Below, piece by piece: positions 1 through 64,000 of a stretch of 64,000 nt of DNA. The stretch comes from Lama guanicoe (taxonomy: Eukaryota): NCBI GenBank assembly GCA_013239625.1, contig MU053629.1, positions 96,676-160,675 of the forward strand. The letters are read 5' to 3'. Made by a program: the position numbers and the translations under genes. The notes below the pieces were generated by a model, which saw only the letters and a program-made list of their open reading frames with translations, was not told where the DNA came from and did not search any database. Numbering within the stretch: position 1 is the first letter of the stretch; each line of letters begins with the position of its first letter.

Positions 1-479
1 TGTTACAGCATTTGACAGTACCTAATACAGCATACGTATACTTGCTCATTTTACGTCTCCTCTGGTTAAAATATAAGCTCCATGAGGAGGACATCTGTTT
101 TACTGACTGCTGTGCTTTCATCAGATGCTTACTTTTCAGCATCTGCTTCCCTATTCCACTTAACTACCTGGGTTTGCTTGTCTCAATAACTTTATGGTAG
201 CTATTTGCTGCCCATAAAGCTCCTTCAGGTTGTTTATCTCTGACTTCCTAACTAAACTATGAACAGAAAAGATCAAGCTGACAGATGCCTAACCACTAAA
301 CAAAGAATGATGTTTCTGTATGACGCACAACCCACTAACGTTCAAAAGAGGACGGCTGGCTGTTCCTACCTCAAAAGAATGAACTTTCTGCAAAAGTACT
401 GTGTAAATTGAAAATCATCATAAAAATGTAAGATGCTTCTTTATTGTTTCTGAAACATTACACAAAATTAAAAGCATCC

Positions 480-1910
480 CCAACAGAGGCACTGGATAAA
501 CCCTCCTACTCAAAATAACTTAAAAACTGGACAAAATATGTGAAACAGCTTTCTCAAAGACACTGGACATCAGTTAACAAAGGAAAGTAGAAAGATGGGA
601 AACAAATGATTGAAGTCCTACAAACACCCAGCTTACTGATTGAAGAGTTTCAAAATGCATAGGGCACAAGAAAGCAGCATTTCAAGGGAAATTTACAGCA
701 CTGAATGTCTAAATTAGAAAAGAAGGAAGGTCTCAAATCAATAGTCTCATCTTCCACTTTAAGAAACTAACAAAGTAAAGCAAATGAAACCCAAAGTAAG
801 CAAAACAAAAAAGCAATAATATATGTGAGAGTAGAAATTGGCAAAATAAAAAACAGAAATAGAGAAAATAATTGAACCCAAAAGCTTATTCTTTCAGAAG
901 ATCAGCAAAATTGATAAACCTCTAGCCAGACTGATCAGCAAAAAAAAAAAAAAAGAGAGAGAGAAAAGGCACAAGTTACTAGTATCAGGAGTGAGAAACA
1001 GCGTAACTATAAATTCTACATGTATTGAAAAGGTCAGATGGAAGCACTGCGAACACTTTAATGACAATAAATTCAACAACTAATATATGACAGACAAACT
1101 TCTTTGCACAGCAAACTACCAAAGATCACTCAAAAACAGAAACAGTAAGTAATCTGAACAGCCCTATTATCTATTAAAGAAACTGAATTTGAGTTACAGG
1201 AATTTCATTTACAGTTAAAAACCCTCCCCTAAAAAGAAGACTCCAGGCCCAGATGGCTTCACTGGTGAATTCTACCAAATACATAAAGAAGAAAAAGAAA
1301 GAAGTCTATACATCTTCCTTTCAAGAAGCCTGTATTACCCTGACACACTGATGCCAAAAAAAGAAAATATAAGCACAGATCAATAAGCCTCATAAACAGA
1401 GATGTAAGTTTTTAAAACTTCATAACAAAATTTAAGTAAACCAAATCCAATATTTTAAAAGAAAAATTCATTATTACCAAATGAGGTTTATCTAATAATG
1501 TATGGTAGGTTTAACATCCCACTGGAAGAGTATCACGAACTACTGATACACACAACACAAATGAATCTCCAATTAATTATGCTGAATGAAAGTAGCCAAA
1601 CCAAAAAAAAAAAAAGTTGAAACTATGATTTTATTTGTATAAAATTCCAGAAAATTCTAACAAACTCATAGTGTCAGAAAGCAGATCAATGTTGCCTGGA
1701 GATTGAGGGGAGAGGAATCAGCAGGCAGAGGTAGGTACGAGGGACTACACAGGGGCACAGGAACCCTTGGGGATGGAGATGTGTTCATTATCTTGACTGT
1801 AGTGGTGGTTGCAGAGATAAACACTTATGTCAACTCTTACCAAAATGTACACTTAAAACAGCTGTAGCTTACTGAATGCCAGTAATACTTCAATAAGGCT
1901 GTTTTTAAGA
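480..1910 (+). mobile_element. Old LINE-1 fragments (ORF2 pieces and an L1MC/MD-like 3' end)
   Basis: L1-typical strings: aaaattgataaacctctagccagactgatc, ccaggcccagatggcttcactggtgaattctaccaaac-like, cagaaagcagatca..gttgcctgg; boundaries approximate. Confidence 0.8.
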
Positions 1911-2303
1911 AGACAGCATAAATATTTTGTAACAATCTACTTAAATTCAAAACTCATATTTTCTGTTTTCCATTCCTTAGATTATTCTCAAGTTTATATG
2001 GTTTCATAATCAAAAGAGCTTCTAATTTTTGAAGATTTTATTTTTCAATACTAAACCTTGAATGTGATGCATTCAAAAAGAGGGATAACCAACTTTTACA
2101 GGACGTAAAAGACCAAATACTTCTGAAATAAGAGAGGCAATATAAATTCAAGTAAACATTTTCTTAAAAATGTATTTCTGCTATAAGATAATCATTATTT
2201 TTGTGTGTCCAGAAATCAAGCTTTGCTTTCTTAAAACTGAGTAACTGATGCAGATGTATTTCACCTTGTTGACTTTAGAATATAAAGGAAACTCATACAT
2301 TAC

Positions 2304-2421
2304 TTGGCCATTCTAATGTCCTTTTCCACCATTGCCTTGGCCAGCTCAACATGTATATCCATGGGCTGCAATATATGCATAGTTGATGGATGCTGAAATC
2401 GACACTTTTTCCAGTCTTCCC
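2304..2421 (-). CDS. VPS13C: VPS13C exon 24 (118 nt)
   Basis: (G)[46 protein letters not shown]. Confidence 0.95.
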
Positions 2422-5400
2422 CTTAAAAAATAATTTAAAAAATTAAACAACCAGTTTTTATTTATCAAATAATTATTTTTAGATTATCAAATGTTCTATA
2501 GAAAACTATTCTATATTAGAAAACAACTAACAAATATATTCAATGTATACTGACTTTTACTTATTTCAACATACAAGCTAAATGACCTATATTTTTTAAT
2601 ATACACTGACAAAAGTCAAAGACTATGAAATAAAAATAACCCTAAATATTTATTTGGAGGACTTCCTTTGTAAGATCTTACATTTTAAAGCAAACAAGAA
2701 AATACCCAGGAATTCATTTCCTTGATTCCAGACTGAGAGATGAAGGTGGGTTGCTACAGTGAAAAAAGGAAAAAAATACAGGGGAAAAAAAAGAAAAAGA
2801 AGAAAAAAAGAGGTTTCTGGGGTTTCTAAGAGCGATAATTCTACAGCAAAAATGAGTTTTATCAAGCAAGATATTTTTGACAAAAAGTAGAATAGTCACT
2901 TTTCTTCAAAAAAAAAAAGGTTCCAAAAATAGACTTCCAATGACTAACGGAATCCTACACAGACCCTAACTGATGGCAGTGACTAAAGCTCTTTTACTGC
3001 TTACAACTCGAACAATTATTATTCAGTACATACAAAAGAAAAAGCAGCTTTAATGGTCTGTGTAAGTACCTCTCTTCAAGGAATTAATAGGCTCCTAATT
3101 TATAAAACCAGGTAAAGTATTATATATTTCCATTTTAATAAATCTCATCACTCTCATTATAGTATACACTCTGCACACAGAAACTATGTCCTTTTCTCCA
3201 ATCATCTACCAGAGAATGATACAGTCAAGGATATTCTGCAAGTCTTATTGACTCTAGAAACTAAAGCAGTATGGAGAACCAGCAATCTTTATTTAACCAT
3301 TCAAAACACCAAAGCTTTTGGAAAACGATTAAATTCACTACCTCTACGGTTTTAGGACTATATCCAATACGTTTCAGGTATCTACAAAAGTAGAAGACGT
3401 AATATTACTCAAAGACTAGGCTAACAGTGAAACATTTAAAAATAAAAGCCACAAGGGAAAACAACACTGAGACAACCAAACTCACTGGGACAGAGGAACA
3501 TGAGCCGACTGCAACTTCTGTCTTGTGTTCTGGGCAATTTTACATCACACTAAAACATTTAGGCAGTGACTGCACCTAGATTCAAATGGTGCTAAGTACC
3601 CTAAGATGAATAGCCAAATTTTTATCTCTACTTTTAACTATGACAAAGATTTTCAGTGATCGGCTCCTGTTTGGTTTTCTTTTCTTTTTTTTTTTTAACT
3701 GAAGTACAGTCAGTTACAATGTGCACAGCACATTTCTGGTGTACAGCACAATGTCCCCAGTCACACATATACATACATGTATTTGTTTTCATATTCTTTT
3801 TCATTTAAGGTTATTACAAGATATTGAACATAGTTCCCTGTGCTAAACAGAAGAAATTTTTTAAAATCTGTTTTTATATACAGGGGCTAACATTTGTAAA
3901 TCTCAAACTCCCAAATTTATCCCTTCCCACCTCCTTTCCCCAGTAACCATAAGATTGTTTACTATGTCTGCAAGTCTGTTTCTGTTTTATAGATTAGTTC
4001 ATAGTGTCCTTTTTTTCCTATTTGGTTTTCTTAAGTGACCAACAGTGTTAAGTAGTTCAAAATGTTGTCAGGGTTGATATATAAGCACACATACACATAC
4101 ATTTACCAAAGCTACTGAGCATAATTTCAAGATCCCAAAAACTGAGCAACAGTTTACCTGCTCTTGCAAAGAGTAGTTGCACACTTTTTATTTCAACATC
4201 AAACTTGTCATATGCCTTATCCATTATTTCTTCCAGAGATGAATTATTAGTCTTCTGTGAACCTTGATCTTTACTGTTAAGCTAAAATGGAGAAAAAAAA
4301 CTTAACAAAGAAGTCTATGTATCAACATACTTTAGTTGTGTTTCCTTAAAACCTAAATTAAATTAAAACACTGATTCACATTTTCCTTAATTTTCTGATA
4401 AATATTAACAAATATTTTATTAGGAATCTAATATTTCAGCACGCGTCTCTATTATGTTTGGGTAACAGATGCTCAGCACGTTCGCAATAATTAGGAGATG
4501 AGTTACACAGCCCTCTGTCTCAAATAACCTGTCTAAACATGCAGCTCTTCCTGGCTCTCAGGAGTTCTCACCACTTACGCCTCACCTCTCTGGCTAGCTA
4601 TCCTAAACTCTTCACCATGAAACAGAAGAGTTTTGTTCCTTCCTCTCCTCACTATATCACTAAAGTAATTAGGTCATTAGAATTCAGGTCCAATCTCTAC
4701 TTCCTTTTCCCTCTTCCCAAAGGAAACAAGGATCAATTTAGGACTTCACTTTTTGAAATCTTCACTTTTTCTCAGAGAGCTGAATTTCTAGCAGGTTCAA
4801 CACCCAAACTCTTGGAGTTCTCTTATTCTACTTAGTTGCTGACAGTGATTTAATAAGCATATATTCATATGTGTATAATTTTCTATTGTCAAGATATGTA
4901 AATTAACCAAGAAAATTATGTAATTAGACTGTGGAAACCCAGGAGTGATTAAAAACTAGGAGTGCTTCCCTCCAATTATGGAAAAAAACCAGCAATAACC
5001 TAGTCCTCAATGTGAAACCATCCACCATTTCAGAAAATGTTAGTTTTTATTTTTTTAATAGCCATAAAATATATACAAACGACATAATCTAAGCTAGGCT
5101 TGACAAAATGCTAAGAAGACATAAGTCTAGGTTTAGTTTAAGTAAACTCTGAGGGAAAAAAAGCAAACTATCAGACAGCTAGCAACCAAGCTGAATTTAA
5201 AAAAGGCAGACAGAAATGCACATATACCTACCCGAAATGTACCAAAATCTAAAATGAGAAGATCTGACTTTTCATGGTGGAAACCTGTCTGTGGAACTAT
5301 TAGATAAGAAGGCTTCAGATTTATCCTTAAATCAAGGACTTTTCGAGTTTCTATTATATGTGTAAGTCCTAAAAGAAGAAAAAGAAGTAATGAAAAATTA

Positions 5401-8400
5401 GATGATCAAGTTGAAATATGTAATTATACCATTAACAACGGGAATCAAGAATATCATTTGAAACATAATTTGGAAGAACATCAGTCCTTTTCACAGATTA
5501 GATTCTCAATGAAACATATCAGGTGAAAATGCAGACGGTCAATGAAAAACAACCATATCACACGGTACAGCAAACCCAACACAGCTAGTATTTTAACCAG
5601 AAATAGAGAAACTCATCATTTCTTTAGTGTAACAAAAAGCAACCTGCTACTTCAAATATTTACATTAGAACAGAAAAAATTTTTTGAGAGTTTAGATGAT
5701 GCTTATGCAGTCAGATTCTTACCTGTGGCTGTCTTCTCTTTAATTTCTTCCAGCTTCATCAGTGTAGCTGATGTTATCTGCTCAAGATCTAATCCCTTAT
5801 TTGACTGAAAGAACTCAACCACCGCATTGATGGTTTTCTGAAAAACCATTTAAAATACAAGCAAGTTATATACAGTACTTTCTATACTACAAATTTTAAA
5901 GTTTCAGTTTAATTCTAATCAACTCTGGCTTTGAACTGAGGAGGTGCCTCCAAAGATAATCTACCCTACTACGTCGCCCTCTGAAGTGAAAGAGAACTTG
6001 AGAAAAGGAATAATACAATTAAGCTTATCGGAAAGGCAACAAATGTGTGCGTATTGCTAAGGTAAGCTTAAGAATGTTCTGTGGTATCATGTTGATGTAG
6101 CAGTGGGCCATTACTCCTAGTCTCAGCCTCCAGATTAGAAGGGGAAACTCTACCTCTCTATACTACAATTGGATCCCCTGCATTTTGAAGTTTAGAGAGG
6201 AAATAAGAAAGCTGTGTTGCCCTTAGCTGCATCTAAAATTTGAACTTAAAAATCAGACATCTTGCAAGAAACAATGAGTTCTGGGGATTGAACGTACACC
6301 AGTGTGAATGTACTTAACCCTACTAAACTGTACACTTAAAAAATGGCTTGGATGGTAAATTATGATTTCTCTTATGCTAATTTTGATTTTTCATATACTA
6401 TAGATTTTCTTCTACTCTAAGGTACACTTACCTATGCTTATGTTAAATTTTTTTAATGTAAAATACCATTAAAGAAGTCTACACTTATTAAACTAACTAC
6501 TTGGAAATAATCACACACTGACTTCCTACTGCAGTTTATTTTTGCTTACTCTCCCCTCCCCCTCAATGCTCAGAATCTGTTTAAAGAGCTTTAGGAGCAA
6601 CTGAAAGAATTTTAAATACTGCTCACGTGAGAAGAAAGCACTGGCATTTCTGTGTTACTAAACATGCTGGCTCACGTTCTGTCCCTGTAGCTCCATCTTT
6701 ATTCAGACTCTCTTAACTCATCCTGAGCTCACCAGGATGGGTGTGGTTTGTTACGTAACTGCATCACTTGATGGTTGGTTCCACTCTGTTACTGAGATCC
6801 CTGACTCATTATCACTTTACAATTTAGACGCAGATACACAGTGCGGGTGGGAGGTAGAACTTACTGTATTCTCTGATTATTTTTTTAATTTTAAATTGTG
6901 GTAAGGTACATATGACATAACCAAAATTAACTGCTAAACATGTACTACTCTTTAAATAAGAAAAGGGTGGCAGTAAACTGAGATGTTAAGTAAACAAAGC
7001 TTAAGTATGAAAATCGGAAAACAAGAAAACCATACGTCAGAAGAGTAAGACGTGCTTACTGAGGATGCCCTCCCCCCCTTGTACGTACCGCATCGTAGAT
7101 GACCTCCACAGGCTGAGACTGAACAACCAGGGTCTGGTCAGCAGCACTATTCTCTGGATTGGTTTCAAAATCAATTTTCAGCAAGGATGATGCAGTATCA
7201 CCAATTGAAGCCACGAGCGATGGTACAATGTCCTGCTGTCTCAGACCTGTTATATACCAGTGTTCTAATTTTGCTTCCACCCTACAGCCCAATGAGGAAA
7301 AAAAGAAGTATTATAAATAAGATCCTTTGGAATGTAATGGTTTAAAATACAAATTTCCCTTTAAAAGAAACTCCTCTGAGATCCAGGACCATGCCCATTA
7401 CCCGGAGTTGGAGTCCAAACTCCTTGGCTTGGCATTCAATTGCCCACAAAATTTGTGGGGTTTCTTTCTGTTTCAGTTTACTGTTTTGTTCCCCTCATCC
7501 TTGTGAAAAACCCACTTTGGCCAACTTCAGGACACCGCGGAAGTTCTGATCACTGTTGCGTAAATACAAGCTACACCTAAATCAGGGAACGCATCTCCCT
7601 TTTCATGTCGCACTGAACACGCTCCTTCCTCATCCCGGCTTCTCTTGGTCCTTTCCACTCAGCTAGCCTGCGCCCCAATTTTCCGAGCCCAAGTTATTCT
7701 CTTCCACAACTGAGCTTGTGCAGCACTGACCAGGAGGTTTCTAACTTTCCAGTACCTTCTTAATTATGAGCTCGCTAACGTATTATAGATCCTGTATTAA
7801 CTTTCTATGCTCCCTCTCTTATCAACTACAGCATAAACATCTTGCAAACAGAAACTTACTGTTCCTATGCATAGCCTTCGAAGTATCGAATCTAGGAATT
7901 CAACACTATCCAATAAACATTTGCACAAGAAAGAAGGAAGGGGAGAACAAATGATGAGCTCCTCATATGGGTCCATAACAAAACAAACACAAATAAAAAT
8001 GACTATCTTCTCACACATGAAAGGAAAAACAATAGAGAACTACTATTACTAAGTTTTTTAATGCTAAGTAGAACTGTATTTGTTTTTTGGCCTGAAGTCA
8101 TAACTAGAAATAAAAATTAAAATGAGTTTTTTACTTACTTAAGTGCCTGTGCTCCTGGTCGCTGAGATACTTGTGTGCCCAGGCCAATTATCTGGATTTT
8201 TAGTATTTCTGGAATATTTTTGTTTTCTCTTATTGTAATAGAGGTGCTTACTAACTTCAGTGCCACTATATAGGCAACATACTAAATGAAAGAAAGAATG
8301 AAAATTGTTAAATCTTAAGTAGTTATTACTTTCTTTAATAATTATTTCTTTTTAAATTTTTAAATTATTAAGTGATGTAAAAAACAATACAGTAGGTTTT

Positions 8401-11400
8401 TGCATCAGTATGTTCACCACAAAGAACATGAGACAGTTCAATACAAAATTGCTTGCTCAAATAAGGCATTAATAAGATTCAAAATTAATTTTTCTTAGTT
8501 CCAAAGATAACAAAAATGAAATTTGATCAACTATTTTGTGGCATAAATAAAATTCAACAGTTCTCACTAAAGCAAATTAATTCAGACCAATCCTCTGGCT
8601 CAAAACTGGACAAAATACAAAGAACATCTGCTTGATGGCTTTGGACACTTAATAAAACACTGAGAAAAAAATCCTGACCCAAAAATTGGTAGATCAAGAC
8701 TAGAGGTAGGACAGATATCCAGGGAGATAACTCTACTACAAGCACACAGGAAGGGGGGAAGCAAAGAATCTACAAAACAGTCAGAAAACAGTTAATAAAC
8801 TGTAAATTGTAAACTGTACATCTTTATCAATAATTACTTTAAATGCAAATGAACTAAATTCTCCAATCAAAAGACAAAGACTATCAAAATGAATTTTTAA
8901 ATAAGATCCAATGATATGCTGCCTGCAAGAGACTAATTTTAGCTTTAAAGCCACTCATAGACTGACAGTGAAGAGATGGAAAAAGATACCTTAATCAAAT
9001 ATTAACCAAAAAACAGGGGTAGCTATACTTACATCAGGAAAAAATAGACTTTAAGTTAAAAATAATCAGAAGAGACAAAGCCATCATATAATGATAAAGG
9101 GGACAATCCATCAAGAAGAGGTAACAGCTGTAAATACATAAATACCCATTGGAGCATCTATATATATAAGTCACATACTAGCAGAACCAAAAGAAATAGA
9201 CAGCAATATGGTATTAGTTGGGGACTTCAGTACCCCGCTGTCAACAATAGAGATCATCCAGACAGAATCAATAAGGAAAGAATTATTTGCACAATGCTAC
9301 AGGCCATTTGCCACAACACGGATGGTCTTGAATGGCATTATGCTAAATGAAGTAAGTCATAGACAAATGCTGTGATATCACTTCTATGTGAAATCAAAAA
9401 AATAGAACAAACTAGTGAATAAAACAAAAATGAAGCACATTCACAAATAGAACAAACTAGTGATTACCAGTGGGAAAAAGAAAGAGGGGAGGGGCAATTA
9501 GGGGAAGGGGACAAAAAATGGGTATCATGGGATTATATGAAATCATGTGCGTGAAACTTTTGAAAACGGTAAAGCACTAGAGAATTTTTTAAACAGATAA
9601 TTTAATTTTAATTTTAAAAGATGCTCAATATCACTAGTCAGCAGAGAAATGCAATTGAAAACCACAATAAGGGAGGAGATCAAGTAGGAGGAAAAAGACA
9701 TACAAGCAAATATAAATGAATGATCTAATTAAACTTAAAAACTTTTGCAAAGCAAAGTAAACATCAACAAAATGAAAAGACAACCTACCATATGGGAGAA
9801 AATACTTGCAAATGATATGACTGACAAGGGATTAATATCCAAAACATATAAACAGCTCCTTCAACTCAATATCAAAAAACAAACAAATTAAAAAATGGGC
9901 AGAAGGCCTGAATAGACATTTGGACAACAGACACAGGGGAAAAAAGTTCAACATGGCTAATCATCAGAGAAATGCAAATCAAAGCCACAATGAGATACCA
10001 CCTCACACCTATCAAAATGGCTATCATCAAAAAGTCCACAAATAACCAATGCTGGAGACGATGGGGAGAAAAGGGAACCGTAGGCACAATGTTGGTGGGA
10101 TTGTAAATTGGTGCAGCCACTATGGAAAACAGTATGGACATTCCTCAAAAAACTAAAAATAGAATTACCACATAATCCAGCAATTCCACTTCTGGGTATT
10201 TTTCTGAAGGAAATGAAAACTTAGTTTCAAAAGATACGTGCACCTCAATGTTCACAGCAGCATTATTTACGATAGCCAAGACACAGACGCAACTTAAGTG
10301 TCCCATCAACAGATATAGAGAATAAGCTAGTGGTCACCACTGGAGCAAAAAAAATGAAACATAATAGCTCTTAGGCCACCTAAATAATTAATTACCTGCT
10401 TGGGTAAAGTTAGGTTATGGGTGCTCTCGCTATAACCGATGGCCGTGAAGAGCTTATCTTTTTCCTCTGGAGTCATAAGATCATCAATAGCTACAAAAAG
10501 ACAATATGTTAAGAAATTGATTGATTTAGTTTTACAGATATAACCAAAAAAATCAAACCAAACTAACAAGTGTCCTAAGATCAACAGACATAATGCTAAA
10601 GCGAAAGCCGCCAGGTAATTTCCTCTAATACACTATTTTTTTTTATAGTCAGTTTATAATGTTGTGTCAATTTCTGGTGTAGAGCACAATTTTTCAGTCA
10701 TACATGAATATACATATATTCATTAATATACTATTTTGACTTGTTAAAACAAACATCATGTATTTACTTGTTTAGGTCAAGAAAAGGCAAAAAGATACCA
10801 TTAAGGGAATTCAGGCATTATATGAAAATTTTAGAATTTCCTAAGTACTATCAAATTAAGTGAAACTTCTAATAAATACCTATGTAAAAAGTAACAATGA
10901 GGAATGCTACATGTGAGATTTCTGAATTCCAACTTTTAAAATTTCACACAAATAATTTTTCTCAAAACTTAAAGTTTTATTTCAGTCAAATAAACACAGA
11001 AGTGTTCCAGCCTGATATATTTACTTACATGTTTACCATACTGAGTCTTTATTTCAAAAATATAATAAAATTCAATTAACTGGCTAAAATATAACTTATA
11101 TATCTTTTCCTTATCAGTATACAATAAATTATCTGACTTGGAACTTACTTTCAGGAATCAAAGGTTCTTCATCTTTTTTCTTAGATTCCTTCTTACCCCA
11201 AAATCCACTGAACCAGCCTCCACGTTTCTCGCCTGTGTCAGTAGACTTTTTCCTTAATTTTTGTCCAGATCGAATCACCTCAAAAATAAAAATTAAAAAA
11301 TGTAATCAAAGAATAGTCTCTTCACTCTCAAGTGTAGCCAGGTAAGAACAATTTTTTTTAACATGACATTGAGTTAAAAGCAGTCAATAAAGCAAATTCC

Positions 11401-14400
11401 TTCTGAAATGATGTTTAACATTATTTGGTTAATATAGTCTCACTATTAATTTACCTTTCACATCTACTGATAGCATTTTGAGAAGTTGCATTTTGTGAGC
11501 AATCAATCTAGTTAAGGTTTCAAGTAAAATTTTTCTGAGCAATGTGTTTTCCAAATTTATAAGGTAAAGAGCCACTAGGAAAGCAGATTTTTAAAATGAA
11601 AAGTTCCCTGAAAGGAAGATGCTTTCACACTCAAAAGTGATTCAGCAATCCTATTCCATAATTTATGTACACTGTTGGCTTGCTAACTATGGACATGGTT
11701 GGGGGGTAGAAGATAAATAAAAGTGGATGGTACTCGAATCTCATTTCATCCTCTTTTCTCAACAAACCCTGGCTTGATTTTCTGATGTTACCTTTACCCA
11801 GTTTTCAGTAAAATAGAGATGAATAATCCAAAAGTGGAAAACAGAAGGATAAATAGAAATAAAGGGAAGAAGTAATTTAGACTCTATTTTCTTATTCCCT
11901 GAATAAGTAAACTTCCTTGAATAAGTGAATAATTTTCCCACGATCAATTTAAAATGCTCTAAGTTGGTAGTGAATTGGTAATATACTGCAAGTCTGTGTG
12001 TGTACCAAAAAGTGAAATAATCCAAAAGAGAATTAAAGAAAAGAGTTCAATTCTACAGTAAAGACATTAAGTTTGATAAACAGCAATGCAGTTTAAACTA
12101 AGTTAAATAAGCTCACTTTAACAAGTAGACATTAAATAAATACCAAAGTAATAGGTGCACATCTGCCCACAAAATCACTGAAGGTCGCAGTAACACCTCG
12201 GCTGTAACTATCTTTTGTCAAGCTTATCAATCCATTTTCAGCAGTCAAGGCAACGGGTAAAAAATACATAGCAGATTAGGTTATACTCTACATGAAATAT
12301 TTGACCTCTTCATTCTCCTGGCATAGAAGATTAGTGTGCTTTTTAAATTTTTCACAGTAAAACATATCTGTATGAGACCCAAAATAAACTTTTAAATGCA
12401 TACAGAGCCTATTATGGAGAGGGATGCAGAAACCTTTTACTTTCTCCTAAATAGCATCTCTGTTGCCGTCTCTTCCTCCCCTGTCCAGCTAAGAACTCAT
12501 GGTAAATAACTTCAGCCAATCCTCTGCCTACATTTTAAACTCTCTGGTCCCACGGATTTTCCATAACAATGAAAAAGACATCAATCTTGGATGTATCTAG
12601 TTGCCTTCTCTTCATCTACATCCTTCGTTTTAGCCACAGCATCAGCGATTAATCTTTTTTTCTTCAATTTTTAAGCAATGGGTAACTGATATTAAGAACA
12701 CCCATTTAAACTGAAGCAACTTAATTTAGGGAGAATTGGAATTATCTGCTTCTTACAGCAAATCATTCTTCTAACTCACAGGAACAATTCACAGCAGTAG
12801 CAAATACTTTTTAAAATATTCATACTCTCTGACCCACCATGCAGAATTCATTCTTAAGAAAATAAGAGATGTTTGAAATAATGTACAGACAAGGCTATTC
12901 ACTGTAGTGTCATCTATAATTAAATATAATCAGTAGGAAATTTTGAAGCAAATTCTGGTTTACAAACAGAATGGAATACTAGTCAACTAGTTAAAATGAT
13001 GTTGGATAATTCTACAGAATACTAATATGAAATGGGATACTGTAATTTTTTTTTAAAAAAAGCAAATTACAAAACCATTTCTTGACTCCACATTCCCCAA
13101 TAGTTACCTCTCCATTTATCCTGTTTTCCCCTTAAAGTATCATACTGTCTGCACTTACTGTATCCAGTTCCTCATCTTCCACTCCCTTTCATTCTTATCG
13201 AGTTTCTACCCATATTATTCAATAAAATTTTCTCTTTAAGTGATTTTTTTTATGGCTAAATCCAATGAGGAACTTTCAGTCCCATGATGGTCTAAGCCCT
13301 CTACAACCCATCCTTCATTGCTGATTATAACTAAAAATTTTGGACAAAACATATAAAACATCTACCAAACTCTACAAAGTAAACAAAGCAAGCAGATGGT
13401 GGAGGGGAGTCAACACTCAGAGAAGCGATCTTCACAAAAGTGAGCTCCCCACTTCTTTTGTTTGTTTTTTCCTATACCCACCCCCTCACCTGCCCCATAA
13501 CTTCTCCCTCCTGATGTTCTTGCCCTTGGGTGTGGGCATGAACTGTAACTTGTTTCTAACAAATAGAATCCGGCAAAGGTGATGAGATGTACATGATTAT
13601 GTGCATAAAACTGGAGCAGCTATCTTGCTAGAATCTCTCTCCTTTGGAAGAGCAAGCGGCCATGCGGCAGGCTGCCTAAGTTGGGAGGCCCATTTGGCAA
13701 GGACTGAAATGACTTAGGAGCTGAGGGCAGTCTCTAGCCAACAGCCAGCAAGAAATTGAAATCCTCCATCCCACAGCCACAGGAGCTAAATTCTGCTAAC
13801 AAAAGCCAATTCCTCATCAGTTATGCCTCAGATGAGACCACAGTCCCAGCTGACATCTTGATTATAATATTCTGTGCCTTAAGCAGAGGACTCAGGTAAG
13901 CAAAGGACTGGACTCCTGACCCCCAGAAACTCTGAGATGGTAAATTTGTTTTTTTAAGCCCCTAAGTGTGTTATGCAGCCGTAGAAAACTATTTCACATG
14001 GCTTTGCCCTGAGAGGGCCTCAGTCGTGGAGCAGCACAGAGGCACAGGCAGTTAAACGCCTGAGAGAAACTCCAGTCTGGCCAAGGAACCAGAAAACGGA
14101 GTCCACGAAAGCCACTGTTTAGGGGGAAAGCCCCGTGGATCTCTAATAACTCTGTGCTTGAGGCTGCCTCCATTTCAGTCTATCCCAAGCTTCTTATGTA
14201 TAAAACTGACCTAAATCAAGGGAGCAAAAGTTTAGAGACCTGAACTGAGTAATAAATCATTTGCACAATTCTCAAACTCCTGTCCTAATCATGTGCAAAG
14301 TAGACCCAAACCAACATACCAAAGGTGGAAGAACTGAACTATTATCCGCAGAAGGTAAAACACAACTTAAGATCAAGGTTGTACGCTAAGACAAAATATC

Positions 14401-14928
14401 AAACATTTTCCAGAGGATAACAGGACCCAAAGACTACATAACATAATATTCACAATGTCTAGGATACAATCCAAAATTACTTGAGATGCATAAACAAAAC
14501 AAAGAAGGAGGAAAATGTGACTGTTTCTCTAGAGAAAAGATAATCAATAGATGCCAGTGGCCAGAGAAACTAGACACTGAAACTATCAGAGCTCACTCGA
14601 CCCATGTTAAATGAAATAAGGGAAATACACCTGAAATTACTAACAGATCAAAAGTTTCAGCAGAGAAATGGAAACTATAAAAGGGAACTCAATAGGAATT
14701 TTAGACCTAAAAAACACAGTATCCAAAATAAAAAAATTGTGGATGGGCTCAACAATAAAATGGAGAAAATGTAGGTAACAGAGGAAAGAGTAAACCTGAA
14801 AGCAGATCGAGAAGTTATCCAATCAGAAGAACAGAGATAAAAAGAAGATTAATGAAAAAAAAATGAACAAAGCCTCAGGGACCTGTGGTATAATACCAAA
14901 AGGTCAAATATATGGATATATGGACATA

Positions 14929-14963
<35 letters not shown>

Positions 14964-17328
14964 TTTAAAAATGGAGACCAAGAAGGAAAGAAGAGAAAAA
15001 CAGGGACTAAAAATTATTTGAAGAAATAATGGCTGAAACATCCAATATTTGGTAAATCTAAAGGTCAATTCTCAGTCCTCAGTTCAGTTGACCAGTCAGA
15101 TGCATCTGCAGTAGGTGACTACTCCCTGCTTCTGGAAATTCTTTCTCTTCTGACTCTGAGGTTATGTACTACATTCACAGAGCCTTCTACCTACATCTCT
15201 GGCACTCCCCCATGGTCACCACTGCTGGTTCTCACCTCTCTGACCTATGAACAATAGAATGCTTTGAGTTTTTGGAATCCTCTTCTCTAGCTACTTCTTA
15301 GGTGGTCTCATCCAACACCATGGCTTTAAATACCACCTATGTGCTGAACCCTTCTAAATTTATACATCCAGTACAGACTTCTCTTCGAAACTCCACATGC
15401 ATGTATCCAACTACATACTGCGTATCTCCATGTTAATGTTTAAAAGACAGCTAAAACTATCAGTCCCAAAATGAACTCCTGATCTTCTCTCATCTCATCC
15501 AAGCATGTCCCAGCAGGTCTTCTCTATCTCATCTCATGGCAACTCCATCCTTCCCAATTGCTCCAAGCCAAAAATTCCTAGAGTCACTTTCAACTTCTCT
15601 TGGAACCCATATCTAGTAAGACAGGAAATACTGGCTCTACCCTAAAGATCTATCCAAAATTTGACCCTTTCTCATCACCTCCACTGTAACCATTCTCAGC
15701 CAAGCTACCATTATCTCTCACTTCAAATATTTCAACAGCATTCTAACTGGTCTCTCCCTGTTTTCACCCTTGCTGTCCTCTATAGTGCTTTCAAAATAAC
15801 AGCCAGAGTAAACCGAAAACCTAAGTTGGATTATATCATTCTGTTCTCAAAAAGACTCCTTAAATCAGAATAAAAGCCAAAATCCACATGATTGCTTATA
15901 AGACCCTACAAAATCTGGCATCCTCCCCAACTCCCAAAACACCCGTCCCACTCCTCCGCTACCTTACTTCTCTGACCTCATTAACCACTACTCTCCCCCT
16001 CTCTCCCTACTCTACTTAATCAGCTCACTGAATGAGTCAGACATGCTCTACTCCAAAACCTTTCAGCTTGCTGTGTTATTTCTGTCTGGCGCACTCTTCC
16101 CTCAGGTATCTGACTCCCTCACCTTCTTCAGCTCTTTGCTGAAACGCATCCTTCTCAGTGAGGCTTTCCCTGTCTACTCTATCTGAAATCGGAACCCCCA
16201 TCAGCATCACTGCCTAGCTCCATACTCTCTACATTTCCTTCTACTGTGTTTGTATTTATGTTTTTGTTTATTATCCTTCTTCCTACTAGAATGTAAGGGG
16301 GCTTTGTCTGTTTTGTTCATTTCTGTATGCTAATGATGATGATGATGAAGCAAAAAAAAATCACTTGTTTAGTAATTACTATATGCCAGGCATGTAACAG
16401 TTTAAGTGGTTTACATGGTGTATCATACACTCTTCACAGTAACACTATGATGTAGGTACTATGAATTAATCCTACTTTGTAAATAAGGAAACTGAGTCAA
16501 GTTAAATATTTGTCAGCCCAAGGTCACCCAAGCAGCAGATGGCAGACCTGGAAATTAGAATCCACACCACCTGACTCTCAAGTCCATATGCTTAGCTGTA
16601 ATGCTAGTAATAGGCACTCAATGAGCATTTGCTAAGTAAATGAATGAACAAGTGCATATGCTTTAATCCCATCTAAAAATATGAGTATGTTTATAAAGAC
16701 TTCTGAATATAAGAAAGACTAAAAGAATATGCAGAATGGTATTAACAGAAGTTATCTTTAGTGTGTAAAACAACAGGTGCTTCTATTTTCTTTTTTTGTG
16801 GATCTATATTTTCTAACTTTACTATAATGAGTTTACTGGACTTGTAGTTTATTTTTTTAATTTGTTTTTATTGACATATAGTTGATTTACAATGTTGTGT
16901 TAGTTTCAGGTGTACAGCAAAGAATTAAGTCATTATATTTATATATATGTATTCTTTTCCAGATTCTTTTTCATTATAGGTTATTACAAGATATTGAATA
17001 TAGTTCCAGGTGCTGTACAGTACAGCCTCATTGTTTATCTATTTTATATATAGTAGTTTGTATCTGTTAATCCCAAATTCCCAATTTATCCCACCCCCAC
17101 TTTACCCTTTGGTACCATAGTTTGTTTTCAACATCTGTGAGTCTATTTCTAGTTTGTAAACAAATTCATTTGTATCATTTTTAATGGTTCACATATAAGT
17201 AATATCATATGATATTTGTCTTTCTCTGTCTGACTGATTTCATTTAATATGATAATCTCTAGGATCATCCATGTTGCTGCATATGGCACTATTTCATTCT
17301 TCTTTATGGCTGACTAATATTCCAGTGT

Positions 17329-17364
<36 letters not shown>

Positions 17365-20300
17365 ATATACCACAAAAAAAGTTTTTTTTCAGTTTCATAA
17401 AAAACTAAATATAGAGTTACCATATGATCCAGCAATCCCATTCTTGGATATATATCCAGAGAAAACTCTAATTCAAAAAGATACATGCACCCCAATGTTC
17501 ATAACAGCACTATTTACAATAGCCAGGACATGGAAGCAACCTAAATGTCCATCAACAGATGAATAGATAAAGAAGATGTGGTATGCAATTTATTTTTTAA
17601 TTACCAAAGAAGTCATGTTACAGAATGGTAGAAATGACATGAAACAATGAGGACAGGTACCAAGTAGGATAAATCAGCAATTATGAAACATTATAAACAG
17701 ACTGAGTCCAATTTTGGAAAAAAAGAAAAGAAGAAGGGGAGAAAGAGAAGAAGAGAGAGAGAGAAGTGGGGAGGGAGGGAGAAAAGAAGATGCGTGAAAA
17801 GCGGAAGGGAGGGAGGGACAGGAGATAAAAGAGAAAGAAATAGGGGATACAAAGCTTAAACAAGCAGGTATACATGCATGGAAGAAAAACTGGAAGTCTG
17901 TATTTCAAAATGTTAACAGTAGCATTCCATGTTGCTAGGATTATGGATGACTTTTCTTTTGGGGGGGTTATCATTTTTTTTGTTAAAAAATTAAAAAAAT
18001 TTCCCCATTCATATTAGTGGGCTTTTCCCCAATATTCCAATCTTTTTTCTCTTGAGACTAAATACATGAAAATTCAACCTTTATTCTCACTTGAGTAAAT
18101 TTCAACAACTTCCGAAGAAGCTTAGATTTCTTAATCCCAGGTTTAAAGGAGTAGCAGAAACATGTTTTAAACATAAAATCAGCTAATAAAAATGATTACC
18201 TCAACTTGTGCTTGTTGCCTTGCTAAAATTATGTTAAAAACATCCAGAGACTTCTCCAAATCCTATAAAACAAAGAGATACTTATAAACAAGGAAAACAG
18301 TCAATAGTTAAAAATTTTTTAATTCTGATTTCTAGGCTTATTCTAATCCATGAACAAATAGTATTTGTGATCTAATGAAAATATAAGTATAAATTTGTAC
18401 ACTTGGTTTTTACATTTTTAACTTTTGCAATGTGAGAAATAATTTTCTGAGAAAGTAAATCTTTGTTCAATACAATGCAAAAAGCAGAATTTTAATGAGA
18501 CCACTGTAATATACCGATAGCCATATACACAAATAGAAACAATAATATTTGGGAGGGAAGCCTGTTATACGTGTTACCTTTATGATTGGTACTTCTGATG
18601 CCCTCTATTACATGTTATACTACAATCACTGCACTATAGGCACCACGACAAAACACAAAATTCAAGAAAGTAAAATTCTCCAAATCAAGTAGACTAAAGC
18701 AAAAATGTACTGGGTGACCTGTGCCCCACGAGCTCTATGTGTTATTTCAAGTAATTCTCACAACTCTGTAAGACAGATACTGTTTCCTTTTTACACATGA
18801 GAACATCAAACCTGAGATGCTTAGTAACCTCTAATACATAATCCTAGTGACAGTCACGTATTTCAGAATGATAGGAAATCAAATAATTCTTTACATTATG
18901 AATTTGAGGAAAAAATAGTTATTTAATCAAGATCAAATGATATTAAGCAAATTACATATTCAGTGTAGTGTTTTTCTTTAGTTCATAAGAGGGGTAAATA
19001 AGACTCCTATCCTGAGGAATAAGAGCTATTTTTTACAAACAATACTGTGAACTCTTAAAAAGTAACTTAACAAAACCAACAATACACATTCAGCTAATAA
19101 TAAACATATCTGAACAGCTCTGATACTGATTTTCTAAACATTATTATATTATATATAAATGTTATGTTATAACATTTATTATAAAAACCAAATACATTTT
19201 TCCAAATAGCTTATAGTTACCTTATTTTATCCAACATTAGAATGGGAGGAAAAGGCTTTTATAAAGAGGAAAAAAATGGGAAAAAATATTCTGCATTTTC
19301 TATAAAATTCTCTCACAAAGAGCTCAGTGTTGTTCTAAAATTATATTTTAATTTAAATTAAATTTAGAAGAATTAACATTAAAGGATGATTTAACAAATA
19401 ACAGTTTTCATCAATATATGCAAGGTATACCTGAATTTGTTTCTGTATTTCTTCTGGGACTTTAGATTGGGTTAGCTTATTTTTGTAGGCATTTTTGTAA
19501 CTCTTGAGCAATTGCCTGTGCTTTTTTATGTTACTCCATGACCACATTTGTGTATATCGTCTTATATGAACTTCAAGAACAGAATCAATTGCATATTTCC
19601 ACCTGCAAATCAAATTTTGTTAGTGCACATTTGAATGTAAATGTTTAAGAAAAAGCAAGAAAACTGCTTTGACATTTTACATCTACATTGCTTTTGTTCT
19701 TATTAACTATATTCCTACAAAAGCTCAGTAATAATATTTCAATTTCCCAGTACAATTCACTGACTTAAACAGATTATGAAATGGCAAACGACTCCAGAAG
19801 AGGGTATGCCAAAGCAAAATCATAAAGATACAAAATGACATACTGTGTGAAATTAATAGTATCCCAGTATGGTTATAACATTGAGTCCATGTGCATGAAC
19901 AAAGGGCAATAAGATTAGAAAGTACTGAAAGTCTGAATGCTAAGTTAAGAATTTGGGAATAATCTAGGAGCAAGAGTACAAGAGAATGTGTTTATGAAAA
20001 AAGTAACAAGGACATAATATAAGAGATACCCTTTTCATGTCTGTAAAAAAAAGTAGCTTCATTACATGGTTTTAAAGGCCTCTTAGCTCTGAGAGTCCCT
20101 AACTATATGATTACATGGTTCTCACAAATCATCTTTTAAAAATTCCAACTTACCATTTTCGACTATTGGTATGAAGTGGTAAGTAAGGCTTATATTTTCT
20201 GTAAGGAGCATTTCTAACCATATAATCCACTGACTCCAACAGGTCAATCATACTTAAGTACTATTAAAACAAAAACCAAGTTACATATATTACATTGCAC

Positions 20301-23300
20301 ACATGAATAAGCACCAAATTTCATTATATTTTCAGTCTAGTCATACTTCAAATTCCCTGGTAATTCTATCATATATTTTAGCAAATTTAAGACACCACCA
20401 ATTATAAGCTGTAAGATAATTTTTAAGTTCTACCTCAAAAGAAAACAGTGTTATCAATTAAACTGTCATATCACCAATAATAATATACATTCTATTTTCA
20501 AATATGTTAACATGTAAAATAAATGCACATCTTAGAACCAATGAAATATCTGTTAACTACTGACATGGAAAATGCTTATTTCTAAAACTACGTATTTTCC
20601 TCTGGACCATCATTTCAAGCTGTGGCTATCTCTAAGAGCTGAAAATTATTCAGCTCCAGAAAATTATTGCATAACTATAGCAAGATGAAGCTATTTAATC
20701 ACCCATCTTATCATATATACAACAAGCCTGAGTGTATCTAAGAGTAAACAACTCAAATGGAGGGAAACACACACACGACTACAGGTAAGATAAAGAAAGG
20801 GGAAGTCTAGCCTCTTCCTCTCCATTTTTCTTAACACAGTTCTACATAAGAGTTACTGTGTGGTTGCTCAGTACTTGAAATACGGTGGAGAGTCTTATCT
20901 TAAATGTATCTGTAAGTATTAAATATACCCCAGATTTTTTAGATGTAAGGAAAAATAAAAAGATATAAAATATCTTAACAATTTTTAATTTTAATTGTAT
21001 GCTGAAATGATAATGTTTTGGATATTTTAAATGTTATTAATTTTAACAATTTCCATTTTTCTTTTTACTTTATTACTATGGCTACTAGAAAATTTAAAAC
21101 TACATATATGATTTGCATTACATTTGTATTGGACTTCAGGGGGCTAAAAGCTTAATTCGCTAAATCCCCCGTCTGGCTTTCACTTCCAGTTCTCCAGATG
21201 TGTTATCCAAACTCCTCACACATATAACCAAACTTGAGAAACAAATGAAGGAAAAAAAGCTGCCAACATAGATAGTTGTTCTAAAATTTAAGTGAACAAT
21301 ATTCAACATAAAATTTGAGGAAGAAAAAAACTATTAAAATCCTCCATCAACAAACGGGAATTAAATGGGAATCATGTCATTCACTATAATCTGATTAGAT
21401 TTTCCACCAACAATGCAAATATCAGATAAAATGAAGGAAAACTATTTCTTAAACTTGGTATTTATTTTCTTTCAAAATCACATATGTATCTATTTTTAGG
21501 AGTCGAATCTCAACACAACAAACCAAAAGAACCACCAAAGCACTGGAGAAGGAATAATCACATGGGACAAAAGCTGTTGAGATTCAAGGCTAATCAAAGC
21601 TATGAACGTCCAAATGAATCTTACCTGAGGTTTGGTCAGTTCAATGGCGATATTTTGTACTTCTATGTTCCAATCGAGTTTAGGTGTTCTGAGCTCTGTT
21701 TCTGCGTAAGGATTCATGTAGAGTTTTGCAGAGGCTGATATTGGCTGGAAAACTTATACCACATGGGAAGACATAAGATACGTTTATATGCCCTTACATA
21801 TGAACATATGTAAATAATTACGAGAACACTGTTACTCTGAAGGTAAAGAAAAATGATCAAAAACACGTCAAAAAATGTTAACAAAAACACTACCCAAAAC
21901 TATTTAAGCATCTATTTATGTGCATAATACTAACTGTCAAACTCAATGGTAAAAGTGGAATCTCCAAGGAGTAAATTGGTGTTCTATGCTTCTAAGTATG
22001 AAATGTACAAAATACAGACAATCTAATCCTGATTATTCTCAGTCTGTGTAAAATTAATGCTTCTCTTCCTTGCTACAAGACATTACTGCTTTTATTATTC
22101 ATGAAAAATGCTAATGCAAGGTAGGAAACAAAATTTAATTTCTGTCTTATTTAATCACTGTCAGAATTTAGGAACAGAATCATGAATGAAATTCATATTA
22201 CCCATTAAAAAAATTGCCTACTACTTTGCAATTTTCAATGATCATTACATGTATAATCTTAGACTCAACTGAAGACAATATTCTTAAAGTTGAAAAGTAG
22301 TATGAAAAAGTGTATTAGGGAAGATGACAGAGTAAAGTAATGTAATAAATTTTAATTGTGAATAGTATTAAAATTATATAAATTGTGATACCTTACAGTA
22401 TTTACAACTTGCGTAAGATTGTATAAAAAGTTTTAACTTATTTAGAGGTTACTTATACTGAATATGCCTAAGAATAAAGTCATATACTTTTCTGAACAAG
22501 TTCTTTCATGAATGAAACTAAATGCTCTAAACCAGCAGCCTCTGAAAGCTTTGTCACATAGAGGTCTGTGGACATAAAGAGCAAGTGCCAACCTCACATA
22601 ATGGCCATTAGCTATGAAAGAATAAAAAGAAAACAGTGAACCAGAGTAGCAATGGAAGAACATGGGCATGAAAGCTGCGAACAAACCTAAAGAGCTACAT
22701 TAAAGCAAAAGGATCGCATCTTTAGAACGAAAATGAAATAGAAAAAATGAGATAAAGAAATAAATATGCAGGCAACTTTGTTAGAGATCTATTTTAAAAT
22801 AAATAAAGGTGAGGCTGCCAAGAAATAGAAAGGCTCACTTTAAAGAGAAGATCTCTGGAGAAATTCAAATCAAAACAGCAATGAGAAAGCCCCTCATACC
22901 TGTCAGAATGGCTATCAACAAAAATCTACAAATAAGAAATGCTGGGGAGGATGTGGAGAAAAGGCAAACTTTGGGCACTGCTGGTGGGAAACGTAAATTG
23001 GTACAGCCAGTATGGAAAACAGTATGGAGACTCCTCAAAAAAACAAAAATAGAACTACCATGTGATCCAGCAATTCCACTCCTGGGTACAAATTCTGAAA
23101 AAATGAAAACACTAATTCAAAAAGATACATGCACCCCAATGTTCGCAGAAGTACTATTTATAATAGCCAAGACTTGGAAGCAACCCAAGAGCCCATCAAC
23201 AGACAACTGGATTAAGAAGGTGGGGTGTGCATATATAATGGATTATGACCCAGCCTGAAAAACAATGGAAAACCGTCATTTGCAGCACCATGGATGGACC

Positions 23301-26300
23301 TAGACTATATCACACTAAGTGAAGTTAAACAGAGAAAGACAAGTATTATACGGTATCACTTACATGTGAAATATAAAAAAAATACAAATGAATGTATATA
23401 TAAAACAAAAACAGACTCACAGATACAGAAAACAAACTTGCGGTTACCAAAGGGGAGAGGAGGGACAGAGGGACAAATGAGGGGTATGAGGTGAAGAGGC
23501 CCAAACTGCTATACATAAAATAGACAAGCAAGAAGGATTTACGTACAGCAGAGGGAATTATACCCAGTAACTTATAGTAAAGTATCACAGTATAATCAGT
23601 AAAAACACAGAATCACTCTGCTGCACACCTGAAACTAACATAATACTGTAAATCAACTATACTTCTTAAAAAAAAAATGCTTAGAGTGGTCAATTTGTCT
23701 CAATACTGCAACATAACACGCTCACAGTGACCTGAATACCAAGATCTCAGAGATTTAGTTCTTAAGCAAAAAAAAATCTAATTTCTAAAACAAAGTAAAT
23801 AACAAGGTAAGAAGAAAACATGGAGGTCAAGGGGCTTAGCTGTTGGAAATGAACTACAGCCATACTGCCCTTCTCTCTCTTACTCTCCAGGAGTGTATGA
23901 GTTATAATCTATTTCTAAATTCTGTGTAATAGCCCAATATGCTGTATCATAAAACTAAGTTATAAAATTAATACTTTCTCCTTGCCAAAGTAAGTTTATC
24001 TGAAAAAGTATATTATAATAAACTATTTAATTCCATGCTTCCTATAACATGAAATAAGATTGATCACTACTTACTGTATTGATGGGATGGGGGTATACTG
24101 CTACTCTTAAGAATTTCACTTTTCAGCTGATCCTAAATAAAAAATTTGAATTACATGCGAATGAGAAAGAAAATGCACACAAATTCAGCAACACAAACAA
24201 AAAAAATTTGGTTCTTAAATCAGTATCTTTATTCCCATCTTCATAATTAGTAGTCTGTAAGAAACACACAGAGCATTATTTACAAATATGTCTTAGAATA
24301 AATATAGTAGATAATTTTTATAAATTCTAAATACCTAGAAACAACACTATAATACTGTGTTCCCCTCTCACTTAAGGTATGTGTATGTGTATGTATGTGC
24401 GTGTGTGTACACATCCATGAATTAGGATCTCAAATATTTTCTAGACAATGGCACATTATTTCTTACAGTATCTTTCTGAGAAATAAAAGAATCTTTGAAT
24501 TAATTCAGTTCAGAAAATTCAACTGTTCTTCCTTTTTCCTCTAAGTAATAAACATGACTAAAACTGGCTTAGCACACTTAGTTTTTAATTAATTGTTCAC
24601 TACTCGAGAATGCATCATCACAAATGCTTAGAACATTTAGTAAGAAAGCATTTTTTAGATCTGAAAGGTATCATCTTTCTTTACCATACTCTTCAAGTAA
24701 TCATTCTCATATGAAACTCCACAATGAAGCTGAATGGCATCAAAACGAGAGTGTAAAAAACCATAAACAGTTTTAATTTAACAGTATAGGTTCTCATCTC
24801 ACTGTCTGGTGAAAGATTTCACAAAAATCTTCAAAAGCAAAAGTGCTTTTTTAAAGACAGCATGAATTCCAAAAACTATGCTGCCCATTTCTCATTTAGT
24901 TACATATAACTTAAACAAAAGACTGATCTGTCCTCATTAAGGACCTCTTATGTAAAACAAATTTAGGGAATACAGTTAGCTTTTCCAGGTATAAACTGAA
25001 ATTACCAAGATCTGTTCCCTTGATCCCTGGTAAGACATTCTGCAGTTAACATTCCAGTAGGCACTGAGACTATCAAGTCGTATAAGCTATAAAAGAAAAA
25101 TGGAAAAGGTCAAATAACTAACACATTGAAATTATGAATTCATATTAAAAGATTGTCATAAATTTCTGTTATTTTAACCCACCAAGTTGTGGTAATGTGT
25201 TATGGAAGCCTAGGAAACTCATACAGGTACATTTTAAGAACTATTTCAAGGGATGGTGGAGAATAAATTAAGAGTATGGGATTAACAGATACACACTAGT
25301 ATATATATAAAATAGATACACAACAAGGATTCACTAGAAAAAAATGTGACAATGAGTGTGTATATGTCCATGAATGACTGAAAAATTGTGCTGAACACTG
25401 GAATTTGACACAACATTGTAAAGTGATTATAAATCAATAAAAAATGTTTAAAAAAAAACAAGGATTCACTGTATAGCACAGGGAACCATATTCAGTATCT
25501 TGTAATAACCTATAATGGAAAAGAATCTGGGAAAAATATATATACAGTGGTTAACATCTGCTATATATAAAAATAGATTAAAAAACAAATTTCTTCCATA
25601 TAGCATAGGAAACTATATTCAGTATCTTGTAATAACCTTTGATGAGAAAGAATATGAAAACAAATATATGTACACATATGCACAATTGGGAGATTATGCT
25701 GTACACCAGAAACTGACACATTGTAACTGACTATATGTCAATTAAAAAAAAATACACGTAACTGAATCACCCACTGTATACCTAAAACTAACACGATAGT
25801 GTAAATCAACTATACTTCACTAAAACAATTAATAAATAAAATACATTATAAAAATTTTTTTAAAAAGATCATCATGTTCACGACCCAAAAAACTTTCCAA
25901 TTGCCATTTTGAGCTTTCAGAGGAAAGAAGATAATACAAAAATGGAAGAAAATATATCTACGTTATTCGAAGACTTTATTATTAATCTAGTATTTGCTAA
26001 ATTGTGCTTCCAGGAACTCTATTCCCAAGGGGATTCATTCATTCGATAATCAAACATTTATTGAGAATTTAGTATTTAACAGACCCTGCAAACGTTTCGC
26101 TGAGTAAGAAAGACATGATTCCTCCAGTGGATACAAATGGCTGTTTCAACGGAGGGGTGAAGGGAGAGCATTCTATGATCAGCAATGTGGGGAAAGCTAC
26201 AAACTAAATATCCCTCTGGAAGACACACAATGTTTATTAGCATATTTAAAGTATTGTGATGTCCTGTAGGTAAAAGCAAAATAAAGCATACCTGTTTAGC

Positions 26301-29300
26301 TTTGTACTTTAGTCAGTAATCTTACGTGACTGGCGAATATTTTTTCCAACAAATCTAATAATATGCCAATTACCTAATGGTTCATGAATTACAATATGGG
26401 AAATATTTATTTTATTCAGTTTCTTTATACTCTTGGTTAAGAATCTACACCTCAGAACAGGTAAATGATTACAGAAGGTCACACAGTGAGTAGCAAAGCC
26501 AAAACTAGATCCTCAACTGTTAACTCACATTCAGTGGCATATTCTGCTCCATCAAGGTTTCATCAAGAAAATACATTAACTGTTTGTTCCTAGGAAAATA
26601 CCTATATTAAAAAGTCTAGTTTAATACCTTGTATATAATTTTTTCTGCTTCATTTAATATGCACGGAGTCCAGTGTTCATTTGCAGTCTAAAAGAAAAAA
26701 GACAGTAACTGTGAAATGAAGTCTACATACCACAAAATCGTGCTCTAATATTTGTAAACCGTAACAAAATAACTTAGGAATAAAAAGACATCTAGTTAAC
26801 ATTGGCTAATGTTAGCTATCTGCTTCTTTACATATTTATATGGCAAAATCAAAGGAATAGTGAAAATAGAATTTAGGAGGTTCTAATTTACCTGAATTCA
26901 TTCATTTAGAAAATAATTACTGAGCTACTATGCGTCTGAACTGGGTATGAATAAAAACAGAGAGCTGGCCTACAAGCTACTGAAGAAGGCCCACATTGTT
27001 TAAAAAGAAAAAAATCAAATAAATGATTATTGCAAAGTAGGACGAGAGCCAAGAGAATGTGAAAATCACAGCATGACCATGTTTCTAGAAAGTCAGTATG
27101 GTCAGCAATGCCAGGAGCTGCTGTGAGAGAAACCAAAACGTATTTAAGTGGCCGGGGCATCACTGATGAACTTGTTAAGAACAGTTTCAGGGGAGCTGCA
27201 GAGTAAGAGCAGAGGGGGCAGGGAGTTATGGGGTTGGGGGGGAATAAAGATAGCAAAGGTAGAGAATCCTCTCAAAAGCGGAGTTACAAAGAAGGAGAAG
27301 GCAGTAGTTAGATGGGACCTGGGTGGAGTAGGAGAAGGTTAAGGAGAGGCTTTTTAACTTTAATGGAAGGGAGAGACTTCAATGTGTTTAAACACTTGCA
27401 GGAAGGAGTGGGCAGAGGAAGAAGAGGAGTTGAAGATTTAGGAAAGAGAAGGAAATTGACAGAAATAAGGAAGGAAGGGCAAAGGGTAGGAAGGAGTGAG
27501 AGACAAAGGGGAAAAAAGGCTCCTGAGGACATGGGAGAGGACGGGATCCAGCTCAGAGGTGAGCACATTGCCTCAGGTATTCAGGTTAGTTTCGAATGGG
27601 AAAGATGGAAGAAAGGAATGGTATACATACAGAAAGAGACGCTTGCTATGACGGTTGTTACAACAGCCAGTGTGGTAGTTGAAGCAGGAATTGAGCCAAT
27701 GTGCCAAACGCTTTACACAAATGATCTGATTTAATCATCACAGAAACACTGAAATATACATACTACTGTATCGGTGAATGAATGAAGGTTAGACAGAAGG
27801 AGACCACATGGTAACCAGGAGAGTAATAAGTCACAGCTGCTTTGATAAAATGTAACAGGGAGCAAAAAAGAAGGAATGGTAAATTCCAAGAGGGAAGTAA
27901 AAAAGGAATAAGAAAGACAAGGTAGTCTCTCAAGGAAATATTAAAACCTGAATAGAACCACCAGGCAGACTAAGAGAAGAGAATAATACAGACAAAGAAA
28001 CAGCATGAAGAGTCTGAGCAAAGAAACAGAGGATAAACAACAGCACACACGCAGGGCACCGTGCGCCACTCCCACCCACCAGCACGCCTGTCACCTGTTG
28101 GTGGGAGGTTCATGACTATTCTGTATTTTCTGTTTGGTCTGCTAGAAACTCAGCATTCAATACTGAGTTCACTTATGACTAATACTGGTAGTCTACTTCT
28201 TCTGGAACAATTATCTCTCTACCTTTCAGAACACAGATTTTGGTCTCTTTAAAAGTGTTACAGTACTGCTTCTTCAAATTCTCTTGGGAAACAAGCAGAG
28301 GATAAAAAGCATATTAAACACTCGCCTCCTTGACCCCCTTTCCTTTGTTTCTCCAGTGTTTTTCTTTAATCTTTCTGCTATGATCTTCACGTGTATCTCT
28401 ACTTCTCTGTGTGCATGTGTCATTCTCCATGTAACAATGTCCTTTTTTGGCTTCTTTAGTAGTTTCCTTCTCCTCCATTTTTCCTTTGTCTTCCCTCCCT
28501 ATCAAGGGTGTCTCCATATAACTAATCATGAGGTAGACACATACCCAGTATGATTTACTATTTGCTGTCCTTAACTTTAAAACATGTTTCCTACACTCAG
28601 TTGTTCACAGTAGAAAAAATGTCCAATCTGGATGTGGATATATACAGTCTATATTCTTAAAGAGAAAAACCAAACTGCATATAAAATACTTAATCAAAAT
28701 AAGTTTCTTATGTACATCTCAATGTAATAAACACACATACACATACATATAAACAGATACACATGTACAAACTATTTGGAAGTTATACCAAGGACAAGAA
28801 CATGGCTCTGTAGAAATTTATCTTCCCCTACTTAACTACACGTTGCAGATACAGCTTTTGATGCTTTCAAGTCATTTCCTCTTGATATTTTGATATTTGT
28901 TAAATTTAAAGACAAATCAAAATAATTAGAGAATATAATTAAAGTATCACTAAAAATTGTGAACTTCTAGAAAAGCTGTAGAAAGATTATACACAAAAAT
29001 AAAAGAGCTATTTGTAGCAATAACTGATTTTAGGAAATTCACCCTGTGACTTGAGAATAATATTTTACAGGTTCCACAGAAATGTTAAATAAGGCCAACA
29101 TTACCAATAGACTAAGTTCTCCCAGAGTGACACCAAATGAAAGAGGCCGCTTTGGATCCGTGACCTATCAAAGAGAAAAGGCTGACATTAAATTATATTG
29201 ATGGTGAGGGTGACTCCACTCTACACCCTACAATAGGCAACAGAGGACAGTAAGTTTACAAGTAAGTCACACAACCCAAATAGATCCATGGAGAAGAATG

Positions 29301-32300
29301 GGGGGAAGACAGGGACATCACTGGGACTGTCCATACTTTGTAGGCATGAAACTAATATGACATTTTCCCAGTGGGATATTTTCTTAGTAGAAGTGAGAAG
29401 ACTCACTAAACATTCCTGTCTAGATAGTTTAGAAGAGACAGTCTCTTTATATACACCATTAAAGATGTTCTTCAAAGATAAATAAAAGAGCTACAGATAA
29501 TAACACTGCCACTGAATTATTTTTAAAACATATATGATTTTCACACTTAGAAATGTGAACTGTCTCTTCAAGCATTTAATTTCCTTGACACTTTAAAAAC
29601 ATTTTGTTAGAAGATGTTCAAAATTCTTAACATTTAATTTCCTCAGTATCTTAACCCCAAATCTGCCAATGTTAAAATTCTGATTTATTTCTGATCTTCA
29701 ATACCTAAGTTATATTTATAAATAGTGCTTAAATTGTGCCACAGTGTGTATAATGTCACTGTTTTAGACACCTGAAAAAACGTCCTAAAGTTGTACAGTA
29801 TTTTTTGGTCATAACAGAAACTAGGGAAACTACAGAGAAGAGAAAAAACATGATGCTCTAAATCACGCACCAGGAGCCAATTTCTTTTTTTTTTTTGTTT
29901 TTGAAGAGGGAGATTAATTAGGTTTACTTTTTTTTTTTTTTCCATGAAGGTACTGGGGATTGAACCCAGGACCTCATGCATGCTAGGCATGCACTCTACC
30001 GCTTGAGCTACACCCTCTCCCCTAAATCACCCCCCAGGGACTTGAGTTTAGTCACATATACCCTCCTCAAATAGGAAAAATACACACTCTGGTCTAACTG
30101 AAAAACACAAAGACCTTGGTGAGCTTTGTTTTAAGTATCAGATTAAGATTTGAGGCAAAATATCTTTTCCTTCATTCCCATATTCATCTTTTTATACCTA
30201 CATATTACTAGCCCAAAATACATTGCAGCTGTTTCTGAATAAACGTTAATTAAACACAACTACTCAGCTGCTAATGCAATACCCATAAATTACTGTTATC
30301 ATAAAATGAGTACCTTTATGATAAATTATTATACTTTCTCTATCCCCATTTCTGTATTTTTCAGTATTCTTCTAGACACAATAATTAAGGTAACCATATT
30401 GAAAGAGGCATGATACAAGGAAGATCCCTTTGCACTTTTTTTTTCCCCTTAGATTATTTTAGTGTATTCTGACACTGGTATCAATTGAAACATAATTGAC
30501 GTTACTTATTCCACTCCTGTGCATCTTTGTATTTTTTATTAAAGAGAGAAAAATAATGTACCTTTCTAACTGTACTTGCTCAATAAGAAAAGCTTAGTTT
30601 AAGGTTAAACTGAGATTTTCATTCATCAACATGCCATTAGTTTTAAGAATAATTCTATTATACTGTATAGCACAGGGAAATATATACAAGATCTTGTGGT
30701 AGCTCATGGTGAAAAAGAATGCGACAATGAATATATGTATGTTCACGTATAACTGAAAAATTGTGCTCTACACTGGAAATTGACACAGCATTGTAAACTG
30801 ACTATAACTCAATAAAATAAAATTTAAATAAATAAATAAGAATAATTCTTTCACTTCCATGACAGGTTGAGTAGATTTTACTTTCCTAAGATTGTTTTAA
30901 ACAAGACCATTTATGAGTTAGGGTTTTTTAGACATTTGTCAACAAAATTCAGTTTAATGACTACACAAAACTAAAAGATAAATCCATTGTAAGAGAGAAA
31001 TGGTGTATCTTGAAAAACTACAAGTGTGTCTTACTGAATAATAAGTTACAAAAGGAACTCATTAGGAAAAAAAATGAATTCTGTATATGTCAGTATGACT
31101 TCAATTCAATCCAAACCTAAAGCAAATTAAAAACAAAAAAGAGGATAAATTTATTTCGCAAAAGATAAAAAGCATTTCCAATTTGTTAGGTAAATGAAAA
31201 AATTCAAGGCTTCTCATGTATGTCTCAAACTTTAAAACAAAGTAAAGCATATTAAGTTCAAAATATCTGTTACATTTTAACTAAAATTAATCGGCAAAAT
31301 TGTTCTTAATTAACTAATGTCAAACTCTTAGTTATAAGTGAAGTGTGGTTTCTAAATATTGCTGCACATGTGTGTGAACATACATGTGTGTAGCTGTGGG
31401 TGTTGAATCCAACAGGGAATGAGACCAGGAGCCAGTGACCTGGATTTTAGTCCCCTCCCCACCAACCACCATTATAACTGATAACTTCATCACCTCTGGG
31501 AACTAATTTTTTTTGTCAGTATAAAAATAATTAGTCCCTTAAAGTTGTATTAGTCTAAGTCTTAGCATTAAACACAATTCAAAATAAATAATAGAGGACA
31601 ATCCAAAAATCTCTTAAATTAGCTTTACAAAGAAACATGTGGAGGTTTTATAATATATTTACACACATTAATGCCAGATGAAAAAAGTCTAACACAAGAA
31701 AGGAGACATGGTAGTGTACTTATCAGAAAAAAAGTCACTCTTGGATTTAACGTTGGGTATAGATGATCCATGTACGGGCAAATCAAGGATTAATATCATA
31801 CAGCCACAAGTAAATCAATGAAGTTATTAGAACACCTCCTCACGCCATACACAAAAACGAACTCAAAATGACTTAAAGACGTAGATATAAGGCATGACAC
31901 CATAAAATTCCCAGAGGAGAACACAGGCAAAACATTCTCTGACATAAATCGCAATGTTTTCAAAGGTCAGTCTCCCAAGGCAAAGGAAATAAAAGCAAAA
32001 CCAAACAAATGCGACCAAATCGCACTTACAAGCCCAGCAAAGGTAACCATAAATAAAACAAAAAGACAACCTACAGAAAGGGAGAAGATATTCGTAAACA
32101 ATGCAAACGACAAGGGCTTAATTTCCAAAATACACAAACAGCTTATACAGCTCAATATTTAAAAAAAGCCCAAACAACCCAGTAAAAACAATGGGCAGAA
32201 GACATAAACAGACATTTCTCCAAAAGATATACAGATGGCCAATAGGCACTTAAAAAGATGTTCAACATAGCTAATTATCAGAAAAACTGCAAATCAAAAC

Positions 32301-35300
32301 TGCAATGAGGTATCATCTCATACTGGTCAGAATGGACATTATCACAAAGTCTACAAATAATAAATGTTGGAGAGGGTGTGGAGAAAAGGGATCCCTCCTA
32401 CACTGTCGGTAGGAATGTATATTGGTGCAACCACTATGGCAAACAGTATGGTGGTTCCTTAAAAAACTAAAAAGAGTCACCATATGGTCCAGCAATCCCA
32501 TTCTCATATATATGGAAAAAACTCTAATTTGAAAAGATACACGCACCTCAGTACTCCTAGCAGCACTATTTACAAGAGCCAAGACATGGAAGTAACCTAA
32601 ATGTCCACTGGCAGATGAATGGATAAAGAAGATGTGGTGCATATACAATGGAATATTACTGAGCCATATAAAAATGATGAAATAATGCCATTTGCAGCAA
32701 CATGTATGGACCTAGAGATTACCAAACAAAGTGAAGTAAGTCTGACAGAGAAAGACAAATATGATATGGTATCACTCATATGTGGAATCTAAAAAAGATG
32801 ATACAAATGAACTTATTTACAAAACTTATTTACAAAACAGAAACAAACCCACAGGTATACAACACAAATTTACAGTTACCAAAGGGAAAGGGTGGAGGAG
32901 GGATAAATTAGGAGTTTGGGATTAGCAGATATAAACTACTATATATAAAACAGACAAACAAGATTCTACTGGATAGCACTGGGACTAACATTCAATATCT
33001 CGTAATAACCTATACTGGAAAAGAATCTGAACAAGAATATATATGTATGTGTGTGTATAAACTGAATCACTTTGCTCTTACACCAGAAACTAACATAATA
33101 TTGTAACTCAACTATATTTCAACAAAAAAAAAGACAAGCTTCATGTGTAATTTCTAATAGCCACAATAAAGAAAGCAAGAACAAGTGAAATTAATTTAAT
33201 ATATTTAACCTGATACATCTAAAATATTCTCATTTCAATATGCAATCAAAGGGATTAAGATGTACAAACTATTAGGTGTAAAATAAGCTACATGGATATA
33301 CTGTACAACATGGAGAACAGTAAGCACTTTATAATCACTATAAATGGAGCACAACCTTTAAAAACTGTGAATCTCTGTATTGTACACCTGTAACTTATGT
33401 AATATTGAATATCAAGTATACTTCAATGAAAAATTCTAATTAAAAAAATTAATGTCATAAAATACACAATTACTAACTTAAATCAAGTAAACACTTACAT
33501 CATCTTCATATTTAATGTGAATGTCTGTGATTTTTACTTGAACATTTTTAATTACTTGAGTCGCCAATTTTTCCAAAAATGTATCCTTTTTGGCCTCTTT
33601 TGGTTTGTCTATAAAGAAAAGCAAAATACAAGTTCAAGAGTTGAAATTCTCATATCACTCATAAACAATGACCAAAGGACAGCCAAGGCACTACTGAACG
33701 GAAATTAAAACCTATTCTAGTGTCCTTGTTTGACTTTACATTTTAGATTTTGATATTCATTTCTAATTTAAAACTTATTTCTGAAGTTACATTGTAATCT
33801 AATATTCATTTTACCTTTGAAGACAGAAATGAAGCGGCAACGTGTACAAATAACACACAGCATAAAAACTACTTTTACCTACCTTTTGAGCGATCAAGAC
33901 CTTTAAAAGGTTTCTTAAAATGTTTTTTGTGCTTTTTACGTTTACGTCCTTCTCAGTGGAAGCATTTTAGTGAGAAAAGGATAAAATTCAAGTTAGCAGA
34001 CAAGAGGACAGTAAAGAAAACAAGAGACTTTTTCCTGACAGCAAATTCTGGTACAAGTCACCTTTATTCTAAACTGACCTGTTATTTCAATACAAGCAGA
34101 AATTCACAAACCTTCTTTAGTCTAGAATAACTTCCTTTAATCTAGAAAATAACTTGGCAGGTGTAATTATACAAAAATTGGATAAAATATCTATACACAA
34201 TGCCCTTTATAATATTTATGGCTTTTCACAATACAAAGTTTTTCATTTCAATGTTACCAAAATATTGGAAATGTAATAATGATGGGATATGAAACTTTCA
34301 GAAAAAGGTGTTGATAAATGTGTGGTAGGAACACAAATGAAATGAATGGGCCGCCTGCTGACTGATGACTTCCTCTGGATGACAGACCTCACAAGCAGAA
34401 CCCTTTCATGAATACATGAAGGTATAACGAATACAAAAAGGGCAGAAAATGTACTTGGAACTGTACACTGAAATTAGCTTAATAATTCCTTCAAAACCTC
34501 ATCCACTGTTATTTGGCACTGCCTCACTCCGTGGCATTAACCCACACTTAATCTTATCCAACTTACAAAGCTTTACATTCAACTGCCTACTGCACCTCAG
34601 CTCCTGTCCATGCTCTTGGGGCAGCCTCTGTATGGTCTCCCCTGCCTCCAGTCTCCACTCTTACCTCCAACCTAATGTCCTTCTATACTGCTACCAGACT
34701 CTTATCTTCTAAAATACTATTCATGGCCTGTTTATTACCTGCTCAAAATTCTCTTAAAGGGTCTTTGCAGCCTGACAGATAAAATGAGCCAGGGTTTATG
34801 TGACACAAAGGCCCTTTCATGATATGACCCCTATTTCCCCATCTGGTTCTATCTCCTGCCACTTATCCTTGTACTGGACACTTCAGAAATATTACTTATA
34901 TTTTCCAAAACAAGCCATGATTTTCTAACGCCTAATGCCTCTACATGCGTCATTCTCTGAACTTGGGTTGCCCTCCCTGAGTTGTTCAGTTGTTCACCAG
35001 GCAAATGCCTAGGGGGCTTCCAAAACTCAGGCCCCGCACTACTGCCTATGTAAAGCCTTCTTCAAATCCTCCAGGCATCTCCAGGGCCACCTACCCCTGC
35101 ACCTTATACAGACTTCCATCAAGCAGTGACTACACTGTATTTGAAGTGTCTGCACAACTGTCTTGTCACCAGGCAGGAGTCTTCATTAGGACAGGAATTA
35201 TCCTAACACCTGGGCACAAAGCGCATGATACGTATCTGTTCAAAGGAATCAAAAAAGTCTACATCTGAAGATTATAATAAAATACATAAGCTCAGTCAAT

Positions 35301-38300
35301 GTTACATATATTTTTGAGAGAATATGCATAATATTTAGCTTGAAATTTCAAATTTGTTCTTCCTTGGTATTTTAGAGCAAACTGTTCTGCCACTACAAAA
35401 ACTAAGATTCAAATCCTGGATTCTAAGACTAAAACCCTAAGTTTCAAAAAGAAACTAATAAACATATAACAAAATCTGGACTTTGCTATTACCATTACTA
35501 TTATGTTCTTGTCACAGTGATGTTCCCTAAGTCTTTTCCATTTATAAATTAAACACTGAAAAAAATACTAAGTTCTCAAAGAAATATCGTTTGAAAAGAA
35601 ACAACTAAGAAAGCCAAAGTGGCCCTGAAAGCCAACTCGCATAGGCAGAACACCTTTCAGAGACAGAAGCTCAGCTGCCTGGGTTTAGAGCTTACCATAA
35701 CTCAAGCTTCTTACCTGGCCTCCTATTACCCTTCTGGTTTCACATTTGTTCTAGCCCCTTGTTCTGTCTTTGGTCTCCATGTTATAGGCACCATGTTTAA
35801 ACTTTTCCAAATAGTTTCAAAATTTAATCTGAGTACTGCATATACTTCTTTAGAGAGTTTCTATTTAATCTGATAGATAATACACTTATGATCTCCAGTT
35901 ATTCTCTAAAGCAGTTCTCAACTGTTTTAGTCTCAGGGTCCCTTTAACACATTTACAATTTGAGAACCTTAAAGAACTTTTTATTAGTGTGGGTTACGGC
36001 TATTGATATTTACCATATTGGAAATCAACACTTAAAAACTTTTTAACATTTATTAACTCATTAAAACGCCCACTACATGATAGCATAGCTAACGTGTATT
36101 TATTCCAAGAAAAAAGTTGCAGTGAGAAAAGTGGCATGGTTTTGGAATCTTACAAATCTTTTTAATGTCTGACTTAGTAGAAGACTGCTGGATCCACATA
36201 TCTGCTTCTGCCTTTGCTCTTTTGGGATATGCAGTTTAAACGGAATGATGTGAAGAAAATCTGACCTAACTAAAGATATGTAACAGGAAAAGGGAAGAAC
36301 ATTTTCATGGCCTTTTCATTTAATTATGGACATTACACTCAAACTCAGCAAGTGGTAGTTTCTTTGTTTTCGTTTGATTGTTTGTTTTGGGGAGGTATTT
36401 AGATTTTTTTTTTTTAAACAGAGGTACTGGGGATTGAATCCAGGACCTCATGCATACTAAACACTCACTCTACCACTGAGCTACACCCTCCCCACCTCAA
36501 GTGGTAGTTTCTTGAAGTTTCACCCTGGAATCTGAGACTCTATCAACGAATTTTTCGTCTGAATTAAAATCAGTCTACCTTGCACTTTAAATGGACCTTT
36601 TATACATTCATAACTTTTTACATTAGCAATATAGAAATATTGCTTCATTGAATTATGCAGATCCTACAAATGTTGAGTCACTTTATTATTTAATACCAAA
36701 AATCATATTGTTAATACTACCACAAATCTCATCAGAAAAGTCTTTAAGTATGGGAAGCTGTCAAGTTCAAGTTTGCAAATAGTAGTTTTCCAAAATCCTA
36801 ATTTTGTTCAAAAGCTCAAATATTACTGCTGGCAACAAACATTGTCAGTTATTGTTCCTTAAAGTTGTTTTGTTGAACATCTACAAATGATAGTCTGTCA
36901 GCCATTCTTCCAAGTAAAACCGTTTTCCATGAAAAAAGCGACTAGTTCTGCTGACAACTTAAACAACCGTGCGAGTGTTCTTTCCTTGAGACAATTATCG
37001 TACTTCGGTCTGCAGAAGTATCTTATGTGTGCTTGCTCTGTTGCCACAAAACATCAAAGACTCATCTACTCAGGAGCTAAAGTTTACTAAAACTAAAATT
37101 CTCTATTTCATCAAAGACACTCAAGCAAAATCAGTGCTCCTTTCATTTCACTTTGTTTCTTACTGTGAGTGACCGGCAGTGAACAATACAATGGCTACTA
37201 GTAGTACCGTTTGGTGCCACTGCCTTGATTCATGCTAAAGCAGCCAGAAATTTTACATAACACTGCTTTGTACCATCAGCACCAATTTCAACACAGTGAA
37301 AAATCAGATAATGCCTTAGGATTAATATGAAAATAGTTTTGACGTTTTGAGAACCACTGCTCTAAAAATTAATTTTTTTTTAATGAGGAAGGAATATACA
37401 CTCAGAAACAAAAAAAGAAAGGATTATAAAGTACCCATTAAGTCCTGGCTAAATAAATAAAGATATCATCAACAAAATTAACTATTCTCATCTCAGAATC
37501 ATCAAATTCTAGGCCTAGTGTTTTTGTTTGTTTTTTGTTTTTAATCCAGGCTAACACACCTTTTTGGAATAAAAGAAAACCGTCAATCAGTGAGGTTTTA
37601 CTTTACAGTGAGCTCTGTCTGTTTGAGTTCAGGTTTTTTTGGGGGGGGACAATGCTGCCCTATGGTTTTGTTTCATATTTGAATAGGCCAATGGAACTCA
37701 TTTGTATTCTGGAGGCACGTGGCTCCCAGGAGGATCAGAAAGCACTTCCCCTGGCAGACTACACAAAGCTGGTTCAGTTACAACCTACAAAATTGGACGG
37801 TGAGCCATGAGTATTCCCATGCTACCTTTTATATTAAACAAAGGAACTGTAAGACAAATTAACACAGTCAGCCACACTTACTAAAGGGGCACATTTGTTC
37901 AAAGAGAACTGTCTTTCAATTTTATTCAATGCTGTGAAATTTGTCATGCAAATTATTCTTCCGTTTGTCATAATGAATCTAAATATTAAAGAACCTACTA
38001 ACAACAGAAGTGATTCTATCATACGCTAATTGTTTATACTTTGAGTTAGAGACCCCACTTGCCAGCTAATCAAAACAAATTTTAAGTGTGACTGAATTAA
38101 TATAACAAATTCCTGAAAAGTTATAGAAAATAGTTAAATAAATCAAATTACTGTTTAAAATATTAGAAATTATTAATGTGCCTGGTAAACTTCCTAGGAT
38201 ACGAAAGAATCCTATTATAAGTCGTAAAGCAATCAGCCTTCAAATTTGCTTTTTGTGAAGCCTCAAATTTCAGTATGCTGTACCAGACAGTCGTCTACAG

Positions 38301-40477
38301 GGGCCTCCAAAGCTACTTCAGGGATGAAGTAAATCAGGGAGGCTATGAGAAGAACGTCAGAGAAACATTCCTTATCAAGGTTCTAAAATAAAGTATGTCT
38401 CCAAAAAAAAGGCTCCTTTTTATTGCTTTTTACAAGTTTGAAAACCACTGCTATAGGGGAGGAATCGCTTAACTGAGAAACTACTATTCAACAGAACTAA
38501 ATCAGAAAGGCAGCTGGGATTTGAGTGTTATTATAAATTAAACTTCAGAAGGGCTGTGGATCATGTCTGTTTCACCCCATGAACACTCAGCACCCAGCAT
38601 AGTGCTTGCCAGAAGAAGGCATCAAAGTATTTGGTGAATGAATAAACGGCTGGAGAAGGTAGGGGAAAGGAAATGACGGTAAAGGGGAAAAAGATGAATT
38701 ACATTTCCATATTTTCTAAAAGGATGACACGTCATCATGTGAACTCCATGAAAAGCACAAGCATGGATAAGAATATAATTTTGCATAGAGCTGAATATAA
38801 TTAACCATGCATACCCACCAGGCTTGATGTCCTTATAAACAAAGGTTTCCAAGCCATAGATGAACTCTCCTGAATGTGTGCCTGCATCCGCATGGCAGCA
38901 ATAATCAAAATGCAAAGCATTTAAAAGACACCTTTAATTTCACATGCAAAATATGTCTAAACTTAATTCAAAGAATCAGAATCATGTAATAGAACAAGTA
39001 TAATCCAGTGACACCAAAACAACTTATTTCTAAGGAAATATTCTCAGTGACACCGTTTTCACTCCTTCAACAAACTTTGTTTTCATAACATTCAAACAAA
39101 ATTGTTAATAAATAAAATTATAAGAATTAATAATTTCAAATTAAGAAAAACAAATACCAATTACAGCTAATGTCTCATTGACTGACATATTTTCAAACAG
39201 AGCAAAAGTCTGCTATTTTGGTTCCCTTTTTGCCCACCATTTTGCCCATTTTCAGGATGAAATATTGCTGTGATATTTACACTAATTTTAGAGTCAGCTG
39301 AAATGAATTCATCTTACTTTATTGTGATGTTCCCTTCAAGACACACTGAATCCTTCCTATCCACTCTTGTTGATGACTAGGGAGCACCATCTTCCGTTTC
39401 TCTCCCTAAATCCAGCCTAGACATCACCACGAGCTTAACCTTCCTAAAACACGGCTGTGGGCACATCACTCCCTGGATTTTTAAAGAAAAAGTGAAACTT
39501 ATTGACTCTCTCAGTGGCTACCAATTGAAGTCCATTATAACACAGAGTCGAGAATGTAGGATCTGGAGCCAGGCTGGGTTCAAATTCCAGCTTTATCATT
39601 TTCTAGCTGCATAACCAAGAACAAGTAATTTAACTTCCAGTTTTCTCAGCTACAAAATGAGAACAATAAAAGCCCTTATATCATAGAATTATGACTATTA
39701 AATGAGTCAGTTCATACAAAGCATTTTGAAGAGTGATTGGCAAAGAGTACACTCAAAATAAGTACCAGCTGTTATCTTTGCCATCATCATCATGGCATTC
39801 AAATCTCTTAAAACTGACCTCGACTTAGCTTTCCAACTCACGTCCAACTACACCATCAAACTCCCAAATTCTTAGCTGTTCCCCACACATGCTCTGTACT
39901 TTTCCATCTCACCGTCCTAGAGGACCTAGAACGCTCTCTCTTTTCTGCATACTCATCCTCTACACTCAGCTGAAATATATACCTTCACAGTGTGTGCCCT
40001 GATCTCTGGCAGAACATGATATGCCCATTATGAAATCCCTTAACACTTCATCAGTACCTCTTGGATGAGACTCAACATTTTATCCTATTTACTATTATAC
40101 ACGAGGTCTTTGATACAGTAGGCTCCAGGAATTTTCTAATTTTTGTGTTTCCAACAATGTGTTGAGCAGACTGGCATTAGACTTCTCAAAACTATCTGGA
40201 AGCTAGAAGATTTTGCCTTCAAAATTCTAATGTTAAACGCAGCATTTTATTCCCAGTCAAATCAAACAAGTGTGGAAGTAAGTTACAAAGACTTTCAGAC
40301 TTGAAAGGACTCTTTTAAAAATTATTTCTAGTGCATCCTTTCATAAAAGCTATTAGAAATGCTCCAGCAAAACAAAGGAATAAACTAACAAAAAAACAAA
40401 AGGCTAGGGACTCAATGAATTAAAAACAGAAGAGCAATCAAAACAAGTTCCAGGATGACAATTGCATAGCAGAACTT

Positions 40478-40509
<32 letters not shown>

Positions 40510-41473
40510 CCACCACCAGTTCAGAGGAAGATCTCCAAGAGAAAAGGGGAGAGGACCAATAGATGGGTTTGGGCAATTGGAAAATAACACTGATAGTCAT
40601 TTGACAGATAGATTTCATGTAGTATGGGAAAAGAATTAAAGGTAAATCTACCTTGAAAACCAGGCAAATAGAAAAGAAGCATTTACAAATTCAAGAAAAA
40701 CAAAAAGCGGCATAACAAAGGAAATATAATCACAGTACATTATTTGATCTATGCAGTGAACAATAATTATATTGTCATAGCAATGTAAATTTTGACTCAT
40801 AATTGGCCAAAACTTGTGGTATAACCATACTGTAAGATAGAAAGGAGAATTTAGGGTGAAAAAAAAGATGGTAGGAGAGGTAAACATTAATAAATGAGAT
40901 AACCACAGAATGTCAGTATTTCTAAAACAATGGTTCCCTCTAGGGAGTGGGTCTAAAGGGCAGAGAATAGTGGAACAGAAAACTGACATTTTTCATCCTA
41001 AGCCTTTTTGGGAAAACTATTGGATTTCACAGTTAATGTTAACTCTAAAACTTTAGAGGTTTTGATCAAATCAACACTGTGAAATACAGAATCTGTATAA
41101 CATTTGAAACTCTTGGACTCACTAGGAATTTAATATTACCCTTTACAATAGTCCTTCCAGGAAAATAAATTCACTACAATGAAATAAAAGAAGAAAAATA
41201 TCAAGAAGTTTATTTTTACAGTTAAGAAAATGCTCTAGAAATGAACTTAAAGTTGTATTTTGATTTTCCTTTTTTCCCACATAATAGTGGGCAGCACTCT
41301 ATTTTAACAAATGAAACAAATTAAGTAAAAGTACTTTTTAAAAGCAGATCAGTCTGAGGATTCTAACTTCACTTTTATCATCTGCTGCTTGTAGTTGAAT
41401 CACTTTCTCTCCTTACTTCTTTGAGTCTCTATACACACACAGTGGTGTTTTTGTGCTTTTAAAATCAAGAAAT

Positions 41474-41504
<31 letters not shown>

Positions 41505-44500
41505 NNNNNNNNNNNNNNNNNNNNNNNNNNNNNNNNNNNNNNNNNNNNNNNNNNNNNNNNNNNNNNNNNNNNNNNNNNNNNNNNNNNNNNNNNNNNNNNN
41601 NNNNNNNNNNTGTGAACTAGAAGGCAGCTGAAGGCTTTTATATGAATAATGCTATATGAAGATAAGCTCCATATTCACAGAAACTAGAAAAAATACTTAT
41701 ATGCAGTCAAAATATTTTATGTGCCTTGCTTTATTTGGCACATAAAAGTAATGGAAATGAAGAAAGCTGTTTTTATAGAAATACAGATCCTTAAGCTTCA
41801 GCCAAAACACAAGATACAGTTAAGTATGAAAAGAGAAAGGAAAAAAAAGTTTAGGTTTTTAAAACTTTCTACCATCATGACAGCCTCTGTATTCTAAGTA
41901 TTTCAGTACTTTTTCATTAAAGAATAATACTGTGTAAGAGAACACTACGGGCAAAAAGAATCAGAATCATTGATAAAAAATTTTAATGAGCAAGTTATTT
42001 TTTAAGAGAGATTTCTCACTGATTTAATTAAATATCAGCAGCTTAAGATAGGAAAAGAAATATTATCATATCTAAATGCAATTTCTGTCATTTCTAACTC
42101 AACATTTGCCATATATTTTAAGATAGACCAAAGAGAAATGCCTGAGCATTTCTGGTACCATTTACTTTCATCAGAGAAATATATAAATATTCCACTTAAT
42201 GACACAAAAATGATGTAAAATGCTCTCATACCCCACTCGGTGATCAGGGTATGATCTGACTTGAAAAACAGACTGGAGGTTTGGCAAGCTCCTTCAGTTC
42301 ATCTTGCTCCATAAACCAAAGCAAAATAGTCACCAGATTTATTTTTAGATACAAACAAAACATTAAAACTTAAGGCAAGATGTTAAGATGTTGAAGTCTG
42401 AAGAATCAAGTTTTTAAAATACCCTATATAATATAAAGAGATATGGCTAGGAATAGCATTATGTACCAATTCCTCTAAACACTATTTCACTATATTAATA
42501 CACTGAACCTTACTATCTTCCAAGAATACAGGTGAAAATGCAGACAAAGAAACCAGTAACCTTTGGCAAAAATAAAGAGGCCTGCAAGAACTCAAAGAAT
42601 TTGGGAAGTCTCCATAAGGTAGCATAGTAAAAATGACAAATTAGGAAAAGTAGGAAAATTAAACTGGCAGTGAGATAAAACAGTCACAAAGGCAGTGACT
42701 CCCAAGCGTGAGTCATTAAAATCTTCACAGTCGGTATTATGAAACATGATTTTAAAAGATTCTTCTTTGGAATGACAGCTTATGAAAGCCTAAGAAAGAT
42801 CCTCTTTGCGGTGCATTAAACATATCTAAAACACAGATATATGTATATTTATCTAAAACATAAACTTGTTTTACCTTTCTCTGCTGCTTTTTGAAGGGCT
42901 TCTTCAATTCGGGATAGCTCTTTCTGTTTAATATCTTGCAAGGATTTTTCTTCCTTCTCAGCATCATATTTAATACCTAGAAATACATAGTTAATTCACA
43001 CATAAAGGCAATTAATAAAAAATATATAAGAAAAGTTCAGCCTCATAATATTGTGTGGGGGGTAATTTGTCATTTTTTTGTGAGTCAAAAAACATTTATA
43101 TTCTTCAGATTAGTTTTACAAAAAGTTTAAACATAAATGATTTCTATTTATTTACAAAGCTTATATCAAAAGGAAAAGGAGGGAAGGAAAAGAATTAAAG
43201 AGAGAAAGAAGACAGGAAAAAGGATAACTGGAGAAAAGGGTGAATAGAAGGGTGCAAGGGAGGAACAGAGGGAAGGCATAAAATACATCAAAAAATTTCC
43301 AGTTATTATATATCTCAGTGGTAAAATTTTAAGTAACCACAAAAAGCATGCAGCATCCAACAGCAGCTGGTATCAATGTAACATTGATAAAAAGAATTTC
43401 AATAAGTAATTCAAGAATATCTGTCAACAATCATAAAATATATACATATATATCCTTTTTATCTGGCAAACTCATTTCTAATCATGTATCCTACGGAAAT
43501 AACAGAAAAGAGTAAGAAGAAAATCTATAAGGTAGAGTTTATAATGTTCACTGTAACAGCAAAAAACAGCAGGTAGTTCACAATGGAATATCATATAGCC
43601 TTTCAAAATTATCACTATCACCATGAAAACTGTGAAACATATCAAAAAATACATATACTAAGTGAAAAAGCCAGATCCATATTTTATATATATATATATA
43701 TATATATAATGTAATAAATGATGTACCAACTCAAGTATGTATACAAAATATAAAAATAAAAACTGTGTTTCTTTTATGGTTGAGAACATGTAAGTAATTT
43801 TTCTCTGAAATATCCAAGCTTTTCTTAACATTATATTGTTCTCAAAGTGAAAAAACATTAATAATGGAAGACATTACTTAAATAAACATCATTGCTTTAA
43901 AAGTCACTACAAATTAAAATATAAAAAAATTAAAATACTTTATAATGAAAAAAATTACTTATTTTACACACATTTTTGAAAGAGTATTCACTCAAAATCA
44001 GAAACAAAATGGGGAAAAAATGTTTCCAATCTGTAGATTAACAGTACATTTCTTAAAACTTATTCCCAAAAGAAAATCTGTCTAATGTATCTCAACTTAA
44101 TAGGAAGCCTTAGTTGCAAAATGACTATTCATAGAAAACAGAATAAATTTCATAAGTGGTTGAAATTATTCTTTCCAACAATAATATAAAAATAATTTAT
44201 ATACAAATGTGGCAATATATATGTATATGCATGAAATATATGAATATGTGTACATACATGGATGTGATTAGTTTATTTAAATTATCTTCTATTTTACTAA
44301 ACATATTAAAATACTTAACCTAGGAAACAATTTAATTTTACTATGGTATTATTGAATGGTTACAACCTAAAATAACATACTTGCTCCAGGAACAACAAGC
44401 AGGTACAGTCCCTCTAGGGTTGCAACAACAGCTTCTCCATAAAGGTTCTTCCAAGGGATCTTCAAAGTTAATTTATCTAAAGAAACATAATTTCAACCCT

Positions 44501-47500
44501 CTTACTGGGGAAGCTCAAGAACATACACACTTCTTACCTTCCATTAAGAGAAAAAATATATAAAACCCTTCACACATATGGTATGTACAACACTCAAAAA
44601 GAAAGAAAAACCCCAACACAATTTAAACAATCTTTTCCACATTATATTACTATTACAAGTGACTATTCACACTGTGCTTCATATTTTTAAAATTTTCGGT
44701 AACTCTTATTTCATTTAATATGCCCGAACTGTAAGAAGAACAAGGCAATTATTACTTCAATTTTGAAAGGAAAGGAAAAAAAAAAAAAGGAAACTCAGTC
44801 TCAGAGAGGTTAAATCAATTGCTTAAGTCCACCCAAGTCACCAGTGGAACCAGAACTGGTACACGTCATCTAACAGCCGATGGTCTGAATAACATGCATG
44901 TATTCTACCCACACCTACAACTACACTTCTACAGCATCAGTGGAAAATAATGTCTGTACAAGATCCCAGAAAGAAGCAGCAACACAGAGAAGACCAGCAG
45001 AACAGAACTTTGACAGTATACCAAACTGCTACAACTGGAAGAGGCCAACCCAAAAGGCAAAACCTATCGTTTTATGAGTAGTATTGTGAGTTACAGGCCG
45101 GTGAGAACAGTTATATTCCAAGTATCTGCTTCTAAAGCATATGAAAGGTAGAACACATCTTCTCTCTCAGAAACAACGGTATGAACACCAGGTCCTTCAG
45201 GGACTTGACTGCAGAAACTTTTTTCCTCATAATAGAGATGAACTATGACCCTAAGTGTCACTAAGCCAAGTCTGGAGTTTTATGGGAAAAGGCTACGCAA
45301 AGCAGGAGAGAACAGACAAAAAGGGCATATTCTCAGCTAAACTTTGAAATGGGCAAAATCTGTCTTTGGTATCTTTCCACATTTACTTCTCTGTTTTTCT
45401 CCCAATCTCTAGTCTCCAGGCAGTCAATGTCCCATTCTGCCCTCAACTGTATTAGAGCAATACTATTCAAACCTTTTCTATCCACAAGGTTTTCCATGTT
45501 CCAAAATAAAATCCCTTCTCTCATCACAATTTAAAAAATAATGACTATATAAAAGCTATTGCTCCCTCAGTGCTGCTGATCAAGACTCTTAACTAAGTCA
45601 TGCTAATATGTGAAGGACTAAACTACTTACACAATAACGCGATGTAAGGGAGGATATTCTGGTTCACCTGGATGGCTAGGGAGGTAAGCGAGTTTTAGCT
45701 AGGAATCTCTTCCCAAGGTTATAATCTCGAATTATTTCTCCATCTAAATTTTTATTATACTTCAGCTTATAAACCTGCTGAGTTTCTTAAATGGTTCCCA
45801 CTTCAGAGGAGCCTAAAAGTAATGCCAGTACACTTCTAGGTCATTTCTGAGTCTCTTGATTTTAGAGTGAGTGCCACTTTTATTTATAATAGATGGTGTT
45901 ATACTTGTAACTCTCTCATAAACTTCTAAAAATCTGATTTGATTGCCTTCTTGGTGAGCATGAAACTGCAAAAGTGGGAAATGCCCCTTCAGGATACCAA
46001 AAGGAGACTGTCTAGTTTCAAAGCCTCCTCTTCTCTCCATTTACCCTAACCCATTATCCTCCCATCCTTCATTATTCTGAACTCCAATGGAATCCAGTTA
46101 GTTATACTACCACTTTCCTTTCACAAGTCAGGAAATTCTTTTAAATTTTAAGTAAAAGGAGTACCCACAAATATGTCTAGCTCTTAGAAAACCAAAACAT
46201 CCTTGAGCATACTTAGCCACACTAACTCTGCAGGTTAGGTGTAATATTTTAACCTAATAGAAACTTAATAACTAATATAAATGCCCCATAAACCCCCAAA
46301 TAGGAAACGTATGAAGGAAATATGCTTTGCATCCTTACATGTAAAGGGTCTCTCACAACTCAGTGAGTAGCCCTGAAGGCAGCCATTAAATTCTAATACT
46401 TTAAAAGCAAAAAGAATATATTTTGAACCATTAGAAAACGTCTTCCAAAATACACATCTAGTTGTAATAATATAATGAATAATGTGAAAGCTCTTAAGTC
46501 AAATACAACTCACCCAATACTCTGGGAATGAGATTTCAATATTATGTCCTCATTTTAGGTCTCTACAACTTCCCTGAGGACAAAGATATCACATTCACCC
46601 TTGCCTCTCCCACAGTCATATATCTCAAAGGTCAAAGAGTGAATGAACGGGCTTTAACTTCACTCTAGGATTTCAATTAAGCATGGAGGGCTGCAACAAC
46701 ACCTCCAGAACACTGCTAAACATCACCGCCTGACAAACCACAGGGCTCTGTGTAACAGACAGACAAAAAAATAATAATGTGTGCCCTAGGGATACTTTCA
46801 GCCTAAGGAAGTGTTTCCTGCTTGAAGAGGAAAAAACATGAAAATTTATATTAAAATTTTAAAATCTGTAGAAAAGGACCACATGTACAATGATATAATG
46901 TGGACTCACAGAAGTATTCAAGCAGTTACTCAGAGAGGCTGGAATGGCAAAAGGCAAAGCCTTCCCTGAATACAAAATAATGAATGAAGGAGGAAAGTGA
47001 TGCGGTGAAGTAGCAGGACAAAAGGGATGGGAGGAAGAGTAGTGGCATAAGTGAAAATTCTAAAGGAAGAGTAAGTCATCTAGGGCTGTAATTTATATAT
47101 TTTTTTCTTTTTTTTTTTTTAAGTAGAAATCAGGTAGTATGGACTAGTTGAAAGGACTTGATATATTAAACTTCCTATTGAAAAAGTTCTCCAACAAATA
47201 TGCATGTTTAGTTATGGATGATCTTAGTGTAGAGAGTTAGGCTTCAAAGAAAGACTTTCTACTTATCAAAGCATATCCTCCACACCACACTGCTGCACAA
47301 TATATCAAGCGAAACAGTGAAACAAAACATGAGGGAAAGAAGCTACACTTAAATTTTATTTACTAGAGTTTACAAATTACACTACTTTCATATATAAAGA
47401 AAAATCACACAAAATTTGCATATCAGTTTTGAAAATGAAGATATACTTTGTGTGGTGGAACCAAAGCCTAAAATGTATCATTGCAGTTCAAACGTCCTTC

Positions 47501-50500
47501 CACTTTAGAAGGTAATTTTCTACCCTTTTGTCAAAAACTGTGAAGAACGTATATATTAGGTATAGTATATGTTAAGTGCAGAACTCCAAAAGCTGTAATC
47601 AACATTAGCCAAAAACCTCTTACTTTTTTTTCAAGCTAAAAAAGATGTTAAGGAACAGGTAAAATGACAAAAAAAACCTAAAAGGACTAAGAATAATACA
47701 AATGAAGAGTGAAGTACTTACCAATTTGGCCAGCCTTGACTTTAAAAGGAACATCCAATTCACTCTTCAGAAGTTCAAGCTAAAAAAGATGTTAAGGAAC
47801 AGGTAAAATGACAAAAAAAACTAAAAGGACTAAGAATAATACAAATAAAGAGTGAAGTACTTACCAATTTGGCCAGCCTTGACTTTAAAAGGAACATCCA
47901 ATTCACTCTTCAGAAGGAAGAAAGAAATTAAAGAACATCTTAAATTATTAAGCTCCCCACTAATCACCTTTGCATCATCACTTAAGGACACAATCAACAC
48001 TAAGGCAAAACATAAAACAAATTTTCTGTACTTCAGTAACTCGTAAGGGTATGTTTTATGGCTGAAAAAAGTTTTTATTAACTTAAACTTGACTCTGAAG
48101 AAGGAACTCATAAGAGAAGCAAAATTATAAGTAAGAACAACATAAACATAAAAAGAGTTTGTAATTAAAGAAAGTAATCAGGCAAATCGGTTACTTGTTT
48201 TATTAACCAAACCAAGCCAGATGGAAACTCTATGAACTCTTAAAATGACAGATGGACACTGCTTATCTGAAATACTAGAAAAGGAAGAGGAAGAATCTTT
48301 TCACTTAAATAAGTTGAAAACAAATGAACAATAATTCCTTCTCAAATGAAATACTTAGGAAATGAATAAATAAATCTTAAAAGAAATGGCAGATTCTCAA
48401 CATATTATTTACCACATTAGCATTCACTTTAGATAAGTCACTAACAAGTACTGATCAATAATAATGAACTTGCACTTATCCAGATTCAAAACCACTAGAA
48501 AGAAACTTCTGTATTCACAGAGTACTAAGCAATAACTTATATTCACAATGTTCACTTGAATCTTTAGAATTACCAAAAACTAAACCAGTCAGAATAGCCT
48601 TTCTGAGAGGGAAGGGTAATAGCTTAGTGGTAGAGCACGTGCTTAGAATACATGAGGTCCTGGGTTCAATCCCCAGTACCTCCTCTAAAAATAATTAATT
48701 AATGAATTAAACTAATTAGCTCCCCCACAAGAAATAAAATAAAAACTAAATTAAAAAAAAAAAGAATGGTCTTTCTGTTAGGTGTACCTTAGTAGATATA
48801 AATACTATTGAAATCTGGGCCTGAAATACATACTTCAGGTAACAATTAACTAAATCACTCCATTAACAATTAACTGAAATAATCAATTTAATCACTTACC
48901 TGATTATTCAGTATTTTGGGTGAACAGAGACTGAACAAAATACTAACAGATTTTGATAATAAATCTTTTTATTAGACCCAAACAAAAAATCCTCACTGGT
49001 GATAAGGGGGTAGCTCTACCGTCCAGGGGTGGGGAAGAGGAGAGGAAGAGGAGGGGGGCAGATAAATTCAAAGGTCTTCATATTATACAGAATACAAACT
49101 GAAAACTGTACACTTAGCTCTAAATGTGATCTCACACTCATTTTAATCCTCCTGAAGTTTCACACAAAATAAATGTAAAGAACCCATATCAAAGTGAAAC
49201 CTCACCAATCCAGTTTAATTGGGGGAAAGGAAGCTAGTTTGAATTAATGGAGCATAAATTACAAAATAATGTGTTAAATTATAACCAAAATTCAAATTAG
49301 GCTAACACAGAGTTCAATTTATCTTCTAAGTATGTTAGATATAAATATATATATATGTGCCCTGTAACCACAATTCTATTTTACCTTCTAAAAGATTTTT
49401 ATAAATAGGTTAAAAAAAAACCTTTATTCCAATCTCTAACAAAAGAATCTTAAGTTCTAAATTTTTGGATAAAATTTTTAAAGTTGTAGCATCCCATATA
49501 AAGGGAAGGAAAGAAAGTTTAAATCTTTTGTGTGTCCACTACTTGTCAAGCTCTACTTTTTAATCTTATTCAAGCCACAAAGGCAGAGAAATATCATACT
49601 GTTTTGTATTATTAACTCCATTTTAAAATGATTAAACTGATATTCAAAGAAATTGAGAAACTTGCCAAAAGTCACACAGCTGGTCAGAGACAAAGCTACC
49701 ACTCAAACCCAGGTACATCACAGTACAAGATCCATGACCTTTCCACTATGTCAATAATAAAATAAATTGCTACTTATAAAGTTCTACCCCAAGATCTTCA
49801 ACATCCAAAACTGGCTTCCATGACACCAGTCATGAGAGCATTGCGTGTACGAGACTCTCCCTAATTAAACAGTTCATCATGTAGAAATTCAACCGGAGGT
49901 CAAAGCTAGGATTATAAAACAAACTGTACATTAATTATAAATCTAACCCATCAATCAAAGAATAAACCCATTCTTAAGTGACTTCATAAACTCCAATTAA
50001 GTCCAACATGGAAATACCAAATGGCCAAATGAGGGATGGTGGAGGGACCTTGGAGGATGGGGTTTTTTTGTAGTAAATGACACAAATTACTTTCTAGAGC
50101 TACAGTCCAAAAAATCTATTTTACCTCTTAACATTATGGTATTATTGTAAGACTGGACTGCCAAGTATATTTCCAAAAATATAATTATTCATTAAATAAA
50201 ATGTTAAAATCAAGTCCTTATTTACCTGAAAAATATGCAAAGATAATTCTGAAGAAAACTATTTCATTAAGATAAATTCTACTACAAAGTTATGAAGTCA
50301 AATTAAGTTAAGGAAAAACATTCCATTTTTCCAAGAGATACTATTTTGATCATCAGGGAAAAAAATTTTTTTTTAAATCTTCAATCTCAGATTTTCCCAG
50401 AGCAAACTGTTAAATAAGTAATCCTTCTTCAAGTGACTCAATCAGTTTACCTGTACGTGATACCAGATACCTAGTAACGAGGGTTTCTAAGAGTTTTCTA

Positions 50501-53500
50501 AGAGCAAATTAACTGACTAGTCAACACAGGTGAAAAACAAAAACAAAAACAAAACACAACTTACCAGAGCATTTTCTTTAATCTGGAGATTATCTAAAGC
50601 CACATTACCTTCAAAAAAGAAAAAGATGAAAAATATAAAGTTAACATACCAATTAGTATAATCTGTCTTAATGCAGTACCAAACACTACAACACTGTGAT
50701 AATGGTAAGAATTGAGCAAAGCAAACTTCAAGAACAGAAGAGTTGCGACTCATAGACAAAAATATTAGTTGTAGCATCCTTTAGGTTAGACCAGTGCAAA
50801 AGAATTATAAAATATTTAAACTGTCTGACATTTAAATAGACAATAAGAAAGAAGTTGAAGGCTTTCAGATCAAAGAACTTTAGAACCAAAGAAAGTATCC
50901 ATCATTTTGAATGATTAAGCCAAAATCTCAAAAGAAGGAAATAAAGTGGTGACTACTAGAACAGATCAATTATCCTGTAACCCAAGATTCTTTCCTTTAG
51001 CAAGGTGTCAATGGATATTTTCTACAGGAGATACTGTGTTAGTCTTTTAAAACTTCAAGCATCCTATCTTACCAATAATAATTATTCTTTCATTAGTCCA
51101 ACTTTTAAAAAATCTATTCAGATATTAACTTATAAAAACTAAAGCCATAATGACATGATTACATGACTCAAATTTTAAACACTGCACCTATATTTGTTTA
51201 TATACAACACAAATATTCTTGCTTATGTGAAAACTTAAGCAAAAGAAAAAATTTTCATTTCTCTTAAATTCTCTAAGGGTTACTAAAACTACAGTTTCAA
51301 CATTAAATGCAAGTGTAAATTCTTCAGTTATGCATTTTCTTAATCATTCATGACACATTAATTTTTCTAAAAAAAATACAATGCTTCTCATGAGCCCCAG
51401 AAACATTTTTCAGTCAAGTAGTTTTTTCTTTATAGTATTTTGGAGTGAATTAAAAAGTGTATTTAACTCTATTATACCATTGTTAGGAATTTGCTTTTTC
51501 CCAGATAGCAGATTTATGCAAGCAAAATTTATTAAGCACCTCTTATGAGTTAGGTGCTGGAAAGAGAGAGAGAACTAGAACATGCCACTCACAGCCTAGC
51601 ACAGGAGACTAAATTTCTAAAATTTGGGAAATATTCTATATTCCAATACAGGAATGCATAAGATGCAAATGAGGAGCGACTTAACTCTGCATAGGAAGAT
51701 TAAGAACTTCACACAGAAGTTTAGGCTAGAAGACTGAAGAAATATTTACTGGGGACGTAAGAAAAGAGGGCAAACAGACACGCCTGAATAAGACACATTT
51801 CAGAGACCACAAGTGATCTGTTGCAGTTGGAGGGTGTGAGGAATGGGAAGGAGATAAATTCAGAAAGGCTGGCAGGCGCTAGACTAACAAAGAGTTTTTA
51901 GGATGAAAAGTTCAGACTGGTTACAACAGAGAGACAAAAATGCGTACAACAGGATGACAAAATCTGAGCTGTATTTTAGAACCATTATTCTACTATCCTA
52001 AAACACAGACCTGTCCACACAATTTAGCTACAAGGATATTGCAATATTGGTTTTAATACCAGAAAGACTGATGGAAGGGAGGGAAAGAAGGAGGGAGGGC
52101 CTAAAGAACTAAATGTCCAGGAAGATGGCATAAATCATAATCACCTATAATACAGAGCCAAAAAAATGTAGACAGGGAAAATGTTCATAAAATACTAATT
52201 TTTAAAAAAGATTAAAGAATGCCCAGATTGATTCAATTTTGAGATTATACATATAGGTAACAAACAACTGTAAGACTAGACACCATAACGTAATAATCAC
52301 AGTGGTTATTTCCATCTTTGTATACACATATTATAAATTTTCTAAAATATACTGCTAGAAACTGCAATAAAACGAAAGAAGGAGGTAAGAAGTCTCGCAA
52401 GTGGGAAGAAAATACTACAGCATACTAACTAGGAGGAAAGCTTCTACAACACACTGAAGAGAAATGAAAGCCTGAAGGAGGCAGTAACTTCAGGGTCGAA
52501 GAGACAGAGTAAAATGTTATTTTGGAGGTAGAATCAGTAAGTTAAAAAGTTATTTTTGAGGTACAAATGACAAGATGCCATCACTGACCAAATGTAGAGA
52601 TAACACAGTAGTCATGGAAAACTGACATGTGTTAAGAGCTGGGGGGAAAAAATTCCTTAAAAAGGATTATATATACAAAAATTCCGTAAAGTAGAAAAAT
52701 ATTCCTGGATTTAATTCTGTGAGATGATGAAATGCAAAAAATTACAATTGGGAACTCTGTTCAAGCCAAAAGAAGTGCTCCACACAGACGCTAGTGCATA
52801 TGTGAAGCAATCCAAACCAGTCAAGCAAGATCTAAGACCCACATGGAGACTTGTAAACTTGCTCGTGAATTTTGATGGTTCTACCCAGTGATTCTCAACT
52901 GGCAGGTCAATGGTTACCAGGAGTGCTCAGGAGTAACCTGCAGGAGGTAGGAAGCATTTTCTAACAATTGTTAAGGCACTAACATTATGTATGTAAAAGC
53001 AGAGATGTCCTCATAAACAGCATACTGTTTCTACCGCAGTGGCACTATGGTTCTTTAATGAAGTGACAGATGGTATTGTGAAATACTGAAAACTACCAAA
53101 ATGGATAACAAAGCTACACGAGTACATTTAGAAAGGCAGACCAAAAAAAGGTAATAGTGATTACTGCTAGAAGGTAGAATTAAGGGTTTTTAACGTTCTT
53201 TGGTATTTTCTAGTTTGTACAATAAAGAGGTATCACTTTTATGTTAAAATTATTATACAAATTATAATAAGAGCTGAGGAAACAAAACAAGGTGAATTCT
53301 AATCAATGCAACCTCAATATGTTTTATATAAATTCCTCCTATATCTAATATTTACCTTAATACATAAAAATATCTACTTCTACTGCTGGGAGGCCAGCAA
53401 ACACATACTTCCTCTCTGAAAAATGTGAATGGTATCTAACAAACAGTATATCTAACAATGAAATAAGAAAGATACAGTCTGTAAGTTATTTTCACTGAAG

Positions 53501-56500
53501 GAGGAGCCACTAATCCAAACACAAAGAAAAGGGGAGGAGCAGCAGCATATTTCCAATTACACCAGGGCAAAGACACACTCATGCACGCAGCAGATGAGGG
53601 CCTTATCTAAGCAAGGCCCTGTACTAAGAAGTTCTCTTCCACTAAACTGCATGCTTCTCTGCAGATACATGTGCTGGAGTTTCACTGTCTATCCCATGAA
53701 TGTTAGAAATTCTTTTTAAATAGAACTACTTTATAAGACTAAGATTAAAGCAGGTTAATCTTAATCTTAATTAAGATTAAGACTAAGGGGGAGGATATAG
53801 CTCAACTGGTAGAGTACATGCTTAGCATACACAAGGTCCTGGGTTCAATCCTCAGTACCTCCTCTAAAAATAAATAAGTAAATCTAATTACCTCCCCTGC
53901 CTAAATAAATAAATAAATAAATAAATAAGATTAAGACTAAATCCTCCTAAATATCAACCATTTTACATTTAACAGAATACTGAGAGTTAAGACTTACCTT
54001 TCAACTTTTACTTTAAGATAATGTAATTCTGTACACACACAAGTAACTTTATTGCTGTAATCAGATCACCCGGGCTAAAACCACACAAGGCCATTGGAAG
54101 GAAGTTCCTGAAAACCTAGAGGAAGGGTAAATATTTGTGTCTGATCTTTACCAATAAGGGAAAAAGGCAGGGCGGGGAGAATGACTAATAACTGGAGATG
54201 GATAAACTTAACTCTGCCAGCAAGGAAGGCACTAAAGCCAATCATGCAATCAAGGGTCCCTAATCCCATGAAGTTTTAAAGAGACCACGGTGACACACAA
54301 GAAAGGAAGTCCTATGAAGACATTTCCTTCTATGATGGATGGGAAAGGACTGAAAGATGAGAGTAAGCAACACATGTAGTCTGTGCTTCAGAAGAGGTTT
54401 CTCATTCTGACCCTGTAGGATGCCCCGTAATAAACTAGCAATGTTTTGGATGAGCATGTATGGCCAGAGAGTCACATTTGAAGTTTCAAAGCTAACCTTG
54501 AAGGTTATTTTAAGAAGCACCTTAAAAGAGTAAATCTTGGTAGTCAATAAATAGTGATTTTAATGAGAATGCATTTAATTATTTAGAATGCATATTATAC
54601 CAAAATAGAAATGACTACAATAAGAACATAAACTTTTATATTTGAGAAAACACTCTCAGACGTATTACATTACATGATCCTCACAGCCTCCTGGTGAAGG
54701 AGGCAGGACCCAGAAAGAAACTGGGGCTTAGAGACATTAACTGACTGGCCTAAGAAAGAATATTATATAAACGTAGTAAGTGGTAGAGCCAGGGCGCAAA
54801 TCTCCTGTTGCCCAATGCTGTGTTCATAACATTACACTATCTCCCAAAGAACAGAGCAGAAAGGGTGGAGAATTTTAATTCAGAAGAAAATTCTATCTGC
54901 CTTGAAAAAAATAAATGCCACACAAGAATGTGACCCAGCACTGAGATGCCTTTTGGTCTTTGCATTTTAAAAGAGTGTGAAGAAATCCAAAAACAGTAAC
55001 TAAATATTAAATCAGTACTAACCAGCAAGGACACAACCAGAAAAGAGGGTAGAGTCAAGGTTTATGATAGGAGGAAGGACAGTGCCACAGTAGAAACACA
55101 GAAGCAGGAAGGGCAGTTGGGTCAGTTTCGTATTTTTAATTTGTAGCTGTGCTAAGAATAGAACTTACGTCTCCTGTCAACCTAGTTCATGTTCTTAATA
55201 TAAAACATATTAATCCCAAACTGTGATTAAAAACAAACAAAAAAAACACAACAAACAAAAACGCCATGCCCTAATCCATGAAACCAGCTTTGCATATTGT
55301 AAAACAGGGGGAAAAAAAGAGTATGTGGTGCTATGTATTTTTAAGATTTCCTTTTTGTATCTGTATCATAAATACTCATTATTTATCTGAAAGCACATCA
55401 AATTATTCAGACACATTCATTTTCCAAAGACGTGAGCTAAAGTAAATGACGATATTTCTTAAAGTATAAATCAAATTTCTTTAATAAGTAATGTTTTAGT
55501 AAAGAACACTGAAGAAAATATTGTATCAATTCATTTCAACTGAATCTAGCTATTGAACCCAAATTAACCAGTCTCCTTTTAATAGTTCACAGCGACTTTG
55601 TCTTGGGCGGGGAAAGTGGATGGGGGAGAGGAAACAATTCACTCTTACTCTTTCCGTTTCCCTATTGAAACAGGAAGCCCTGGCAAAGAAAGATGGAAAG
55701 CTGCCATGTCACCAGTGAACTTCCTCCCTTTCAAGTACACGTCAGGGATCTCGTAAGAGTGAGCAGTGTGGCAGAGCCACCTAGAGGAACGGTCACGCAA
55801 GCACCAACTTCCAGTTCTAGTTGTAGAAAAGGGCTGAATTTGTAGTTAATAGTGCTATTTAAGTATGTGGAAAGGAGTTTTCAATAAACAATTTTAAGCT
55901 CTGCTTTGATCAATAATAATTGCGCCTAAACACATGACAATACTGAACTTTTTATTATTTATTTTACATGCTCCAGGACAAGCTAATGAGAAATGTGGCC
56001 TTCACTACACCAAGTGTTGGCTGGGAGGAAAGGAATAAGAAAAAAATTCCTCTACAAGTTTAAAAACACTTACATACTGCTATGTTTTAGGTATCAAGGT
56101 AAAAAGAAGCAAAGAGGCCTGTTTTGGGGTTTTTTTGCATTCTCTAGCTGCCCTTGCTACCTGTTAAGACAATGTACTATGTTAGATTTGGATTTGCAAA
56201 CATCAGCATGAGGCTGGAACTTCATTTTTCTTGTCATATTTCATGACTGTGGCTCTGTGCCCACCAGTACTGAAAGAAACATAATTTGACTACCGTTTCT
56301 CACCACGATTGCAGAGCAAGAGGCAGCACCACCTAATGAAGCGCTCACGCTGCTCTGGCCTTGTTCAAGTCACAGAAGCTTAAAGCCAGAAGAAATGATC
56401 TTGCCTAACCTTCTCATTTACAGAGAAGAAGCCAGTGGTCACTGGTCAGTCATGTGCCAAAAGCCACTAAACCAGTAGTACTGGACATGGAATTAGATCC

Positions 56501-59500
56501 CAGGTTTCCTCCTTCCTTATGTTGCTGTGCTCCAACAACATCATGGCAGCTGATGGAAAAGTGTCAGGGGTGGCGTGAAGGACAATACAGTCAGTAATCA
56601 GCACAGACTCAACCTGGTGTGCAGAGCCTACAAATTCTGAGGGCACTCCGCCTGGCTCCTACTCCTACTGGTGACCAGGAAGTCCTCATAACCACCCTTT
56701 GCATCCAACACATCACATTGTCTACGAATATTCCACCTGTCAAATGGAAGCGAGAGCAGCAGAATTCGGAACTGAGGATTTCCCTGATGACTTTCCACAG
56801 TGATCACTTTGAAAAATCAAACTGACAAAGGTTCTACGTTGCAACAAACCTACTTAAAACAAATTGCAAAAGATCTGGTGTTTCAACATACCTTTTCAAA
56901 TCTACGTTATTCTTAAAACAATTATATCTTGGACACGCTTCAAATAGCTAAGGGCTGTGCAATTTATCTCTGGTACCAGTTTGTGGGGAACGAAAACCTA
57001 GATGAACCTTCCTACCTGCATAGGCAGCAACATGCTCACCAGGCACTTTTCTGAATCCTTGAAAATCTGCCTTACAAACTAACTGGCGGGTAATGTAAGT
57101 ACCATAAATGTAAATTCAAATGCAAATAGGGTTTTTTTGGTTTTGTTTTAAAAACTTTCTTTGGAGAATAAGACAGGTTTAGACACGCGGTGTTAGCTCT
57201 ACACAAAATTATCACAGTACAGAATGTGAAAACCCTTAAGTCTGAAGTCTAGAAGAAACATATTTATAAAAATGCAGGCAGACCTCGTTTTCCTGCACTT
57301 CACATTCCTGAGCTTCACAGATACTGCATTTTTTTCAAACTGAAGGTTTGTGGCAATCCTGCATGGAGTAAACCTGTCAGTGCCACTTTTCCAACAGTAT
57401 TTGCTACCTCATGTCTCTGTGTCACATTTTGGTAGTTCTTGCAATATTTCAAACTTTTTCATTATTACTGCATTTGTTATGGTGATTTGTGATCAGTGAT
57501 CTCTGATGTTCCCACTGCAAAAAGATCACGATTCACTGAAGGCTCCGGTGATGGTTAGCATTTTGGGCAATAAAGTATTTTTTAATTAGGTATGTACTTT
57601 TTTTTAAGACAAAATGCTACTATATACTTAAGAGATTACAGTGTAGTCTACACATTAACTTTCATATACTAGAAAATCAGAAAACTCATGTGACTTGCTT
57701 TCTTTCAATGTTCACTTTATTGCAGCGGTCTGGAACCAAACCCTCAATATCTCCAACGTACGCCTGTAAAATAAAACAAGGAAGCTGTTTCCCATCACTT
57801 GGCTGTTTGTGTATCATCACTGTTACTATCAGTGTCAAAAATTTAACAATTATAATTAAAAAGGATTTTCACATCACTTATCTCACAAACACAGTATTAT
57901 TTCCCCATTTTAAAAGAGGGGTAAGGAAACTGAGGCTTAAATAATTAAAATGTTTTGCTCACGGGTCCCCCAGCTAGTAAATAATCAGGGCCTCATTTTT
58001 ATAGACAACAGCAAGAATTTTTTTTAAAAAAAACCATTCTGCTTTAAATCACTAAAAAATATACAGGAATTGCTTAGTATAAAAAAAATCTTTAAAAGAA
58101 TAAAAACAGAAGAAAAACAATAAAGTTTTTTTGTTCTGGGTTTTTTTTTTTCCTTCTCCAATTTAAGGCAATAGCTGCAGTATACTTGCTGATTCTAGAC
58201 ATTCCGGTAATTTTCCCCTTCTTTCTCACTCTATAACTTTTGTTTATAGTGGATTTCACTGTGAATACCTGTTTATGTATGAATGTCTGCAAAGCACACT
58301 GTTTTTCAAATTACGTCAAGACAACATTTTGATTCTTAAAACTACTTCCTGATATCATCCAAGCAAAGACTATGTATTTTCACTGACATGATACCTAGTC
58401 ACTTCTTGAGAGAGCAGTTTCTCTCTTAAGTTATAAATTTCATGAAGCATACAATTCCTCTAAGTCCTTTTTAACTTCTTACTACAACTTGCTTAGCACC
58501 AGAAGGTCTCTTCTAAATGCAGAATACAATCCCCAGTATTCTCCTTAGACTAGGGTCTCTCAACATTCGGGCTGAGTAATTCTTTGCTGCAGGGAGTTGT
58601 CCCGTGCGCTGTGCAATGCAGCAGTATTCAGGGGTTCACCCACCAGATACCAACAGCACACCTCTGCCCCTCAGTGTGACAACCAAAAATGTCTCAGACA
58701 TCCCAACGACCCTCTAGGAGGCAGTCATCTAGGGTTGAAAACCACTGCCACAGACTAGCCGAAGAAGTATCAATTTGGCTTACCTTTTGATAGGGAAGAA
58801 TAGTAAGGTTAGCTGTGTGAAATTTTTGAGGGTTGAATTTCTCCCTTTCTAAAGATATGAAAACCTAACAAGAAAAAAGACTGAAAAAATCAAACTCGAT
58901 CATAACTCATAAACCTTATCTAAAGCAAATTGTTTTCACATAAGATTATACATAATTTTAAATTCTTTATGAAACTTGTCAACATCATAGATGTCATAAA
59001 AATCAGCAGTTCTATTAAATTAATAATCCCACTTGTTTACCATAAAAATTTAAGATAAATTTCTTCAAAGAACAGAAATAGTCAACTCACATTTTGCCTT
59101 TCCATCTTAATGAGGGAATTAATGTTAAAGACAATATACGGAGAAATAACTTTAAAAGTTCATGCCTTATTCCTTCCTTTATAACTATCACACAAATAAA
59201 AGGCAATAAAACTTTACAGAAGCACAGCTATGGGCTGATAAACCCGACTGGACTGCACACTGGAGAGACTTCCTAAAGGAAATGGGTTTATTTGCTCAGG
59301 CCTTTTATAAAGCTGATGTTGACCACGGGCAGAATACTTAACTGTAAAAAAAAGAAAATAAGATGAAAGAAAACAGAGTCTCCTTTCCTACACTTCACCA
59401 AGAAAGAGGGGGGAAATGGTGTAAAATTATCATTACGGCATTTTAATTTCAGTTGTGAAAAAGTTCAGAATCCTCAGGCAGTATACGTCACAATTTCACA

Positions 59501-61466
59501 GGAAAAAAATATTCACAATGAGAATCACAGAGTACTGGCACTGGAAGGACACTTAGGGGTTAAGTGGTTCAACCCCTAAGTTTAGACAAAAAGGAAAATA
59601 AGATTTTGGAAGGGAAGGAATCTTCTAATGCATCCCCAAACTTTCTTTCTTTTAAAAAACATCTAAGGTAAATAGGGCAAAGCATTATAACTTGGGCAAA
59701 CAATGCTGAATAGTGATTACAGAGGAATATTATACTATCTGCTATGATTTTTTTTGTATTAAAGGTGAAATTAAAATGAAGAAATCAAGGGCCAGTAAGG
59801 TAAATGGATTTGTCCAACACAACCACCTAAAATCCAAGTTTCCTAAATGCTAGCCCAGAGCCTTTTCATATTTCAAATAATATTTACAAACTACAGGGAT
59901 AATAGTAACTTAATAATAATTTGCATTATTAGACTATAATCTGGGGAAACACTTGATCCCTGCAGAAGGCACTGGACATTTACTTCCTAAAATGTCTCCT
60001 TTACTTCTCTAGAATTCTCTTGCACCATACTTAGCATTGGAGGAGGGCGTGTGAGCAAAGTACGTATTGCTCGGCAAACCACAGTGAACCAATAAAGCAA
60101 TCAGTAACTGACTAAAAGCTGACTCCTCCATAATTTAGGGCAGCACAATTGCCCAATATAAATATATGGTCCATATATGTAATTATAAATTTTAGGAGTC
60201 AGGTCTCCTAAAAAGTAGAAAGAAATGGGGGAATGAATGTTAATAATTTATTTTACCCAATATATTCAAATATTATCATTTCACCATGAAATCAACATAA
60301 AAATCTGTTGAGATATTACACTCTTTCTCCTGAGTATTTTCAAAACTCGATGTGTACTTTATACTTACAGCACACCTCAATTTGCACTAACTACACTGCA
60401 AATACTCAACAGGCACAGGGGTTAGTGGCTACCTTTGGACAGATCAGTCAGACCCAAAACTATTTTATTGACGGAATTAAAAGCAGTTCCAACTATTTGA
60501 GGAGTCCTTTGATTTCCTTACAAAGCTGACAAAACTCCAAGTCCTTTGTAGACTAAGAAAACTAACCCCAGTGTCCCCAAAGGTTAACATGTAAGGGGTA
60601 CAAATAACAAAGCTTCTTGAAGAGTGCAGAAGCACGCTACTCTCTACATCTTACACACACAGCCTCTAGGATAGAAACAGGGGTGTAAATTCTTCCGTAT
60701 GCAACCAAGCAGCACCTAATTAATGATGATGCTGGTCGTGGCTTGAATTTCGCTCTATCGTTCCAAAACAAAAGTCACTTTCTCAACAGCTGAAAGAATT
60801 ATGAGTAAGAATCTCTACCGACAGTTCTTTCGTAAATATCTTCCCCCTGCTCGCTAACCACTGCCCGGGGACATAACTGAATCACAATTTCCTCTTTCTT
60901 CTCCTTGGTGCCACTGTGAGCGCGTGTGACCAAGCAGCCATCCTCGCTCCACGCGGGGCGGGAGCAGGGAGGGTTTTTTATGCTGCGGAGCCCACGGGGC
61001 CAGGCTGAGGGCAGCGGGAGGCCCCCCAAGGTGCGCAGGCGGGACAGGGCAGGGGCTTCGGCCTCAGGTACGCGAACGCTGGGAACCCCGGCAGCCCGGG
61101 CGCGACGCGGCCGCGCCTCCCCATCTTGGGCCGGCACCCCGGGACCCTGCGGCATTAGAGGCGGGCACAGGCCTGCCGACGCCCCACACCTGCCGCCCGT
61201 GGAGGGGACCCCGCCAAGCGCCCTCCCCGGAGGCGGAGCCTCGCGCGGTGAAGGGAGCAGGGCCCGGGCTGGAGCCGGGACGGGAGCAGCCCGCGGCGGG
61301 GGCCCCTCGGCCAGCGCCGGCACACCCCCCCTCCCCGCACCCTCCCGGCCGTGCCCTCCTGCTTACCGCCCCAGATCCCCAGCTTCAGCTGGGACTTGTT
61401 CAGGTTCTCCACATAGTCCCCCAGGAAGCGGTTCAGCAGGTCCGCGACCACCGACTCCAGCACCAT
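2304..61466 (-). CDS. VPS13C: VPS13C, partial (coding exons 1-24, 2408 nt, 802 codons + 2 nt; N-terminal chorein domain and start of the lipid-transfer groove); continues off the left edge
   Basis: N-terminus [48 protein letters not shown] matches VPS13C as I recall it. 24 GT-AG exons mapped by hand join in frame without stops. Confidence 0.97.
3682..4020 (-). mobile_element. Young 5'-truncated LINE-1 3' end with TSD
   Basis: Poly(T) followed by L1 3'UTR; direct repeat tttggttttctt at 3670-3681 and 4021-4032. Confidence 0.8.
4158..4281 (-). CDS. VPS13C: VPS13C exon 23 (124 nt)
   Basis: [41 protein letters not shown](G); AG/GTAAAC. Confidence 0.95.
5232..5368 (-). CDS. VPS13C: VPS13C exon 22 (137 nt)
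   Basis: (G)[53 protein letters not shown]. Confidence 0.95.
5723..5837 (-). CDS. VPS13C: VPS13C exon 21 (115 nt)
   Basis: [38 protein letters not shown](G); AG/GTAAGA. Confidence 0.96.
7089..7281 (-). CDS. VPS13C: VPS13C exon 20 (193 nt)
   Basis: [72 protein letters not shown]. Confidence 0.96.
8139..8281 (-). CDS. VPS13C: VPS13C exon 19 (143 nt)
   Basis: [47 protein letters not shown](K); AG/GTAAGT. Confidence 0.96.
8735..10320 (+). mobile_element. Cluster of LINE-1 fragments (endonuclease region, a 3' end, ORF2 C-terminal region)
   Basis: taaattctccaatcaaaagac, tgctgcctgcaagagac, gcaaatcaaagccacaatgagataccacctcacacc, ccagcaattccacttctgggtat. Confidence 0.85.
10396..10490 (-). CDS. VPS13C: VPS13C exon 18 (95 nt)
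   Basis: (T)[39 protein letters not shown]. Confidence 0.96.
10640..10723 (-). mobile_element. Very short young LINE-1 3' end with TSD
   Basis: Flanked by taatacactatttt (10626-10639) and taatatactatttt (10724-10737); same 3'UTR type as the 25336 and 30657 elements. Confidence 0.75.
11149..11278 (-). CDS. VPS13C: VPS13C exon 17 (130 nt)
   Basis: [43 protein letters not shown](T); acceptor tttttgag, donor GTAAGT. Confidence 0.95.
13490..13997 (+). mobile_element. MaLR solo LTR (MLT1F/G-like)
   Basis: cttgtttctaacaaatagaat..gcaaaggtgatg; cagatgagaccacagtcccagctgac; ends ttatgcagccgtagaaaacta. Confidence 0.7.
14000..15050 (+). mobile_element. Old LINE-1 5'/ORF1-region fragment
   Basis: aaagcctcagggacctgtgg, tttgaagaaataatggctgaaa; A-rich strand. 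Confidence 0.7.
14931..14960. repeat. (TG)15 microsatellite
   Basis: Read directly. Confidence 0.95.
15055..16650 (+). mobile_element. LINE-2 (L2a-like) 3' portion with a MIR-like element at ~16340-16600
   Basis: ttctcagtcctcag, catggctttaaataccacctat, tcagtgaggctttccctg, terminal aaatgaatgaa; MIR core aggaaactgagtc..cccaaggtcac. Confidence 0.7.
16863..17583 (-). mobile_element. LINE-1 insertion with 5' inversion (3' part on minus, ~16863-17373; inverted part on plus, ~17395-17583) and internal (TG)n
   Basis: Adjacent L1 segments in opposite orientation; degenerate TSD tgtagtttatttttttaatt / tgcaatttattttttaatt. Confidence 0.8.
18200..18262 (-). CDS. VPS13C: VPS13C exon 16 (63 nt)
   Basis: [29 protein letters not shown]. 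Confidence 0.95.
19431..19602 (-). CDS. VPS13C: VPS13C exon 15 (172 nt)
   Basis: [65 protein letters not shown]. Confidence 0.96.
20154..20260 (-). CDS. VPS13C: VPS13C exon 14 (107 nt)
   Basis: [35 protein letters not shown](W); AG/GTAAGT. Confidence 0.96.
20370..20548 (-). mobile_element. TcMar-Tc2 (MER104/Kanga-like) DNA transposon relic
   Basis: End tgcacatcttagaaccaatgaaata resembles the MER104 terminus as recalled. Confidence 0.45.
20860..21135. mobile_element. hAT-Charlie MER33-like relic
   Basis: tggctactagaaaatttaaaactacatat..tgcattacatttgtattggac. Confidence 0.6.
21625..21752 (-). CDS. VPS13C: VPS13C exon 13 (128 nt)
   Basis: (I)[50 protein letters not shown]. Confidence 0.96.
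22860..23677 (+). mobile_element. LINE-1 3' portion (ORF2 C-terminus plus 3'UTR and A tail)
   Basis: ORF 22809-23258 translates to L1 ORF2 C-terminus-like [30 protein letters not shown]. Confidence 0.88.
24075..24132 (-). CDS. VPS13C: VPS13C exon 12 (58 nt)
   Basis: [19 protein letters not shown](I); AG/GTAAGT. Confidence 0.93.
25006..25086 (-). CDS. VPS13C: VPS13C exon 11 (81 nt)
   Basis: [35 protein letters not shown]. Confidence 0.95.
25250..25860 (+). mobile_element. Nested LINE-1 3' ends (host plus two inserts)
   Basis: TSD aacaaggattcact at 25322-25335 and 25457-25470; repeated tattcagtatcttgtaataacct; three A-rich tails. Confidence 0.75.
26628..26687 (-). CDS. VPS13C: VPS13C exon 10 (60 nt)
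   Basis: [28 protein letters not shown]. Confidence 0.95.
29105..29164 (-). CDS. VPS13C: VPS13C exon 9 (60 nt)
   Basis: [28 protein letters not shown]. Confidence 0.95.
29882..30022 (-). mobile_element. tRNA-derived SINE (camelid Vic-1-like)
   Basis: Reverse complement ggggagagggtgtagctcaagcggtagagtgcatgcc..gaggtcctgggttcaatccccagtacc with A/B boxes and an A-rich tail. Confidence 0.85.
30657..30836 (+). mobile_element. Young LINE-1 3' end with perfect 13-bp TSD
   Basis: taagaataattct at 30644-30656 and 30837-30849. Confidence 0.82.
31805..33132 (+). mobile_element. LINE-1 3' ~1.3 kb (degenerate ORF2 plus 3'UTR)
   Basis: Continuous L1 similarity: aaacagacatttctccaaa, ccagcaatccca, atgccatttgcagcaacatg; A tail. 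Confidence 0.88.
33250..33450 (+). mobile_element. Short LINE-1 3' end
   Basis: gggattaagatgtacaaactatta..ttgtacacctgtaactt..tatacttcaat. Confidence 0.6.
33499..33608 (-). CDS. VPS13C: VPS13C exon 8 (110 nt)
   Basis: (D)[44 protein letters not shown]. Confidence 0.96.
33883..33948 (-). CDS. VPS13C: VPS13C exon 7 (66 nt, symmetric polybasic cassette exon)
   Basis: (G)[21 protein letters not shown]; acceptor cttccactgagaag, donor GTAGGT. Confidence 0.92.
35912..37359. mobile_element. hAT-Charlie DNA transposon (Charlie1a-like), both ends present
   Basis: Ends cagttctcaa.. / ..ttgagaaccactg; 8-bp TSD ctctaaag (35904-35911) / ctctaaaa (37360-37367). Confidence 0.78.
36365..36497 (-). mobile_element. 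tRNA-derived SINE (Vic-1-like) inserted in the Charlie element
   Basis: 16-bp TSD caagtggtagtttctt at 36349-36364 and 36498-36513. Confidence 0.88.
38819..38881 (-). CDS. VPS13C: VPS13C exon 6 (63 nt, symmetric cassette exon)
   Basis: (G)[20 protein letters not shown]; weak acceptor tgccatgcggatgcag, donor GTGGGT. Confidence 0.92.
39540..39790 (+). mobile_element. MIR SINE within L2-like sequence
   Basis: tctggagccaggctgggttcaaattccagct..caagtaatttaac..ttttctcagctacaaaatgag. Confidence 0.65.
41505..41610. other. Assembly gap (106 N) in intron 5, preceded by a poly(A) run
   Basis: Run of N directly after the A-tract at 41478-41504. Confidence 0.99.
42875..42976 (-). CDS. VPS13C: VPS13C exon 5 (102 nt)
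   Basis: (S)[41 protein letters not shown]. Confidence 0.95.
44381..44476 (-). CDS. VPS13C: VPS13C exon 4 (96 nt)
   Basis: (D)[31 protein letters not shown](S); AG/GTATGT. Confidence 0.96.
47722..47764 (-). other. VPS13C: VPS13C exon 3, copy B (identical 43-nt duplicate)
   Basis: Same 43 nt as 47865-47907, 143 bp away. Same GTAAGT donor, but only 9 nt of the original acceptor retained. Confidence 0.85.
47865..47907 (-). CDS. VPS13C: VPS13C exon 3, copy A (43 nt, native polypyrimidine tract)
   Basis: [14 protein letters not shown](D); acceptor tttctttcttccttctgaag, donor GTAAGT. Confidence 0.93.
48606..48762 (+). mobile_element. tRNA-derived SINE (Vic-1-like)
   Basis: tagcttagtggtagagcac..gaggtcctgggttcaatccccagtacc; TSD agaatagcctttctg / agaatggtctttctg. 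Confidence 0.88.
50565..50608 (-). CDS. VPS13C: VPS13C exon 2 (44 nt)
   Basis: (G)[14 protein letters not shown]; acceptor tttttgaag, donor GTAAGT. Confidence 0.95.
53787..53925 (+). mobile_element. tRNA-derived SINE (Vic-1-like) with (TAAA)n tail
   Basis: Perfect 15-bp TSD taagattaagactaa at 53772-53786 and 53926-53940. Confidence 0.9.
57275..57766 (+). mobile_element. Tigger1-derived non-autonomous DNA transposon
   Basis: caggcagacctcg..tgaaggtttgtggcaatcctgcat..ggtctggaacc..caatatctcc..gcctg followed by TA. Confidence 0.8.
58550..58747. mobile_element. MER20-like hAT-Charlie element
   Basis: gtgacaaccaaaaatgtctc.agacat; ends ggttgaaaaccactg. Confidence 0.75.
60230..60445. mobile_element. 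MER3/MER33-like hAT relic
   Basis: gtgtactttatacttacagcacacctcaattt..tagtggctacc..ttggacag. Confidence 0.6.
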
Positions 61467-61960
61467 AGTGGGGCCGCGGCGCGGGAGAGGGAGGAGCCGG
61501 AACCGCCCGGCGCAGCTGAGGGTGGCGACCCGCGCCGCGAATGACAGCCCCCCGGGCGCCGCCCCGCCCCCGCGCCGCGCAGCTCCGCGCGTGACCCGGC
61601 CTGTGCGCAGGCGCGCCGCCGCCGCCGGCTCCGGAAGGTGCGTGGACCCGCGGCAGACTCGCCCCCTCGGAGAGGTGGCCCCTGCGGCCCCGGCCACCCG
61701 GGAGCGGGCGGAGGCGCAGCGGGGAGGCCGGCTCTGGGCCTGTCGGAGCGGCCTGCTCCGGAGGAAAGGGATGTTAGAGAAGGAAAGGGGAGGGCAGGAG
61801 TTGTTGAGCGCGGGGACATCTCTGTCGGCTCTGCTTCCCCGCCGTCGCCTCCTGTTGACCTCGTCCCGGCCGAAAGCGGCGCTGCGGCGCCTCGCCCGGA
61901 GCCCAGCCGGTGGCAGCCCGGCGCTTCCCAGGCCTCCAGTCCACCCTGAGCGCCTCCTAA
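60920..61960. promoter_or_regulatory. CpG island / VPS13C promoter
   Basis: Abrupt GC- and CpG-rich block over exon 1. GC box at 61561-61570, NRF1-like TGCGCAGGCGC at 61604-61614, ETS CCGGAAG at 61631-61637; no TATA box seen. Confidence 0.9.
61367..61466 (-). CDS. VPS13C: VPS13C exon 1, coding part (100 nt)
   Basis: cccactATGG (A at -3, G at +4); [33 protein letters not shown]; donor GTAAGC. Confidence 0.97.
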
Positions 61961-62587
61961 GAAACCATCCCTTCGGGAGGGGAAAAGGAGACCCTGCACA
62001 CTTGCGCTGTTACCTATCAACTCCACCTAGAACCAGCTCTCCGCCTCTTTTTGCTTCCTGAAAACACACTTTAATAATTTACAAGTGGAAGGAGGGGAAA
62101 CAGCCGCATCGTAAAATGGCAGATAGAATGGAAACTGAATATGCATTTTGTTAACTCGTTCTTTTACTCCCTTTTGTGCCTGATTGGCTCTTCCTTAACT
62201 CAGGGGCTACTTCTTAGTTATCTACCTCATTACAGAAATAAAAAACAAAACGTAGTACTTCCTTGATTTTCCATAAGGTATGGCTTAGCTGTTACTTATT
62301 TATCGCGTTCTTTCATGCAATCATTGAACTGCTTCTGGTGTGGCAAGACGTAGAAAGTGGGGCTTTTATAATGCAAGGACTTTTTAAGTTAAGTAAATGA
62401 AACCACCCACTGACAAGCCAATTCTCTTCAGAGAACAGGATTTTTTTCCCCTAAAATTTATTTCAGAAAACTGTTGCGATACCATAAGCTGAAATAAACC
62501 TAAGAAATATTATTCGTAGTCACAAGTTTTTTTTAAATGCTTTGCTACACTTTATGTATGGAAAACTATGTGTGAATTGCTCTTAAC

Positions 62588-62934
62588 TGCTGTGAACAGT
62601 GTATACACCCTAAAATTCGTAGGCTGAAAGCCTAACCTTCCTTGTCAAGGTATTAGGTGGGGCCTTTGGGATGTAATCAGGTAATTAGGCAGAGCTCACG
62701 AATGGGATTAATACCCTTATAAAAGAGACCCAGAAGCTCCCTCGCCCCTTCTGCCATGTGAGGATACATCAAGAAGACAGCCATCTATGAACCAGGAAGT
62801 GGACCATCACCAGACATTGAATCAACTAACACCTTGATCTTGGACTTCCTAGAATAGAGAGAAATAAATTTGCATTGATTTTAATCCACCCAGCCTATGG
62901 TATTTTGTAATAGCAGCCTGAACAGATTAAGACA
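62588..62934 (+). mobile_element. MaLR solo LTR (MLT1A-like)
   Basis: aatgggattaatacccttataaaagag, gccatgtgaggatac, caccttgatcttggacttcc, tatggtattttgtaatagcagcctgaacagattaagaca. Confidence 0.8.
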
Positions 62935-64000
62935 ATCAAAAAGAAAAATGATTCCTTAAATACAAAGACCATGAGAGAAGAAAAAAATGTCAAAATCTCT
63001 ACAACTGATATTATGTAAAATAGATGTAAAAGGATGAACCAATGCTAACCAGTATTGGTGTTATCAGTATCCACCTCCATCCTTCACTCCTGTACACAAG
63101 CTAAATCCTTAACCTTTGGTTTTTCGTACTTTAGTCACCCTGACAAATTACCTAGGATGTATTTTGAAGCACTTTATACTTCTTTCCTTCACCGTCCACA
63201 ACCAGTTAACAGCCAAACCTGGTTATTATGCTTTTGCCGTATTTCCAGAATTCTCCTTATATCTCATCTGGGCCATGCAGTCACCTTCTAACTGACCTGG
63301 CCTCCAGTTTTTTCTTTCTCCATCCATCTGCACACTGTCACCAGAGCTAATTTTCCAAAGTACAGGTGAGCTTACGTAAGTTACCTGCTCAAAAACACTC
63401 AATTCAGCGTTCAGAAAGCCCTCTTCAACCTGTCCCAAATTTATTTCCAGTCCACCCCGAACAACCCCTCTCCCTTTGCGTATGCACGGGAGAATGCAAA
63501 AAAAAAAATTACACGTTCTGGTTGAGATAGGCACACACCATAAAAAGTTAAAAAACAAACAATGCAAGGTTGTATGAATAACAGTGAAGATGATGTGAAA
63601 GATGCTACGGACAGAATAGTGCGGTCAAGAAAATGGAACAGAAGGTATAATCTGGTGGGAGAAGTGGGCAATACTAATCCTTGTGTAATACCAATTTCTT
63701 GCATTTTTGTGCTACTTTACACTTTTGAAAGAATAATGCATATGCATGCCTTTGTAAGCATTATTCCACTTTATAAATACTTCTTCAGTTATACTTCATG
63801 GGTTATCACGCCATTATTACGCGAAGGTATGCATTTTCAAGTAAGCCTCACAAAAGATCTGTGAGATGAGTGATGAAGATAGTACTATTGTCCCCATTTC
63901 ATAGGAAAATTAAAGTCACTGATTTACTTAAAATTAGGTAATTTACATAGAATTGCAAGGTGCTTATTTCCTTCAGCTCCCTGAGCACTGCCACCAACTT

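What the first reader, a model, noticed from the sequence alone, without database searches (positions are those of the whole stretch)
47630..47916. Tandem duplication of VPS13C coding exon 3; including both copies gives an immediate stop
Seen: two adjacent ~143-bp units each contain the complete, identical 43-nt exon 3 with its GTAAGT donor. They differ only by a 1-bp indel and one substitution in intronic bases. Because 43 is not a multiple of 3, splicing copy A to copy B over the 100-nt mini-intron reads ATT G|AG TGA, stopping after codon 63. Established: such early premature stops are typical NMD substrates, tandem exon duplication is a known origin of mutually exclusive exons, and VPS13C loss of function causes PARK23 parkinsonism in humans. 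Inference: if real, this is a very young duplication acting as a poison exon, a hypomorphic allele or a nascent mutually exclusive pair. Caveat: the window has an N gap, so it is a draft scaffold, and two near-identical units with two differences is also what a false duplication of two haplotypes at a contig join looks like.
Basis: partly seen in the sequence, partly recalled or inferred. Interest (0 to 1): 0.75.

Follow-up and report, generated by a model that had tools for sequence, protein, structure and literature searches.

The report
Probable false VPS13C exon duplication
A camel-family draft genome shows one small exon of the Parkinson's-linked gene VPS13C twice in a row; this is most likely an assembly error, and even if real the second copy lacks most of its splice signal, though I could not check it in raw reads.

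Summary
The duplication is in the sequence: two head-to-tail units (144 and 143 bp, one indel, one substitution), each holding the 43-nt VPS13C exon 3 and its donor. Including both copies stops translation at codon 64.

The extra (downstream) copy lacks the native pyrimidine tract, so its acceptor is weak. A new AG 15 nt upstream offers a 58-nt version. The stop lies 190 nt from the AUG, where NMD is unreliable.

With one exon 3, the gene is intact over 24 exons and 99.25% identical to camel VPS13C.

Whether the duplication exists in the animal is untested: no read or contig evidence at the junction was obtained. Indirect evidence (gapped draft scaffold, blunt junction, read-sized unit, two clustered differences) favours a false exon gain from two haplotypes or overlapping contig ends (about 0.70). 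A real but mostly skipped copy is about 0.22; a functional poison or mutually exclusive exon about 0.08.

Two notes on this genome describe other near-identical duplications, also unconfirmed in reads. Low interest until reads support it.

The parts
47630..47773 (.). Repeat unit A (144 bp), downstream in transcript order; holds the extra exon 3
47774..47916 (.). Repeat unit B (143 bp), upstream in transcript order; holds exon 3 in its native acceptor context
47773..47774 (.). Novel junction between the units: blunt, 0 bp microhomology on either side, no N
47865..47907 (-). VPS13C exon 3, native copy (43 nt, AAG acceptor with 16 of 17 pyrimidines, GT donor)
47722..47764 (-). VPS13C exon 3, extra copy (43 nt, identical; weak acceptor with 11 of 17 pyrimidines)
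47722..47779 (-). Alternative 58-nt form of the extra copy, using a TAG acceptor 15 nt upstream (predicted only)
47765..47864 (-). 100-nt intron between the copies; branch-point-like motifs at donor +61 and +73 (also +12, +19)
47677..47704 (.). The two differences in unit A (extra base near 47677; substitution 47704, partner 47847), 27 bp apart
47917..47927 (-). Part of the native pyrimidine tract of exon 3 that was not duplicated
47954..47986 (-). Intron-2 stretch that can pair weakly with donor +7..+36 of either copy (borderline against real-sequence controls; probably chance)
50565..50608 (-). VPS13C exon 2 (44 nt)
44381..44476 (-). VPS13C exon 4 (96 nt)
61367..61466 (-). VPS13C exon 1, coding part (100 nt), in a CpG-rich region
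41505..41610 (.). Only assembly gap in the window (106 N, after a run of 27 A), in intron 5; marks a gapped draft scaffold

Best explanation
A false exon gain made during assembly. The animal most likely has one VPS13C exon 3. Two contig ends, or a gap fill, covering the same ~143 bp were written one after the other instead of merged, probably because two variants 27 bp apart (two haplotypes, or a read error) stopped the merge. Shown: the duplication in the assembled text, blunt junction, two clustered differences, a gapped scaffold, an otherwise intact gene. Inferred: that the junction is absent from the animal's DNA, and the route by which the assembler made it.
For: The scaffold is a gapped draft (106 N). 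There are exactly two copies, with a blunt junction and 0 bp microhomology. The unit is about one short read long (inference). The two differences are clustered and one sits beside an 8-base homopolymer, as expected of a heterozygous bubble or read error (inference). With a single exon 3, 24 exons give 802 codons, no stop, 99.25% identity to camel VPS13C. False exon gains and 'duplicated overlapping contigs' from heterozygous sequence are documented classes, some joined without a gap through wrong gap filling (PMC9516828 passages and section 8; PMC2864568 passages). Weak: of 162 homologous proteins, 134 have the canonical exon-3 spacing, 27 lack the anchors, 1 is shorter, and 0 carry the exon twice or the +5 form; gene models would show one copy in either case.
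Against: No N at the junction, whereas false duplications are most often separated by a gap (PMC9516828). Two or more differences in 143 bp are uncommon between alleles: P = 0.03-0.07 at 0.2-0.3% diversity and 0.16 at 0.5% (assumed values), although assemblers break preferentially at such sites and South American camelids are admixed (PMC7331169 passages). The identical flanks are asymmetric (47 vs 69 bp), not what a single simple graph bubble gives. A real copy could be tolerated, since its acceptor is weak and Vps13c knockout mice are viable (PMC12463328). No read, depth or contig evidence at the junction was obtained.
Confidence: 0.7

Rival explanations
1. A real small tandem duplication (for example from staggered-break fill-in and end joining) that is nearly neutral. 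The upstream copy keeps its strong acceptor and is used; the downstream copy has a weak acceptor and is mostly skipped, so most mRNA is normal.
For: No N at the junction. 1.4% divergence fits a duplicate a few Myr old (assumed rates). The downstream acceptor scores -0.8 (or 2.0 at the upstream TAG) against 10.1 for the native one and a median of 6.9 for 22 other acceptors of the gene. Single knockout mice are viable. Blunt-junction tandem duplications occur naturally (recalled, no call).
Against: The second copy still has an intact donor, two branch-point-like motifs and a usable AG, so leak-through to a stop would be expected, yet neither splice site has decayed. A private young allele would not normally carry two differences. 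The draft-assembly context explains the same data without a biological event.
Confidence: 0.22
2. A real duplication acting as a poison exon or hypomorphic allele: a sizeable share of transcripts include both copies (43+43 or 43+58 nt), stop at codon 64 and lower VPS13C output.
For: All four modelled two-copy or intron-retained products stop early (codons 64, 64, 79, 74). Donor-to-branch distances of 61 and 73 nt exceed the <50-nt steric limit used in PMC5740500, so joint inclusion is physically possible. The next in-frame Met is at residue 265, so reinitiation would lose the N-terminus.
Against: Weak second acceptor. The stop at nt 190 may escape NMD, although the protein would still be lost. 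No RNA evidence, and no evidence that the duplication exists in the animal.
Confidence: 0.06
3. A nascent mutually exclusive pair: either copy is used alone, helped by frame/NMD selection or by a competing RNA stem whose one arm was duplicated; the 58-nt form would add five residues to the N-terminal domain.
For: Exon length is not divisible by three, as in 377 of 629 human clusters (60%; PMC5740500). Each single-copy form is in frame. An intron-2 stretch pairs with donor +7..+36 of either copy at -21.2 kcal/mol, loosely like the one-arm-duplicated stem model (PMC6071210, abstract only).
Against: The pairing is rich in G-U and A-U (21 of 26 pairs) and is matched or beaten by 7 of 200 real intron windows and 2 of 22 other exons of the gene. 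No steric block. The two 43-nt exons are identical. 0 of 162 homologues show the +5 form.
Confidence: 0.02

Closest known systems
False exon gain / heterotype false duplication (Ko et al. 2022, PMC9516828; passages and section 8 read) and duplicated overlapping contigs (Kelley and Salzberg 2010, PMC2864568; passages read)
   Same: Adjacent near-identical copies of an exon-bearing stretch in a draft diploid assembly, with a few allele-like differences; the rest of the gene is normal.
   Different: No N gap between the copies, and much shorter than the published examples I read. The defining read tests (half depth, discordant pairs, depth gap) were not run.
Pathogenic single-exon tandem duplications such as DMD exon 2 duplication (PMC9678653, search listing only; mechanism recalled)
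   Same: A frame-shifting exon present twice; including both gives an early stop, skipping one restores the normal mRNA.
   Different: Here only 143 bp are duplicated and the second copy loses its pyrimidine tract. No phenotype, RNA or read support.
Mutually exclusive exons born by tandem duplication (Hatje et al. 2017, PMC5740500, passages; Ivanov and Pervouchine 2018, PMC6071210, abstract)
   Same: Tandem copies of equal length and phase, length not divisible by three, short intervening intron.
   Different: Coding sequences identical, no steric block, no convincing competing stem, no conservation shown, no RNA support.

Membership tests
False duplication (false exon gain) | Near-identical adjacent copies in a draft assembly | tested here: met
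False duplication (false exon gain) | Assembly gap between the copies (usual, not obligatory) | tested here: not met
   No N at 47773/47774; the only gap is 41505-41610. PMC9516828 also describes gapless cases with a read-depth gap.
False duplication (false exon gain) | Half or very low read depth over the copies; no reads across the junction; discordant pairs | not tested
   No read or contig alignment at the junction was obtained.
False duplication (false exon gain) | Single copy in an independent or long-read assembly of the species | not testable with these tools
   No whole genome is held for the window and no mammalian genome collection is offered; protein models cannot show it.
False duplication (false exon gain) | Junction words missing from public DNA runs | tested here: inconclusive
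   14 DNA runs hold 0.74-0.83 of 92 sampled words. Ceilings are 0.905 for a single copy and about 0.94-1.0 with the duplication; divergence from the window is unknown.
Poison exon / NMD-coupled cassette | Inclusion creates a premature stop upstream of later junctions | tested here: met
   Stop at codon 64 in both main forms, by modelling only.
Poison exon / NMD-coupled cassette | Stop outside the start-proximal NMD-escape zone | tested here: inconclusive
   nt 190 from the AUG; zone about 200 nt on average, 22-100 codons by gene (PMC12776119).
Poison exon / NMD-coupled cassette | Functional splice sites on the extra exon | tested here: inconclusive
   Donor identical; acceptors score -0.8 and 2.0 on a crude 22-site matrix on which 1 and 2 of 22 real acceptors score lower.
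Poison exon / NMD-coupled cassette | Inclusion seen in RNA, rising on NMD block; conservation | not tested
   No RNA data examined.
Mutually exclusive exon pair | Same length and phase, either alone keeps the frame | tested here: met
Mutually exclusive exon pair | Steric block (donor to branch point <50 nt) | tested here: not met
   Plausible branch points at +61 and +73; threshold from PMC5740500. Motif scan only.
Mutually exclusive exon pair | Competing docker/selector RNA structure | tested here: inconclusive
   -21.2 kcal/mol beats 40 of 40 shuffles but is reached by 7 of 200 real windows and 2 of 22 other exons.
Mutually exclusive exon pair | RNA junctions to each copy separately, few or none joining them | not tested
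   No RNA data examined.

The most novel reading that the evidence does not exclude
The duplication is real in a South American camelid and is an alternative-splicing switch caught at birth. The copied intron sequence supplies a new branch point and acceptor, so the second copy works as a tunable poison exon when joined to the first and as an in-frame 58-nt alternative when used alone, possibly steered by a stem whose one arm was duplicated. That would be a natural dose allele of a Parkinson's gene in a large mammal.
Probability: 0.06. Interest if true: 0.55.

Novelty: not a real feature. Interest (0 to 1): 0.14.

Why it matters
If it is an artefact (most likely), it matters only as a warning: gene models, variant calls or guide designs over VPS13C exon 3 in this assembly would be wrong, and other near-identical duplications reported from this genome need read checks. 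If real, it would be a rare minimal example of a freshly duplicated coding exon, where one could measure how the spliceosome treats twin exons and whether VPS13C dose falls. Even then it would be a new member of a known class.

Tried and rejected
Whole-genome search: no genome is held for this window, so I could not count similar duplications across the assembly. Within the 64 kb this is the only near-identical tandem duplication with a 25-base exact seed.

Read or contig alignment at the junction: no result was obtained; the question stays open.

Word shares of public runs (20 of 24 listed runs hold part of the stretch, 14 DNA runs at 0.74-0.83): all lie under the single-copy ceiling of 0.905. 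The simulation fits both models if divergence is free: mean 0.77 at 0.5% for a single copy, 0.79 at 0.8% with the duplication. The junction is only about 3 of 92 words, and a private duplication would look like an artefact. Rejected as evidence.

Annotated homologues: 10 of 13 Camelus proteins are canonical and 3 lack the N-terminus; none listed was from a South American camelid. Not discriminating.

Slippage through microhomology: 0 bp on both sides.

Competing RNA stem: looked significant against shuffles (0 of 40 for both flanks) but not against real intron (7 and 14 of 200 windows; 2 and 4 of 22 exons).

Literature: none of the 15 papers listed of 1,954 mentions VPS13C. That search is not exhaustive, and no supplements were read.

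Full report
Observation. The window holds a two-copy tandem repeat at 47630-47916 (period 143, 98% matches, score 560). Unit A (47630-47773) and unit B (47774-47916) differ by one extra base near 47677 and one substitution (47704/47847), leaving identical blocks of 47, 26 and 69 bp. Shuffled windows give exact repeats of only 15-18 bp in 20 of 20 trials. The junction is blunt, with no microhomology on either side and no N. The only gap in the window is 106 N at 41505-41610.

Gene and organism. The minus strand encodes VPS13C: exon 1 matches the PDB VPS13C chain at 34 of 34 residues, and homologues map the exons from 61466 down to 2304. With one exon 3, 24 exons give 802 codons without a stop, and every internal exon has an AG acceptor and GT donor. 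The product is 99.25% identical to Camelus proteins (6 differences) against at most 95.5% for non-camelids; five differences are shared against all three Camelus species. So the animal is a camelid, probably South American (inference; an earlier AI note on this genome says 'alpaca-type'). I did not identify the assembly.

Splicing anatomy (modelled, not measured). In transcript order unit B comes first and keeps the native acceptor (16 of 17 pyrimidines, 10.1 bits on a crude matrix from 22 other acceptors of the gene, whose leave-one-out scores run from -4.1 to 12.5, median 6.9). Unit A carries only 9 nt of the native acceptor. Its AAG scores -0.8, and a TAG 15 nt upstream scores 2.0 and would give a 58-nt exon. 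Either copy alone is in frame (the 58-nt form adds five residues). Both copies together stop at codon 64 by either acceptor; a shifted acceptor stops at 79, retention of the 100-nt intron at 74, and skipping both at 51. Branch-point-like motifs sit 61 and 73 nt from the donor, beyond the <50-nt steric limit used by Hatje et al. (PMC5740500, passages), so nothing forces mutual exclusion. The stop lies 190 nt from the AUG, in the zone where NMD is often weak (PMC12776119, passages), but the next in-frame Met is residue 265, so such transcripts would still be null. If the duplication is real, the most likely outcome is use of the upstream copy with some leak to stop-containing mRNA.

Is it real? 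Public DNA runs of three coded organisms hold 0.74-0.83 of the sampled words (14 runs). That is below the single-copy ceiling (0.905), but it can be fitted with or without the duplication, so I do not count it. Of 162 homologous proteins, 134 have the canonical exon-3 spacing, 27 lack the anchors, 1 is shorter and none has a doubled or extended exon; gene models would look like this either way.

What is left is indirect. For an artefact: a gapped draft scaffold, exactly two copies of about read length, a blunt join, two clustered differences with one beside a homopolymer, and an otherwise intact gene. False exon gains and overlapping-contig duplications are described classes, sometimes without an N gap (PMC9516828, passages and section 8; PMC2864568, passages). 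For a real copy: no N at the join, asymmetric identical flanks, more differences than typical alleles show (P 0.03-0.16 for assumed diversity 0.2-0.5%), a weak second acceptor that would make it tolerable, and viable Vps13c knockout mice (PMC12463328, passages). Admixture in South American camelids (36% in alpaca; PMC7331169, passages) makes divergent haplotypes more plausible. As paralogues, the copies would be about 3-7 Myr old (range 0.4-25, assumed rates), which conflicts with 'very young'. My odds, which are a judgement and not a computation: artefact 0.70, real and near-neutral 0.22, real poison or hypomorph 0.06, nascent mutually exclusive pair 0.02.

A result against my reading. A stretch of intron 2 (47986-47954) can pair with the start of the intron after either copy at -21.2 kcal/mol, stronger than 40 of 40 shuffles, which recalls the one-arm-duplicated stem model (PMC6071210, abstract). 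Against real sequence it is borderline: 7 of 200 intron windows and 2 of 22 other exons reach it, and 21 of its 26 pairs are A-U or G-U. I treat it as probably chance.

Comparison and novelty. It looks like a false exon gain. One usual feature (a gap between copies) is not met and the read-based features are untested, so membership is probable, not shown. If real, it works like a single-exon tandem duplication of the DMD type (search listing only; mechanism recalled), with a weakened second acceptor. Earlier unchecked AI notes on this genome describe a 182-base exon copy in CUL2 and a 493-base target duplication at an RPS11 retrocopy, both unconfirmed in reads; they could share an assembly cause, which I did not test. 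PMC6598621 (passages) was read for background only.

Verdict. Observation confirmed in the assembly; interpretation partly supported; most likely not a feature of the animal. Interest 0.14.

Noticed in passing
window 41478-41610: A run of 27 A followed by a 106-N gap in VPS13C intron 5; the only gap in the window.
   Followed up: partly
window 38819-38881 and 33883-33948 (minus): Exons 6 and 7 are intact; together they encode 43 residues that some camel isoform models lack, so they look like an alternative cassette pair.
   Followed up: partly
window 4158-4281 and 21625-21752 (minus): Two residues differ from most mammals: Ser at 730 (Leu in 10 of 14 proteins scored, Ser in none) and Arg at 316 (Lys in 13 of 14). 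Lineage changes or sequence errors; not resolved.
   Followed up: partly
window 50609-50611 and 47908-47910 (minus): Exons 2 and 3 both use AAG acceptors, as do exons 7, 13 and 24; exon 17 uses GAG.
   Followed up: no
window 17468 and 23112: Two places 5.6 kb apart share an exact match of at least 25 bases; probably copies of an interspersed repeat, family not tested.
   Followed up: no
window 60001-62000: CpG-rich, GC-rich region (58% GC, 138 CpG in 2 kb) around VPS13C exon 1, as expected for its promoter.
   Followed up: no
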